Below are positions 1-64,000 of a stretch of 64,000 bases of DNA, piece after piece (position 1 is the first letter of the stretch; each line of letters starts with the position of its first letter). The stretch comes from Epithemia pelagica. Its lineage: Eukaryota > Protista > Bacillariophyta. Below the pieces are notes generated by a model, which saw only the letters and a list, made by a program, of their open reading frames with translations, had not been told where the DNA came from and did not search any database. The stretch is taken from contig OX337230.1 of assembly GCA_946965045.2 (NCBI GenBank), positions 3,906,001 to 3,970,000 on the forward strand, given 5' to 3'. The position numbers were made by a program, and so were the translations under genes.

Positions 1-1740
1 CACTTTTTTGTATCGCCCCATGGTGAGACGTTCCAGGGCTTGTAATTTTTCCGTGCTTAGGGATGTCGTATTGGCAAACAAGGTGGCATGATTCTCCCGC
101 AAACAACCCACCGGGATGGTCACGACACAGGCCTTGGCATACACCACCAAATCGGACTTGGTTTCGACACGGACATTGTACTTTGAATGTGTTGTTTGCT
201 TCTCATTGTCACTGTTGTCCTTGTTTACATTATCCGTAGGAATAAGATTGGTCTCACCGGTAATAGATGAAGGAGGAGAATGGTGACCACCATTGGTGGT
301 CGTTGTTGGATGCTGCTGTTGCAAATGTTGAATGCGAATGACTTCTTGGTCGAGTCGAATGCAGTGTCGCACATTCGGTGTCGCCAAGGCTTGGACCACC
401 TTGTGCATTCCCCCTTGGACGGTACAATGCGCTCCCACAAAATCACCATCTTGTTCAAATTCTTCATCGTCCCACAAGGGATCATCCTCCTCCTCATTGG
501 AATTGTCCTTGTCGTCCTCGGAGGAGGATGACGACGACGACGACGAATAATTGCGATTGCGATCGTCGTCCGGATCCAATCGGGTATTGCCATATTGGGC
601 AATGGGAATGTCCTTCAAGCTAAATCCCTGCCAGTACGTCAGTAATTGTTGATAAAACAATGTCAGGGACCAAATGACTTGTCGTTGTTGTTGTTCTTGT
701 TGTTCTTGTTGGTGTGGTAGTAGGGTATCTTTGGAATCCATTCTTGGTGGTGGTGGTAGTTGGAGGGGCAAACTGGCATTCCAGTGCTCCAAGGCACTTT
801 GGAGACTGACATTATTGTTGGCGTGTTCGGCGAGTCCATTTTGAACCATGGTTTGGACTTGTTGATCGACCCGTCGCATAATTTGATAATGCCGTCGAAT
901 CGAGGCACGAATCAAGTCATTGTTATTGTTGGTGGTGGTGGACTCTGAGTCGTGTGGTTGTTGTGGTGGTTGTTTGGTATACAGGAACGGCTGCGGTATT
1001 CGGAATGGTGGCTCTTCTCCGTCTTGTTGGGCGGATGTTGGTGGCGGCTGTTCTAAAAAGAGGGCCAGGTTGTGGGTTCGATGCAAGACTGTGTAGGGTC
1101 GAGTCCAGGGATTGCCTCGTACGACCCGCTTCAAGTCGTCTTGCGCATTCAAATAGTCCAAGACGGGATTGCGAAGCAAGGTGGGAAACCGAGGATCGGT
1201 GACATGAAAGGCATCGTGCGGATCGGGCCAGGGTACGGGATCGACGCCATGGACCCACGCGGCACCCTGATCGATCCACAACACGACATTGCTAGTCTTG
1301 TTGTTGGAGGGATCTTCCTGGTTGTTGTTGTGGTTTTCGTCGTCGTGGTCCTCATGGTCCTCGTTCTCATTGTATTTGTTGTCAGTGGGGACCATTTTTG
1401 TTTGTGGGGGTACCGTATAGGGCGTAGTATGGACCCGTCCTCCAATGCGATTCCGCGCTTCCAAAATCAACACATTCAAGTCACTGTCATCACTGGATTC
1501 TAGCAAACTCTTGGCACATTGCAAGCCACTGACACCCGCTCCCACAATCAACACGTCGACATATTCGACCGGATTGTTGTTGTCGTTGTCGTCTTGGCTG
1601 TCCTTGTCGTTGGTGGTCGTTTGGTCATGGTGCTTGTCTCCATTCTTGTTGTTGTGGTTGTCATTGTGGTGAGTCTTTGCGTTACGTATACCGGTTTCGT
1701 CCGATGTTGATGTTTCTGTTGCTGGTTGTTCTTCGGGCAT
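1..1740 (-). CDS. Flavin-containing amine oxidase (PAO/LSD-like), runs off the left window edge
   Basis: Manual translation from the ATG at 1740 gives VDVLIVGAGVSGLQCA (GxGxxG), LEARNRIGGRVHT, DQGAAWVHG, VVTIPVGCL and LTMGRYKKV. The segments checked share one frame. Confidence 0.85.
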   Translation of the reverse strand, partial: MPEEQPATETSTSDETGIRNAKTHHNDNHNNKNGDKHHDQTTTNDKDSQDDNDNNNPVEYVDVLIVGAGVSGLQCAKSLLESSDDSDLNVLILEARNRIGGRVHTTPYTVPPQTKMVPTDNKYNENEDHEDHDDENHNNNQEDPSNNKTSNVVLWIDQGAAWVHGVDPVPWPDPHDAFHVTDPRFPTLLRNPVLDYLNAQDDLKRVVRGNPWTRPYTVLHRTHNLALFLEQPPPTSAQQDGEEPPFRIPQPFLYTKQPPQQPHDSESTTTNNNNDLIRASIRRHYQIMRRVDQQVQTMVQNGLAEHANNNVSLQSALEHWNASLPLQLPPPPRMDSKDTLLPHQQEQQEQQQRQVIWSLTLFYQQLLTYWQGFSLKDIPIAQYGNTRLDPDDDRNRNYSSSSSSSSSEDDKDNSNEEEDDPLWDDEEFEQDGDFVGAHCTVQGGMHKVVQALATPNVRHCIRLDQEVIRIQHLQQQHPTTTTNGGHHSPPSSITGETNLIPTDNVNKDNSDNEKQTTHSKYNVRVETKSDLVVYAKACVVTIPVGCLRENHATLFANTTSLSTEKLQALERLTMGRYKKV

Positions 1741-3713
1741 TGGCACCACCCACAATTGTTGTTGGTGTTGTTCTTGTTGTGGATTTCCTGTTTGTTGTCT
1801 TTTTCGTTGAGTGCAATATGGGCAGTCGCCCACACCAAAGGTCGTCGATCGTCGTATTCGATGGACTAGGACAAAGGATTCCGTCGTCTGGATCAATAAT
1901 GCTCCCAGTACTACTAGAAACAACCAGAACACCAACACGCTGCTAGTACTACAGCGGCACAACCGAACACAAAGAATGATGGAAACGTGTGGCCCACAAC
2001 AGAATGACAAAGAGCAGACAAAAAGTGGCAATCTCAATGATGCTGGTTGCAGGTTTCACCTACAAACACCAGACTACAACTCGCTTGGTTGGTTGGTTCT
2101 GCAATGCCTCTCGAATATCTTTTGGTCTCTCGTCGTCGTCGTCGTGGGTGTGCGGGTTTGTGATGGTTGTGTGTCGTCATCGGCCAGATCCAGAATTCTT
2201 GGGAGCAAACATTTGTTGTGTGGTCGACAGGCCATGTGCGACTGCAGCTCGTCATCGTTTCAATGCGACCTATCCGCGACCTACTTCTCGGTCGCGCATT
2301 AAATGCGTGAAATGCAAAGCTCCAAGAGAGTATACAAGTATGTCTACTAAGGGCTGGGTAAGCCGATCCATGTTCGGCTAAGTAGGCTCAGTACATTAAT
2401 CTACGTAGAGTACATAAAATCATATAGTACACGTCACGCCGGAAATGGTCGGAATTTCAAAAAAATGCAAAAACGCTCGACAATGATGGCGAGATCCGGT
2501 GACGCCGTATGCATTCACCCATGCATCGCATAAACATCCAACCACCGTAAGTCCTTTGCCTTTACCTTTGAAATGGTTGTCTGAAATTACAGAAGATTTG
2601 CCAAGTTGGCTGAAAAGGTACGCTCATTTTTCTGCAGTGATGAAATCGAACGACCGCCCTAACTCACTCATTTTTCAATGCTGACTCGACCGAATTGAAA
2701 GCATAGTCACTCTAGTAGTAAATAATCTTATTGTCAAAGCGGTCGAGTCAAGCTCTATTATTGAGGAAGTTATGGCCATGGGGGTGACGGCTTCCACCAT
2801 TGTCGAGTGATGGCTTCCAATTTGCATTGTTTCTCGTGGCAGCAAGTTTTCAATTTGAGACCATCCGCCCCACTTGTTACACTGATGAAAATAGTACTAC
2901 AAGCTGAGTTCAGGGAGTGTGTTCCTGTCGTAGACTCCTGTAGAATTTGTACCAGAGGAGTAATCCTGGAAAGCGTTCTGCGTTATTAGCGTCCGACTAG
3001 CGACTTCCTAGTGGCTGAAATAAATATTTTATTAACTTTAGTGTAATGTGTGATTTCTTCCGAACGCTAGATTTTCATCAAAAATTACGAAAAAACAGTC
3101 GACTGTGTTGACCATGGTGGAGGGCCACCCCATCCGTTCGAGATGTTGCCGAGCTGCATCCAGGTGCCTTAGGGTGTTATTCGACCACCACCAATGGGGC
3201 AACAGCTCAAACGGTTGGCATCATCCACAACAACATGATCATCGGATGCACCCCACGCACGATAGTCTCGTACAAAACGAAGTTTTTCTGGGGGAACGCG
3301 AGATTGTCGAGTTTCGGAAGCACTTTGCACAACAGAGGCATAATTATAAGGGCTATATTAACAAAGATGGCTGGCGCGTATTACGTAGATTTCCTACTGG
3401 AGCGCTACGACAGGAACATTCTGTCTGAACTCAGCTTGTACGTAGATTAATGTACTGAGCCTACTTAGCCGAACATGGATCGGCTTACCCAGCCCTTACT
3501 TCTACTGTCTACCCGACAAAAGTTCTCGTCCAGATCGTACATTTTGATTGGGTACCAAGGTTTTGAATCCCGCCTGACTCGGAGAAAATGTGACAAGAAC
3601 CGACAGTTTTTCAAACGTGCCCCATTCTTGACCCACACGTCTCCACTCTCTCACTTGTAAACCCCAAATTTTTTGGGAGAGATCCTGATACATCGGCGAT
3701 ATCATAGTTCACC

Positions 3714-4292
3714 ATGTTTCGATCCTGGACCAAGCTTCTTTCCCACAGTCGCGTCAAGCACTGTTGTGCTCGTCCGTGTATGAGCGGTTACCGCTCCAAG
3801 TCCTCCATCGGAAGAGAGGACAATTATTATATAAGGAAGCTGGAAAGCCATTTCACTGAAAACAGGAAGGAAACAATGCATCTGTGGAATGAAATGCAGA
3901 TTAAGGCCAAAGAAACAAAGAACGAAACAATGATTTTAGCCAAAGAAACGAACAGGAAAATAGATACGTGGGCCATTGGACTCAGTGGACTTTTGATCTC
4001 ACTGTTCGGCGGCACTGTCATTTGCTGGCAGCAGCATTCGGCGAGCGTTTCCTCACGTCTCCAAGCCCAGGACGTATGGATTCAAGCCCAGAACAAAGTA
4101 ATCGCGTCCCATAGCACTAAAGAAATGAAGGAGATGAAGGATCTGTTTGATGAAATAATGTACAATGAAGAACAAGAAAGATTGAAGAAGGCGCAAGATC
4201 TGTGCATGGAAAGGATCAGAATGGTACGGAACTTGGGACTTGGGTGTTCGGTCATGTGCGTACTCATGGGACTTGTACTCGCACTCTGGTAA
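3714..4292 (+). CDS. Orphan leader/coiled-coil/TM protein, divergent member of the MFRYLPK family, two hydrophobic segments
   Basis: Leader MFRSWTKLLSHSRVKHCCARPCMSGYRSKS is homologous to the other family members. Hydrophobic segments are WAIGLSGLLISLFGGTVICW and LGLGCSVMCVLMGLVLALW. Confidence 0.65.
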   Translation: MFRSWTKLLSHSRVKHCCARPCMSGYRSKSSIGREDNYYIRKLESHFTENRKETMHLWNEMQIKAKETKNETMILAKETNRKIDTWAIGLSGLLISLFGGTVICWQQHSASVSSRLQAQDVWIQAQNKVIASHSTKEMKEMKDLFDEIMYNEEQERLKKAQDLCMERIRMVRNLGLGCSVMCVLMGLVLALW

Positions 4293-4339
4293 CTTATAAT
4301 CGCATTCTGGTGACGTATTTTTCCAAGCGAATCGATTCC

Positions 4340-4930
4340 CAAGGTACTCAAGGACTCTTCCAAGACTCAAAGCTACTAGCCCGGGACAAGGTGATTTCGA
4401 TCCGGAGCAGCAAGAAAGGAGTTTGAAACTTACTCTCGGATAGACAATTGAGCAACAAAATAATCATTCTTCCTTTTGAGTCAAACGCTATTTTGTACTA
4501 GGGAAACTTATTCATGCGAGCGCGGGGATGTCCTTCCCATTCATTAGTTTTGGCAGGAGTACAGCGACTCTTTGGACAGACACGATTCTTTACACCTCCC
4601 TCGAAATTTTAGGCCTCAATGGAGTTCACACCTCCCTCGAAATTATAGGCTTCAATGGAGATTGATGCTGGAAAGCGTTTCGTTGGATTCCATGGTTGTG
4701 TTTCTGTCACGACTCTGTCTCATTTTGGGATTATACGGACTTCTCCAGTCGAAAATGTCTACATCGTGGTCGGTTTGGATTTTGAGAGAGGTGACTTGTT
4801 GCAATGTCGCGTCCGTTTTACAAAAAAACGGCCAATCTAATCAAATTTTGAGCCAAGGAAACATTGGGCTTCGAATAAAAGGCCAATGGTATGGAATGGC
4901 CGTGACACCCACCGTTTCGGTCGGTCATCC
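4340..4930 (-). pseudogene. Inverted, degraded copy of the aminotransferase 3' end and its downstream intergenic region
   Basis: Reverse-complement match to about 8600-9100. Encodes VGVTAIP..AFYSKPNVSLAQNLIRLA with frameshifts. Confidence 0.8.
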
Positions 4931-5630
4931 CACAGGCACGGTTGTGGTGGTTGGTTCCGTGTCTGTCGTCTTGCCCAATCGTTTGGGGGTGGACTTGTTT
5001 TGTTGCCGTGCCACGGCTTGTTCTTGTTCCTGTCGCGCCTGTTGTTCGTATTCCAAGCGCTGCGTCAATGCGAATCAACTTCATTTCTTCCTCCCGTTCA
5101 GTGGCTTCTTGTTGGGTGATAAATAATTTTTTGCCATGACGATATTGAAAGTCCGTCAAATAGGATCCAAACACACCAATACAAGAGAGAGAGAGAGAGA
5201 GAGAGAGAAAGGGAGAAAGAACGAAAAGCGCAAAAGGCAACGACAGCCATCCAACCAAGAGCGAGAAAGAAAGAGGCAAGAAGAAAAAAGCACAGATCCA
5301 AACCAATCAGAACAAAATACAATCCGTGTGGTGGTGTATCCGAGTGTGACACGCAGATCCTCGTTCGTGGTCGAACACGATACGCACCAAACAAACTAGG
5401 TAGTACGTGCCGCAATGGTGGGGAATTGTCCATAGACGCGGGTATGCAAGAGTTTGAGGAAGAGTTGCAAATGTTCCTTGCCGGACCGACCATACACAGG
5501 ATTCATCCGAAATGGGGAACGGCCGCGAGGGCGACGGTCCGCACCGGATTGGCCGAAATGTAGTTGGCCACGCGATGATGAAGGCTCAAGGTATCATCAC
5601 CGGGAACAATAGGAACGCCCGATTGGGCGA
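4930..5630 (-). pseudogene. HIG1-domain gene remnant (end of exon 1, intron, exon 2)
   Basis: Matches 54300-55090 (ITQQEA..EEMKLIR and the conserved intron) with deletions. Confidence 0.75.
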
Positions 5631-5679
5631 CCAGTCGTCACCGGATTCGGCATCCTCCTCCATCGTGGTGAAATGACAA

Positions 5680-6100
5680 CCATCACCACGCAATCAAACA
5701 ACAACCTCCGTGCACATTGCAAGCCACTGACACGCGCTCCGTCAATCAACACGTTGACATACTCAACCGGATTGTTATTGTTATTGTTGTCGTTGTCATT
5801 GGTGGTCGTTTTGTCATGGTGGTTGTATCCATACTTGTTGTTGCTGTTGGTATAGCCAATGTGATTGGTCTCTGCGTTACGTTTGCCGGCTTCGTCCGAT
5901 GCTGTTGTTGCTACTGTTGCTTGTTCTCCGGGCATTGGCACCACCCACAATTGTTGTTGTTGTTGTTGTTGTGGATTGCCTGTTTGTGGATTGCCTGTTG
6001 TTGGTCGTCATTTTTGTGTGTACAAGATGGGCGGTCGACCACACCCAAGGTCGTCGATCGTCGTATTCGATGATATACTATGATAAAGGATTCCGTCGTC
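5680..6100 (-). pseudogene. Duplicated 5' fragment of the amine oxidase gene
   Basis: NNNPVEYVNVLIDGARVSGLQCAR matches NNNPVEYVDVLIVGAGVSGLQCAK at 1520-1600, with the GxGxxG motif degraded. The promoter 6050-6470 resembles 1850-2300. Confidence 0.75.
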
Positions 6101-6544
6101 CGGATCAGGATCAATACTCCCACCAGTAATCGAAACAACAACAACAACAACAAACGAGTAGTAAAACGACGGCACAACCGAAAACGAAGAATGGTGGAAA
6201 CGTGTGGCCCACAGAGAATGACAAAGAGCAGACGAGAATTGGCCGTCTCTCAATGATGATGGTAGCACGTTTCACCTACTAGCACCAGACTGCAACTCGC
6301 TTGGTTGGTTGGTTCTGCAATGCCTACTATATCGTTTTGTCGTCGTGTGTGCGGGTTTCTTTGTGATGATGATGATGATCGACAGGCCATATGCGACTGC
6401 AGCTCGTCATCGTTTCAATGTGACCTACACGCGACCAAATAAATCGGTCGCGCATTAGATGCGTGAAACGGTTGGATCTTTTGGCTCGATCACGCAGAGA
6501 GGGAGAGAGGAATCCGCCGCATCCCCCAAAGACTGCAATACACC

Positions 6545-8763
6545 ATGGTTCGTTCGTCCTTTTTATCGTCGGGTTTTGGACTGTCACGTTATGGCAGTGG
6601 TTCGGCGTCGTCCTTGTGGTCGTTTGGATCCTGCGGGTGGTCGTCTGCTGGAATCATGGCTGCCGCTAGTAGTAGTAGTGCCGAAAGGACACTGCCATCA
6701 CAACGTTGGTCTTCTCCGTTGAGAGGAACCGTGTCGTCTTGCTTGTTTTCCACTGGGAATCCCAACAACGAAAACGACGACCACCACCAGAACAAATCGA
6801 CTTCTTCTTCGTCGTCATCGTCGTCGTCTCCCATTCGTTTGGCCCATCGCTTGGATGGTTTGGATTCTCCAACCGTCTGGCATGAATTTACGCCACTTTC
6901 CAAACAACACCAATCTATTAATTTGGGACAAGGCTTTCCCGATTGGGATCCACCCAGGTTTGTCGTGGAGGCCCTGCAAGCCGCCGTCACACACCGTCAT
7001 GCCAATCAATATGCACCCTCCCAAGCCCATCCAGCCTTGGCGCAAGCCCTCGTGCACGAATATACACACCACTTGTGGAACAACGACAAGGACAGCGAAG
7101 ACCATACGCCGAGTCCGGACGCGGCCTGTTTCGACTTGGATCCGACGCAACATGTGGCCACAACGGTTGGTTGTACGCAAGCCTTGTATTGTGCCTTGCA
7201 AGGATTGATCAATGTGGGAGACGAAGTCGTCTTGTTGGAACCCGCCTTTGATATTTATCATTCGCAAGTGCGCATGGCCGGTGGTACCTGCGTCTTTGTC
7301 CCCCTGCGACCCCAACGACATATGACACCGACCGCAAGCAGCAACGACCAAACGAAGAAGACTACTTTGGTGGACCCCCCCAACGAATGGCATGCCAGTG
7401 ATGTGTTTGACTTGGATTTGGAGGAATTTCAAGCCGCCTTGTCGGACCGCACCAAAGTCATTTTACTCAATACACCGCATGTAAGTCTCCTCACAATCAT
7501 AATCGTACCCAGAATCGGCGCGTGTCCTGTGGTTCCTTGTTGTGTGTGTGTGTGCGTTTGGACCAGAGGACGCCGTGCGGAATTGGAACCGTAATGTTCC
7601 CAAACAGAAACACCCACCCAAAGAACATTGGACTCCCTACACCTCTCCTGCAATGGTACATTCATGTGTATACATGTGTGGAGTTGTAAGAGACTGTGAC
7701 AAACGTGCGAGAAAGAGAGAGAGAGGCACGCTGCGTGTTTTTGTTCCACCACTCGTCCTCTCTCATGCTACTTGTGTATATACTCTATAGAATCCTACTG
7801 GTAAGGTGTTTTCTCGGGCCGAATTGCAAGGCATGGCGGATATTTTGCAACAACCCGAATATCAACATATTGTGGTCATTTCGGATGAAGTGTACGAACA
7901 CATTGTCTTTGATCCCAACACACGACCCCACGTTTCCATGGCTACCATCCCGGGCATGTTTCATCGGACCTTGACCTTGAGTTCCTCGGGCAAAACGTAC
8001 GTATATAATCGTTCTCTCGTATCTATGTATTGTTGTTGTTGTTGTTGTTGTTGTTGTGTGTGTGTTGGTCGTTGCATCCTCGAGTATATAGGGATAGGGA
8101 TTGTGTGTGTGTGTTTTGTGGGTCTCACATGCTTTCCTGACGTGTCTTGTTGTTGTTGGTCGTTCCTTTCTTTCTTTTTGTCTTTCACACTTGGCCATTA
8201 GGTTTTCCTGTACGGGTTGGAAAGTGGGATGGGCGATTGGTCCTGCGCATTTGGTCCATGCTGTGACGGCCACCAATCAATGGATTACCTTCTCGGCACC
8301 GACACCGACCCAAGATGCCATGGCGCAAGCCTTGCGTCAAGCACGAACCGAGCCCTACCACGGCCATGCCACATATTTTGACTATGTGGCCGCAGAATAT
8401 CGTCGCAAACGCACCATTTTGCAAACGGCCTTGACCAACGCCGGCTTGACTCCCATTGTTCCCGATGGATCCTTTTTTGTCATGGCCGACACCTCTCAAG
8501 TCGAAATTCCCGAATCTTATTTGCATCACGTGACACGAGCCATGCCCCTTCGGACATTGGACCAACGACGCGTGGCTCCTCGCGATTGGGCCTGTTGTAG
8601 ATGGATGACCGAAACGGTGGGTGTCACGGCCATTCCACCATCAGCCTTTTATTCGACGCCCAATGTTCCCTTGGCTCAAAATTTGATTCGATTGGCCTTT
8701 TGCAAAACGGACGAGACATTGCAAGAAGCGGCCCGGCGATTGGAACAACACTTTGGAAGATGA
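6545..8763 (+). CDS. Kynurenine-oxoglutarate transaminase / glutamine transaminase K (class I/II PLP aminotransferase), 3 exons
   Basis: INLGQGFPDW, NTPH|NPTGK and PLP-lysine motif SSGKT|FSCTGWKVGW. Exons are about 6545-7480, 7791-7996 and 8202-8763 with GTAAGT/GTACGT..AG introns. The N-terminus is Ser/Arg-rich like a transit peptide. Confidence 0.92.
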
Positions 8764-9159
8764 GAGAGAGTGGGATCCTCTCTCAAAATCCGTGCCGACG
8801 ACGATAGGCATTTTCGATTGGAGAACTCTGCATATTCCCAAAGAGAGAGAGTTTTGATAGAAACACAACACCATGGAATCCAACGAAACGCTTTCAAGCA
8901 TCAATCTCCATTGAGGCATATAGTTTGGAGGGAGGTGTGATGAATCGTGGCCCTCCAAAGAGTCGCTGTACTCCTGCCAAAACTAATGAATGGGAAGGAC
9001 ATCCCCGCGCTCGCATGAATAAGTTTACCTAGTACAAAATAGCGTTTGACTCGAAAAGGAAGAATGATGATTTTCTTGCTCAATTGTCTATCCGAGAGTA
9101 TTCCACGACCGACGCCCCGGCCCAAGATGCAGAAACTACGAAGAGCCTCGCTGCTTGCT

Positions 9160-9627
9160 TCACTTGCTCTTGCTCTTAATAATCATATCTTGTGCTTCGA
9201 TTTTGCTATCCTGGGCGTCAATTTTCCGGTCCTGGGACTCAAGCTTGTCATTTTGTGACTCAAAGCGTACATTTTGTGACTCAAAGCGTGCATCTTGTGC
9301 TTCGATTCGTTTCGAGAAACCCTCCGCCTGTCTCTGCAAATTGTTGGTGGACACATCGTGTAGAGCGATCATCAGTCCGATCATCAGTGTCCCCATTGTG
9401 ACCGTAAGTCCCGCTAGTCCCAACGCAGTTTGCGTCATGGTCTCGTTCATTTCCTTATTCATTTTCGTCATGGTCTCGTTCATTTGTTTAACAACTTCCT
9501 TCGGAACCGAAGAATCTTGTTGGCCAATGGAGGACTTCCAGCGGCGTCCGAACAAACACTTTGATGAAAGCTTTTTAAAGGAGGAAGGAAACATGGTGCA
9601 ACACAGGGGCGTTACCTCATGAGGCAA
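9160..9627 (-). CDS. Orphan coiled-coil/TM/AQD-heptad protein, type 2 leader (MFPSSFKKLSSKCLFGRRWKSS)
   Basis: Intact ORF with basic acid-free leader, EMNETMT coil, TM LGLAGLTVTMGTLMIGLMIAL and xxAQD/SQN heptads. A near-identical copy lies at 51632-52099. Confidence 0.7.
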   Translation of the reverse strand: MPHEVTPLCCTMFPSSFKKLSSKCLFGRRWKSSIGQQDSSVPKEVVKQMNETMTKMNKEMNETMTQTALGLAGLTVTMGTLMIGLMIALHDVSTNNLQRQAEGFSKRIEAQDARFESQNVRFESQNDKLESQDRKIDAQDSKIEAQDMIIKSKSK

Positions 9628-9810
9628 TCCAGTTGTAGATGGACCGTGTTTTATGCTTGGAGGAGGAAAGTAATATCAATGCTATAGTACAATCTGCCGT
9701 TAAAAACTGCCCTACTAAGCACAACTGAGAGAACGAGATTGATGCTTGAAACGACGCCCCGACCCAAGATGAAGAAACTACAAAGAGCCTTTCTTGCTTC
9801 ACCAAGAGCC

Positions 9811-10368
9811 TTACTTGCTCCTGGACGCAATAAGCTTGTCTTGTGCTCGGATTTGGGAATCCTGTGCGTCCATTTTTCGGTCCTGAGCTTCGATTTTATC
9901 ATTCTGTGAATCAAAGCGAGCATCTTGTGCTTGGATTTTGGAATCCTGGGCGTCCAATATCCGATCCTGAGCTTGGAATTTATCATTTTGTGCTTCAAAA
10001 CGAGCATCTTGTGCTTCGATTCGTTTAGAAAAATTCTCCGAGTAATGTTGTATTTTAGAGTTGGACATACCGTGTAGCGCGATCATAAGTGTTGCAAGGA
10101 GTCCCGACAGTGCGAACATAAATCCCTGCTGCGTCTTGATGCTTTGAAAATGCAGCTCGTTCATCTTCTGTTTAATGCCGTTCATCTTCTGGTTCATTTC
10201 ATTAAACAGACTTTTCATCTCAATCATGTTTTCGCGCAAACCACTCTTCGTTGCATAATTGTCTTCTGTTCCGAGGGTGGACTTTGTGCGGTGTCCGCTT
10301 ACACACAGACGAGCACAACAGTGCTTGACGCGACTGTGGGATATACGCTTTGGAAGGTATCGAAACAT
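9811..10368 (-). CDS. Orphan coiled-coil/TM/AQD-heptad protein, MFRYLPK leader
   Basis: 185-aa ORF with leader, EMNQKMN coil, TM GFMFALSGLLATLMIAL and nine heptads of form hydrophobic-x-A/S-Q-D/N-x-x. Confidence 0.75.
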   Translation of the reverse strand: MFRYLPKRISHSRVKHCCARLCVSGHRTKSTLGTEDNYATKSGLRENMIEMKSLFNEMNQKMNGIKQKMNELHFQSIKTQQGFMFALSGLLATLMIALHGMSNSKIQHYSENFSKRIEAQDARFEAQNDKFQAQDRILDAQDSKIQAQDARFDSQNDKIEAQDRKMDAQDSQIRAQDKLIASRSK

Positions 10369-11030
10369 GGTGGACTATCGCGGGTTCTTTCGAATGTATC
10401 GCAGGAAGGAAAACTGTGGGCTCACAAAAAATGTTCTCTGCGGGTGACGGGAAAGTGGCAAGTCTGAGGGAGAGAGGAGACGTCCACTTTTGCTGCGCCA
10501 CGAAAAGACTGCAGGAGCTCCAGAGAGTCGAGAGTGTTTGGACGAAGAGGCGCCTGCACGCAAACCCAAAAGAACGGGAACAGTGAACAGTGAAGCTTGA
10601 TATTTTTGATATTCCATTGTTGTGGTGTGCGTCGGGAGTTGTGTGCCCCGTCCGTCACCTCAGGATATGAATATAACTACTACTATATACTTTATACTGG
10701 TAGACATGGAGGAGGCGGTCTGTACAGTTTGAGTTATAGTGGATCGTACGATTGTTGTGTGTTGAGGAGGCGGTCTGTACAGTTTGAGTTATAGTGGATC
10801 GTACGACTGACTCTCGTGGCGCTTCAAAAGTGGCTCTCTCTCAGACTTGCCACTTTCCCGTCACCCGCAGAGAACATTTTTTGTGAGCCCACAGTTTTCC
10901 TTCCTGCGATACATTCGAAAGAACCCGCGATAGTCCACCATGTTTCGATACCTTCCAAAGCGTATATCCCACAGTCGCGTCAAGCACTGTTGTGCTCGTC
11001 TGTGTGTAAGCGGACACCGCACAAAGTCCA
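10278..11030. repeat. Palindromic cassette 1: 191-bp inverted arms (10278-10468 and 10840-11030) around a 371-bp spacer
   Basis: The arms are reverse complements by direct comparison. Each contains about 100 bp of upstream sequence plus the first 30 codons of the divergent genes. Confidence 0.95.
10709..10806. promoter_or_regulatory. 43-bp direct repeat, two copies (period 55 bp), inside the cassette spacer
   Basis: GAGGAGGCGGTCTGTACAGTTTGAGTTATAGTGGATCGTACGA at 10709 and 10764, also present inverted in cassettes 2 and 3. The regulatory role is inferred only from its position between divergent genes. Confidence 0.5.
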
Positions 11031-11830
11031 TGGAGGAACGAATTCCTGAAGAGGCCGTTCCTGAACAGGATTACATGATTGATGTAAGCTATGAGATGGA
11101 ACAAGTTGAACTTGCTATGCAATCTGCAACGGAGGAAGGGCATTTTCTGGGGCGTCAGTGGTTGTTTCAAGGACGAGATTTGCGGGCGGAAGTTCGCTTG
11201 TCTTCACCCGAACGTCCGCTCGATGTCCACACCTACTTACGAGGAAACAATTGCCAATCCTTCGCCCATAATCGCCATCCCTTTGTGGCTGCTTTATATT
11301 TGTTGCGAGAGGCGGACGGAGGATCAGCTGTTTACATTTCGGCTCCTTTTTTGACAGACACGTACTTTGTCGACGAGTTGTGTCATTTTGCCAAGCCCAT
11401 CGAGGACGGAGGACGCTCACTACAAGTCCATCTTTTGCTAGGACCAGCGGTGTTCAATGAAACTGTGATCAGTCGTTTTATTGGCACAAGCCAAGTCCGT
11501 TTTGAATCTATTTCGCGTTTGAGCTTGAGGCGTTATGGGATTGACAACCCTGTACAAAATAGCGCGTACATGCACACAGAAGTATTAATCTCTACGGCCG
11601 GAACTATGATCGGCTCATACAATTATACGTTTGCTTCAAGATTCCGCCATCGTGAGGATGGCATCGTCATTGAAAATGGATCCATGGCCGACCGATATCG
11701 AGAACGCTTTCGGGACGTATGGAATATTTCTACTGTCTACACGCCACGTCGACCTCCGGACGAACCGAACGATGAATATTCCAAGGAACCTGGTTTTGTG
11801 CCGGAAGCGAAACGAGCGAAATATTCTTAA
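10940..11830 (+). CDS. PLD-superfamily (Nuc/Zucchini-like) single-domain protein fused to the MFRYLPK leader; HKD motif degenerate
   Basis: VYISAPFLTD (typical PLD N-terminal strand) and YMHTEVLISTAGTMIGSYNYT..HREDGIVI, which aligns with HxK(x4)D(x6)GSxN..E. C-terminus is EAKRAKYS. Confidence 0.72.
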   Translation: MFRYLPKRISHSRVKHCCARLCVSGHRTKSMEERIPEEAVPEQDYMIDVSYEMEQVELAMQSATEEGHFLGRQWLFQGRDLRAEVRLSSPERPLDVHTYLRGNNCQSFAHNRHPFVAALYLLREADGGSAVYISAPFLTDTYFVDELCHFAKPIEDGGRSLQVHLLLGPAVFNETVISRFIGTSQVRFESISRLSLRRYGIDNPVQNSAYMHTEVLISTAGTMIGSYNYTFASRFRHREDGIVIENGSMADRYRERFRDVWNISTVYTPRRPPDEPNDEYSKEPGFVPEAKRAKYS

Positions 11831-11869
11831 TATAATAAAATCGTCCGGCTTCTGATTTTTGTTTGTGCC

Positions 11870-12286
11870 TACGCCGCCGAGAATGGGCATTTGAAGGTGC
11901 TGCAGTGGGCAAGAGCGAACAGATGTCCATGGGACGAAGACATTTGTGCCTTTGCCGCCAGTAATGGGCATTTGGAGGCTTTGCAGTGGGCCAGAGCCAA
12001 TGGTTGCCCGTGGACTGACTACACTTGTACCTGCGCCGCCGAGGGTGGGAATTTGGAGGTGCTAAAGTGGGCAAGAGCCAATGATTGTCCATGGAACTCG
12101 AGCACTTGTACCGAGGCCGCTAGGAATGGGCATTTGGAGGTGTTGCAGTGGGCCAGAGCCAATGGTTGCCTGTGGAACGAAGACACTTGTACCTGGGTCG
12201 CCGAGAATGGGCATTTGAAGGTGCTGCAGTGGGCAAGAGCCAATGATTGTCGATGGTACCATCCATTGATCGCTCGGAGAATGTAG
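11870..12286 (+). pseudogene. Ankyrin-like GHLEVLQWARANGCPW repeat fragment (about 5.5 repeats of 25 aa), 5' truncated
   Basis: Repeats of AAxNGHLEVLQWARANGCPW. No clear ATG start; it begins about 40 bp after the PLD stop. Confidence 0.75.
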
Positions 12287-13569
12287 GGTCATCCGTGTCC
12301 TGGTAATGTATCGCACCATGAAACCTAGTATAGAGAGCCTCTATGTTCATCGTTTCAAGTTTCTCCGAAATCGAGGAAAAACGTTTCATATATTCTGAAA
12401 TATACAGAATTAATGAGATGAATACAGTTTGGAACAAGTCAAACGATAACAGTTGTATTACCGCGCCTACCTTCACAACTATGCCACTGCATATAATTCT
12501 GTTGAAACAATTCACACGGTAGCTTCAGAAATTTGAACGAGAAAAGCTTCAACCCACCACTCATGTCATACACAAACTGGGCTAAAGGAGTCCTCTTCAC
12601 GCGAGGTGAATGGAACCTGGGATCCTTTTCTTGATTCTTGTACAGCCGTAACTCGATACCAATGGGGCGGAATATAAGATTTCGTCCGCAAACCGCACTT
12701 CCAGGATTGAGACCATCAGGTATGGCTGTCACTGCATCCTTGTGATTTACGATTCTAAGGTGCATGATCCTACCCTGTCTCTCCAGTTCATAAAAGGCAC
12801 GTGCGGTCTCAAGGTTCCCCCATCTTGGTGAGGCAAACGAGCAGCAGTAGATGGGCTTTGGAATTTCATCACCTGAAGTGGCACCAAGCCAGAAAGTGAA
12901 GAGCGAAGCAAGAGCACCTACATCACGATGCGTGATGAGTAAAAGAAGCGCACCCGTCCTCTCCTATTTCACGATCTTTTGAAACTTACCGCCAAGGCTA
13001 TGCCCCGTCACGTGAATATTGAAACCAGGATGAGTCTCCAGCAATTGGAGCAAATGGCCAAGGATGACATCATACTTGTGGGTGTTTTGCCCACGTGTGC
13101 TAAATAAATAATTGTAGAACCCGTGATGGATGCCAATATGGGTTCCTTGTTTTATTGATGTATGGCAGCCTTCCAGTGGATTGGCAATTCGTGTTACAAA
13201 CGCATCAGCATCAACACACCAATCAGTGATTGTCACTGAGCCACGGAATGTCACTCGAATGGACTTTTCTACCCTGTGAAGTCCAACACAACAATGCTGA
13301 GGTTTCCATACGTATCGCAACAAATTTCAAATGAGGATTGCCATATAGGACACTTACTTGTCGACCGAAATACAGTACACGAGACTATTTTGCTCATTCT
13401 CATCATCAAAGACTACGATCATTTGTGCATCACGTAGCCTGGGTTTGTATACAAATGAGTCATACAGACCAAAGAATATGTCAATAGAATGGACGGTGAG
13501 AGTCACATGATATGAAAAACATATTTTTGGTTTGTATGAACAGTTCAGGAATGAGAAAGGATTTTTCAA
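12120..13569 (-). CDS. Class 3 lipase, multi-exon (boundaries approximate, 5' exons unresolved)
   Basis: VTFRGS..DW, IHHGFYNYL, VTGHSLGG|ALA, SFASPRWGN and RIVNHKDAVTAIP. Several GTAAG..AG introns. Confidence 0.75.
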
Positions 13570-15024
13570 TAATGGAGGAATGATGATAGTGCTTTATGAT
13601 GCCGCCATTCTACAAAAGGTTTCGGTAGTGAATCATGGTGTTTCAGAAGAAATATAACAGCAGAGGCAGGCATGGCAAGAATATTAAAAAGTCCAACAAG
13701 TTTACCCCATGGGACATGGCATGGGACATGGATTATGATGATGGTGTCAAGAATGGATATCATGAACGTCTTTTTATGAGAAATCGGGAGTTGAATTTTG
13801 GACCACAATTTGTTTTCTCATTTAGATATGAAAGAAGGGAAGGAGAAACTTAAGTTTCATAATGGAAAACCCATTATGCCTTTGTTGTGTGTGCAATGTG
13901 TGTGGGTGTTTCGCCTTGCCGTTCCACAAAAGACCCAATTTGCATTGCCCGCCCCCATTAAAGATGTTTATGCTTTTTCCAAATGAATCTCTATCGTATC
14001 CTCGGTGAATGTTTACAAACTTCAATATTCCATCCTTCTTCGATTTTCTTCCGTTTTTGTTCAACATGTTTACGGCTATGATGATCGTACTCGTCCTCGT
14101 TATCATCATGAAAAGTCTGCCTTTTTTACATCATCATCATCTTTCACCAATAATGCATATCTTAACAAGAAGACAAGCAATATTCAAAACAATAGAAAGT
14201 TCAACCATAGGTGGCCAGTACTTAATTTTCCAATATCATCGGAGACTACGACTACGACGACGAGTGTGCAGTTATTTCCAGGAAGTAGAAAACGATGTCA
14301 ACAACAACATCACCTATCATTTGATGGTCTACAGATTTCTTCCTCATTTGATCGTTTGGAACGTAGCTGTCGCAGTTCGATGAGTGCCCGAAAAGATGGC
14401 AGCGACGACGCTGGTAGTGATGGCGGCGGCGGTAACGTAGTAATTCTACATCCGCTCGGCGGAGTGGGGAGGCACGAGGAGGGGCTATTGACTCCGAGAA
14501 GGGCAATAGCTCCGAGAAGTGGACCGCCTTCTAAATCCGCGTCAGCGGATTTGGCGGTCCACGACGAGGAGCTATTGCCCGCCGAGGAGTCAATAGCCTT
14601 GGCAAGTGCCCCCACGACCAAGAGGGGATGTCGCTTGCTTCTATAGCCTCCGAGTCCCCCCTAATTAACTGTCACACTTTTTTCCCAGGACTGTTTTTTT
14701 GCTCCGCACTAGCTTTTTTAGCTCCGCACTTGCTCGCGTATGGGAGCGCAGCCGTCGTGGGCAATATAAGGCTTTATTAGACGAAAATCCTACTTCCATT
14801 CCGAGGAGCTATAGTAGAACTCTACATGAATAATACGTTCTTCATGGATTCGCCTTCACTATAGTCGATGACCTTTCAATTGCTTTTTTCTTTTGAGGTG
14901 CACCGAATTATGGAATTCCGATATTGTGGAGTTCATAGAGGGTTTCTCCTACAGTGAGAAAGTACATCAAGGATCAAGTTACATCATTCGCATGCCCGAA
15001 AGATACCCTGATGGACAATGAACC

Positions 15025-15662
15025 ATGAACTCCAAGTCCTTGCTATTATGCGTCCCCCTTGCCTTTTGTTTCCACGAAACTTTCTCGTTCCATGTGCAAT
15101 TCATTCCTCAATCCCTCGGTGCAAATAATGTCAGGAGATTCTTTTCTGCACCAAATCCTGTAGCTTCTGTCGAAAAAGAAGATTCCGAGGCTCGTCCAAA
15201 GCGGACCAAATTATCTCGTCCAGAGCGCAAAGCCTTGGAACGTGCAAGGAAAGCCAAAGCCTCATCGCCACAAGACGGCAATCGCAAAAGACAAACTTCC
15301 AAGGTCGATTCTCCCGAATTGACGGCCGAATCCACGTCCGAGCAGGTGTTGACGGCCATTAAGTGAGCCCAAAATAGTCGAGATACGGCTCAACTCAAGA
15401 GAATTGCAAAATTGTTGTTGGAGACGACAAATGACTCGTTTATGGCCAATGGTTCCCAAGGATCCTTGTTATCGCGACTGACCGTGGCGGCCTTGCGTCT
15501 CAACAATCATGCAATCGCCATGGACGCCATCTCCTATCGTCAAAATCAGTTTCGCAATGACATGAATCCTCTGGAAAGTTGTGCGATTGTACGAAATCTA
15601 TTGCGCGCTGGAAATGAAACAGAGGCGTACCAAATCCTCGAGGAGGAATTATCGTTGCCCAT
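15025..15662 (+). pseudogene. 5' half of an EngB/YihA-family GTPase gene (plastid-type bipartite leader), interrupted by the copia element
   Basis: Signal peptide ...HETFS-FHVQ and an in-frame TGA at 15364. Removing the element restores LSLP-MISTNED in frame with 24712. Confidence 0.8.
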
Positions 15663-16041
15663 AGTCAAAGTACACAGGATACTCTGTAGTAGCTAGGGGC
15701 AGTACCTATATTGGCGTGGAGGTGATCAAGTCTCCACGACAATACACTATAGAAGTTGTTTCACAACTTTCTGTTTGTTGATACTATAAGCTCTAGGTTT
15801 AGGAACTACATTCGATTCCTCATTTGATTCCTCACGAGGAATCAATTCCTCATTTACTCATGGAGGTTAGTTTGGAACCATTGATGCCAATGGCTAGAGC
15901 TTGGTTACTATGCGACGGGCAATGCCTTCTCTGGTAGTAAGGCATTGCTCTTGGATACATAGTGGGGACACGATTCTATGTCTCACAGATTCGAATCGTG
16001 ACTGCCATATCGCCTGTCCGTCACACTGATTAACCGCGACT
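15663..16041 (-). repeat. 3' LTR
   Basis: 379 bp, one mismatch seen versus 24330-24708. Confidence 0.95.
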
Positions 16042-16082
16042 CTCCCTCTTGACAAGGGCGATATCTTTTCAAACACAGTCAA

Positions 16083-19000
16083 TCACCAACCTTGATTCAG
16101 TTTCCGAATCCTCTCAAAAACATCACGGCAGAGTCCTTTGGTAAGATAGTCCGCTCGTTGCATCGTTGTTTCGATCTTGGAGATTCTAACTGTTGCATTC
16201 GTCCCTTTCACAGCTTCCCAGAACCAGTGGTATTTGTTGTTGAGGGATCTGGAACGGGACGAGAGGCGCTGGTTGTTGGCAAGAAGATACGCGCTGTTGT
16301 TGTCCTCATGGACTTCAGCAAAGATGGTTGGGGAGTCGTTGCCGAGGTCAAGGTGGTGGTTGATCTCGAACAAGATGTCTTGGAGCCACACAACAACACG
16401 CATGCTTTGCGAAAGCGCGACGTATTCGGCGTGGAAGGTACTGGTGGCAATCTCACTTTGGAGCTGAGATTTCCAGACCAAGGGACAGCCGCCAAAATGG
16501 ATGATGTATCCAGTGCATGATTTGGCACTGATCGATTCGTCCTCGGATTCACGGCCATGGAGGCCCATGAAATCCGCATCCACATAGCAATCAACCTTGA
16601 AGGCGGTTGTTGGCCGAAAAATTGTCCCGCAATCTACAGTTCTCCAGAGGTATCGGACAATCATTTTGATGGCTTGGGCATGGGATTGTTTCGGGTTGGT
16701 TGAAAAGCGAGCGACTTGGGAGACGGCAAAACTGATATCTGGCCGTGTGTTGGTGGAAAGGTAAAGGAGCATGCCGACGATGGAACGGTAGTTCCATTTT
16801 TCTTTCATCGGTGGTCCATCAGGGTCACTGCCAAGGCACACTTGGGAGGCTGGCACAAAGTTGCCATTGCAATTTGTCATGCCTGTGGCCTCAACGATCT
16901 TCTTAATGAGCCCTGGTTGGGTCATTGTAATTGTTCCATCTTTCCGAGTGAAATGGATGCCCAAGTACTCAGCAAAATCACTGTCCACGGAGAGCTCGAA
17001 TCCTCGAGCCTTGAGTCGTTTCACAAATTCGTTGATTGCGTCCATCGTCGGAGCGATAATACCACAATCATCCACCCAGAGAAACACCATCATGTTTTCC
17101 TTGAGGAAGACACATTCGTCGAGTTTGCTCTGGGTGAAGCCGTCGTCGAGCAAGGCTTGTCGGAGACGTTGGTACCACAACCGAGGTGCGACCGAGAGTC
17201 CATAAAGGCTCTTGTGGAGTCGGAGACAGGTTTTGGTGGTCTTGGTGGAGGAGAAACCGCGCGGGATGTGGATCCAAACAGGATCTTTTAACTCGGCCTG
17301 GACGAAGGCATTGTTGAAATCGATGCAAACCATTGCCCAGTTGCGAGCCAGGGCGAGTACCAAAGCAATACGGATCGAGGCCCAATTGACGACGGGTGAG
17401 TAGGTGTCGAAGTCGCCTTCTTGGAGATCCCCACGGACACAGTATCTGGCCTTGTATTTCTTGATGGTTCCGTCTGGGTGGCGCTTGCGCTTGAAGACCC
17501 AGGTACCAGGGATGATTCTTGATGTTGCTTCTTCCTCTGGAACCTCACTCCATGTTCCCTTGCTAGTTAATTCTTCAATTTCTATTCTAGCCGCTTCTCT
17601 CCAATGGTCGATATCCTTGTCTTGTCTTGCTTGTTCGTAGGACAGAGTGTCTGGATCTGAAATGGCAACCTTGAATCCACTGATGTCATCGAATTCGGCT
17701 TGATTGGCGACATAGGATTGTTGGGCGGCGTCCATATTCTCGATGAGACGACTTGGTGAACGACGGACACGGTTGGATCGTCGAGCAGATGGTGCGTCGG
17801 AAGGAGGATCGCTTGGTGGCTCCCTCTGAGAAGGCGGCTCCCTCTGAGAGGAGGGCTGTCTCGAGGAGAGAGACTCCCTCTGAGGAGAAGAGGGATGGGA
17901 GGCTGGTGCCACACGGAGAGGCGACAGTGGTGCTGGATTCTCCCTCTGTTCCGAGTGCACAGGGACAGGAGACGACGGGGAAGGCAAAACGAGCGGTTCC
18001 GAGAAGGAAACAGCAGGTTTTGGCTTTGGAGGTGTCGCCGCGTGCGGAGGGACATCGCGCACTGGCGTGTTTGGAGGTGGCACGGGAGGCGGAGAAGGGA
18101 GTGGGTCACTAGCCGACGGGGCAAGACGAGACGAAGCAGTCGTGGAGGGCTGGGTGGTGGGAGTGGCTGGGGGAGTTCTGGGGACAGAGACAGCTGGCGT
18201 GTCAACAGAAAGAGGGACAGACGGAACAGTTCGTTCCATAGACGTAAAAATATTGTCTTCAGAACGATGGTTGACAGCAGCAAGTGGTGCACTGGTGACA
18301 GCGTCGTCCACACAGTCATCGTTGTCGTACCCCGGTGAGTGCAGATGATTGGTCATGTCGCCAAAGACACTGTCAAGTCTGGAGATGTCTTCTGTGTTGT
18401 TGTTGTCTGCTGGAGTTGGCACCGTTGCAAACCAATCGTCGAAGACGACATGGTACTGCGGTGTGATGGCGCCCGTGGAAAGATTCAAAACGAGTGGTGC
18501 TGTGGTGGCATGGTTGGGAGAAAGTCCCATGTTCATCCCTCGTTGTGATCTTGGTTTCCATCTTGGCAGTTTCTTACCGTCTGCAATCCGTTTTTCCAGG
18601 ACGTACACGGGTGCTCCCCAGACATGAAGATCGTGTAGCCGTTTTTGTGGCCATCTCGTTCTTGAAAAGATATCGTGGGGTGAGACGCCAGTGGACGGAT
18701 TGGGAACGTGGTTGAAGACAAAGACGGCGTGGGAGACCGCCATGGGCCAGAGGGTGGGATCCGCTGTCTCAGGCCAGTGGATGCTGGCGTGGAGCATCAT
18801 CGTCCGAGCCATCGACATGATGGTTTGGATGGCTCGTTCGGCGACGCCATTCTGGTGATGGGCGCCTACTCCAGCGTAGGACCGAATCTGGGCAAAGGTT
18901 TCGAGTTGCCTGGTGTAGTCTTGTGCAGTGAAACAGCTGCCGTTGTCAGTGTGGTATCGTTGGGGAACGACACCCACATCCTTGCAACGTTGCTCGAAGG

Positions 19001-22000
19001 TAAGTTTGGCATGCAAAGTCTCGTGAGTGTTGATGTGGCCGCTGGCGTGATCAACAAAGATGCATCCTCCGCAAAACATTTTCTCATCTTTTGTCTTTCC
19101 TTTCGACATAAACAATCTACCTTTCGTGGAGCAAATAAAGTGGTCCACCGACACACTTTGGCCCGGAAACAGGTCGTTGTTTTTGAGGGCACCGTCACGG
19201 TCGAGAACTTTGGTGACTGTTTGTCCTGGTGTTGACCGTTGTCGTTGCTTGCCGTATTGACAGGCGGCACACATGGGCGGACTCCGTAGTTTGCAGATGG
19301 CTGTGTGCAACTGACGGTTTGACGCAGAACGTGACAATACACCGGATTTAAAAAGGAATTGGATGGTCCGAAAGTTCATGTGGCAAAGTCGTTGGTGCCA
19401 CCGAAGCCATTCCTTCTGTGGTTCGGTCAAGTTCAAGTTTCGTTCGCGGACGACGGTGACAGTGGTCACGAGTGCTCGGATGGATCGGTGGATTCCATCT
19501 TTTCCATAGCCATAGCAGGTGGGAAGGTTGTTGGTCGGATTGATGGTGGCAAAGACCGGGGTCCGATTGGAGTCGTCTTGTATCCCGCTGAGAGTTAATC
19601 CGCAGTCTTGAAGGGTGATGGTTTCTCCGGGGTATTGTTGGAGGAGATGTGTTGTGCTCAACAATCTACAATTGGCCGATGGGATGAACAAGGCCAAGAG
19701 TTTGAGGGTGCGGAGATTGCCTCTGGTGTCCATGACGGACCAGTGGACGGTGCCGAGTCCGTTGATTGGGACGCCTTGGGCAACACCTTTGAGTTGCAGG
19801 TCTGGTCGTACTTTTCGGATCGATCCAACAAAATCGGACTTGGTGTTTGACACAGCAATACTCGCTCCAGAGTCCCAGATGATGGGGAAACTGGATGAGT
19901 TTTGGTTTTCCATGGCGGATCTGAATTTGGCTGGAGCTTGGAGGGCCATTTTCAAGGCTTCACTTTCTCCGAGTTGGTTAATGAGGGCGCAAAGTTGAGG
20001 TTCGGAGATGGAGTCTTGATGGGATGGTCCATGGGTGTGCTGCTGGTTGCCTCGTCGTTGGCGTCGTCGGTGTCGAATGGAACGGTTTGGATGGCGTGCC
20101 CTCTGTGGAGCACCATTGTTTGGTGGACTCTCTCCCTCTGGTGTGGAGCAGAGGTTGGGGTAGTGGTGGATCCACCATGTACGAAATGACGCAACAAACC
20201 AGTCGGCCAGAGAAGAGCATGCACGTGATGAAGCATGGCTCATCATTGGGTGTGCCCAAGGGTGCCGGCGAGGACGGAGATGGTGTTTGGAGCGGGGAAG
20301 GAACCGATGTGTGAGGAGAAATTCACCAATCCACGAGAGGGTCAAGGGGATACAGCAGCCATAGTACCACAGATGGTGGAGAAGGACGGTTGGATGGAGC
20401 CATGAAAGGGAGGCCACGATAAGAGCAGAAAACGAAACAATCAAACTGAATTGGGAGGCCAAGGGATCTTGGTGCCGATTCCGAGGATATCGTGGTCGGG
20501 AGACAGGGGGACGCCTCGACGGTGGTTGTTTGTTTGGTTGGGTGGTTGGTTGAACACATGCTAAGTTGGCATGAGGTTCGAACTTAATTCGTTTGCTCGG
20601 GGGTGGATCTGGGATGCACGTGGTTTCACACTGCATTTGGGTGGCCGTGTAGTGGGGATTGGTGGCCATTTCCCAGGCGAAGGTGTACTGGATGCTCAAA
20701 GGAGGATCGAGGGCACCGAGCCTGGAGTTGGGGACGGATTCATCATGGCGGAGAGTCTCGAGATGGAAGCGGACACTTGTTCGGGCTTGCTCGAGTTGGT
20801 CGCGGAGAGGAGAGAGCTGGGAGAGGTCTTCTTCCTTGTTGATGGCCGTGTGCACGTGGATGAGTCGGGCGACGGCTCGTTCCATGCATTGGATGCGGAC
20901 TGCTGGATCGTCGGTGTCGAAGGTACGACGGGGACGGGTCGTGTGAGACGGAGGTGAAGATGGCACAGCAGTTGGCTCGACCGGCGAGTAAAGACCAAGG
21001 GCATTTGTGCGAGGGGTGGTTGGCTCGGCTGGCGCTGCAACAGCTGTTCGCCACGCGTCAAGATGGCGGTTGAACGGAGTTGGAGGGCGGGCCAGTGGTG
21101 CACGTAGGGGGGTTCGGTCTTGGGGAGTACTGATGTCAGCAGAGTCGGTGGTCACACTAATACTACTTATAACAGATACAGTAGATGAATCCAAATTTTC
21201 GGCTGGTGTAGAACCAGTGGCTGCGTCGGTGTCAGAAGCCAAAAGATCGTAGGATGAGTCGTCGTCATTCGAAGGTGGAGTCGAAGATTTGGTTGGTTCC
21301 CCACTGGTGTTGCTGGGAACAGCAGCATCAGATGGGGCATCGGTGTTGTCCTGGGAGGTCGGTCCGCCATTGGAGTCATCGTCTCGATCGGCATCGTAAT
21401 TTGGATCTTGATCGTCGTCGGGAGGAGGATCCGGGGAGTCGTCATCGTCGACAGTGTCATCGTCCTCTTCATCGGCGGAAGTGTTGTCGTTGTCGTCATC
21501 ATCAGGATCATCAGCGGTAGTGGCATCGGCTGGAGCTTGAGGAAGGGAGATGATGAGGGCGGTTGGCGCTGGGACGGGAAGTGACACTTCGATGGTGGTG
21601 GTGGCAGCAGTTTCGTTGGCGGTGGTTGCCGTGGTGGTGCTGGCACCACTATTGACCGTGGACTCGTCGAAGGAGGACGCGTCGGCATGGTGGTGATCAT
21701 GATGGATGGCGTCGTCGGGGTCGATCGGGGTGGTGTCCTCCCCAAGGAAAGGAAAGTTGATGTATTCCAAGGGGAGGCTACCATAGTCGAATTCAAGGGC
21801 CATGGCCGACGGATGGCCGAAAGGACGGCTGAAGGGGACGAAGGGACGGGTGTACGGCGCGGTGGGATGCGGCGTCGTTGGGATGTGGCGGAAGGCAGCT
21901 GCGAAGTTGGCTTCGCGTCGGTGGTCCGTTGAAGTGGGAGTGTTGTGCACTCGAGTGGGGACGGAGGTGATGGACGAGTCGTTGGTGGTGTTGGCCTGTC

Positions 22001-22892
22001 GGTCAAGACAAGGGGAACGGCCATGGGGAGCTGTGGACAAGGACAAGTTGGAGATGTCGATGTCCAGGGCGTCGATGTTGCCTGGAGTGGGAGGCAGAAG
22101 GATGCTGCGAGTGGAGGAGGCAACAGAGGTTTGGTCATGGTGTTCGTCGTCGTCGTTGTTGTTGTCGTCTTCCGCAAAGGGTTTGCCGTCTTCACTCGAA
22201 TCATCAGCAAGGCCAAAATAACAATCAACGGTGTCGGAGTGATCACCAAAACAATCAGCGACAGTGTCGGTTTCAATCCACAGGGGAGCATCGGCACTTG
22301 GAGAGGAGTTGGTGCTCGGTGGTTTGGAGGACGACGAAAGGGAGACGGCGTCATCGTCGTCTTCTTTGTCGGTGGGAGAAAACTCATCCCAGAAGGAGTC
22401 AGGGATGGAGTTGGAGGAGTTTTCGTCGTTTGCGGAAGGAGGAGACGTGTTCTCGTTTTCGGTTTCGTCTTGGTCGCTGCATTCAACGCAGACGAGTTCG
22501 TCCATGTCGATGACCGCGGCCCAGGCGGAGGGGTCAAAGTCGACGGCCAGGGTGTGGGCTTGGGCTTGGCGGTTGTTTCGATTGTTGTTGTTGTTGCGGC
22601 GCCTGTTGGGAACGGGGCCATTGTGGGTGTCGGTGGTGTGGGTGGGCGTCCAACGTTCGCAGATACCACACCAGTTGTATGTTTTGCCATCGCTCTGTTT
22701 TTGGGTTGGTTGGTCGCCGGTGGGTGCGATTTTCTTCCAGTTCGTGGATGAGGAGCTGTTGTTGCTGCGGTTGTTGTTGGTGCGAGCATTTCGTCCGCCT
22801 TGGTTGCCTCTTCCATCACGGCCACCACGGTTGGATCGTTGCTGGGAGTTGGATTGGGAGTTGGAGCGACGGTTGGAGTTTTGCCCGGAGTT
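16083..22892 (-). CDS. Copia polyprotein after the gag stop (end of Gag, long spacer, protease, integrase, RT, RNase H)
   Basis: IIWDSGAS (PR); HQRLCH..CAAC, VSVDH, TDNG and QNGVAER (IN); KARYCVRGD, LYGL and WVDD (RT); YVDADF, EDN and ADYLTK (RH). The frame is open from the gag TAG through Met 22505. Confidence 0.93.
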   Translation of the reverse strand, partial: NSGQNSNRRSNSQSNSQQRSNRGGRDGRGNQGGRNARTNNNRSNNSSSSTNWKKIAPTGDQPTQKQSDGKTYNWCGICERWTPTHTTDTHNGPVPNRRRNNNNNRNNRQAQAHTLAVDFDPSAWAAVIDMDELVCVECSDQDETENENTSPPSANDENSSNSIPDSFWDEFSPTDKEDDDDAVSLSSSSKPPSTNSSPSADAPLWIETDTVADCFGDHSDTVDCYFGLADDSSEDGKPFAEDDNNNDDDEHHDQTSVASSTRSILLPPTPGNIDALDIDISNLSLSTAPHGRSPCLDRQANTTNDSSITSVPTRVHNTPTSTDHRREANFAAAFRHIPTTPHPTAPYTRPFVPFSRPFGHPSAMALEFDYGSLPLEYINFPFLGEDTTPIDPDDAIHHDHHHADASSFDESTVNSGASTTTATTANETAATTTIEVSLPVPAPTALIISLPQAPADATTADDPDDDDNDNTSADEEDDDTVDDDDSPDPPPDDDQDPNYDADRDDDSNGGPTSQDNTDAPSDAAVPSNTSGEPTKSSTPPSNDDDSSYDLLASDTDAATGSTPAENLDSSTVSVISSISVTTDSADISTPQDRTPLRAPLARPPTPFNRHLDAWRTAVAAPAEPTTPRTNALGLYSPVEPTAVPSSPPSHTTRPRRTFDTDDPAVRIQCMERAVARLIHVHTAINKEEDLSQLSPLRDQLEQARTSVRFHLETLRHDESVPNSRLGALDPPLSIQYTFAWEMATNPHYTATQMQCETTCIPDPPPSKRIKFEPHANLACVQPTTQPNKQPPSRRPPVSRPRYPRNRHQDPLASQFSLIVSFSALIVASLSWLHPTVLLHHLWYYGCCIPLTLSWIGEFLLTHRFLPRSKHHLRPRRHPWAHPMMSHASSRACSSLADWFVASFRTWWIHHYPNLCSTPEGESPPNNGAPQRARHPNRSIRHRRRQRRGNQQHTHGPSHQDSISEPQLCALINQLGESEALKMALQAPAKFRSAMENQNSSSFPIIWDSGASIAVSNTKSDFVGSIRKVRPDLQLKGVAQGVPINGLGTVHWSVMDTRGNLRTLKLLALFIPSANCRLLSTTHLLQQYPGETITLQDCGLTLSGIQDDSNRTPVFATINPTNNLPTCYGYGKDGIHRSIRALVTTVTVVRERNLNLTEPQKEWLRWHQRLCHMNFRTIQFLFKSGVLSRSASNRQLHTAICKLRSPPMCAACQYGKQRQRSTPGQTVTKVLDRDGALKNNDLFPGQSVSVDHFICSTKGRLFMSKGKTKDEKMFCGGCIFVDHASGHINTHETLHAKLTFEQRCKDVGVVPQRYHTDNGSCFTAQDYTRQLETFAQIRSYAGVGAHHQNGVAERAIQTIMSMARTMMLHASIHWPETADPTLWPMAVSHAVFVFNHVPNPSTGVSPHDIFSRTRWPQKRLHDLHVWGAPVYVLEKRIADGKKLPRWKPRSQRGMNMGLSPNHATTAPLVLNLSTGAITPQYHVVFDDWFATVPTPADNNNTEDISRLDSVFGDMTNHLHSPGYDNDDCVDDAVTSAPLAAVNHRSEDNIFTSMERTVPSVPLSVDTPAVSVPRTPPATPTTQPSTTASSRLAPSASDPLPSPPPVPPPNTPVRDVPPHAATPPKPKPAVSFSEPLVLPSPSSPVPVHSEQRENPAPLSPLRVAPASHPSSPQRESLSSRQPSSQREPPSQREPPSDPPSDAPSARRSNRVRRSPSRLIENMDAAQQSYVANQAEFDDISGFKVAISDPDTLSYEQARQDKDIDHWREAARIEIEELTSKGTWSEVPEEEATSRIIPGTWVFKRKRHPDGTIKKYKARYCVRGDLQEGDFDTYSPVVNWASIRIALVLALARNWAMVCIDFNNAFVQAELKDPVWIHIPRGFSSTKTTKTCLRLHKSLYGLSVAPRLWYQRLRQALLDDGFTQSKLDECVFLKENMMVFLWVDDCGIIAPTMDAINEFVKRLKARGFELSVDSDFAEYLGIHFTRKDGTITMTQPGLIKKIVEATGMTNCNGNFVPASQVCLGSDPDGPPMKEKWNYRSIVGMLLYLSTNTRPDISFAVSQVARFSTNPKQSHAQAIKMIVRYLWRTVDCGTIFRPTTAFKVDCYVDADFMGLHGRESEDESISAKSCTGYIIHFGGCPLVWKSQLQSEIATSTFHAEYVALSQSMRVVVWLQDILFEINHHLDLGNDSPTIFAEVHEDNNSAYLLANNQRLSSRSRSLNNKYHWFWEAVKGTNATVRISKIETTMQRADYLTKGLCRDVFERIRKLNQGW

Positions 22893-24155
22893 CTACTTGG
22901 AGGAACGCTGGGGGCAATCTTTGGCCCAGTGATCTTGGGTGCCACAAATCAGACAGGCTCCTTTTGTGAAAGCACCACCCATGTGCTGCCGAAGGGCCAT
23001 TGCTTGAACTTCGGTTAGTTTGCCGAAGACTTCGGGGGGGACCTTGGTGTCCTTGTTGTTGCTCGACGGTGGCCAGGAGCCGCGGTTGATTGCATCAGAA
23101 TACAAGGAGTCGGCCTTGTCGCAGATATCTTTGAATGACAGTTCGGCGGCTTCGAGATCGGCTTGTTGGTCCTGGTCCGATTTGTAACGGACTTCAAGAA
23201 TCTTGGCTTGGATGAGCGGTTGGAGACTCAACAATCCAAGGTTGTAGAGGCTGTCTCCATTTGCAAGGGAGAACGCTTCTAAGATGCCAAGGGTCAAGGT
23301 TTGTTTGTGAAACCCGGAGGCAAACAAGTCTTCGCAATCTGCTTTCATGTCGGCCGCCATTTCCGTGATGTTTTGGCCGGCGTACATGAATGGGGTCCTG
23401 GAGGCGATCTTGGCGGCGAGTTTGTCATACTTGGTGACTGAATCAGACTGAAGAATGCTGATGAAAGTCATCCAGGTAAGGCAGAACGAGTCGTTGGAAG
23501 AGGTCTTGGTTTTAATTCGCTGGCGGAGCTTGAGGTCGACGGATTCCAAAAGGCACAGACGAGCGGCCGTGTCGTTTTCGGCGTCATATGTGTCAAACTG
23601 TTGGCAATGGGCCGCGGCGTTCTGTTGGACATGGCGCAGGGTGAAGCGAGTGTGCTCCTTCACAATATGGCACATGCGGGTGTTGTCAGCGGGGTCAAGC
23701 ATGTAGGCAATGGTGTCCATGCCGCGGAGAATGAGTGTCTCGTCGAGACGCTTCATGAACTTGTGGAGGTTGTCTCCTTGGCGGAAACAATTCGACAATC
23801 CACCACAGCGGGTTTCGAAACCCGTGATGTCCTTCCCGAAACGACGTTGGTGAGGGGTGCGGGGAAAGGGGGTGGTTCCATTGAATGCGGCTGGATCCAG
23901 GCCTTTCCAATTCGCTAGGGGCTTGCCACCAGTCCAGGCAGCCCATTTATACTCATCGAGTTGGACTAAACCGCCCATTCGAGGGCTTGGAGGCTTGAAC
24001 GGGACGCGTTCGGTTGGTGCAGGGGCTGGAGGAGCAGTGGGAGGCATGGTTCCTTGGGTGGAGGAGTCGTCGGCACGTGGCTCAGCGGATGGATCGCTGG
24101 TGGTTTCGTCTTCACTGTCCGAGAGGAATTGGATTTCCTCTTCGATGGGGAGCAA
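22893..24155 (-). CDS. Copia Gag with CCHC zinc knuckle
   Basis: CLICGTQDHWAKDC (CX2CX4HX4C). It ends at a single in-frame TAG. Confidence 0.9.
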   Translation of the reverse strand: MLPIEEEIQFLSDSEDETTSDPSAEPRADDSSTQGTMPPTAPPAPAPTERVPFKPPSPRMGGLVQLDEYKWAAWTGGKPLANWKGLDPAAFNGTTPFPRTPHQRRFGKDITGFETRCGGLSNCFRQGDNLHKFMKRLDETLILRGMDTIAYMLDPADNTRMCHIVKEHTRFTLRHVQQNAAAHCQQFDTYDAENDTAARLCLLESVDLKLRQRIKTKTSSNDSFCLTWMTFISILQSDSVTKYDKLAAKIASRTPFMYAGQNITEMAADMKADCEDLFASGFHKQTLTLGILEAFSLANGDSLYNLGLLSLQPLIQAKILEVRYKSDQDQQADLEAAELSFKDICDKADSLYSDAINRGSWPPSSNNKDTKVPPEVFGKLTEVQAMALRQHMGGAFTKGACLICGTQDHWAKDCPQRSSK

Positions 24156-24329
24156 GGTGAAGCTTCCTAGGGAACGGGGAGAGTCGTCTTCACGTGGGGA
24201 GGACGACAGCTTGCAAGGGAGGGGGCGGCCGGAGGGGAGATTCAGGCGGCGAGAGGGTTCGAACGGATAAGCAAGAGCTTAGAGGCAAAGGATGCGTGAG
24301 CGGGTAAGGCAGTAAAGGGCGTAATAACC

Positions 24330-24708
24330 AGTCAAAGTACACAGGATACTCTGTAGTAGCTAGGGGCAGTACCTATATTGGCGTGGAGGTGATCAAGTCT
24401 CCACGACAATACACTATAGAAGTTGTTTCACAACTTTCTGTTTGTTGACACTATAAGCTCTAGGTTTAGGAACTACATTCGATTCCTCATTTGATTCCTC
24501 ACGAGGAATCAATTCCTCATTTACTCATGGAGGTTAGTTTGGAACCATTGATGCCAATGGCTAGAGCTTGGTTACTATGCGACGGGCAATGCCTTCTCTG
24601 GTAGTAAGGCATTGCTCTTGGATACATAGTGGGGACACGATTCTATGTCTCACAGATTCGAATCGTGACTGCCATATCGCCTGTCCGTCACACTGATTAA
24701 CCGCGACT
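24330..24708 (-). repeat. 5' LTR
   Basis: 379 bp, near-identical to 15663-16041. Confidence 0.95.
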
Positions 24709-25882
24709 CCCATGATATCAACAAACGAGGACGAAACGACTGAAACACATTGCAATTTGTTAAAATCTCGAGCCCAAGCCCTGGCATCCATTGCCTCATG
24801 GCATTTTTTCGGGGGAGAACCTCGAGCTGCAGTGTATGCGTGTCGTATGATGTGTGCCATGGGACCTGCTGTGCGTCAGGCAGAGATTTCGGGGTCGGAA
24901 CTGGGAGTGCCCTTTTTGCGTCTCTTACAAGGTGCCAGTCAATGTCAATCCAAGATTCGTTCAGGAGAAATAGTCAACGAGGCTTTCCTTGGCCCCAACA
25001 GCGAAAAGGTGAGCAAACTCCAAGTTCTCTGTAACGTGGTGTATGCCGTTTTGGATGTCATGATGACTTTACCTTCGGAAAATGACGACCGCGTCTACGA
25101 GGTACTTTCGAATGCCTTGGTACGCCGCGTTCTGTTTGTGACGGGGGCGGTCAACATGGATGGTTGTCCTCCACCCGATCGAGGGGAAGCGGCCTTTATC
25201 GGAAGAAGCAATGTGGGCAAGAGTCGCTTGGTCAATGCCGTGACGAACCGCAAAGCACTGGCCTATACTAGCAAACGACCCGGCAAGACACAACAGTTCA
25301 ACTTTTTTGCCGTCAATGACAAGGTCGGTAGAGAACAAGAAATCAAATACGGCGACATGGTGCATGGAAGCAAGGATGCAGATTCGTTCTATATGGTAGA
25401 CGTAAGTGAAATTGTTGTTTCGTGGACATCTGGAAAGAGTCTGATTGCGCGCTCGTTCTCACACGTGCTGCTTCTACCAGCTTCCCGGATTTGGCTACGC
25501 CAGGGTACCAGAGAAACAACGCAAAGAATGGTCCTCCTTTATGCAAGAATACATTGCAACTCGCCCAACCCTACGAGTCTTGTTTCACTTGATTGATAGT
25601 AGGCATGGTCCAACTGAAGAGGATGCCGCTATTATGAAACAAGTCGAGGAAAACATTCCTCCCACAGCCAAATATGTAATTGTCCTAACAAAGGCGGATA
25701 AGAATAGCAAAGGAGCACCGGAAAACTATTCTGGAAAGGTATCCAACGATGTGATGAGCAAGCTGCGCCAGGTAATGGGAGAAACGTTACAGCATGATGT
25801 TCCTGTTGTTTTGACATCGGCGGAAAGCAAACTCGGCAGAGATAAAATGTGGAGCTATCTTCGCCGTGCTGCCATTTCCTAA
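24709..25882 (+). pseudogene. 3' half of the EngB/YihA GTPase gene (GTPase domain, intron 25402-25480)
   Basis: G1 GRSNVGKS, G2 PGKT, G3 D|LPGFG and G4 TKADK. Confidence 0.88.
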
Positions 25883-25908
25883 ACTGTAGCGCACGGTTCT
25901 CTTAAGTC

Positions 25909-27110
25909 TATCAACTGGTTTCGGTCCCTTGTTTCCCCGACGACATGACCCAATCCGGCATGCGATTCAGTTTCCAATGACTCCGATCGACCTTGTTCCG
26001 TTCGGCCAGGGCAAGCACTTTCAAAAACAGCAGTGTTGCCGGTTCGCCATTGGAACCAATTTCTTCGCAGATAATGTTCAAAACAATCTCATAGGCGCGA
26101 TGTGACGGTGGATCATCGATATCGTACAGCATTTCGACCTTCGAACCTCGGTGGCATTCATTAACAGGGGAGTGGTAAGACTGTCCATTTTTACCAAGAG
26201 ATCCCATGCTTTCTTTGACCAATATAGTTCCTCCGGGGGCGTTTCTCCTTTTTGCTTAGCTTCTTGCCAATAAGCCCATAGGACACGTTTGAAGTCGGCT
26301 CCTTTTACTTGTACACCCAATCAGGGTTCGCAGCTCCAAGTGCGCCAGCCATGTCGTAAAGTGTTGTCCCACTTGCGGAGGAGAAATGAGGGTGAGCAGC
26401 GTCGTATGTTGCGAGGTGCTGGTTAATGACTCCGACTTGGACATGGACGAATCCAGCAAGGCCATGACAAATTCCACGTCACTGACAGAGTTTCGATCGG
26501 ATTTGGGTGTGTCGCATAATAATGGCAGAGCAGATGTTTGCACTGTTCAAGGTACCACCCAGACAGAGGAACTGGAGGACTTTTTCGGTTTGCGAGGCAT
26601 CCAAAATGGTAAAGGTGGGATCTTGTTTGAGTGCAATGTCCAAGAGCTCGATAAAGCGTTCCGAAGCCTCTCGACAATATTCGGGCAAGGTGAATCCAAT
26701 TCCTGCCGGACTGGATTACGACGATGTGGTTGTTGAGCTTGGAGCAAACGGGCAAACGAAAAGAGCATGGGTCGCAACACGTTGAGAGTGGTGGATTGTC
26801 CCACTTTGGTATACTCGTGAATCGCCGTATCCGATTTGGAGTTTTTCGGATTGTCGTCTGGTTTCGATTCAGAGTCTGCTTCTTCTTCTTCTTTTTGTGC
26901 ACGACTGGTCAAAAAGTTGACAATGCCCTGGACGGTTGTTCGCCAAAAACTGTTTGGTTTGCCCTGATCCTTGTCTTGTTCTGCATGAAGTTGCTCCAGG
27001 GATTGTGCCACCAGAGTGTTTTCCATGACTGCCCTACGATCGTGATGGATGCGATGCAACCCTCGAAGAGCCGCCAGTGCCAAATCCAAGAGTTGCATTT
27101 GAGTTCGTCT
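25909..27110 (-). pseudogene. Degraded partial duplicate of the 3' half of the 1040-aa gene at 35326-38448
   Basis: QLLDLALAALRGLHRIHH.. through ..WVMSSGKQ matches 35324-37100, with internal deletions and frameshifts. Confidence 0.88.
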
Positions 27111-27782
27111 CTGTTTTCGGTAGGTGGTTCGTCGTCAAGGGAAAGCTTTGGTTTGGACGACACAGCCCCATCTCGCACAAAGGACTCGAATCATATGGTC
27201 CTCTCGACAGTGTACCACGGCACTCTTTTCAATGGCAACTTGCGCCTTGCAAATCGCTTCGTCGAATGATTTGGAGGCACCATCAAAGTCACCTTGCTTC
27301 AGAAGCGCCCGACCATGTCGTGTTAGTTTCACTTCGAGCGGTGGCCCCCATCTCTATAGAAATGCTCTCCGTTTTTGGAAATGTGCTTAAGGCCATCACG
27401 GCAATCACAGGCCGACACTTCGAATAGACCCAATCATTAACAGTGAGGCTGCTCGTTTCGAATGGAGAACTGCTAACAAATCTCCCAATTGGATACAAGC
27501 TGGGCTTTCGGATAGCATTCTAATACCATGGTATAATGGCGAATTGAAGCCCCGTAGTCACCTTTCATGTAGCACCTTTCATGAAGCACCTTTCATGTAG
27601 CATCGACGAGCGTCTTCCTTGATTGCCGCAATGGAATTCTTCATCTCCATTCTTGCGACCGTGTCACGATGCCCCTCTGTTGTGGAACTGCACCCGACGG
27701 TTGATTGTTGCGCCGAACTCCGTTGCCCTCGAGGAACGTGTTGTTGCCGTAGAGGTGCGTGCAAGACTGCCCCGACGGTTGA

Positions 27783-28700
27783 TTGTTGCGCTGTGTTAAA
27801 CCGACCCCGCTGCCTCGCAGCTCCAGGGTCCGATCGCCAATCAACACGAAACGCCAACAACAACAACAACACGCAACAATCCAACACGCACAAAAAACAA
27901 ATACGAACGAAATACGATTGACCATGATGATGTGTGATTGTGATTACTGTTACGAAAAGATGATCAGCTCCGAATGGGCTCAGTTAGTTGCTCCTTTTGT
28001 GGTTCTCATACTGTGTTACGGTGTCGCTGATGTCCTCGATGAGGCGAAACTAATAGTCCAACACCTGCTTCGGGTCATTTTCAGCAAGAAAAGTCGTACT
28101 ACAAGTAGCGAAACTGCGGAGCTTCGACACGAACATGCGGAGCTTCGACAGCTTCGACACGACAAAGCTCAGCTTCAACAACAGCTGGCCATTGCCGAAG
28201 CAAAGCTTGCTGCGAAGAGCTGCGAGAATGGTCGGCAGGAAGATGGAGAGATCGAGATTCGCGATCGCGAGGAGGAGGTCGACGTCGACACTGTTGCTGT
28301 TCTGCCTTGCGAGTTCGACGCTGACTTGGACTGCCCTCCTCTCGCACTCGCAGAGGATCTCGAGGACGACGAGGTTCCAGTCGACCGTCATGAGCCCGAA
28401 TCCGCGCTCATCCCCGACGACGACGAGATCACTTTGGGGCACGACTCACCCCCTCGAAATCCTACCCCTTCTTCCATGGTCACCACCCCTCCTCCCCCCA
28501 CCCCCACCCGAAAAGATACCTCGCCTCAAATCGATGAGAATGCCCCCCAAAGCGTGATCGAGAGTTCCTCCGGCCCCGAGGACTCGCCGCGTTTGGGCAG
28601 GATCCTTGTTGTTGCCTACTCCAAAAAGGGACGCCGAATGGTGCACGTTCGACGATCCGCTCGTCTTTTGTCCGCGGGTACGGGGTTCGGCTACTTGTAG
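27783..28700 (+). CDS. Orphan protein: TM, coiled coil, acidic/Pro tract, C-terminal RRSARL (likely start near 27924)
   Basis: LVAPFVVLILCYGV hydrophobic segment, ELRQLRHDKAQLQQQL coil and ..MVHVRRSARLL. Confidence 0.5.
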   Translation: MLRCVKPTPLPRSSRVRSPINTKRQQQQQHATIQHAQKTNTNEIRLTMMMCDCDYCYEKMISSEWAQLVAPFVVLILCYGVADVLDEAKLIVQHLLRVIFSKKSRTTSSETAELRHEHAELRQLRHDKAQLQQQLAIAEAKLAAKSCENGRQEDGEIEIRDREEEVDVDTVAVLPCEFDADLDCPPLALAEDLEDDEVPVDRHEPESALIPDDDEITLGHDSPPRNPTPSSMVTTPPPPTPTRKDTSPQIDENAPQSVIESSSGPEDSPRLGRILVVAYSKKGRRMVHVRRSARLLSAGTGFGYL

Positions 28701-28894
28701 TGGTGCTGTTGAAAAAAATCCAAAAAACCCAGAAAAAGAAAAAAATAAAAAAAACAGAAAAGGAAAGAAAAATAACTTGTCGGTTGTCGGTTGCCAGTGG
28801 TACGTGCGCACGGTCGTCGTGTCGGTAATGAATCTTTCCTACTCATCCTAACTCACTCTACCCCTTCTTCTGTTTCTACACATTCCTAAATTCT

Positions 28895-29256
28895 ACTTCA
28901 GCTGAGTCTATCTAGCTAGAGTCCTTGTCTTGTTGGTGTGTCGGTTGTCGGTGTTATCACAAAACCCTGGTGGCACGAGGACTTTGTCCTTGTGTCATCA
29001 GGTATGGCGTATGGCATGGAGACTTCGGTCTCTGTGCCATTGGGGAAGAGTGCCATAGTTGCCCCTGGAGAATCCATTGATTCCTCCGGGCTTCCCTACC
29101 CGCTGTATTTGTGAATAACTTCCTACTCCTACATCAGCTGAGTCTAGCTAGAGTCCTTGTCGGAGATGTCCTTGTTGGTGTGTCGGTTGCCATTGGGGAA
29201 GAGTGCCATAGTTGCCCCTGGAGAATCCATTGATTCCTCCGCTTCCCTACCCGCTG
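28895..29256 (+). repeat. Imperfect tandem dimer containing hairpins and the conserved structured motif
   Basis: CAGCTGAGTCTA..GCTAGAGTCCTTGTC..GTTGGTGTGTCGGTTG and GGGAAGAGTGCCATAGTTGCCCCTGGAGAATCCATTGATTCCTCC each occur twice. Confidence 0.85.
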
Positions 29257-29406
29257 AATCCTAAAATGTTTCTATATAACATGTAGCGGTAACAATAGCA
29301 AGTGGAACATTTGAACATGCACGACAACATTGCTGACTAGTGATTCCTAGGAGTATAGTCTACAATCAGAGAGGATAAATGGTAATTGCTGTTTAAGTGG
29401 CTGGAG

Positions 29407-30540
29407 CTACTTCATGTGCTTCTTTGTGAGCTTTCTTGCCTTCCCTACACCAGCGCGACCCTTCTTTTTCTCCTCTGCCTCTTCACTTTCGCTGGACTGT
29501 TTTCCAAACAGGACAAGGCTTCGCTGTTGTGGCCATGATGATGCAAGACGAGGCTCAAATTGTACCAGGCGGCCGCTAGAGTAATGTCGGGCATGTGATC
29601 GTTCACCAAGGCCTTGTCCAAACCATTGTTGAAAAAGTGCACATGGCCAATATCGAGCAAGGTGCGAGCCAACTTGCGTCGCAATCGCCATGTCTTGCGA
29701 GCCGCCTCGTCATTGTCCTCTTCTACCATTAATTGCGCCAGGGTTTCCGCGTCTTCCTCTTCTTTACTCTTGGCTTTATTGCTTGTTCCTTTTGACTTGA
29801 GACCATTCTTGTTGGTCGCATCCGCACTGGCTTGAGACGCTGCTGTTGTTGCTCATGTTGTCGTAGTCGACTGTTGCTCATGTTGTCGCAGTCGACTGTT
29901 GTTGCTGCTCTTGTTTTTGTTCAATGGACTCGTAGAGGACGGCCAGTGTGGCATTGCCGCGCTTGAGGGTTTCTTGGAGCATGGAAAGGGCCTTTTCGGG
30001 TTTGCGCAACCACAAATGAATTTGGGCCATGTTGTTGACCGAACACAAATCCACGGGGGCAAAATTGAGAGGCGAAAACTTGTGCGACACGGACGCGGTC
30101 AAGCGAAAGAATTGCAGGGCCGTATCGGGTCGACATCAATCTGATAATGAAGCAGGCCCATATTAAAGAGGATCGCCTTGGAACATTCGACGGGTCCGGC
30201 ACAACAGGCGGCTTCTTCTTGCGTGCCCGTCATGTCTGGCATGCAACAACAAGTAGGATTGCAAAGTCCGCAATCGGGCCAATTCGCCTTCAACCGTTTG
30301 ATCTTGGGCTTCAGGAATAGAGACGGGCAAAATCCAATCGTTGGTGGCAATGCCTTGCGGCGTAACCGTTTGCAAGGCCTCGCGCAATTCGGAATCGTCC
30401 ACAAAATCCACGACGGAACGACCGGCCGTAGACACGGGCGTACGAGCCTTTTTGCGAGCCGGAGACGAAGAGGAAGACATGGTAGTAGTGTGTTGTGGTT
30501 GTTGCGTTTGGTTAACAAAGGTCGTTGTTGCATGCTGCAA
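29407..30540 (-). pseudogene. Fragmented TPR-like gene remnants, with a possible GAF-entry segment
   Basis: Broken-frame pieces NMGLLHYQ, VNNMAQIHLW..KALSML, ARTLLDIGHVHF and AAAWYNLSLVLHHHGHNSEALSCL. EGELARLRTLQSYLLL resembles the helix that precedes GAF domains. Confidence 0.55.
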
Positions 30541-30662
30541 GTTGCAAGACTTGTGAGCTCAACTACACAATGTCTCTACTACTACGAGTAGGGTTGTGTT
30601 CGTCTCCCTCCACATCTGATCTGTGGGACAAGCACACGGCCCCAACAACAACGCAATTCTCT

Positions 30663-30930
30663 CTAAGACGTCGTCGTCATTATCGTCGTGTTGGAGGAGG
30701 ATGGTGGTGTATAGTCGGCGGGCAATTGTCCACAGTCGGAAATCACGACATTGACAACAGGTATGTCCGAATCGCCCGTTTTGGTCGTTTCAATCACCTT
30801 AACAATTTCCATGCCCTCGACGACACGCCCAAACACGACATGTTTGCCATCCAAATGCGGCGTGGCGGTGGTGGTGACAAAATTCGTGCCTGGACCGGAA
30901 TTGGCCATATGCTCAAAAGAGACCGCGTCG
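30663..30930 (-). pseudogene. Cyclophilin C-terminal fragment
   Basis: [42 protein letters not shown]. The conserved GSQFF is deleted and the N-terminal half is absent. Confidence 0.85.
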
Positions 30931-33215
30931 GCTATGAACCATTTGGAAATTTTCATCCGACGCCACATGCACATGAAACCAACGGATCTTTTCGTATAGT
31001 GTACTCGTACACAAGAAAGACCAAATAATGCTTTCAATCTTAGTACAAGAGTGAAAGAAGACGTTCCCAGTGGTGGTCGTGGTAGTTGCAAGGGCTCCTG
31101 GGGGCGTGGTTTGGTGCAGCCGCAGAAGAATGATTCTCCTCTTCGTCTTGTTGTAGTAGGACGAAGAGAGAGCGCCGCAAGAGGCAATGGTAGAATCAAA
31201 CTCCAGGTACTGAGTGGGAATGACGGAGTCTGCGCAAGAGAGAGAACATGAGAATACTAGACCAATGGCATTGGTTCATTGTTACAAACAGGAATTTACC
31301 TTGTTGCTTCAGGTAGGCGAGAAGAGTAGCTAGCTGGTCGTTCATGATTGCCTTTTGCTTAGCCCTGGTTGCCACAGAACGATCTTATATTTCCATGTAC
31401 TCTTTGTACAGTGTGATTGTTCGTCGTTCTCGTAAGACGGGCTGTCTGCAGATGATGGGCTTGGAATACCAAACATGTCATGCAAGGCTGCATTATCCAA
31501 AGACACTGGTAGTACTTGTGGCAGTGGTGCACTCGCTGCATTCGACACGGTTGTTGAGGCTCGAGAGGGGAATCGTTGTCAGGCGACGACGAAACCACAT
31601 GTTCATTGTCACTGGTTGGATGATTGGTGTCTAAAGAGAGGCCCTGGAAGTTTCGCGTTTCAGTTTTTCCTCTCTGGAAAGAAATCGGTGGTCTTGTTGG
31701 TCGAGATTTTAAAGTTACAGTGGCACAAGACTCCTTTCATTGTGTTCTTTTTTCTGGCCATGACTTGTCTTGGCGAGTACATTGTCGCGTTCATCCAGCA
31801 GGCGAATGCGCTGGGCAGATTTCGAGTTTACTGGATATCTCTTTCATGATTCTGTGCGTGTTCCTGGTCATCTCTCGGGGGATAGCGAGGTCTCCATGGT
31901 TCTCTGGTCCATGGTTGCGTCGGCAATGGTCATGACCATGGAAAGGAGGGAAATCTGAGGATGATGAGGATCGAGAAAACCATCTTTGAAGACCATTCAG
32001 ATGGATCTCGATCCACCTGTGACCATCGGGAGCATTCTCTTGAGTTCATACCGACGATAGGTCGACAACCAATGCTTCAAGACGTCGCTATTGTGTTCTG
32101 CAACCCCACTCGTTCCACAAGCGGTGCGCCATTCGGAAATCTGCGCCATGCACATGAAACCAACGGATGTTTTATGTTTTCGTACTCGTACACGACAAAG
32201 ACCAAATGCTTTCTATGTGAGTACAGGAGTGACAGAAGTACTTAGACGTAAGACGCACATAAGATAGCAAGTAGACGGATTCTCAACGCAGAGCTTCCGA
32301 ATTGTTTTCTATCAAATAAAGCCAGCGGATCCTGAACGCCAATTTCGAAACTATCAACTAATAGGCCAACGGATCTGGAACGCCAGGCGACACTTCTCGG
32401 GAAAAGGGGGCATACATACAGACATACACTACCGTTCGTTCAAGCGGAGACGTTCTTTCCCGTCGCCATCCCCTTGGACTTGGACGCATGCGTGAAAGGC
32501 GATTCCCTCTTTGTGTGGTCTCCCTTTGAGAGAGACTAACAATCCCAGTAATCATCCACATAGCAACTCGTTGAGCGTAAAACCGTGGTCGGTTCGTAGT
32601 TCCTACTTCTCCTATAGCATCTAATAGTACAGAGACTTGTTCCTTTCGTCTCACAAACTAGACAGCGCAACCACAAACACTCATCATCCTTTGGTTCGTC
32701 GCTCTACTACTATAATGTCAAGTGACTTGTTCCTTTGGTCTCGCATCAAGTCAGTATAGACAGACAAACTACCGACACACCCAACAACGTGCAAACACGA
32801 AATCCCCCATCTCATCCGTTGAACCACCAAAAAGACGTTGGTCATGCTCCATGCAAGACCCAGTGCGCCACTGTAACGCTTCAACGCATGAGCGGAATCA
32901 TATGCACCAAGGCAAGCCATTTTTTCTGTACATAACCATGGTGCGCATCCCATCCATTTTTCTCTAACTACTCAAGTCCAGAGGACGCGTTGAGAGAGAC
33001 AAATAGGCGCACAACATCCTACCTTAGATGCGCCGTGAACTATAGTCTACTCTCAACTGATGAAATGGATGAGCCGAAACAGCATTGAGAAAAATGAGAC
33101 ACTACGCCACACTTTTCTATCTGCTGTATGTACATATGGATCCATAAGAAACAACGAGTCTGCTCTAGGGAACAAGAGTGATTCGAGTCTCTTCATCCTC
33201 CTCTTCCCCTAAATT

Positions 33216-34142
33216 TTGGACTACATCCTTTACAGAATGGTGAGAAACACGGCCAATAACAGCACCAGGGATCCTGCGCCCCGAACCACAATGACGGCTC
33301 CCACGACCGCTGCCACAAACATTGTTGGTACTACTACAACCGAGGTGGTCCTTATTCCTTCCGAAAACGACAACCACAACGACAATAACAAGAAAAAGCC
33401 CACCGAGCAAGATGAAGCAGATGTACCCTCGGTCTGGTATGCGAGCAATCTCAAGGCTCCCAACAAGTATCACCGTCTCAAACGGCGCGTCTCCTCCAAA
33501 TCACAACTGCAACATGCGCAGCAGCAACAACAACAGCAACCCAACGGTCCCACTGCTCCCCTGAGACGGTCCAGGGGATCTTTTGGAGCAGCTGCAGGAG
33601 CAGGAGTGCCACAGGCCTTGAGAATTGTCGAACCAGCCGAACGAATTCCTCCCGTGCGAAGCTCCAGTCACAATGGCGTCATTCCTCCTCCGGTAATTTT
33701 GATTGAAACACCACTTCCCTCGTCGTGGGAGGAACAACAACAATACCTACAGTACCAGCAAAGACAGGACGAAGTTCTCCAGCAAGAGGAGCGTGAAAGG
33801 GAGCCCCCAAGCGAGGGACACTCCTATCCTTATATTCCTCCACAAGACCAACCACCAGAAGAACACAAAGATCCGGTAGCAGCCATGACTCGTGAGAATC
33901 CTGCACGACGACGACGATCGTCTTCGTGTAGTTCCTCTTCCCGGATGCATCGGCAACAACAACAAGAACATCCACAAGACAAGGGACCACAGAGAAACAA
34001 AGCACAACCACCACCACCATCAACAACAAGACACAGAAGATCCTCCATGGCATCCTATGCCTCCTCTTCGGCCAATGGAAGTCGGTCGCCTCGTCCTCCG
34101 TTCAAATTGTATGTACTCCAAGAGATTAGGGCTACCTCTTGA
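33216..34142 (+). CDS. Low-complexity Gln/Pro/Ser-rich orphan ORF whose stop lies in the downstream repeat
   Basis: 308-aa ORF with no recognisable domain. It may be a gene fragment. Confidence 0.3.
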   Translation: MDYILYRMVRNTANNSTRDPAPRTTMTAPTTAATNIVGTTTTEVVLIPSENDNHNDNNKKKPTEQDEADVPSVWYASNLKAPNKYHRLKRRVSSKSQLQHAQQQQQQQPNGPTAPLRRSRGSFGAAAGAGVPQALRIVEPAERIPPVRSSSHNGVIPPPVILIETPLPSSWEEQQQYLQYQQRQDEVLQQEEREREPPSEGHSYPYIPPQDQPPEEHKDPVAAMTRENPARRRRSSSCSSSSRMHRQQQQEHPQDKGPQRNKAQPPPPSTTRHRRSSMASYASSSANGSRSPRPPFKLYVLQEIRATS

Positions 34143-34425
34143 TTAGCCTACTCACCCTGGGCACTCGTGTCCAGATGGTGGGGAATACATGGGGTGTGGA
34201 TGTGCCATAGTTGCCTGACAGGCATCCATTGATGTCCTGTCGCCGCCCCCGTTCATATGTATTTAGAGATTAGGGCTACCTCTTGATTAGCCTACTCACC
34301 CTGGGTACTCGTGTCCAGATGGTGACGACTTACGAGTTTGGGGTTTCCTCTGATAAGCCTCTGGGGTGTGCCATAGTGCCTGTCAGGCGTCCATTGACGT
34401 CCTGTCGCCTCACCCGTTCAATGTA
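34121..34425 (+). repeat. Tandem dimer (period about 146 bp) with the same structured motif as 28895-29256
   Basis: GAGATTAGGGCTACCTCTTGATTAGCCTACTCACCCTGGG.ACTCGTGTCCAGATGGTG twice, each followed by GTGCCATAG(T)TGCC..TCCATTGA. Confidence 0.85.
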
Positions 34426-34959
34426 CAGCCGCGTTGACGTCGCGAGCGGGCTTTCCACCAAGAGCTGTACGCAATATAGAGACTATCTATCTTCTACCTA
34501 GTTCCGAGTTGTCGTGGTCTGGATTCTGGATGGAAAAATCAGGGCTTGGGGTTAGGAGTTACCTAGGAGAGGACCAAAGAGATGATCCAAAAGAAATTTG
34601 TGCAAGGAAAACCTATTTGGAGACTTGCGGTGGTGTGGTTCCAAGGTTGCAATCCCCATTGTCATCTTTTTACGACTCGGCCGTCGCCATGGAGAGATGT
34701 GGTGGTGGTGGAATGATTTGTCCTCTTGTTGCTATTAGAAGTACTACGGCTCGGTCGTCGCGAGGAAAATGTGGTGGCCGTCGTCGTTCTTCAAGATTCA
34801 CCCTCTCTTCTTCTTCTTGTTCTTGGTGGTGTGTGGTCCATATCGTTGTCGTTGTTAGTGTGGATAGTGGTCGTCATTTTTTTCGTTTTCGTGTGAGGTG
34901 ATGGTGATGATGGTGATTTGTTGGGTGGTTGTAATGGTTGTTTTGGTGGTTGATGCGTA

Positions 34960-35230
34960 TTGCTGTGCCAGACCAGTGTGTGGTGACAAGGAGATTGCCG
35001 GTCCATCCCGTGAGTCCAGGCCAGGGACTCACATGGGCGAGACTGGCCAAGACTTCGGCCACCACGGGTTCCATGAGCGCGGCCACGGCAATGACCAACG
35101 GATCCAAATACTGCAAACAATGGGCATAACTCATGACGCCGCCCACATTGCACAAGAGGACCAAGACCAGTTCGAGAGGCAACCGATCCATGCGAGCAAA
35201 ACTGAGCCATCCCCACCAGCCGTGATTGGG
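34960..35230 (-). pseudogene. EamA/DMT transporter C-terminal fragment
   Basis: YAHCLQYLDPLVIAVAALMEPVVAEVLA..PWPG matches the DMT LxEPVxA helix. The rest of the gene is absent. Confidence 0.6.
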
Positions 35231-35325
35231 ATTGGCATCCTAGGTCACGACAGGGACGCCGGCGCTGAATCTACATAAATTCTTCTTTTTCTTCCACCGG
35301 ATCCAGTCTGTCGGATCGGGGTCTA

Positions 35326-38300
35326 TCAACTGGTTTCGGTCGCTTGTTTCCCCGACGACATGACCCAATCCGGCATGCGATTCAGTTTCCAATGACTCAG
35401 ATCGACCTTGTTCCGTTCGGCCAGGGCTAGCACTTTCAAAAACAGCAGTGTTGCCGGTTCGACATTGGAACCAACTTCTTCGCAGATAATGTTCAAAACA
35501 ATCTCATAGGCGCGCTGTGACGGTTGATCATCGATATCGTACAGCATTTTCAAACGACCACCTTTCGACCTTCGAACCTCGGTGGCATTCATTAACAGGG
35601 GAGTGGTAAGACTGTCCATTTTAACCAAGAGATCCCATGCTTTCTTGGACCAATATAGTTCCTCCGGGGGCGTTTCTCCTTTTTGCTTGGCTTCTTGCCA
35701 ATAAGCCCATAGGACACGTTTGTAGTCGGCTCCTTTTACTTGTACATCACCGCCCCCAATCAGGGTTCGCAGCTCCAAATGCGCCAGCCATGTCGTAAAG
35801 TGTTGTCCCACTTGCGGAGGAGAAGTGAGGGTGAGCAGCGTCGAAATCATGGAGAAGGTATGTTGCGAGGTGCTGGTTAATGACTCCGACTTGGACATGG
35901 ACGAATCCAGTAAGGCCATGACAAATTCTACGTCACTGACAGAGTTTCGATCGGATTTGGGTGTGTCATAGTAATGGCGGAGCAGTTGTTCAATATATCG
36001 GTCGGTTGTTTCTGCCGATATACGCAACGATTTCACGTCTAACAACACCTCCATCAGTTTTTGAGAGGTTGTCAAGTCATGACAGGCGTAGGCCCCTGCG
36101 AGTGAATCAATCAACGCAGGATCTCGTCCGTTGAGGTACTTCTTGAGATCGTTTGCCTCCTCGAGCGTTTTTCGGAATCCTTCGTAAAAGTCTTTTCCCC
36201 TAAAACGACGAACCACAGTTACGACAAATTGTTGGAATTCTTCCTCAAGACCTTGATCCGAAATCTCACAAACAGCCGCAATCACGGCCAATGTTTGTTC
36301 CAGTCGCTGAACCTTGGAAAAGGGATAATTCTTGTTCCATCGATCCATAAACAAACGTTTCAGTTTGCGAACGGCTTCTTGTCGTTCCGTCATGGGACAA
36401 TCTTTATTCTTGGCCACTTGTACATAGGCCCGCCACACAATTTTTTCTCCGTCTTCGTCCACCACTTCATCGCGTTTGCCCCTACCTGGGGGCTTGTCAT
36501 CCTTTCGGGCCATGTACAAGTGCTGGCACCATTCAGCACTGTTCAAGGTACCACCCAGACAGAGGAATTGGAGGACTTTTTCGGTTTGCGAGGCATCCAA
36601 AATGGAAAAGGTGGGATCTTGTTTGGATACAATGTCCAAGAGTTCGATAAAGCGTTCCGAAACCTCTCGACAATATTCTGGGCTAGGTGAATCCAATTCC
36701 TGCCGGACTGGATTACGACGATGTGGTTGTTGAGCTTGGAGCAAACGGGCAAACGAAAAGAGCATGGGTCGCAACACGTTGAGAGTGGTGGATTGTTCCA
36801 CTTTGGTATACTCGTGAATCTCCTCATCCGTTTTGGAGTTTTTCGGATTGTCGTCTGGTTTCGATTCAGAGTCTGCTTCTTCTTCTTTTTGTCCACGACC
36901 GGTCAAAAAGTTGACAATGCCCTTGACGGTTGTTTGCCAAAAACTGTTTGGTTTGCCCTGATCCTTGTCTTGTTCCGCATGAAGTTGCTCCAGGGATTGT
37001 GCCACCAGAGTATTTTCCATGACTGCCCTGCGATCGTGATGGATGCGATGCAACCCTCGAAGAGCCGCCAGTGCCAAATCCAAGAGTTGCAGTTGGGGAC
37101 TGACAGTCGTCTTGTTGTTGTTGGCTTGCTGCTGCGATTCGGCGGCAGTCGTCGGGTTGGCAGTGGATTCTTCATGGTGGTTGGAGGAGGAAAGGGTCGT
37201 GCAATCTCTTGCTGCAGTTGCCGCAATGCTGGCCAACGACCGAGTTACCCCTTGAAACTTTTGTTCCGATTGACGAATCTCACGTATATTGGGAATGTTC
37301 ACCAGGGGTGCTTCTTCCTCTTGTTCTGTATGTGGATTTTCTGTCACTTGCTCCGTTTCGATTGCACCGTCTTGGACGGATTCGGCAGTTTCTTTGGTAC
37401 CTCCTGCCGTGGGTTCATTCGCGGATACAGAATTTTCCAATGGCTCTTCTTGTTCTTGTGGACTGGAGGCATTGGTGACAGTTTCCTCATTCATGTCGAC
37501 TGGTTTTGGCTCCATCTCACGATGCAGTGATTCCATCCAAAGGGTGAGACGAAGTTCCAACTCGGCAAAGGACGGATCATTGGATTCGTTTAATGATGAT
37601 TGACTGGAAGCAAACGTATTGGTGGTATTCGTGTCGGTAGTTTCTTGCTCGTTCTCTGCCAAAGAATGCTGCAGTACCCGATCATGGCTATTATCACCCA
37701 GTAACTGTCGTTGGTACGTTTGCGCCAATTGTTCCACTTGAATACAATGGTCTTTTAACTGTTGATTTCGTTTTTGACGTCGTTCAGCCTCGGCGGCCGC
37801 CTTGGATTGTTTCACGTGTTGCTGGTGTTGCGACTGTTGTTTGTGGTGATGCTGCGACCGTGTCACACGTGGTCGATGTCGTCCATGGGATCCTCCTCCT
37901 CCTCGACCGTGATGCTGGTGCGAACGAGAAGGACGAGACGAGGATCGACCATGAGGATGATGATGACTTTTGTGGTTGTGCGAGTGAGATTTGGGAGACG
38001 ACGACTTGGAGGAAGAACGAGGAGATCCTCGATAGGCCGCTGGAACCCAAATCGATGGCATCTTTGGTTGGTTCGGTGTAATAGCACTGCCATGAAAATT
38101 CCGGATCCCAAATTCGAATGGAAGAATCAATGAAACGGGTGAGCCAAACCATTTCTTGTCGCCTTGCTGGTCCATGATGCTCCTTGGTTCACTGGACGAC
38201 GAACAAAGACCAAGACTGGCATAGTGTGTGGGATGCCAACGTCGGGTCAAACGTGTCGAAGAACAGGCACGCCACCCGACAGTGTCCAGTTGCAAGACTT

Positions 38301-38448
38301 GTGGTGGTCGTCGTCTTGGTTGTGGTACATGTCGATTCCGAATATGCCATTGAGACAGGCAAACTCTCATGGTTCGTCTGCTTTGTGGAAAGGTCAAAGG
38401 AGTTCTGCGTTGCTCTCTTGCTCTGATCGGATTGTCTTTGCAAACCAA
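35326..38448 (-). CDS. Large (1040 aa) unknown protein, basic/His-rich N-terminus and helical C-terminal region
   Basis: Uninterrupted 3.1-kb ORF with a partial paralog at 25909-27110. The true start is uncertain. Confidence 0.75.
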   Translation of the reverse strand: MVCKDNPIRAREQRRTPLTFPQSRRTMRVCLSQWHIRNRHVPQPRRRPPQVLQLDTVGWRACSSTRLTRRWHPTHYASLGLCSSSSEPRSIMDQQGDKKWFGSPVSLILPFEFGIRNFHGSAITPNQPKMPSIWVPAAYRGSPRSSSKSSSPKSHSHNHKSHHHPHGRSSSRPSRSHQHHGRGGGGSHGRHRPRVTRSQHHHKQQSQHQQHVKQSKAAAEAERRQKRNQQLKDHCIQVEQLAQTYQRQLLGDNSHDRVLQHSLAENEQETTDTNTTNTFASSQSSLNESNDPSFAELELRLTLWMESLHREMEPKPVDMNEETVTNASSPQEQEEPLENSVSANEPTAGGTKETAESVQDGAIETEQVTENPHTEQEEEAPLVNIPNIREIRQSEQKFQGVTRSLASIAATAARDCTTLSSSNHHEESTANPTTAAESQQQANNNKTTVSPQLQLLDLALAALRGLHRIHHDRRAVMENTLVAQSLEQLHAEQDKDQGKPNSFWQTTVKGIVNFLTGRGQKEEEADSESKPDDNPKNSKTDEEIHEYTKVEQSTTLNVLRPMLFSFARLLQAQQPHRRNPVRQELDSPSPEYCREVSERFIELLDIVSKQDPTFSILDASQTEKVLQFLCLGGTLNSAEWCQHLYMARKDDKPPGRGKRDEVVDEDGEKIVWRAYVQVAKNKDCPMTERQEAVRKLKRLFMDRWNKNYPFSKVQRLEQTLAVIAAVCEISDQGLEEEFQQFVVTVVRRFRGKDFYEGFRKTLEEANDLKKYLNGRDPALIDSLAGAYACHDLTTSQKLMEVLLDVKSLRISAETTDRYIEQLLRHYYDTPKSDRNSVSDVEFVMALLDSSMSKSESLTSTSQHTFSMISTLLTLTSPPQVGQHFTTWLAHLELRTLIGGGDVQVKGADYKRVLWAYWQEAKQKGETPPEELYWSKKAWDLLVKMDSLTTPLLMNATEVRRSKGGRLKMLYDIDDQPSQRAYEIVLNIICEEVGSNVEPATLLFLKVLALAERNKVDLSHWKLNRMPDWVMSSGKQATETS

Positions 38449-38806
38449 AAAAAAAGCTGGAAAGATTGGATTTTGGATCTTCTTGTCTCTTTTCGACCCG
38501 AAGTGGTCAGTGAAAAGAGTGGGACGATGGACAGACTGTTATTCGGAAGTGGGGGAAGTACGGACGGACAAGGTCCAGACACGGGGGAAGGACGGACCGA
38601 TCGGCCACACCAATCAAACGTGCCAATTCACTGACGTAGCAATTGCTGGCACTTCGCATTTGGTCGAGGTTCAATCTGCTTCCCCCCAATGGAAGACACG
38701 GACAGATGTTCGCCTTGTATGCATCATAATTTCATTTTTGCAGTGGTTGTGTTGGGCCACAAACGAGAATTTCACTCCGACAACACAGAAAGGGACAGGG
38801 TTGGTT

Positions 38807-39968
38807 ATGGGCCGACGACCATTGGAAGACGACAGTTGGAGAAAACCATCCATATCCAGTATGCCCATGAAAGGATTTGTCGAAATTCCCTTGGCTCGAC
38901 CACAATCGTCGTCCTTGCTTCAGGAGGGGAGTTCGGATGGCGACGAGAGGACAGCGAGTAGCCATCCTTCCTTGAAACGATACAATCGCTTGACCAAACT
39001 GCAAGGCATTCAACGATTCTTTTGTTTGCCTCGATGGCCGGCAGGGCACTTTATACCAGTCGATTTGAGTGCTCGGTATCGTCGGCATTTGGTCTGGGCC
39101 AAGCGCGATGGAGAGAAATTGCTGCAAACCGTCACCTCCAGATTTCAAGCAAGCACAGTCTTTCTCTCACTCTTTGTCAGCACCACCTTGGGTACGTACG
39201 TTATTGTCCATATAGTTTCGCGGCTCTGAACGATAGGCTTGACTCACTATATTCCTCTTGTCCACTGGTCTTACTCCAATGACATACAGGCGTCTTTTTC
39301 AGTCCGGCTGAAGTAGTGGCCGAAGTCCGCATGGCCTTGATACACGATCACTTGAATTTGCACTTTTTTGCCGGCATTGCCTTGCATGTTTCCGTCGTCT
39401 TTTCCTTGACAGCCTTGATTGCCAATGTCACGGCCTGGTCCATCTTTATTGTGCTCAGCAAGGAAACGGCCGGTACCATTTTACGGTCCTCACTCGGTTT
39501 GTATGCCGCGCAATTGCCGAATCGACTCGTCCTCTTGTCCTTTTACATGTTTTTTGCCTGGGTCGCTCTGTTTTGGTTTATTGTCATGCCCTATTCGGTT
39601 GCGCTGACATTAATGGTGGTGGGCCTGGTCCTCATGATCCACATTGCGGGAACCTATTCGGCCATGGGAGAAGTCATCATGGCAACCAGTGCCATGGCCA
39701 ATGAACGTATCTTTGCCATGGAACACGAAGACAAAATGGTACCTACGGAGCTCTTTCATGCATTGTACGTTGTTACATGTTCGAACCTTGAGACGTTGTG
39801 GATTGGCCCCGTTCTAACGACACTTGTTTGCTTTGTTTGCAATTATTCCTCGTTTGGTTGACACAGGCTTCACGAGACGCGGTTGGCCGAAAAGGCCAAG
39901 ATTCCAGTCAGCCAACAATATCGGATGAATTACAAGGAAGTTCTCTGGGAACTGGATGAGGAGGCATA
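38807..39968 (+). CDS. Unknown multi-pass membrane protein, 3 exons
   Basis: GTACGT..CAG introns join TTLG|VFFSPAEVV and HAL|LHETRL in frame. It has about four TM segments. The start is uncertain. Confidence 0.65.
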
Positions 39969-40069
39969 ACCAACAACAACAACAACCGCATTCATGGGAG
40001 TTGGATCCAAGGATGATCCTTTTTGAGAAGTAGCTAACTCTAGCGCATCTTTTCTAGGAATGGAAAATT

Positions 40070-41575
40070 TTGATCTTTCTTACTCGCGTATCAGTCGCGC
40101 CTCTCGATGGGGATCGCGCCCAAAAGATTCTGCTTCATCCATCAAAAAGATCCAAACGAACGACCATGACAAGGCCTGCCATTTCCCTGTATGGTCTCCT
40201 GCTTCCATGGTTGTTCGTGGAACCCTTTGAAATCGCCAAACACGTTAGTTTGTTCCATCGTTTGTCCAGTCCAGTGGTACTCTCTGGTACAACCTCCTCA
40301 AATATGGAAGATGCATCCGTGACGAACACAACAGGCACTTGTGGTCACCACTTGCTGACTCAAGCAGGGGAAGGGATCCTCTCTCGGAGAAGGGCCTTTC
40401 AGCTCTCGGTTGCCGCTGTTGCATCCGCAGTGGTACCGCAACGATCCAACAGTGTCAGCCAACACTCTGCCTCATCCTCACGACAACACGATACTTCCTT
40501 GTCGTCGGCCCAAGAGAGTTTGACAGGCTTTGTCGCGGGTGCTACCATGTCAGCTACCAAGACGGTCGTCAAGTATCCTCTCGATACGGCTACAGTGCGA
40601 CTGCAATTGGCGGCGGCAGCAGCAGCAGCCGAAAGTCCCTTGTACACCACATCATGGAGTGAATTGTTTCGAGGAAGTTTGAATGGTGTGGCCACGCCCT
40701 TGGTGGCCAATATTCCCGGAGGGGCCGTCTTTTTTGCGGTTCGAGATGCCTGCAAGGCCAGTTTGAAAACCAATCGCGTGACGGCCCATTTGCCACCGTG
40801 GATACAAACCTGTACGGCTGTGGCTGTGGCCCAAATTCCCTACTGGCTTGTACGCAATCCCAGTGAAATTGTCAAGACTCGACAACAGGCCAAACTGGAG
40901 GGATACACAGAGGGTGTATCCATGATACAAGGATACCGCCAAGTATGGCTGGATGCCACGACGGCGTCGCGAGATGGAGGAGTCAATGCAACGCATGGGT
41001 CCGATTCGTCATGTTCGACCCTGTCCAGTTTGGTGGATGCCTTTTATCTGGGTTATTGGGAAAACATTTTGTACGCCTACCCTGCCGATGTCATTAAATT
41101 TTTGGTCTACGATTCCTGGACTCGCAAACTTGGAGGTAAACAGGCCTTGTCACCATTACAGGGGGCTGTGGTGGGGGCTGGTGCTACGGCTGTGGCACAA
41201 TTGGTCACAACACCATTGGATGTGGTACGGAATCGTCTCATGGCTAGTGCAATGTCCAACAATACCACGGCACTAGGAACGCGACAATTCTCAACAGTCG
41301 TTTCACCAGGTCCAGGAGAAGATGAAAGCGATAATGATGAACCAGGAGAGTCGCAAGACGGTCGTGGTTATCGCCAACGCTCCTATTGGGACACGCTCAC
41401 ATACTTGACAGAATCGGAGGGACTGCCTGGACTGTTTGCGGGTGCAGCTCCACGAGTGGGAAAGGCCCTGATTAGTGGAGCCATTCAATTTGCCACCTAC
41501 GAAGAAACCAAACGAGACGTGGCGAGATTTCTCAACGACAATAAGGGCCGAATCTTTTCTTTGCAGTCAAAGTAG
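40070..41575 (+). CDS. Mitochondrial carrier family protein (SAM-carrier-like) with an N-terminal extension
   Basis: Three PxD/ExxKxR-type signatures: YPLDTATVR, NPSEIVKTR and TPLDVVRNR. Confidence 0.9.
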   Translation: MIFLTRVSVAPLDGDRAQKILLHPSKRSKRTTMTRPAISLYGLLLPWLFVEPFEIAKHVSLFHRLSSPVVLSGTTSSNMEDASVTNTTGTCGHHLLTQAGEGILSRRRAFQLSVAAVASAVVPQRSNSVSQHSASSSRQHDTSLSSAQESLTGFVAGATMSATKTVVKYPLDTATVRLQLAAAAAAAESPLYTTSWSELFRGSLNGVATPLVANIPGGAVFFAVRDACKASLKTNRVTAHLPPWIQTCTAVAVAQIPYWLVRNPSEIVKTRQQAKLEGYTEGVSMIQGYRQVWLDATTASRDGGVNATHGSDSSCSTLSSLVDAFYLGYWENILYAYPADVIKFLVYDSWTRKLGGKQALSPLQGAVVGAGATAVAQLVTTPLDVVRNRLMASAMSNNTTALGTRQFSTVVSPGPGEDESDNDEPGESQDGRGYRQRSYWDTLTYLTESEGLPGLFAGAAPRVGKALISGAIQFATYEETKRDVARFLNDNKGRIFSLQSK

Positions 41576-42003
41576 AGGCATGTGGCGTTCCAGAACAACC
41601 ACATGTTCTGTGCAGCACTGCCTACCTAGGTAGTCCCTTCCACCACCACCACCTGCGGAGATTTGACAAAAGAGTCCTGGACAACCATGGACGGGCCATC
41701 TCCAAGTCTCGAGCTACCAAGGAGCTCTTCGGCCGCTTAGAGCTAAGGCGTATCTCTAAACATATCTGTGAAGCATTTGATATGTCTTGATACTGGTTTA
41801 TTAGGGTTAGTTCGATTATAAATCCTCTTCTGTTGGTCTAGAGAGGAGGCTACCTGAAACCTGAAGAGATGCGCTTGGTACTTCTGGTAGAGAAACTCGA
41901 AGATTCGCGCGATCCATGAGCGACTAACACTCTGTCGTCACTTCTCTCGATTGATGTTCCCTCAAATCTCCACTGTTGTGCTATTCGCTATTCATGGGGC
42001 ATC

Positions 42004-43263
42004 ATGAAGACTTGTAGTTGCGGCCTGTTCTTCCATGTCACTGCCATTCTTGCTCTTTTCCCGCAAGTGACGACAAGTTTCCAATGTTCCTCCTGGCATG
42101 GTGAAAAACCAGTGCCCCTTCGACAAAGACGATTTGCGGGCCACACTCCCCAGCAGGGGATTGCTCCATCATTTGGGGTTGTTCCGAACGACCATGCACC
42201 ACAACACCAGCATCCTTTTGGGGGACGGGTCAATCCGTCCTTGTCGTCCAGTCGAGTACGAACAAGGCTCGGACTTTCCATGGCATCGCTAGGAGAACCA
42301 ATCACGTCTTTGGCGTCGTCCTTATTCCGAACCTCGGGCAGTGTACCGTTTATCCAAGCCTTTGGGGTGAATGCCGTTTTGTTTGCCGTCTTGTCCCGCA
42401 AACTGTCGACCATGTTAACACCGACGGGGTTTGTTCATGCCTTGGCCTTGGGCAGTTCCTTGTGGGCCACCTTGGGTGTTTCGGGATGGTTGTATTGTGT
42501 GGCCTATCTGTTTTTGGGGCAAGCCGTCACCAAGGTTCGATTTGCGGAAAAACAAAAGGCTGGACTGGCCGAAGGTCGGGGTGGACGACGGGGTCCTGAA
42601 AATGTCTGGTACGTATTAGAGCAACTTGTTGTTGTTGTTGTTGGTTTTGGTTTTGTGCTTTGGAACGACTCGACGACGACGGAGTGACAAGACGCCTACT
42701 ACTGTCGTTACTGGACAGACTTTGGGATTGCAACGTCTCATGTTTGCCGTGTGCACCCACCAATTCTATTGTACAGGGGCAGTGCCGCGACGGGCTTGCT
42801 CTGTGCCATTTGTTCCGTACAGGGCCCCGTCTTGTGGGGGATTCGATCGGAACTATTCGTCTTGGGGTATGTGGCATCGATTGCGACCAAATTGGCTGAT
42901 ACCTTTGCTTCCGAAATTGGCAAGGCCTATGGGAAGACCACCTTTTTGATTACCACCTTGGAACGTGTTCCGGCCGGTACAGAAGGAGCCGTATCGGTGG
43001 AAGGGACGGCCGCATCCGTGGTGGGTGGATTGCTCCTCAGTTTGGTCGCCCATGGATTGGGCTTGATTGGGAGCAGTTGGACGGCGGTAGCTCTTTCGAC
43101 CGTGGCCGCCTTTGTAGCGACCAATGTGGAAAGTTTGATTGGTGCCACCTTGCAAGAAAAAGAGGGATTGCAATGGATGACGAATGAAGTGGTCAATTTT
43201 ATCAACACGTTTATTGGAGCCACCTTGGCCATGGTGGGAGGCATGGCACTTTTGTCTCTCTAA
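42004..43263 (+). CDS. DUF92/TMEM19 family membrane protein, VTE6-like, 2 exons, plastid-type leader
   Basis: GLAEGRGGRRGPENVW|GSAA, KLADTFASEIGKAYG and GTEGAVSVEGT. The intron is about 42610-42776. Confidence 0.85.
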
Positions 43264-44376
43264 AAACAGAGAACTACCTACCTAGGAGTACTCCTAGTAG
43301 GAAAGGTTAGTAGTCGGTAGCAAGTAGGAACGCGAAGGACTTTGTCGCAGGAGTGCCAAGGATCCACCATAGACTCCTCTACAAGGAGAAGAAGTATATC
43401 TTCTAAGGTACTCCTACTCGTAACGTTCTGTAGAGATTTGATGCACAAGATGTAAGAATTCAAGAAGTTGACAGAGCAGGCAAACATGAAGAGGACATGG
43501 GCACTCCTGGAACGATACGTTGGGGCAGTGGTGATTGCGTCATCTTTTCTCCCGCTGTGGCCCGCAGACGAGACGATAGGATCCATCCACCGCTTCCATG
43601 GCCACCGAACTTTCATTGCTCGCGATCATTTCCCTCTCTTGGATCGGATGATACGTGGACACGACGATCCCAAGTGTTACCTTGTGTTTCTCTAGAGATT
43701 CCCAGCTCTCACAATAATGTCGTTGCTGGATCGTGCGCCGCATTTTTGGAATGGTCGCCCGGTGTTTCTGGGTCTGGCCAAGCGCAAGGACAACACAAAC
43801 ACATGGGTACACCACAATACAATAAAATTATTCTCTCCATCAAAGACTTGAAGCGAAGATGGTGAAATGTCTATGTGTCGTGTCGTGTGGGTTGGCATGG
43901 AAATTGGCCACCGAGCGACACAAACTTTTGGACGCACACGACTTGCCAAAATTTCCAGCGTCTGCGACCAGTATCGTTCAATACATCTCTCTTTACTCAC
44001 CGAAGCAAAATACACATGAGTAGTGTCTTGGCGCGCCGGCATTTCTTTCGATTCCTGCGCGGCCGGTGGATCTTGGCTGATTTCTCGGCTGATTTCTCCC
44101 TCTATTGTCGATTAGAGGTTTGGATTATGGTGTCGCCATTATACCACCATCAAGGTCTACGTAGCCACGTTGAGATTACATGAAGTAGTTTGGTGGCGAC
44201 GCTTCAATCCAACGAGGGACCTCTTGTGGTAAAGCGCATGGAGTTGTCTCGTGTTGATTTGAGGCACAGTTGTCCTGGTTTGATAGTTTCGAGTCCTTTG
44301 GAACACGACATTCAATTCACACCACCACACCACCACACCACTTGTACGAAATCAAACACAACGACGACGAGAAACC

Positions 44377-44646
44377 ATGGCGGCCACCACGAGCGATTTT
44401 AGTTATGATGAAAGTCTGCATCCACCCGCCATTGTCCACATTCCCGAAGAGTTTGTTCCCGATGACCCAGCCTCTCCGGGTCACATTGATTCTCCCTTGT
44501 CCTCCCCTCCCAATTCACCCAATGCCTGGGATATACGAGAGTTGGGAAACGACGAAGAAGACGAAGAAGAAGAAGACAACAAGCACAATCACTTGCAACA
44601 GCCACCCTTGTCCTTGCCCGAACTCAATCATTCCACAGCCACCAAT
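44377..44646 (+). pseudogene. N-terminal fragment of an unknown acidic protein, cut by the arm of cassette 2
   Basis: MAATTSDFSYDESLHPP..NHSTATN runs directly into cassette sequence at 44647. Confidence 0.45.
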
Positions 44647-44864
44647 TGCAGCTCGTTCATCTTCTGTTTAATGCCGTTCATCTTCTGGTTCATTTCATTA
44701 AACAGACTTTTCATCTCAATCATGTTTTCGCGCAAACCACTCTTCGTTGCATAATTGTCTTCTGTTCCGAGGGTGGACTTTGTGCGGTGTCCGCTTACAC
44801 ACAGACGAGCACAACAGTGCTTGACGCGACTGTGGGATATACGCTTTGGAAGGTATCGAAACAT
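44628..44864 (-). pseudogene. Truncated MFRYLPK-family gene (leader plus coil, no TM)
   Basis: Identical to the first 74 aa of 9811-10368, then LVAVE-stop. Confidence 0.8.
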
Positions 44865-45651
44865 GGTGGACTATCGCGGGTTCTTTCGAATGTATCGCAG
44901 GAAGGAAAACTGTGGGCTCACAAAAAATGTTCTCTGCGGGTGACGGGAAAGTGGCAAGTCTGAGAGAGAGCCACTTTTGAAGCGCCACGAGAGTCAAGAT
45001 TGATTGACAGTCGTACGATCCACTATAACTCAAACTGTACAGACCGCCTCCTCAACACACAACAATCGTACGATCCACTATAACTCAAACTGTACAGACC
45101 GCCTCCTCCATGTCTACCAGTATAAAGTATATAGTAGGAGTAGTAGATATATTCATATCCTGAGGTGACGGACGGGGCACACAACTCCCGACGCACACCA
45201 CAACAATGGAATATCAAAAATATCAAGCTTCACTGTTCACTGTTCCCGTTCTTTTGGGTTTGCGTGCAGGCGCCTCTTCGTCCAAACACTCTCGACTCTC
45301 TGGAGCTCCTGCAGTCTTTTCGTGGCGCAGCAAAAGTGGACGTCTCCTCTCTCCCTCAGACTTGCCACTTTCCCGTCACCCGCAGAGAACATTTTTTGTG
45401 AGCCCACAGTTTTCCTTCCTGCGATACATTCGAAAGAACCCGCGATAGTCCACCATGTTTCGATACCTTCCAAAGCGTATATCCCACAGTCGCGTCAAGC
45501 ACTGTTGTGCTCGTCTGTGTGTAAGCGGACACCGCACAAAGTCCACCCTCGGAACAGAAGACAATTATGCAACGAAGAGTGGTTTGCGCGAAAACATGAT
45601 TGAGATGAAAAGTCTGTTTAATGAAATGAACCAGAAGATGAACGAGCTGCA
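44647..45651. repeat. Palindromic cassette 2: arms 44647-44964 and 45355-45651, 390-bp spacer
   Basis: Direct reverse-complement match, with one extra 21-bp heptad unit in the left arm. Confidence 0.93.
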
Positions 45652-45991
45652 TTTTCAAAGCAACAAGACGCAGCAGGGTTTTATGCTCGCACAGTCGGGA
45701 CTCCTTGCAACACTAATGATCGCGCTACACGGTATGTCCGACTCTCAATTACAACATTACTCGGAGAATTTTTCTAAACGAATCGAAGCACAAGATGCTC
45801 GTTTTGAAGCACAAAATGATAAATTGCAAGCTCAGGATCGGATATTGGACGCCCAGGATTCCAAAATCCAAGCACAAGATGCTCGCTTTGATTCACAGAA
45901 TGATAAAATCGAAGCTCAGGACCGAAAATTGGACGCACAGGATTCCCAAATCCGAGCACAAGACAAGCTTATTGCGTCCAGGAGCAAGTAA
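45455..45991 (+). CDS. MFRYLPK-family coiled-coil/TM/AQD-heptad protein
   Basis: 178-aa ORF, close paralog of 9811-10368. Confidence 0.75.
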   Translation: MFRYLPKRISHSRVKHCCARLCVSGHRTKSTLGTEDNYATKSGLRENMIEMKSLFNEMNQKMNELHFQSNKTQQGFMLAQSGLLATLMIALHGMSDSQLQHYSENFSKRIEAQDARFEAQNDKLQAQDRILDAQDSKIQAQDARFDSQNDKIEAQDRKLDAQDSQIRAQDKLIASRSK

Positions 45992-46286
45992 GGCTCTTGG
46001 TGAAGCAAGAAAGGCTCTTTGTAGTTTCTTCATCTTGGGTCGGGGCGTCGTTTCAAGCATCAATCTCGTTCTCTGAGTTGTGCTTAGTAGGGCAGTTTTT
46101 AACGGCAGATTGTACTATAGCATTGATATTACTTTCCTCCTCCAAGCATAAAACACGGTCCATCTACAACTGGATTGCCTCATGAGGTTTGTCTATCTTC
46201 TCCTACAATTGACAACTGGAAGACGCGTCTCTCGCCCTTTTCCAGGATAGAATTCAGGACACCTAATAGATAAAGTATTGTGTACC

Positions 46287-47568
46287 TTAGGAACTGGCCG
46301 TGACGGCCGGTGTCGACTCGTTCGTTGGAATCTCCACTGGTGACACTGTTGTTGTTGTTGTGGTTGTGGATGATGATGTTGTGGTTGGTTCCGTGTCGGT
46401 TGTCTTGGTCGATCGTTGGTTGGGTTTGCCCTTGGTTCGTCGTTTCGTCGTCCTACGAGTGGCGGTGGTCGGTTCCTTGTCGTCTTGTTGTTGTTCTACT
46501 TCGACTACGAGTTGCCGTGCTTGTGCCTGTCGCGCCTGCTGTTCGTGTTCCAATCGCCGCGTCAATTCCAATCGAATCAACTTCATTTCTTCCACCCGTT
46601 GATTGGCTTCTTGTTGGGTAATAAATTTGCCATGACGATCCATGTAATCCTTAAAGCCCATGACGGACAACAAGACTGTTCAGAGCGCAGTGTAGAAATG
46701 TTGTAGAGACACACGTGTGTGTGTCCGTAGAATGGAATGATGCAAACACAGAGATACAAGAAAGAAAGCGAGAGAACGAAGCGCGCGCACGGCGACGACC
46801 GGCATCCAATCAGGAGCAAGAAAAAGAAAGACACAAGAAGAAAACAAGCTCAGAACCAAACCAATCAGAAAAAAAAAACACAATTCGTTTGATGGCAAGG
46901 TATCCAACTCGTTTGTGTGACACGCACACATCCCTCGTTGCTACTACGAAACGACGACAAGCGCACAAAACACGTACCGCAAATGGTGGTGAATTGTCCA
47001 AAGACACGGGTATGCAAGAGTTTGATGGAGAGTTGCAAATGTTCCTTGCCGGACCGACCATACAAGATTAATCCGACACAGGGCACGGCCAAGAGGGCGA
47101 CGGTCCGCACCGGATTGGCCGAAATGTAATTGGCCACACGATGATGCAGACTCAAGGTATCACCGGGAACAATATGAACGCCCGATTTGGCAATCGATTC
47201 TTGATACAAGGAATGCAACTGCATTTCCTTGGTGGTGGCAGGGTCGGTGGTCGTAGAGGCATTGACTTGTGCTTGTTGGTGTTGTTGCTGTTCTTCGGCC
47301 CATTGAACCGTTTCGGCATGGTGTTGGGATTCGTGAGCAATTTGTTGCATGCGATCATGGACATATTGTTCCGACGTCAAGGCAAAGGCAAACAAGGCCG
47401 GCATAATGACCATGGCCGTTCGAGATTGCCAATTGGTCCGGAGCCGAAAGGCGGCATTTTGCATCGCCAGATACAAACTTCCGACGGCGGGGACCAAGAC
47501 CAAACCGCTTCGGTCATGGCTTCCTGCGATGTGGTTTGATTGCGAGATTGCGGCGTTAACGAAGTCAT
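46287..47568 (-). pseudogene. HIG1-domain gene copy with a 13-bp frameshifting deletion near the start
   Basis: CCGCCACCAACCC present at about 55406-55418 is missing at about 47508. The rest is near-identical to 54187-55478. Confidence 0.75.
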
Positions 47569-48294
47569 GATGATGATGCTACTACGCCGACAATGAGAGA
47601 GTGTAGGGTGTCGATACACGGAATATAGAGAGGGATGGATGGGTAGAGTTCTTCGTTCGTCGTTGGATCCAAAGGCTACACAGTCAGTCTGTTGTAGGGC
47701 CTGCTTCTCCCTTTGCCTTTGGGGTGATGGTGATATTCTGCTCTCGCCGATCGCTATGATCCTCGATTCGATTGGCAGCAGCGTCGTGTTTGGTCTCTAT
47801 TGTATCTCTCTCTCTCTCTCTCTGTCGTCTTGCTGTTGGAGAAGGTGGAGAGCAGATGACGAAGAAAAATGGACATGTGTTGTGGCGAGATGCGTGGCCG
47901 AACAACGGAACCTATGGGGGTCGCATTTTTACCGGTCGCCCATTAGACGCCGTAAAAAAGTTTTATGCTCAGTCCCGCCACGTACATAGGTCACTATCTG
48001 CGGAATCGTTTGACACCGTCCGTCCGTCAGTCCGTGCTCTCCGAAATCAGTCTGCTCGTCAGCGCTATCCGTCCATGTCAATCAATCAATATGATAATTT
48101 TGACAACCGCATCCCATTGTATGGTAAGGAATGAATGTGGCAATCGAAACGGAGAATGACCAGAGTCGTCGTCGTCGTTGTTGTGGATACATGCGGCCAC
48201 TGTCGTTTCGCTCCGTGTTGTCGAGGAGTGAAAGTGGGAAAGGAGTGAGAGTGGGAAAGGAACCACTCTGCTCGAGCCATTTTATATCTATATC

Positions 48295-48770
48295 TATGGA
48301 TTGTATCGAGCGGATTCATGTCCAGGAGTTGGAGGATTTCAACTCTTGGAGATCAATCCGTTCGATACTATCCATAGAAGAATACCATGGCGGAGGAATG
48401 GTCCATGTTTTGGTGTTGGAAAGCTTGTTTGTTTGTTTGTCCTTGTCGTCGTCCTATTGCTCTGTGTGTCGTGTGTGGAGGAGTGAGAGTTGAGGAGGAA
48501 CCAGCCATATATGTTATATATTGTATATGGATTGTATCGAACGGATGACTGTCCAAGATTTGGCTGATTGTGCCACACATTAATATATCATGGACAGTTA
48601 TTCGTTCGATACAATCCATAGAATAGTTACATGGCGGCGGAGGAATTCTCTGTTGCGACCGAACGCTTGTGTATCCGTATCGTATATGGAGTGTGGATCG
48701 AACGGATGGATGTCATCGATTTGGAGTGTGCCAACTATATTGCGTTGGTACAATGGTCGTACTTGGGAGC
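48295..48770 (+). ncRNA. Array of long pre-miRNA-like hairpins (two complete, one truncated)
   Basis: 48295-48376 has a 22-bp outer stem. 48526-48620 has a 30-bp stem with two G-U pairs and no mismatch. Confidence 0.55.
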
Positions 48771-49016
48771 ACGGATTTTTGTTGTGTGGTCGACTGGCCA
48801 TGTGCGACTGCAGGTTGTCATCGTTAAAATGTGACCTATCCACGACCCCAAAATCAAGTCGCGCATTAGATGCGTGAAATGTCGAAACTCCAAGATCCAA
48901 AAGATACACAAAAAGTTCTCTCTCGTCGTCCGTTGTTCTGTATTTTATCCGATTCTAGAGAAAGGAGACAAGAATCCGCGACATTGCAGCAGAATCCCCA
49001 ACAGCCGCAATACACC

Positions 49017-51235
49017 ATGGTTCGCTCGTCCTTTGTATCGTCGGGTTTCGGACTGTCACGTTCTTGCTGTGGCTCGGCGTCATTGTGGTCGTTTGGATCC
49101 TGCGGGTGGTCCTCTACTGGAATCATGGCTGCTGCTAGCAGTAGTAGTAGTGCCGAAAGGACACTGCGATCACAACGTTGGTCGTCTCCGTTGAGAGGAA
49201 CCGTGTCGTCTTGCTCGTTTTCCACCGGCAATCCCAACAACGAAAACGACGACCACCACCAAAACAAATCGACTTCTTCTTCGTCGTCGTCGTCGTCTCC
49301 CATTCGTTTGGCCCATCGCTTGGACGGGTTGGATGCCCCGACCGTCTGGCATGAATTTACGCCACTTTCCAAACAACACCAATCTATTAATTTGGGACAA
49401 GGCTTTCCCGATTGGGATCCACCCAGGTTTGTCGTGGAGGCCCTGCAAGCCGCCGTCACACACCGTCATGCCAATCAATATGCACCCTCCCAAGCCCATC
49501 CAGCCTTGGCGCAAGCCCTCGTGCACGAATATACACACCACTTGTGGTGGAACCCAACCAGCAGCGACAACGACAATGACCAGACCCCGAGTCCGGACGC
49601 GGCCTGTTTCGACTTGGATCCGACGCAACATGTGGCCACAACGGTTGGTTGTACGCAAGCCTTGTATTGTGCCTTGCAAGGATTGATCAATGCGGGAGAC
49701 GAAGTCGTCTTGTTGGAACCCGCCTTTGATATTTATCATTCGCAAGTGCGCATGGCCGGTGGTACCTGCGTCTTTGTCCCCCTGCGACCCAAACAACATA
49801 TGACACCGACCGCAAGCAGCAACGACCAAACGAAGAAGACTACTTTGGTGGACACCCCCAACGAATGGCATGCCAGTGATGTGTTTGACTTGGACTTGGA
49901 GGAATTTCAAGCCGCCTTGTCGGACCGTACCAAAGTCATTTTACTCAATACACCGCATGTAAGTCTCCTCACAATCATAATCGTACCCAGAATCGGCGCG
50001 TGTCCTGTGGTTCCTTGTTGTGTGTGTGTGTGTGTGGGTGCAAGAGGGTGTGGGTGGGTGGGTGTGCGTTTGGAGCAGAGGACGCGTTTTGGAATGGACT
50101 CCCTATACCTCTCCTGCAATTGTACATCCATGTATATGCTTTGTGGAGTTGTAAGAGACTGTGACCAAAGTACGAGATAGAAAGAGAGAGAGAGTCACGC
50201 GGTGTGTTTTGTTCCACCCCTCGTCCTCTCTCATGCTACTTGTGTACTATGTATAGAATCCTACCGGCAAGGTGTTTTCTCGGGCCGAATTGCAAGGCAT
50301 GGCGGATATTTTGCAACAACCCGAATATCAACATATTGTGGTAATTTCGGATGAAGTGTACGAACACATTGTCTTTGATCCCGACACACGACCCCACGTT
50401 TCCATGGCTACTATCCCGGGCATGTTTCATCGGACCTTGACCTTGAGTTCCTCGGGCAAAACGTAAGTATACTACAATCTCCCTCGTTTTTATTGTTGTT
50501 GTTGTTCTTGTGTGTGTGTTGGTCGTTGCATCCTCGAGTATATAGGGATAGGGATTGTGTGTGTCTGTTTTGTGGGTCTCACATCAGTTTCGAGAGGATG
50601 ATGCTTTCCTGACGTGTCTTGTTGTTGTTGGTCGTTCCTTTCTTTCTTTTTGTCTCTCACACTTGGCCATTAGGTTTTCCTGTACGGGTTGGAAAGTTGG
50701 ATGGGCGATTGGTCCTGCGCATTTGGTCCATGCTGTGACGGCCACCAATCAATGGATTACCTTTTCGGCTCCGACACCGACCCAAGATGCCATGGCGCAA
50801 GCCTTGCGTCAAGCACGAACCGAGCCCTACCACGGCCATGCCACATATTTTGACTATGTGGCCGCAGAATATCGTCGCAAACGCACCATTTTGCAAACGG
50901 CCTTGACCAACGCCGGCTTGACTCCCATTGTTCCCGATGGATCCTTTTTTGTCATGGCCGACACCTCTCAAGTCGAAATTCCCGAATCCTATTTGCATCA
51001 CGTGACACGAGCCATGCCCCTTCGGACATTGGACCAACGACGCGTGGCTCCTCGCGATTGGGCCTGTTGTCGATGGATGACCGAAACGGTGGGTGTCACG
51101 GCCATTCCACCATCAGCCTTTTATTCGACGCCCAATGTTCCCTTGGCTCAAAATTTGATTCGATTGGCCTTTTGCAAAACGGACGAGACATTGCAAGAAG
51201 CGGCCCGGCGATTGGAACAACACTTTGGAAAATGA
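49017..51235 (+). CDS. Kynurenine-oxoglutarate transaminase paralog, 3 exons
   Basis: Same motifs and intron positions as 6545-8763. Confidence 0.92.
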
Positions 51236-51631
51236 GAGAGAGTGGGATCCTCTCTCAAAATCCGTGCCGACGACGATAGGCATTTTCGATTGGAGAACTC
51301 TGCATATTCCCAAAGAGAGAGAGTTTTGATAGAAACACAACACCATGGAATCCAACGAAACGCTTTCAAGCATCAATCTCCATTGAGGCATATAGTTTGG
51401 AGGGAGGTGTGATGAATCGTGGCCCTCCAAAGAGTCGCTGTACTCCTGCCAAAACTAATGAATGGGAAGGACATCCCCGCGCTCGCATGAATAAGTTTAC
51501 CTAGTACAAAATAGCGTTTGACTCGAAAAGGAAGAATGATGATTTTCTTGCTCAATTGTCTATCCGAGAGTATTCCACGACCGACGCCCCGGCCCAAGAT
51601 GCAGAAACTACGAAGAGCCTCGCTGCTTGCT

Positions 51632-52099
51632 TCACTTGCTCTTGCTCTTAATAATCATATCTTGTGCTTCGATTTTGCTATCCTGGGCGTCAATTTTCCG
51701 GTCCTGGGATTCAAGCTTGTCATTTTGTGACTCAAAGCGTACATTTTGTGACTCAAAGCGTGCATCTTGTGCTTCGATTCGTTTCGAGAAACCCTCCGAC
51801 TGTCTCTGCAAATTGTTGGTGGACACATCGTGTAGAGCGATCATCAGTCCGATCATCAGTGTCCCCATTGACACCGTAAGTCCCGCTAGTCCCAACGCAG
51901 TTTGCGTCATGGTCTCGTTCATTTCCTTATTCATTTTCGTCATGGTCTCGTTCATTTGTTTAACAACTTCCTTCGGAACCGAAGAATCTTGTTGGCCAAT
52001 GGAGGACTTCCAGCGGCGTCCGAACAAATACTTTGATGAAAGCTTTTTAAAGGAGGAAGGAAACATGGTGCAACACAGGGGCGTTACCTCATGAGGCAA
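51632..52099 (-). CDS. Type 2 leader coiled-coil/TM/AQD protein
   Basis: Three amino-acid differences from 9160-9627. Confidence 0.7.
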   Translation of the reverse strand: MPHEVTPLCCTMFPSSFKKLSSKYLFGRRWKSSIGQQDSSVPKEVVKQMNETMTKMNKEMNETMTQTALGLAGLTVSMGTLMIGLMIALHDVSTNNLQRQSEGFSKRIEAQDARFESQNVRFESQNDKLESQDRKIDAQDSKIEAQDMIIKSKSK

Positions 52100-52282
52100 T
52101 CCAGTTGTAGATGGACCGTGTTTTATGCTTGGAGGAGGAAAGTAATATCAATGCTATAGTACAATCTGCCGTTAAAAACTGCCCTACTAAGCACAACTGA
52201 GAGAACGAGATTGATGCTTGAAACGACGCCCCGACCCAAGATGAAGAAACTACAAAGAGCCTTTCTTGCTTCACCAAGAGCC

Positions 52283-52879
52283 TTACTTGCTCCTGGACGC
52301 AATAAGCTTGTCTTGTGCTCGGATTTGGGAATCCTGTGCGTCCATTTTTCGGTCCTGAGCTTCGATTTTATCATTCTGTGAATCAAACCGAGCATCTTGT
52401 GCTTGGATTTTGGAATCCTGGGCGTCCAATATCCGATCCTGAGCTTGGAATTTATCATTTTGTGCTTCAAAACGAGCATCTTGTGCTTCGATTCGTTTAG
52501 AAAAATTCTCCGAGTAATGTTGTATTTTAGAGTTGGACATACCGTGTAGCGCGATCATAAGTGTTGCAAGGAGTCCCGACAGTGCGAACATAAATCCCTG
52601 CTGCGTCTTGATGCTTTGAAAATGCAGCTCGTTCATCTTCTGGTTCATTTCGTTGAATTTCTGGTTCATTTCGTTGAATTTCTGGTTCATTTCGTTGAAT
52701 TTCTGGTTCATTTCGTGGTTCAACTTCTGGTTCATTTCGTGCAAGAGATTTTTCATCTCCTTCATAGAATTGTCCTCTCTTTCCATGGTGGACTTGGAGC
52801 GGCGTTCGCTTACACACAGACGAGCACAACAGTGCTTGACGCGACTGTGGGATATACGCTTTGGAAGGTATCGAAACAT
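52283..52879 (-). CDS. MFRYLPK-family protein with expanded EMNQKFN heptads
   Basis: 21-bp tandem repeat at about 52640-52740. The C-terminal half is identical to 9811-10368. Confidence 0.75.
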   Translation of the reverse strand: MFRYLPKRISHSRVKHCCARLCVSERRSKSTMEREDNSMKEMKNLLHEMNQKLNHEMNQKFNEMNQKFNEMNQKFNEMNQKMNELHFQSIKTQQGFMFALSGLLATLMIALHGMSNSKIQHYSENFSKRIEAQDARFEAQNDKFQAQDRILDAQDSKIQAQDARFDSQNDKIEAQDRKMDAQDSQIRAQDKLIASRSK

Positions 52880-53536
52880 GGTGGACTATCGCGGGCTCTT
52901 TCCAATGTATCGCAGGAAGGAAAACTGTGGGCTCACAAAAAATGTTCTCTGCGGGTGACGGGAAAGTGGCAAGTCTGAGAGAGAGCCACTTTTGAAGCGC
53001 CACGAGAGTCAAGATTGATTGACAGTCGTACGATCCACTATAACTCAAACTGTACAGACCGCCTCCTCAACACACAACAATCGTACGATCCACTATAACT
53101 CAAACTGTACAGACCGCCTCCTCCATGTCTACCAGTATAAAGTATATAGTAGTAGATATATTCATATCCTGAGGTGACGGACGGGGCACACAACTCCCGA
53201 CGCACACCACAACAATGGAATATCAAAAATATCAAGCTTCACTGTTCACTGTTCCCGTTCTTTTGGGTTTGCGTGCAGGCGCCTCTTCGTCCAAACACTC
53301 TCGACTCTCTGGAGCTCCTGCAGTCTTTTCGTGGCGCAGCAAAAGTGGACGTCTCCTCTCTCCCTCAGACTTGCCACTTTCCCGTCACCCGCAGAGAACA
53401 TTTTTTGTGAGCCCACAGTTTTCCTTCCTGCGATACATTCGAAAGAACCCGCGATAGTCCACCATGTTTCGATACCTTCCAAAGCGTATATCCCACAGTC
53501 GCGTCAAGCACTGTTGTGCTCGTCTGTGTGTAAGCG
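52807..53536. repeat. Palindromic cassette 3: arms 52807-52979 and 53364-53536, 384-bp spacer
   Basis: Reverse-complement match with two mismatches seen. Confidence 0.93.
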
Positions 53537-53895
53537 GACACCGCACAAAGTCCACCCTCGGAACAGAAGACAATTATGCAACGAAGAGTGGTTTGCGCGA
53601 AAACATGATTGAGATGAAAAGTCTGTTTAATGAAATGAACCAGAAGATGAACGAAAATGCGTTGGGACTAGCGGGACTTACGGTCACAATGGGGACACTG
53701 ATGATCGGACTGATGATCGCTCTACACGATGTGTCCACCAACAATTTGCAGAGACAGTCGGAGGGTTTCTCGAAACGAATCGAAGCACAAGATGCTCGAT
53801 TTGAAGCACAAGATGCTCAACTGCGTGCTCAAGACCGCAAGCTTGACGCACAGGACAAGGTGCTGATTGCGTCCGCGAGCAAGAAAGGCTTGTAG
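53464..53895 (+). CDS. Chimeric family member: MFRYLPK leader and coil joined to the type 2 TM and a short AQD stalk
   Basis: ..EMNQKMNE|NALGLAGLTVTMGTLMIGLMIALHDVSTNN.. Confidence 0.72.
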   Translation: MFRYLPKRISHSRVKHCCARLCVSGHRTKSTLGTEDNYATKSGLRENMIEMKSLFNEMNQKMNENALGLAGLTVTMGTLMIGLMIALHDVSTNNLQRQSEGFSKRIEAQDARFEAQDAQLRAQDRKLDAQDKVLIASASKKGL

Positions 53896-54186
53896 TGAAG
53901 CAAGAAAGGCTCTTTGTAGTTTCTGCATCTTGGGTCGGGGCGTCGTTTCGAGCATACATCTCGTTCTCTCAGTTGTGCTTCCTGTTCTTTAGTAGGGCAG
54001 TTTTTAACGGCAGATTCTACTAAAGGATTGGTATTACTTTCCTCCTCCATTCATAAACCACAGGTCCATCTACAACTGGATTGCCTCATGAGGTTTGTCT
54101 ATCTACAATTGACAACTGGAAGACGCGTCTCTCGCCCTTTTCCAGGATAGAATTCAGGACACCTAATAGATATAGTATTGTGTACC

Positions 54187-55478
54187 TTAGGAACTGGCCG
54201 TGACGGCCGGTGTCGACTCGTTCGTTGGAATCTCCACTGGTGACACTGTTGTTGTTGCTGTTGTGGATGATGATGTTGTGGTTGGTTCCGTGTCGGTTGT
54301 CTTGGTCGATCGTTGGTTGGGTTTGCCCTTGGTTCGTCGTTTCGTCGTCCTTCGAGTGTCGGCGGTCGGTTCGTTGTCGTCTTGTTGTTGTTCTACTTCG
54401 ACTACGAGTTGCCGTGCTTGTGCCTGTCGCGCCTCTTGTTCGTGTTCCAATCGCCGCGTCAATTCCAATCGAATCAACTTCATTTCTTCTACCCGTTGAT
54501 TGGCTTCTTGTTGGGTAATAAATTTGCCATGACGATCCATGTAATCCTTAAAGCCCATGACGGACAACAAGACTGTTCAGAGCGCAGTGTAGAAATGTTG
54601 TAGAGACACACGTGTGTGTGTCCGTAGAATGGAATGATGCAAACACAGAGATACAAGAAAGAAAGCGAGAGAACGAAGCGCGCGCACGGCGACGACCGGC
54701 ATCCAATCAGGAGCAAGAAAAAGAAAGACACAAGAAGAAAACAAGCTCAGAACCAAACCAATCAGAAAAAAAAAACACAATTCGTTTGATGGCAAGGTAT
54801 CCAACTCGTTTGTGTGACACGCACACATCCCTCCATGCTACTACGAAACGACGACAAGCGCACAAAACACGTACCGCAAATGGTGGTGAATTGTCCAAAG
54901 ACACGGGTATGCAAGAGTTTGATGGAGAGTTGCAAATGTTCCTTGCCGGACCGACCATACAAGATTAATCCGACACAGGGCACGGCCAAGAGGGCGACGG
55001 TCCGCACCGGATTGGCCGAAATGTAATTGGCCACACGATGATGCAGACTCAAGGTATCACCGGGAACAATATGAACGCCCGATTTGGCAATCGATTCTTG
55101 ATACAAGGAATGCAACTGCATTTCCTTGGTGGTGGCAGGGTCGGTGGTCGTAGAGGCATTGACTTGTGCTTGTTGGTGTTGTTGCTGTTCTTCGGCCCAT
55201 TGAACCGTTTCGGCATGGTGTTGGGATTCGTGAGCAATTTGTTGCATGCGATCATGGACATATTGTTCCGACGTCAAGGCAAAGGCAAACAAGGCCGGCA
55301 TAATGACCATGGCCGTTCGAGATTGCCAATTGGTCCGGAGCCGAAAGGCGGCATTTTGCATCGCCAGATACAAACTTCCGACGGCCGGTACCAAGACCAA
55401 ACCGCCCGCCACCAACCCTTCGGTCATGGCTTCCTGCGATGTGGTTTGATTGCGAGATTGCGGCGTTAACGAAGTCAT
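54187..55478 (-). CDS. HIG1 (Rcf-like) domain mitochondrial membrane protein, 2 exons (intron 54573-54874)
   Basis: HRVANYISANP..KLLHTRVFGQFTTIC|VLLSVMGF matches the HIG1 hairpin motif RVxxQ. Confidence 0.75.
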
Positions 55479-56173
55479 GATGATGATGCTACTACACCGA
55501 CAATGAGAGAGTGTAGGGTGTCGATACACGGAATATAGAGAGGGATGGATGGGTAAAGTTCTTTTTTCGTTGGATCCAAAGGCTACACAATCAGTCTGTT
55601 GTAGGGCCTACTTCTCCCTTTTCCTTTGGGATGATGATGATGATATTGGGCTCTCGCCGATCGCGATCCTCGATTCGATTGGCAGCAGCGTCGTTTGGTC
55701 GATTGTATCTCTCGACCTTTGTCGTCGTCTTGGTGCTCTAGGAGAAACGATAAAGCAGATGACGAAGAAAAATGGACATGTGTTGTGGCGAGATGCGTGG
55801 CCGAACAATCGGAACCTATGGGGGTCGCATTTTTATCGGTCGCCCATTAGACGCCGTAAAAAAGTTTTCTGCTCAGTCCCGCCACGTACATAGGTTACTA
55901 TCTGCGGAATCGTTTGACACCGTCAGTCCGTCCATCCGTGCTCTCAGTAATCAGTCTGCTCGTCTGTCCGCACGAGCGCTATCCGTCCATGTCAATCAAT
56001 CAATATGGCCGTACTTTTGACAACCGCATCCCATTGTATGGTAAGGAATGAATGTGGCAATCGAAACGGAGAATGACCAGAGTCGTCGTCGTCGTTGTTG
56101 TGGATACATGCGGCCACTGTCGTTTCGCTCCGTGGTGTCGAGGAGTGAGAGTGGGAGAGGAACTATCTATATC

Positions 56174-57230
56174 TATGGATTGTATCGAGCGGATTGATGT
56201 CCAGGATTTGGAGGATTTCAAACAAACACAACTCTTGGAGATCAATCCGTTCGATACTATCCATAAAAGAATACCATGGCTCAGGAATGGTCCATGTTTT
56301 GGTGTTGGAAAGCTTGTTTGTTGGTTTGTCGTTGTCGTCTTGTTGCTCTGTGTCGTGTGTCGAGGATTGAGAGTGGAGGAGGAACCAGCCATTCTTGTAT
56401 TGATAGATATGGATTGTGTCGAATGGATGACTGTCCAAGATTTGGCTGATGGCACCAAACATTTCTACATCTTGGACAGTTGTTCGTTCGATACAATCCA
56501 TTGAATCATAAAATGGCGGCGTAGGAATGGTCGATTCTTTGTTGCGACTTGTGGTCGAACGCTTGTGTATCCGTATCGTATATGGAGTGTGGATCGAACG
56601 GATTGATGTCAACGATTGGGAGTGTGCCAACTCTATTGGTTTGGTACAATGGTCGAACTCATTGGCATCAATTCGTTCTATATACCGAGTGTATAGTTTT
56701 TGGTGTTGTGGTCAGGTTCAGGGTATACTGTTGTTTTGATACAGGATCTCCATTGGTACGGCACTCTCCTATGTGGCATGGCATGAATTTGGATGATATG
56801 ACTCCTACATATGATTGATGGGTACGGCATCCCCTTTGGTACATGGAACACGGATTTGGTACTAATAGAGACTGTAAGAAGCATACAATACGGGCCATTC
56901 GGCGGATTCCAAGAGTCGTCGTCGTTGTTGTGGTTGTGGACACTTGCCGCCGCCACGGTCGTTTTGGCTCTGTGGTGTGAGTGAGTGAGTGAGTGAGTGA
57001 GTGAGTGAGTGAGTGAGTGAGTGAGTGAGTGAGTGAGTGAGTGAGTGAGTGAGTGAGTGAGTGAGTGAGTGAGTGAGTGAGTGAGTGAGTGAGTGAGTGA
57101 GTGAGTGAGTGAGTGAGTGGAGGAGGAACTCCTGTCAATCTATGGATTGTATGAAACGGATGAATGTCAAGGATTTGGAGGATTGCGCCAAGTATACATC
57201 GTTGACATTCATTCGTTCCATACAATCCAT
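56174..57230 (+). ncRNA. Second array of pre-miRNA-like hairpins (four)
   Basis: Hairpins at 56174-56265, 56409-56501 (33 bp, five G-U, no mismatch), 56596-56678 and 57142-57230. Confidence 0.55.
56977..57119. repeat. (GTGA)35 microsatellite
   Basis: Perfect tetranucleotide run, counted directly. Confidence 0.98.
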
Positions 57231-58252
57231 TCATATAACTAATAATCATGCGGCGGAATGGTTGATGCTTTGCGACTAGTGATTGGTGGTGGTCAGAGGC
57301 TTGTTGTTTTGGTTAGAGGGCTGTCATGATTGGTGTGGATGGTCTTTCTTGTTGCGGGTGCCATTCCACGAGGGAGACAAGGGGAAAGAGCACCACGGAG
57401 ACCGCAGTGTTGCTGCTTGACAGGTTTTTTTGGAGCACATTCGTCGGTCTCAGGAGGGGGAGGACCACATCATCGAACCTTATGGATGTCACCGATTTGG
57501 AGTTTGCCAAATATCTATTGGTTTGGGACAATTGTTGAACTCATGGGCATCAATCCATTCTGCACCGATAGTATAGTTTTTGGTTTTGTGCTTGAGGATT
57601 ATTCGTTCGAATAGTATAGGCTAGTATGCTGTTTTATAGATATATAGTAGGACCTGTCTATGGGTATACAGCACCCCGATAGTGTGGCATGACAATGGTA
57701 CGTGCGGGGGTGTGATTAGGGTGGATCGCGGCGGTGGCTGTGATTGCGACTTTTTGGATGCGATTTCACGAGAGACTAATCTGCAGTGTGGCGTCACGGG
57801 TGGGCACGCATTCGAAGGCCCTATATCCAAAAAAAGGCCCACAAGAACGATTTGTGGAAGTCAATACTGCGGGGTGCTACGAGAATTTCCATATTGGAAA
57901 CAATGGCATACAAGAGCAGGAGTCAGTTCCGCATGTGAATGGTGGTTGAATCGGCAATCCTTCTACAGTGATTCCGTGCTGAACGTTTTGGCCAAATCCT
58001 TTTCAATATCCGCAAGGGTTCCTTTGGCTGAATATCGACTCCCATTTTTTGCATGATATCGAGCCCCCGATCCATGGCTTTCTGCATGGTTCCACTCCAC
58101 CACCGGTGCATACACACGTTGCCCCCCTGAGCGGATAATTTGCCATTCCCATTCTGTGCCGTGTTTCCCACAGTGCTTCCATAAGAAGAATTCAAATTCG
58201 CTGTGCGAGACAACACACGTCTTCGTCCAATGGCATGCCATCCCACACGATA

Positions 58253-61200
58253 TCAAATCTTTTCCATCACTCCATATTCTTGTTTTAACTGTTCCAGCTT
58301 GAGAACGCAACCCCATTCATGGTACGATCGAAAGGCTTGAATCATGAATGGACGGCCAGTTTCGTGGTCGTTCCTGGAAAGAAAGTATCTTGCCGCCCGT
58401 TCATTTGCAATTGCCAATTCAATCAACATGCCTGCTTTCTCAGCAATAGCCACAGCGATGGTATACTTGGACAGAACAGAGAAATGGTCTCCTTTTACGA
58501 CCGCCAACTCTGCTTCGAGCAAAAACTGAAAAATGGAAAGAACGGACATGAATGTGAGCCGTTCGAGTTATCATGCACCTGTCGGAAAAAAGGAACCAAC
58601 CTGTTTCGCGGCAAAGTTCATGGGGGAATGCTTCGCCCGGTACGATATTTGTGCAAGGCTTGTCTGTGCTTTGGCAATGTACTTGCGACTGAAAAGGGGA
58701 CGGTCAAAGTTGTCAGACTGGGTGACTGACGCTTGATACTCATAAACAGTAAAATGCGAAACTTACTTCTTCTTTGTTTTGCCGGCTTTTGCAAGATTTG
58801 TGAGCGCGTCAAAGAACATGACTCTGATAGGTCCGTTGTGGGTCGATGCGGTGAGTCAACCAGGATTGGCGAGACAAAGACTTTAGACCGAGAAGAAAAC
58901 TTACACCGAAAGATCTCCAGAACCAAACGGATGAGTAATGAGAACCTGACATCCTTCTGCCTCATCATAGGCTCGATCGTAGTCACAGAGAATGTAACAC
59001 AACAGCATTCGATAAAAGTGCGACCAGATTAAAATTGTTGGGTATTTGCAGGTATCAAATTGAGATTCGTCGTGGATATGACCAATGAGCTTTTTGGGAT
59101 CGCCCCGAGCTTTGCCCATGAGGTTGTTCAACAGCTGCCAGAAGGGGAACATGGTCTGCCAAACCAGGATAAGAATTTTGTGTTTTGTGTCACGGTATTT
59201 CTAAAATGGAATTTCATTCTTACCTGAAGGCTGATTTCTGTCCACAGGATAAAAAATGTCGGTGAGATTGTCATTGACTGCTGGTATGTGAATCCATGAA
59301 ATCATGAACTGACCTTGTCCATAAAACTTCATTCGATCCATGAAAGACTCCATCTCGCGATCAAGGGCGGTCACCGATGCGTGGTCAAATTGATTTAACA
59401 ATATCATTTGAGCGCTTACCATTGCAAATTCAATGTCCCCGCACTCAATACCTACATCATAAGCATGCCTTAACGGTGCAATTGTTTCCGAGACTGGTTT
59501 CTTCCATCCATGAACACAGCCATAGAAGATTGCAGACACTCGACAAAACCAAGACTTGGTAGCAGATTTTTCGTACATGACCATAGCCAGCCTCCCATAT
59601 TCTTAAGGAAAATTGGTCAGCAAGAATTCAATGTGAAAAGGCAATCATTTCTCTGCAGGTACTCACGTATCCTTCATCAATCTCATTGCCCATACTAGAG
59701 AGAACCATAGCATATAAAGCAAACCCAACGCAAGAAACCGCACACAAGCCTTGCTCGACTGTGATCTCGACCATTTTGAAGCCAATAAATGGCGCTAATT
59801 CCATTTTGGAAAGAAATGCGTACACAAAAAGTAGGTTCAACATATGCATCGCAGCAATAGTGTCTGCATCTTGCAAGACTGGTAATCGTAGAAGTGAGTC
59901 GGTACTTCGCCCCTTGAGAAGCTTTTGTGTTCTCCTTATACCCTTCGCGATATCACGAAGCTTCACTTTCGCGGGTAGTGTCACTCCGAGACATCCAAGT
60001 ACCTTCAACCCACATTTAATGGCGTCCTCTTTTCGATCACTCCCTCCGAGAACATAAATGTTCGTTGCTTGTGCGGCGATTGTGTCCTTAAAGCCTTTTG
60101 CGTTGGAGAATATTTCATGTACTAACTTGAATGCGGAGTCAAAGTCCCCCGTACCTTTTGAAACGCAAATGTCATTAGAAAAACATACCCCTCCTGCACT
60201 CGCAAACATGCTACAACTTACAATACGCCACTTCGGCTGTGAAATTGTAGATTTTCAGGCACAAATCGTTGTCATCGTGCCATTTCCGAGGGCCCAACAA
60301 ATCAATTCCTTGCATAAGATAAGCAAAGGAAGTACTAAAGCTTGTTTGTCGCATTGCTCTTACACATGCGTGAAGACAAAGGTTGGTCACTGCACTCCGT
60401 TCTCTTCCGTCTTTGATACATGACCTACCGAGAAGGAGTTGGCTGACAATCACATAAATCATATTGTTGTTGAAAACATCACTATCTTCGGGGAAAGACT
60501 TCAAGAGACGTCGACCGAGTTGATAGTGAAAAGCCTCACGCTCACCATCTGGGACGAGGCAGTAGACTACATCCTTGACACAATCGTGAGAAAACTCGAA
60601 GCAACCAATACTGTCGTTTAAGCGTAGAAGTCCTAGATCATGGCATTCTGTCAACAGATTGACAATGGGAGCCTGGGTGAGAGAGCTCAAACAATCTTGG
60701 TCCAACCTGAAACCGAGACAGGCAGCGGCTTTCAATAGTTCTTGAGCTTCTGTGCTGAGTCTGCAAATCCTTCTCGTTACCAGATCTTGAACGTCGTTAA
60801 ACTCGATGCCGATTTCTTCATCGTCCCAACACCATGTATTGTTTGAATGGTCGTACTCGATTAGATTTTCTTCTTGTAGAGTTCGAAGGAACTCCGCCAT
60901 GAAAAACACATTGCCTCTTGTTTGATTGCTGATCAAATGTGCCAATACCCTCGTCTGATCTTTTGGTTTGTTCAGAACCGCTGACATTATTGCGTTCACG
61001 TCCTCCGTAGAAAAGTTGTCCACCGTTAGTTTCGTCAAATCCACTGTTCGACTCATACAGGAGAGATGCTTCTCAATGAGGCTCGTGTCAGAATCATCAC
61101 GCACAGTAAATAGAAACAGTACTCCTCGGTTGGACGGGTTGTTGATAAGTGACCATAACAAGTCAAGAGATGACTCATCAGCCCAATGAATATCATCCAT

Positions 61201-61872
61201 AAACAACACAATCGAGCGATCCGGTGATGAGACGGCCTGTACAAACAAGCGAAACAAGTACTTGAACCGATTGATGGCTTCGCTTCCTTGAGCGGCCTCC
61301 ACAGGATCCTCTCCGTCTTGGCCTAATAGAAATTGTCGGAGCTCGGGTATTACGCGAGTCAATGTATTGCTTTCACCACCAACCGTTTGCAGTATCTTTT
61401 GCTTCAAATCACTCCTTGCTTTTTCGCCTATGTCCGAAACTTGATTGCAAAAACTTCCAAACGCATTGGCAATTGCATCGTGTGGTTTTGTCCCTTGAAA
61501 ATGATCAAACTTGCCGTAGAGAAAGTATCCACCATCCTCCACAACCTGCGGTTGAAGTGAAAACGCAAGAGACGTCTTGCCCGTGCCAGTCAAGCCATGA
61601 ATCATTGCCAATTGCGTGCTCGATGCACTATTTTGTGCTCTCATAGAACCAACGCTTTGATATGCTCGAAGCAAGATGTCCCTCTCGTCGTCCCTACATA
61701 GTAACACATCTCTGGTTGTCAATGGTACATTCGGAGACGCGTCAACTCTTTCTTGTCGTTCTTCTGATGCCCCTGGTGTTGGCAAAGGCTGTTTGCCATC
61801 CATCGATGATGACACTTGTTGTTCCGTAACGGATGACTCCATCTTCACATCGGAGTGGATCCATCCATTCAC
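58253..61872 (-). CDS. STAND/AAA_16-type ATPase (COG3899-like) with helical TPR-like C-terminus, multi-exon
   Basis: Walker A IHGLTGTGKTSLA, Walker B VLFMDDIHWAD and TRGNVFF. Downstream exons run to LANERAARYF-like C-terminal helices. Confidence 0.85.
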
Positions 61873-62256
61873 ATGTCAGAAACCCCTTCAATCAAAAGCA
61901 CTCGTTGCTTTCCTCTTTCACGTGGCTCTCTCTGTTTGGACATCAATGTTTGACACTCTCTCCTACTTCGTCGTTGATCCAGAATTGATTTTTTCTACAA
62001 AGTGAAAAACTATGTGTTCAATAAAGCTACGTTGTCCATAACTTTTGGACTATGGTGGATCAAAATGCTCCTAGAGAGAAGCGTAATGCCACCATGCGAT
62101 AGTCGTTGAGTCGCAGCGATGGTGCGATCTCGCATGCAATTGCTCCAAACATTGAGGCAAAGACTTATCACGTGACGTTTCGACTATGTCACACGGGAGA
62201 TTTATTGGTTGACCAACGCGTGCTAGTACCAACAACTTGGTCCATCATGTCGTTCT

Positions 62257-64000
62257 TCAAAGCCGCTCTCCAAATTGACCAAATTCTTTGGACAGATGTC
62301 GAAGCTTGAGTACACCACCCCATTCCCGATACCATCGAAATGCTTCCTTCATGAAAGGAGTTCCATTCTCTTTATCGCCAACAGAGAGAAAGTATCTCCC
62401 AGCTCGTTCGTTGGCCAGCGCAGTTTGCATGAGCATGCCCGCTTCCCGTGAGAGGGCCACGGCAGTCGTATATTTTTCCAATGTGGATGAGTGATCCCCT
62501 TTTACAACCGCCAACTCTGCTTCCAGCAAGTACTGTGGTATCGCGCAGACTCGTGAGCCACAGCGCCAAATTCAATCCAGCTCTGCATAGTTTAGTGTCA
62601 TATCAACGTACCTTTCTCCCCAGAAAATTAAGAGGGGAGTGTTTGGCCCACTGTGATATCCGTTTAATGTCTTTTTGGGCCTGTGCAATGTGTTCTCGAC
62701 TGTCATGAAAGGATAAGTGGCCTATCGTTCAAATCGTCCACTCACAATTCCCATAACATGAATACTTACTTTGGTTTGGTCGTTGCGGCCAGAGCCAAGT
62801 GTGTCAAAGCCCGAAAAAAGATGACACTATCCAACATGGAAAACAAGGTAACTGTCAAGTGAGCACCTAAAGTGTTCTACGAAAATCACCAACCACAAAG
62901 AGTCCAGCACTTACATGGCTACATCCGAAGCCCCAAATGGATGCGACAAGAGAACATCACATCCTTTGGCTTCCATCAATGCTTGTTGATAATCCCCCAA
63001 CAAAAAGGACAAATTCATTCGATGAAAACTGCTCCAGGCATAGACGGTGGGAAGGCGCGCCATATCGTTGCTTGTTTCATCAAATATATCTCCAATTAGC
63101 TTTAGTGGGTTCCCCCGACCCCTTCCCATGTGATTGTTCAAAAACTGCCAATATGGATACATCATCTGTTATAGGGACATGGTGCATATCAGGACTAGTA
63201 TTAAGTGTCACGTTCTGGCTTTCTTTCAGGTTGACAAATCATTGCGTGGAGTCTTAATTCTACGTACCATGAGAGAAGTTTCTTCGGGACGAGAAAAGAT
63301 AATGAGGTTGACTGGTCAAATACAAGGTTCAACGTCCCTTTGTTTCAATAGTGAAGTACTCGAACGTACCTTGTCCATAAAACTTCATTCGATCTGCAAC
63401 TACCGAAATCTCTTGATCTAGGTCGTTGAGGGGTGTATAATCAAGCTGATTCCAAAACATGAGATTTGCATTGATCATGGCAAATTCAATATCACCTTTG
63501 GATCGATGATAAAAACACACAATCGTCAGAGGAACGAGTGCACAAGCCACAAGACTCTTTCCACTGTTGGAATTCTTCTACGTACCGCACTCCATCCCGA
63601 TTCGATACGCTTGTCGAAGGGGTTCCACCGATTCAAGCACTGGTCGTTTCCATCCATGAACACAGCCATAGAAGGCCGCCGAGACACGGCACAGCCAAGC
63701 CTTGGCGGCTGATTTTTCCAACAAGGTAATCGCAAGTTTCCCATACCGCTAGAATATCGCAATTGTAACACATCAAAGAGGCAGAGGAAGGTAAGACTAA
63801 AGGCACAAAAGGGAAGGAAGCAACAACAACCACAAGGTACTCACATATCCTTCATCAATATCATTTCCAATACCAGACAGAACCATTGCGTACACGCCAA
63901 AACCGACACAGGAAACAGCACAGACTCCCTTGGCCAAGGTAATTTCAATCATTTTGAAGCCAATAAAGGGTGCCAGTTCAATTTTGGAGAGAAAGGCATA
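62257..64000 (-). CDS. 3' part of a tandem paralog of the same ATPase, runs off the right edge
   Basis: Paralogous segments APFIGFKMIEIT..GVCAVSCVGF, GDIEFAMINA, HPFGASDV and TALANERAGRYF. Confidence 0.8.

Follow-up and report, generated by a model that had tools for sequence, protein, structure and literature searches.

In plants, nuclear copies of mitochondrial genes have gained presequences by duplicating the targeting exon of another gene. Gene-bearing palindromes of the primate X and Y chromosomes have arms of tens of kb and more that are over 99% alike, with derived variants found on both arms of a single palindrome and with spacers that invert (PMC8600007, PMC8981503). A 180-bp palindrome at human Xq27.1 is a hotspot for the insertion of large interchromosomal copies (PMC6489244), and chimeric genes in Drosophila have arisen by duplication and illegitimate recombination (PMC1463047, PMC5460883). 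A literature search specific to diatoms gave no relevant parallel.

The window analysed here, a stretch of 64,000 nucleotides from the diatom Epithemia pelagica, contains short gene-bearing palindromes. The preferred reading, with a probability of about 75%, is that they belong to a young and unstable segmental-duplication cluster on a diatom chromosome and not to a dedicated system. The palindromes would all be copies of a single head-to-head duplication of an orphan diatom gene for a membrane protein. The PLD cargo is a single fusion at the insertion site of a segment copied from another chromosome, so nothing here points to a new targeting or drive system.

Architecture and copy number of the cassettes

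Three inverted-repeat cassettes with divergent head-to-head slots are found in the window, as the preliminary description had claimed, with arms that are 94-100% identical; a fourth, cassette 0, lies upstream (Table 1). The spacers of the three window cassettes are 359-378 nt long. A near-identical core with only 8 variable sites is common to all eight arms and consists of 106 nt upstream of the ATG and the first 30 codons, in agreement with the earlier view that the arms duplicate the proximal upstream region and a 30-codon leader. The exact 30-residue leader is encoded by five of the six window copies, while the sixth, on the minus strand at 52283-52879, has other residues at 25-28. The window holds six occurrences of the first 23 nt of the leader ORF, arranged as three divergent pairs (0.00 expected from shuffles). 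The eight slots are occupied by five full coil-TM-heptad genes, one truncated gene of 78 aa and two PLD fusions, one of which is in the window (10940-11830). Outside the PLD slots the inverted homology does not stop at codon 30 but extends into the bodies of the genes, and a fixed 30-codon unit therefore does not exist.

A genome-wide search with the arm placed all copies within one cluster of ~85 kb (G000:C3:3.875-3.960 Mb) and none elsewhere in the 60.5-Mb genome, with the coil-TM family and the PLD fusion as cargo. A second haplotype contig, diverged by ~1-2%, has cassette 3 and a leader-PLD cassette. A search of Rfam with positions 9000-12500 rendered nothing credible. The RNA fold of the 5' region and leader had a z-score of -1.0, which argues against a structured element there.

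Table 1. Features of the cluster. Positions are those of the window unless a G000 sequence is named.
Feature	Position	Strand	Length	Remarks
Tandem segmental duplication unit	3516..14121		~14.4 kb	Other unit upstream, at window -9633..-310
Diverged paralog P0019	3714..4292	+	192 aa	'Type 2' leader; 21/30 residues equal to the cassette leader
Flank 'A'	6524..10200			Aminotransferase gene and two coiled-coil genes; repeated at 48996-52672, 95%
Paralog P0018	9160..9594	-	144 aa	'Type 3' leader, more diverged; basic, acid-free for 26 residues
Cassette-1 left gene	9811..10368	-	185 aa	Leader, coiled coil, TM helix at residues 83-101, then ten 7-residue repeats
Cassette 1, arms	10278-10474 / 10834-11030		197 nt	99% identity
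Cassette-1 left arm	10278..10474	-		106 nt 5' of the ATG and codons 1-30
Cassette-1 spacer	10475..10833		359 nt	55-nt-period direct repeat; orientation opposite to cassettes 2 and 3
Cassette-1 right arm	10834..11030	+		Ends at rearrangement junction 11029/11030
Chimeric ORF	10940..11830	+	296 aa	30-codon leader joined in frame to the native start codon of the PLD gene (ATG, 11030)
Duplicated segment	11030..44647		33.6 kb	Copy of G000:C1:6867926->6834224
Ankyrin-type repeat array	11863..12267	+		81-nt period, downstream of PLD; belongs to the duplicated segment, not to the cassette
Cassette-2 left gene	44628..44864	-	78 aa	Remnant, cut exactly at junction 44647/44648 of the 33.6-kb segment
Cassette 2	44675..45644		Arms 296 nt	Arms 44675-44970 / 45349-45644, 100% identity; spacer 44971-45348
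Cassette-2 right gene	45455..45991	+	178 aa	
Flank 'B'	45956..48244			Repeated at 53848-56161, 94%
Cassette-3 left gene	52283..52879	-	198 aa	Expanded EMNQKFN repeat, variant leader tail
Cassette 3	52768..53575		Arms 218 nt	Arms 52768-52985 / 53358-53575, 94% identity
Cassette-3 right gene	53464..53895	+	143 aa	Mosaic: leader/N-terminal part from one paralog type, TM from another
Cassette 0	G000:C3:3901834-3902599			4 kb upstream of the window

Segmental duplications and junctions

Self-comparison shows co-duplication of the cassettes with flanks A and B and with the 14.4-kb unit. The identity of the 33.6-kb segment to its counterpart on chromosome 1 is 99.4% at the left end and falls to 94% at the right. 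Both junctions of the segment are clean, with at most 2 nt of microhomology. The left one coincides with the ATG of the PLD gene and the end of the arm, and the right one with the truncation point of the 78-aa gene in cassette 2. The PLD gene had been regarded as a recruited cargo; it marks instead one rearrangement junction, at the left end of the chromosome-1 duplicate, and the fusion is present in two cassettes because the ~14.4-kb tandem duplication copied it. Cassette 3 has the full A-cassette-B context, conserved in both haplotypes.

From these structures we infer the following order of events. The 5' end of one member of the coiled-coil/TM family would have been duplicated in inverted orientation, giving a head-to-head pair around a spacer of ~360 nt, and cassette 3 in its A-cassette-B context would be closest to this original state. 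A copy of the chromosome-1 segment would have entered one such cassette, with ~0.9 kb of the cassette duplicated on either side. At the left junction codon 30 of the rightward gene would have been joined to the ATG of the PLD-like gene, forming the chimera, and at the right junction the leftward gene would have been cut at codon 78. The 14.4-kb tandem duplication would later have doubled the unit that bears the chimera. The short palindromes themselves recombine. Gene conversion holds the core from -106 to +90 near-identical, crossover between the inverted repeats flips the spacer, and unequal crossover generates hybrid genes. The arm core would be the part that carries the promoter.

Conversion, flipping and turnover

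Gene conversion between the arms and flipping of the spacer can both be demonstrated in the cluster. The arm core is 99-100% alike, compared with 94-97% for the co-duplicated flanks. A G>T change at +65 is found on both arms of cassette 0 but in no other cassette, which indicates conversion from arm to arm. The orientation of the spacer differs among cassettes that share flank A and, at cassette 2, between haplotypes. The other haplotype lacks the left arm of cassette 2 and the larger part of its spacer. A deletion in this region spans 43050-44990.

The genes of the cluster look weakly constrained when their sequences are compared. The dN/dS ratio is ~1 among recent paralogs, and signs of birth and death include hybrid genes, a truncation, older copies with stop codons and a change of ATG to GTG in one allele.

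The leader and the coiled-coil/TM family

Sequence comparison identifies the leader as the native N-terminus of a species-restricted family of coiled-coil/TM proteins. These begin with a basic stretch free of acidic residues, continue with a short coiled coil and a single TM helix, and contain a polar 7-residue repeat (AQD heptads), which in the left gene of cassette 1 follows an xAQDxx-hydrophobic pattern. The proposal that the arm is a portable module able to pick up varied cargo is not supported, since the slots without PLD hold one family and the leader is that family's own N-terminus. The gene for P0019 is located in the same 14.4-kb tandem unit as cassette 1, the gene for P0018 has no palindrome of its own, and there are also dispersed single-copy paralogs without partners.

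In Pfam, six family proteins, of which five have the cassette leader and one has the type-3 leader, produced nothing above threshold; the weak matches were coil or TM noise such as DUF16, RNase_Y_N, Flagellin_C and MCU. No known family was found for the coiled-coil protein with a word-indexed search, the ESM Atlas or a HMMER profile run over 1.8 billion representatives. Apart from paralogs of the same species, the matches were only three short remote homologues and sequences alike in the heptads alone.

The composition of the leader is presequence-like, as had been stated. Mitochondrial presequences have 20-60 N-terminal residues with a positive net charge, many hydroxylated residues and no acidic ones, a pattern that it shares. 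The cassette leader has 8 Arg/Lys and a net charge of ~+8, and it is free of acidic residues ahead of position 35 (ahead of 32 in the PLD fusion). The three leader types have acid-free stretches of 26-34 residues with 6-8 Arg/Lys each, and the same basic, acid-free N-terminus is seen in the remote homologues P0021, P0067 and P0091. The leader ends in a motif of R-x-x-S type that is kept in remote family members; in diverged paralogs and remote homologues, R-x-[WFK]-[KNT]-[ST]-[ST] closes the acid-free basic N-terminus. The maximum hydrophobic moment in an 18-residue window is 0.42, which is reached by 40% of shuffles. From its composition the leader is plausible as a mitochondrial-type presequence of the coiled-coil family, and the odds of this appear about even.

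A stretch of 33 nt in the leader is identical between paralogs that are otherwise saturated at synonymous sites. As a counterpoint to conversion, this identity could mean function.

The PLD fusion

The claim that one slot in the window holds a PLD-fold gene was confirmed. An AF2 model (pTM 0.70) has the PLD alpha/beta fold, with FAM83, Nuc, PLD3/4 and Zucchini as the top Foldseek matches (E 1e-9 to 1e-5), and the profile of the family matched both PLD6 (E 1.2e-3) and Nuc (E 0.017). For PF13091 (PLDc_2) the window copy reaches 23.7 bits against a cut-off of 27, and 8 of 12 homologues carry the domain. The gene is of the single-HKD, putatively Nuc/Zucchini-like type. No relatives of this family were found among IMG/VR viral contigs.

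The native PLD family is diatom-specific, with proteins of ~250-335 aa that have an acidic N-terminal extension, no leader and a basic NLS-like cluster at the C-terminus. Eleven full-length homologues start at the position of M31, and the leader is found in none of 12. GSYN is invariant. None of the 13 aligned sequences has Asp at the corresponding position of HxK(x)4D, which is occupied by Thr, Ser, Gly or Ala. In the catalytic HxK, His212 is invariant and the window copy alone has Glu (HxE), caused by G at 11579; Lys is kept in the upstream copy, the chromosome-1 copy, the other haplotype and RNA contigs. HxK is thus intact in two of the three fusion alleles seen and HxE is found in one. The two fusion copies of the window haplotype have six changes that distinguish them from the C1 copy, five of which are non-synonymous.

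RNA contigs from other organisms (metatranscriptomes of three studies and one run of guessed RNA status) cover positions 11030-11852 only. In the contigs that reach 11030, from three of the four runs, the unaligned 5' end is a C1-type 5'UTR and not the leader. All three runs that cover 11579 have A at this site, which encodes Lys. The loose 3' ends of the RNA contigs were absent from the diatom's own genome when searched for there.

An in-frame junction exactly at the PLD start codon is unlikely for a random breakpoint, so the fusion may have been retained because it was expressed. A further counterpoint is that each of the three alleles seen, which represent both haplotypes, has an undisrupted fusion ORF, and that the allele of the other haplotype (L061) retains every ancestral PLD residue, HxK included.

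Synteny with an 85%-identical pseudogene locus (L015) was dropped as a guide to the ancestral PLD position because its flanks match neither the C1 nor the C3 context.

Alternative explanations

The arm might be a portable expression-and-targeting module, with leader-PLD as a functional new gene that brings a Nuc/Zucchini-like nuclease to mitochondria. This agrees with the confirmed PLD fold, with the exact in-frame fusion and its intact alleles, and with the charge, the lack of acidic residues and the conserved end of the leader. It is nevertheless unlikely. There was a single fusion event and the remaining cargo is the leader's own family, the arm is not restricted to 30 codons, and the leader core had no match in the JGI metagenome contigs searched with exact DNA and with degenerate back-translation. 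The PLD transcripts observed have the native 5'UTR, the window copy lacks the catalytic Lys, and non-synonymous changes predominate between the fusion and the C1 copy. Moreover, the native PLD family is acidic where the leader would stand and has its NLS-like cluster at the other end, and the helical amphipathicity of the leader is not above that of shuffled sequence. If the leader were a presequence and the arm promoter drove transcription, the result would be a very young polymorphic gene that sends a Nuc/Zucchini-like nuclease to diatom mitochondria, with the palindrome as a hotspot for further cargo, an outcome that is slightly less likely still.

Variation in spacer orientation between paralogous cassettes and between alleles could suggest a programmed invertible promoter switch that alternates between the flanking genes. 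However, inverted repeats of 200-300 nt with 99-100% identity are expected to flip by homologous recombination anyway, and no recombinase gene or site is found beside the cassettes. The same 106 nt precede the ATG on both arms, so flipping alters little in the promoter-proximal region, and such a switch is highly improbable. A selfish toxin-antidote or meiotic-drive locus with paired, fast-diverging genes would also fit the local amplification, the dN/dS near 1 and the structural polymorphism that separates the haplotypes. No evidence was found for this or for organelle-DNA elimination, both of which had been suggested. Family searches gave no similarity to known driver or toxin families, the partners within a pair are either paralogs of one gene or the product of an accidental fusion and do not represent two distinct functions, and paralogs exist without partners. 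The start-codon loss, truncation and hybrids are compatible with neutral turnover, and a drive locus is extremely improbable. The same holds for a transposon of foldback or TIR type and for an assembly artefact, in spite of the terminal inverted arms and the four copies. All copies are in one cluster with co-duplicated flanks and none has unrelated flanks, and the cassettes are no artefact because two of them are reproduced on the diverged second-haplotype contig.

Comparison with known systems

The young segmental-duplication cluster is a cleanly resolved diatom example of short gene-bearing palindromes in which conversion, spacer flipping and unequal crossover proceed as expected for recombining inverted repeats. 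It shows how a large interchromosomal duplicate in a short palindrome can result in a gene fusion exactly at a start codon, and the comparison of two haplotypes captures such events while they are still polymorphic. The cluster also defines an uncharacterised diatom protein family with a presequence-like leader, a coil, a TM helix and polar AQD heptads. No new system of defence, drive or organelle targeting comes from it.

As in the acquisition of presequences in plants, the basic N-terminal leader of one nuclear gene has come to precede an unrelated coding sequence, but the cargo of the putative leader in the diatom is not a former mitochondrial gene. The diatom PLD resembles Nuc (PDB 1byr) and Zucchini/PLD6 (PDB 4ggj) in fold and in the H-x-K...G-S-x-N motif region. 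It differs from these in its acidic N-terminal extension, in the lack of the Asp of HxK(x)4D and, in the window copy, in HxE, and the family has no membrane anchor like that of PLD6.

The chimeric genes in Drosophila (PMC1463047, PMC5460883) likewise have a promoter and N-terminal part placed on an unrelated duplicated gene body, followed by tandem amplification, whereas one copy of the putative diatom chimeric gene already has a catalytic-site substitution. The primate X and Y palindromes (PMC8600007, PMC8981503) share with this locus the highly similar arms with gene copies, the derived variant on both arms of one palindrome and the inversion of the spacer. On the other hand, the diatom arms are only 0.2-0.3 kb long, contain the putative promoter and 5' end only, are autosomal and belong to genes that look weakly constrained. 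The palindrome at human Xq27.1 (PMC6489244) is similar in that a large interchromosomal copy was inserted in a short palindrome with clean, microhomology-poor junctions. In the diatom, unlike in the human case, a duplicate of the palindrome flanks the insert on each side, and one of the junctions is an in-frame fusion.

Inverted-repeat cassettes

The three inverted repeats with divergent leader ORFs pointed out in the preliminary description are real: six copies of the leader ORF start lie in divergent pairs in the window and none in shuffles. The spacers between the arms are 359-378 nt, and all eight arms have in common a core (-106 to +90) in which just eight sites vary. A genome-wide search with the arm was also called for there, and in the whole 60.5-Mb genome all copies are confined to one ~85-kb stretch of contig 3, which also holds some decayed copies and a fourth cassette (cassette 0) 4 kb upstream of the window. 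Inverted homology extends into the gene bodies in cassettes 2 and 3, and a 30-codon edge is present only where the PLD gene is attached. The arms are no fixed 30-codon unit, which speaks against the proposed module of promoter plus leader.

Repeats and related features in the window
Feature	Positions	Length	Identity
Cassette 1 arms	10278-10474 / 10834-11030	197 nt	99%
Cassette 2 arms	44675-44970 / 45349-45644	296 nt	100%
Cassette 3 arms	52768-52985 / 53358-53575	218 nt	94%
Flank A	6524-10200 / 48996-52672		
Flank B	45956-48244 / 53848-56161		
Leader stretch, type 1 / type 2	10968-11000 / 3742-3774	33 nt	identical
Ankyrin-type array	11863-12267	81-nt repeat	
Segment missing from other haplotype (vs L041:1886-1905)	43050-44990	1.9 kb	
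Inverted repeat, arms 1 kb apart	2348-2407 / 3439-3498	60 nt	perfect
Internal duplication	15663-16042 / 24330-24709		99.7%
Internal duplication	25906-27101 / 35321-37095		91-96%

Assembly artefact is ruled out by a diverged second-haplotype contig. Both arms of cassette 0, and no others, carry G>T at +65, a pattern that requires arm-to-arm conversion. The spacer of cassette 1 is oriented opposite to that of cassette 3 though flank A is common to both, and the orientation in cassette 2 differs between the haplotypes. Cassette 0 contains a hybrid gene, the product of unequal crossover between two tandem paralogs that are still separate in the other haplotype. The segment missing from that haplotype at cassette 2 starts inside an ORF (42751-43263) resembling the final exon of a gene for a DUF92 membrane protein; the allele of that haplotype may therefore be truncated. 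The 60-nt inverted repeat and both internal duplications are unrelated to the cassettes.

The leader gene family

Full-length paralogs of 143-198 amino acids fill five of the eight slots. Each combines the leader with a short coil, a TM helix (at residues 83-101 of the 185-aa protein) and ten 7-residue repeats that follow an xAQDxx-hydrophobic pattern. Further members from the cluster, at 3714-4292 and 9160-9594, carry leaders that have diverged yet are still basic and acid-free. A profile run against 1.8 billion representatives retrieved nothing but paralogs from this species, some of which are scattered solitary genes lacking a partner, plus three remote short proteins. One of the three, which comes from an unrelated sequencing run, has an N-terminus resembling a classic presequence. 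All family N-termini close with the motif R-x-[WFK]-[KNT]-[ST]-[ST] directly ahead of the first acidic residues. The leader belongs to one gene family, and because of the presequence-like remote N-terminus and the common acid-free N-termini and motif it may fairly be taken for a mitochondrial-type presequence in the coiled-coil family. Its amphipathicity, however, does not exceed that of shuffled sequence.

The dN/dS ratio is near 1 among recent paralogs. Between type 1 (cassette) and type 2 (gene 3714-4292) leaders dS is 0.32, far below that of the remaining gene sequence, whose synonymous sites have reached saturation. The identical 33-nt stretch (codons for SHSRVKHCCAR), outside which synonymous sites are saturated, may stem from gene conversion or be an element at the nucleotide level; RNA folding there is unremarkable (z = -1.0). 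In the other haplotype (L061:5324-5326) GTG replaces ATG at the leader start of the 185-aa coiled-coil gene.

Origin of the leader-PLD fusion

The fold of the PLD domain in one slot is PLD-like, as first described. The sole named relative of this diatom's PLD gene is from Nitzschia inconspicua (40% identity), and IMG/VR viral contigs yielded no relatives. The leader is absent from all 12 PLD homologues, and the 11 full-length ones have their first residue where the window ORF has M31. A third near-identical PLD copy lies on contig 1, whose homology to the window opens precisely at the PLD ATG (11030) and ends at 44647, with identity dropping from 99.4% at the left to 94% at the right. The latter end matches to the base the cut that leaves the leftward gene of cassette 2 at 78 aa. 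Because the ends of the duplicate coincide with the PLD ATG and this cut, cassettes 1 and 2 are two overlapping halves of a single head-to-head pair into which a 33.6-kb interchromosomal duplicate has been wedged. The undisturbed layout is that of cassette 3, with its complete A-cassette-B context. A later 14.4-kb tandem duplication would account for the other leader-PLD copy, located upstream of the window. With one insertion and one tandem duplication, the "different cargo" behind the leader comes down to one junction, the five full-length slots being paralogs of the leader's own family.

RNA coverage is limited to 11030-11852, in metatranscriptome contigs from three studies and one other-organism run whose RNA status is a guess only. 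In the three of four runs with contigs reaching 11030, the unaligned sequence ahead is the contig-1-type 5'UTR, 82 nt of which are shared with marine metagenome contigs. Position 11579 is A (Lys of the catalytic HxK motif) in all three runs covering it; HxE is found only in the window copy. The two fusion copies of the window haplotype differ from the contig-1 copy by five non-synonymous changes and one synonymous change, and the other haplotype's fusion has lost none of the ancestral residues. Since the runs come from other organisms, they are no proof of a silent chimera in this strain. The start-codon-exact, in-frame fusion is intact in three alleles; that it is expressed and imported is quite unlikely.

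Other contexts of the PLD gene

Marine metagenome contigs (Tara and JGI) contain the PLD unit at 95-96% identity; the unit spans 10948-11832, beginning ~82 nt before the ATG and running 2 nt beyond the stop, and loci L052-L060 and L015 entered the comparison. On the metagenome contigs its neighbours are a 397-aa gene, with no counterpart in this genome, and a TrmO-like gene, whose best counterpart matches at only 59-64% of amino acids. L015 carries an 85%-identical pseudogene in another context again, and RNA contigs show two more 3' continuations, beyond 11828 and 11852. Near relatives thus show the PLD gene in four or more contexts, a distribution that may reflect gene-sized mobility or transfer.

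Directly upstream of the chromosome-1 copy lies a retroelement-like multi-copy sequence (L014:3000-5885; G000:C1:6868042-6870927), leaving only 115 nt of unique 5' sequence before the ATG. The rest of the genome has about 20 copies (1-2.2 kb, about 70% identity), with pieces of 160-180 nt (92-100% identity) at about 15 further sites. The ankyrin-type array begins 11 nt past 11852, where the other-organism RNA contigs cease matching, and its start may be another rearrangement joint. In the other haplotype (L061) PLD is followed, about 2.4 kb downstream, by an inserted Copia-type element (RVT_2).

Comparison with known systems

The suggested resemblance to selfish toxin-antidote or drive loci finds no backing; no feature of such systems was found. 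The behaviour of the locus matches that of gene-bearing palindromes kept by gene conversion (PMC8600007, PMC8981503), of short palindromes as insertion hotspots (PMC6489244) and of chimeric gene birth via duplication (PMC1463047, PMC5460883).

Follow-up and report, generated by a model that had tools for sequence, protein, structure and literature searches.

Organisation of the locus

The window, i.e. the whole stretch of 64,000 nucleotides of Epithemia pelagica that was analysed, contains a fused open reading frame (ORF) in which the leader of an orphan coiled-coil/TM protein family precedes a complete protein of the PLD type (Table 1). The fusion had been described in an earlier note on this DNA, made from the sequence alone, and the fused frame is open over its whole length. 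It forms a divergent pair with a partner gene that carries the identical leader and is thus the native owner of it. The starts of the two genes lie in a palindromic cassette whose inverted-repeat arms (197 nt) are 99% complementary.

Table 1. Coordinates of the features described, in positions of the window
Feature	Position	Strand	Description
Partner gene of the divergent pair	9811..10368	-	185-aa member of the orphan coiled-coil/TM family; same 30-residue leader
Left inverted-repeat arm	10278..10474	-	106 nt of upstream region and first 91 nt of the CDS
Spacer between arms	10475..10833	.	359 nt; presumed shared bidirectional promoter region
Right inverted-repeat arm	10834..11030	+	Last base is the A of the PLD ATG
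Fused ORF	10940-11830	+	296 aa, open; 30-residue family leader in frame with the 266-aa PLD-type protein
Grafted leader	10940..11029	+	30 codons, MFRYLPKRISHSRVKHCCARLCVSGHRTKS; in frame with the PLD ORF
Duplication junction	11029..11031	+	Left, copy of the family cassette; right, copy of the native PLD locus
Native PLD ORF	11030..11830	+	266 aa plus stop; acidic N-terminal extension, one PLD domain, basic tail
Copy-specific Tyr>Phe	11387..11389	+	TAT>TTT, residue 120 of the 266-aa ORF
H-T-E motif	11573..11581	+	CAC ACA GAA, in place of the family H-x-K
GSYN	11612..11623	+	Second half of the PLD active-site motif, intact; varies hardly at all within the family
K-R-A-K in C-terminal tail	11810..11821	+	Family-conserved K-[KR]-x-[KR] in the alignment
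Ankyrin-repeat fragment	11863..12286	+	81-nt units; duplicated with the PLD gene from the native locus

The spacer holds a 46-nt direct repeat with a spacing of 55 nt (10709-10809). In an alignment with the cassettes at 44.9 and 53.0 kb, the middle matches only as reverse complement, the spacer being flipped in orientation. The first 40 nt of the leader occur six times in the window, as three divergent pairs, where none is expected by chance; the other cassette copies lie at 44.6-46.2 kb and 52.7-53.7 kb. In a search of 5.8 billion proteins, the leader was confined to five coiled-coil proteins of the same assembly. The cassette heads five other open family ORFs and one truncated 78-aa ORF; the latter was produced at the other kind of outer end of the cassette, which indicates that the cassette makes arbitrary junctions. 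A "related CCATGGA junction", previously reported for the gene at 52283-52879, did not hold: the heptamer lies within continuous homology with other family genes, the arm there runs 111 nt into the CDS, and the resemblance is a coincidence due to two compensating indels (ACC-AT-GGAA against ACC-CTC-GGAA).

Junction with the native PLD locus

Comparison with the other cassette copies of the window places the end of the cassette match at 11030, and a repeat search put the end of the 197-nt arm at the same base, in agreement with the earlier note. This base is common to both parents (1-nt microhomology), the final base of the arm being the A of ATG in AAG-TCC-ATG-GAG. On the right side, two leaderless copies of the same assembly (L001 and L010) represent the native locus, and they match the window (99.4% over 7 kb) from exactly 11030 onwards. 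In L001, positions 6001-9409 correspond to window 11030-14451 (99.4% identity) and positions 9396-12801 to window 14814-18219 (99.5% identity), while the sequence upstream of 6001 has no match. The native 5'UTR (...CTCAGCGACAGCA|ATG) is conserved in both leaderless copies and nine metagenome loci (L012-L020); contigs of X8 (from organism C and possibly RNA) and of the RNA metatranscriptome X13 have it too, and the ocean-metagenome relatives with this 5'UTR show about 95% protein identity. It follows from the leaderless copies, their conserved native 5'UTR and the start of homology at exactly 11030 that the leader was joined to a pre-existing, independent ORF at the start codon of that ORF, as first suggested from the sequence of the window. 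The leader is absent from PLD homologs elsewhere, the only PLD copies with it being in-genome descendants of the same graft.

Three grafted copies were found, two on this contig 14.4 kb apart and one on a probable other haplotype, and all their ORFs are intact. The identical junction thus occurs at three places on two contigs, with differing flanking variants (L008, which is the window, L009 and L011). Moreover, a short-read contig of X1, a run of the same organism, spans 11001-11325 without mismatch, with 30 nt on the left of the junction, just short of the 31-nt rule. The junction is real DNA and not a misassembly. An exact database look-up of the 296-aa leader-bearing product gave no match, which is biologically uninformative since the public gene caller began the gene at the internal ATG. 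As a separate observation, a random junction would not need to fall exactly at the ATG and in frame, a point against the history preferred below.

Such precision could be a property of the PLD gene itself if this gene were a selfish, gene-sized mobile unit whose nuclease helps it to spread or breaks DNA close to it, and which lands repeatedly behind host promoters and leaders. Indeed, lineages that are 94-98% identical in the gene share only the region from -78 or -60 to stop+1 or +22 and have unrelated flanks, at least four different 3' contexts begin 0-22 nt after the stop, and the L002 lineage has yet another 5' context from about the ATG. However, the piece duplicated here extends at least 7 kb past the gene, as in a segmental duplication and not a gene-sized insertion, and neither terminal repeats nor target-site duplications were seen at the boundaries that were read. 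Short metagenome contigs can also break or be chimeric at repeated genes, and differential retention of old paralogs could yield the same picture; we therefore consider a mobile PLD gene very unlikely. Family members have decayed to pseudogenes elsewhere (L002 and L021), in line with a probable loss of function of the window copy; the L021 paralog neighbours a MeaB-like GTPase gene and unannotated ORFs, and an examination of L021 for a Kelch array found no internal repeat. A search of JGI metagenomes for related loci returned a single locus, already in the set.

Fold and active-site motif of the PLD-type protein

The Pfam domain PLDc_2 (PF13091) matched the window protein with 23.7 bits (E = 4.6e-5), a score under the gathering cut-off of 27 and covering only the C-terminal half of the profile; it was matched by all 13 of the 13 aligned homologs (best E = 5.6e-8). 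A profile search of the PDB found MitoPLD (E = 1.2e-3) and Nuc (E = 0.017). The AF2 model (pLDDT 80.2, pTM 0.76) had 121 Foldseek matches in the PDB at E<=1e-3, including FAM83A/B, Nuc, PLD3/4, NucT, PLD2 and F13, with E = 3e-11 for FAM83A and E = 3e-8 for Nuc. These searches bear out the PLD/Nuc-like alpha/beta fold that the earlier note had proposed. The 266-aa protein is a single-motif, Nuc/Zucchini-like member of the PLD superfamily and probably a nuclease.

Both motif halves noted earlier, H-T-E and GSYN, are present. The catalytic His is kept, His182 of the 266-aa ORF (11573-11575) aligning with the His of Nuc and MitoPLD. The Asp of the HKD motif (HxKxxxxD, four residues after Lys) is indeed absent from the window copy, where it is Thr, but this loss is no part of the graft event as had been implied: Asp is replaced by Ser, Thr, Ala or Gly across the diatom family, whereas the bacterial two-HKD matches retain it. 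The C-terminus reads EAKRAKYS as described, and the K-[KR]-x-[KR] tail, conserved in homologs, resembles a classical monopartite NLS. The copy-specific Phe at residue 120 is probably benign, as other family members have Phe there.

Among the closest known systems are the single-HKD endonucleases Nuc (Salmonella plasmid pKM101, PDB 1byr) and H. pylori NucT, which likewise have one PLD domain per chain. The likeness extends to H-x-K ... G-S-x-N and the conserved Glu behind it (HREDG aligned to NSEN), and for Nuc to a TM of 0.75 on the target and a phmmer E of 0.009; by analogy, two chains of the diatom protein would be expected to dimerise into one active site. The diatom family, a eukaryotic one, differs from Nuc/NucT in a conserved N-terminal extension of about 85 residues, a basic C-terminal tail and Ser/Thr for the HKD Asp family-wide, and the window copy in having Glu for Lys.

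Zucchini/MitoPLD (PLD6; PDB 4ggj, 9lkx) is the best sequence-profile match in the PDB, over 70 residues only. It also has a single HKD, and mitochondrial PLD6 is dimeric (PMC10783504). The grafted copy may share with PLD6 an N-terminal mitochondrial signal, but PLD6 is anchored to the mitochondrial outer membrane by an N-terminal transmembrane helix, whereas the grafted leader is non-hydrophobic and very recently acquired. We know of no link, established or implied, between the diatom PLD family and piRNA-type pathways.

The top structural matches are the pseudo-PLD domains of FAM83 (DUF1669; PDB 4urj, 5lzk), in which the PLD fold serves as a scaffold without catalysis (PMC6008594). FAM83 proteins are vertebrate-only and the diatom protein has no sequence-level DUF1669 match; moreover, the diatom family as a rule keeps His, Lys and GSxN, Lys being lost only in the window copy and a few lineages. 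PADLOC gave nothing beyond a weak resemblance of generic PLD type to DrmC and DpdK (E >= 7e-4), which is no evidence for a defence role. A protein-atlas feature search returned generic PLDc_2 clusters labelled viral or bacterial, which are uninformative on origin.

The Lys-to-Glu substitution

Among the three grafted copies, only the window copy has GAA (Glu), which differs from AAA (Lys) by one base, at 11579. Lys is found in the 12 other sequences of the 90% clusters (12/12) and in most of the family; the alignment of copies and family thus bears out that Lys is the norm and that Glu results from a single AAA>GAA change unique to the window copy. About six family lineages have Asn or Thr instead of Lys although their proteins are otherwise intact, and such Lys-less members may have a non-catalytic role.

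The G at 11579 comes from one assembly, the window being identical base for base (100%) to contig ctg1299l of ENA ERZ21939226. The Glu codon could then be a base error, the window copy (copy B) truly encoding Lys. Logan contigs of X1, a run of this organism, have A at both 11579 and 11388, A at 11579 is likewise found in contigs from four runs, and all four runs of this organism contain only 84-88% of the sampled words. However, contigs drop or collapse minority paralog variants, and A is present in four of the five copies, so that A in these contigs does not refute G. Copies A and B differ by about 0.6% over 4 kb, a density at which copy-specific SNPs are expected, and the contig names suggest a long-read assembler of high base accuracy. 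We consider a base error quite improbable.

The five in-genome copies differ by seven nonsynonymous changes and one synonymous change, which fits neutrality (binomial p = 0.69; small counts). Against a related lineage, dN/dS is 0.25, and the contrast with the in-genome copies has a Fisher p of 0.054. Given these two patterns, the Lys-to-Glu change is most likely neutral or degenerative drift in a redundant paralog and not a designed decoy. The earlier suggestion of a decoy subunit found no evidence in its favour, the substitution pattern fitting relaxed constraint. The roles of His and Lys in single-HKD nucleases, and the formation of their active site by dimerisation, have been described (PMC10783504). 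As such a site needs two His and two Lys, a homodimer of the Glu copy should be catalytically dead. The substitution by itself is probably decay, although no decay beyond missense is seen in the three grafted ORFs.

The grafted leader and the predicted product

The leader ATG lies in a strong context (CCACCATG), while the internal PLD ATG has T at -3. Mitochondrial and nuclear isoforms made from these two starts, as put forward in the earlier note, are speculative. The leader contains eight K/R, three H and no D/E, has an amphipathic start (muH 0.63) and is not hydrophobic, the maximum Kyte-Doolittle value being 1.29 over nine residues with an Arg interrupting that 9-mer; AF2 gives pLDDT <50 across residues 1-44. 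The native N-terminus is strongly acidic (12 D/E in 40 residues), so the graft of a basic leader wholly alters the N-terminal character. This basic, acid-free composition fits a presequence, mitochondrial targeting being a candidate only.

A functional outcome can be imagined on this basis. The leader would be a working mitochondrial presequence that retargets a normally nuclear Nuc-like nuclease, and the dead Glu copy would heterodimerise with the 99%-identical Lys copies and thereby tune or block them. The leader composition and amphipathicity, the changed N-terminus and the family-conserved C-terminal tail agree with this proposal, as do the retention of three intact grafted copies, the dimeric action of single-HKD enzymes (PMC10783504) and the existence of scaffolding pseudo-PLD proteins such as FAM83, the top fold match (PMC6008594). 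Nevertheless, the leader is an orphan sequence from one gene cluster of one assembly, its own five substitutions are all nonsynonymous (5/5) with no sign of constraint, and Glu occurs in one of the three grafted copies only, alongside other missense changes. Such a gain of function appears distinctly unlikely to us.

Proposed origin of the chimeric gene

We propose the following history. The lineage has a compact, intronless, single-motif PLD gene preceded by a short 5'UTR that belongs to it. A stretch of 7 kb or more, beginning exactly at the PLD ATG, was duplicated and joined through the 1-nt microhomology to a copy of the palindromic promoter-plus-leader cassette of the orphan coiled-coil membrane-protein family. 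The duplicate thereby lost its native promoter and 5'UTR and came to lie behind the cassette, in frame with the first 30 codons of the family. If expressed, it would be from the cassette, most likely starting at the leader ATG, and its product would have a presequence-like N-terminus, basic and free of acidic residues, together with the conserved basic C-terminal tail of its own family. The fusion was then copied again, giving three copies, after which the phosphate-binding Lys of HxK changed to Glu in the window copy alone. On this reading, in which we place confidence and doubt in about equal measure, a duplication junction gave rise to a very young chimeric gene whose window copy is probably losing its function. 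The junction, its two parents, the direction and recency of the graft, the PLD fold and the uniqueness of Glu are established, and expression, targeting by the leader, dimerisation and loss of activity are predicted.

The grafted copies might also have been dead from the start, with no expression or expression at noise level, the in-frame leader being accidental and the three copies being carried along silently in segmental duplications. The grafted copies lack the native -78..-1 region that lineages otherwise conserve, a junction falls in frame by chance in one case out of three, the region is a duplication hotspot with Copia-type RVT_2 genes nearby, substitutions are dominated by missense changes, and the RNA contigs found, which come from other organisms, show the native form only. 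On the other hand, the gene takes precisely the place of a family gene, and the cassette in front of it also heads other open family ORFs as well as the truncated one, and none of the three grafted copies (0/3) has a stop or frameshift, though the elapsed time is short. We regard this course of events as rather unlikely. It is highly improbable, in our view, that a selfish PLD unit with CDS-precise boundaries moves between genomic contexts and repeatedly takes over promoters and leaders of its host, here those of the coiled-coil cassette, the grafted copies then giving a nuclease with a new, possibly mitochondrial, destination and the Glu copy regulating it as an inactive partner.

Under the preferred history of a young chimera from a duplication junction, the fusion is clearly a chimeric gene, though a fairly ordinary one. 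Chimeric genes arise at duplication breakpoints by capture of promoters and 5' exons, as in jingwei-type cases of Drosophila. The present locus shares with those cases the survival of both parental genes, a junction located to the base, an in-frame fusion and a very young, lineage-specific product. It differs from them in having a palindromic bidirectional cassette as donor, a junction exactly at the start codon of the recipient without any intron, and a fusion protein that is predicted.

The birth of a diatom gene can be followed here with unusual completeness, both parents, the pre-graft locus, a base-exact junction, three daughters and the earliest function-relevant mutation being present in one assembly. 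The locus could be used to test how promoter-plus-leader cassettes spread in fast-turnover regions of diatom genomes, and whether new N-terminal signals are functional from the outset. A literature search for a diatom PLD-like nuclease family found no paper. With its single HxK…GSxN motif, no Asp, an N-terminal extension and an NLS-like tail, this family merits a family-wide study, catalytic residues having been lost in it repeatedly and its genomic context having changed repeatedly as well.

As a minor observation, the frame of the ankyrin-repeat fragment downstream of the PLD gene reaches back to about 11863 with no upstream ATG, and its only listed in-frame start is the TTG at 11891.

Leader cassette and junction

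The ORF listing of the window gives, at 10940-11830 on the plus strand, an ORF of 296 aa; five other window ORFs begin with the same 90 nt. These leader-bearing ORFs form three divergent pairs (about 10.3/10.9 kb, 44.8/45.5 kb and 52.9/53.5 kb), and a 40-nt leader probe gave six matches in the window against zero expected. At the first pair, each arm of the inverted repeat (see table) covers 106 nt of upstream DNA and the opening 91 nt of the coding sequence. As the earlier note had read it, the right arm stops at 11030, on the A of ATG in AAG-TCC-ATG-GAG, and the protein encoded 3' of this point (MEERIPEE...) is unrelated to the coiled-coil family of the cassette. Positions 9614-11030 are the reverse complement of 44774-46188 (96.4% identity) and 6524-10200 matches 48996-52672 (95% identity); the window left of 11030 thus duplicates the cassette region of the family. 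Both parents have the A at 11030, a microhomology of 1 nt. The CCATGGA of the family gene at 52283-52879, previously taken for a related junction, arose by chance through two compensating indels within continuous homology.

The palindromic cassette also yielded a truncated junction product, the 78-aa ORF at 44.6-44.9 kb, so that the outer ends of the cassette create arbitrary junctions. The spacer of the first cassette (10475-10833) is opposite in orientation to those of the other two (44971-45348 and 52986-53357), an outcome that would be expected from recombination between 99%-identical arms.

Features of the window and related loci (PLD, phospholipase D-like gene; codon 184 is counted in the 266-aa PLD ORF)
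Feature	Location	Strand	5' side	Codon 184	Description
Inverted repeat	arms 10278-10474 and 10834-11030				197 nt, 99% complementary, 359 nt apart
Truncated left gene, second cassette	44631-44864	-			78-aa ORF: leader, 48 family residues, unrelated sequence, stop
Ankyrin-repeat units	11863-12286				four 81-nt units of LEVLQWARANGCPW type, directly 3' of PLD stop
PLD copy L008 (window copy)	ctg1299l		leader	GAA (Glu)	
PLD copy L009	ctg1299l; L009:9911-10801		leader, 2 mismatches	AAA (Lys)	13.4-14.4 kb upstream; ends 2601 nt before window start
PLD copy L011	ctg1208l		leader	AAA (Lys)	
PLD copy L001	ctg1309l		native 5'UTR, downstream of SF1/KH gene	AAA (Lys)	
PLD copy L010	ctg1313l		native 5'UTR, downstream of SF1/KH gene	AAA (Lys)	
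Pseudogene L002	metagenome contig, six samples; L002:5885-6787				85% nt identity; ATG>ATT, 7-nt frameshift, premature TGA
Paralog L021	same assembly, ctg1288l; L021:4904-5675				42% identity; frameshift near N-terminus, HSN for HSK

Native and grafted copies of the gene

The window is identical to part of contig ctg1299l in ENA assembly ERZ21939226, which contains five copies of the gene. In the two leaderless copies, the upstream sequence ends in CTCAGCGACAGCA directly before ATGGAGG. The homology between L001 and the window begins exactly at 11030: L001:6001-9409 corresponds to window 11030-14451 (99.4% identity) and L001:9396-12801 to 14814-18219 (99.5%), and upstream of L001:6001 the comparison of the two sequences gave no match to the window. 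The three leader-bearing copies share an identical junction. Nine ocean-metagenome loci (L012-L020), whose protein is about 95% identical, have the native 5'UTR before the gene as well, as do contigs of two other sequencing runs (X8 and X13, one of them an RNA metatranscriptome); this makes the leaderless state ancestral. Among 5.8 billion proteins, the leader peptide was found in only five others, all members of the coiled-coil family from the same assembly; it thus belongs by origin to that family and not to the PLD gene. Taken together, the base-exact start of homology, the ancestral leaderless copies and the family-restricted leader strongly support the proposed graft of the leader onto an independent ORF.

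The divergence between grafted and native copies, about 0.6%, is no greater than that between the two native versions (98.5-98.8% identical), which puts the age of the graft within the range of within-species variation. A diploid carrying two loci would fit the contig pattern: ctg1309l and ctg1313l would represent the native locus, and the grafted one would be ctg1299l, where about 7.6 kb of shared sequence is duplicated in tandem, together with ctg1208l. About 7.6 kb around the L009 copy is a tandem repeat of the window copy region, with 95-99.4% identity.

The region around the PLD loci is one of fast turnover. Copia-type retrotransposon genes (RVT_2, gag) flank several of them (L009:1-3441, L010:10930-12801 and L011:9213-12801). 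An insertion of 3.6 kb, which may be a transposon, lies about 300 nt upstream of the PLD gene on ctg1309l (L001:2073-5701); it has minus-strand ORFs of 335 and 686 aa and is absent from L010.

Fold, family and active-site motif

Pfam PLDc_2 matches the protein with E = 4.6e-5, through the C-terminal half of the model only and with 23.7 bits against a cut-off of 27; it is matched by all 13 aligned relatives (best E = 5.6e-8). Searching PDB sequences with the protein retrieved Nuc (1byr, E = 0.009) and MitoPLD, and the family profile gave MitoPLD at 1.2e-3 and Nuc at 0.017. The AlphaFold2 model, built with 39 homologs, has a mean pLDDT of 80 and a pTM of 0.76, with pLDDT below 50 for residues 1-44 (leader and native protein start). 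Foldseek with this model returned FAM83A (3e-11), FAM83B and Nuc (3e-8, TM 0.75 on the target), then PLD3/4, NucT, PLD2 and F13, which places the body in the PLD superfamily as had been suggested. In the HMMER alignments, H-T-E...G-S-Y-N of the query faces H-x-K...G-S-x-N of Nuc and MitoPLD, and its HREDG is aligned to the conserved Glu stretch. Single-motif PLD nucleases build their active site as a homodimer, with His as nucleophile and general acid and Lys binding phosphate (PMC10783504). Like Nuc and PLD6/Zucchini, the diatom protein has a single motif, and by their precedent its active site would be that of a homodimer.

The PLD-like family is of diatom type; of 1.84 billion cluster representatives, 91 match it at E <= 1e-3, and the best named match, from Nitzschia inconspicua (about 40% identity), is called 'Phospholipase D-like domain-containing' in UniRef. 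A literature search found no paper on the family, which is uncharacterised; the fold is already known, and so are chimeric genes that form at duplication breakpoints, as in the present event. In homolog alignment A2 and proteins P0004, P0007, P0008 and P0011, the N-terminal extension holds a conserved (I/V)D(L/V)xYE..MQ motif, present twice in longer homologs. Most members read H-[ST]-K-x4-[STAG]-x6-G-S-Y-N. The HKD Asp is indeed absent from the window protein, but [STAG] at its position in most members makes this loss a family trait, outside the graft event. Lys is the family norm, as the reading of HxK changed to HxE presupposed: Glu occurs in the window copy only within the aligned family representatives, Lys is replaced by Asn or Thr in about six of them (the Asn of GSxN is missing in a few), and among 13 other sequences in two 90%-identity clusters every one covering the motif has HTK.

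Copy-specific glutamate and probable relaxed constraint

At the level of the assembly, the window copy genuinely departs from the others in having HxE for HxK. A contig of run X1 (same organism; GATC-type loose ends suggest a Hi-C library) spans 11001-11325 without mismatch, covering 30 nt of leader and 295 nt of PLD sequence, where the bridging rule needs 31 nt. X1 contigs carry A at 11388 and 11579, the two positions unique to the window copy; the A at 11579 neither supports nor overturns the Glu codon, because A is shared by four of the five copies and minority variants are lost from contigs.

Judged against a consensus of the copies and an outgroup, the private changes of the window copy are Y120F and K184E, R75C being common to it and L009. 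The five copies together show seven nonsynonymous changes, one synonymous change and one TAA/TGA stop difference, and the 7:1 ratio is compatible with neutrality (binomial p = 0.69). A comparison of L011 with the metagenome lineage gave a dN/dS of 0.25, marginally different from the pattern among the in-genome copies (Fisher p = 0.054). Elsewhere, members of the PLD family decay (L002 and L021). A decoy subunit and dual mitochondrial and nuclear isoforms, both raised earlier, appear less likely than simple relaxed constraint.

In L002 there is also an intron-like insert, about 118 nt long and bounded by GT..AG, which the window gene lacks; the neighbours of L002 are different, with HSP70 downstream. 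L021 is surrounded by a MeaB-like GTPase and unannotated ORFs, with no Kelch genes beside it.

Leader, start codons and C-terminal tail

The 30 leader positions include eight K/R, three H and no acidic residue, and the leader start is amphipathic (muH 0.63), a composition that appears presequence-like. The leader has no hydrophobic core and does not resemble a signal peptide or membrane anchor. Leader substitutions are all nonsynonymous (S10C and C22F in L009, three residues in the 52283 gene). The leader ATG has the context CCACCATG, and the internal ATG is flanked by T at -3 and G at +4; under scanning initiation, these contexts speak against substantial leaky scanning as far as the internal ATG. 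At the C-terminus, described before as NLS-like, K-R-A-K lies within a K-[KR]-x-[KR] tail that is conserved in the family, often after P-G-Y or N-P-Y (A2), and is compatible with a putative classical NLS.

Flanks of the gene

In closely related lineages (94-98% identical in the gene), homology to the native locus is limited to the gene, between unrelated flanks. It extends from -78 to stop+1 (95%) in L012 (2277-3156) and from -60 to stop+22 (98%) in L024 (494-1376); L002 has other flanks, with its 5' boundary at about the ATG, and X8 and X13 yet another 3' flank straight after the stop. The comparison of L012 and L024 with L010, where L010:5919-6823 is the native locus copy, hints that the gene may change its genomic context as a gene-sized unit. 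That it is itself a mobile or unusually rearrangement-prone unit of this size is nevertheless given a low probability, because the piece copied in the window event continues past the gene for 7 kb or more and no terminal repeats were seen.

The ankyrin-repeat units are present at the native locus and absent in the related lineages. Their frame can be followed back to about 11863 without an upstream ATG, the sole listed in-frame start being TTG at 11891, and this stretch is an ankyrin gene fragment.
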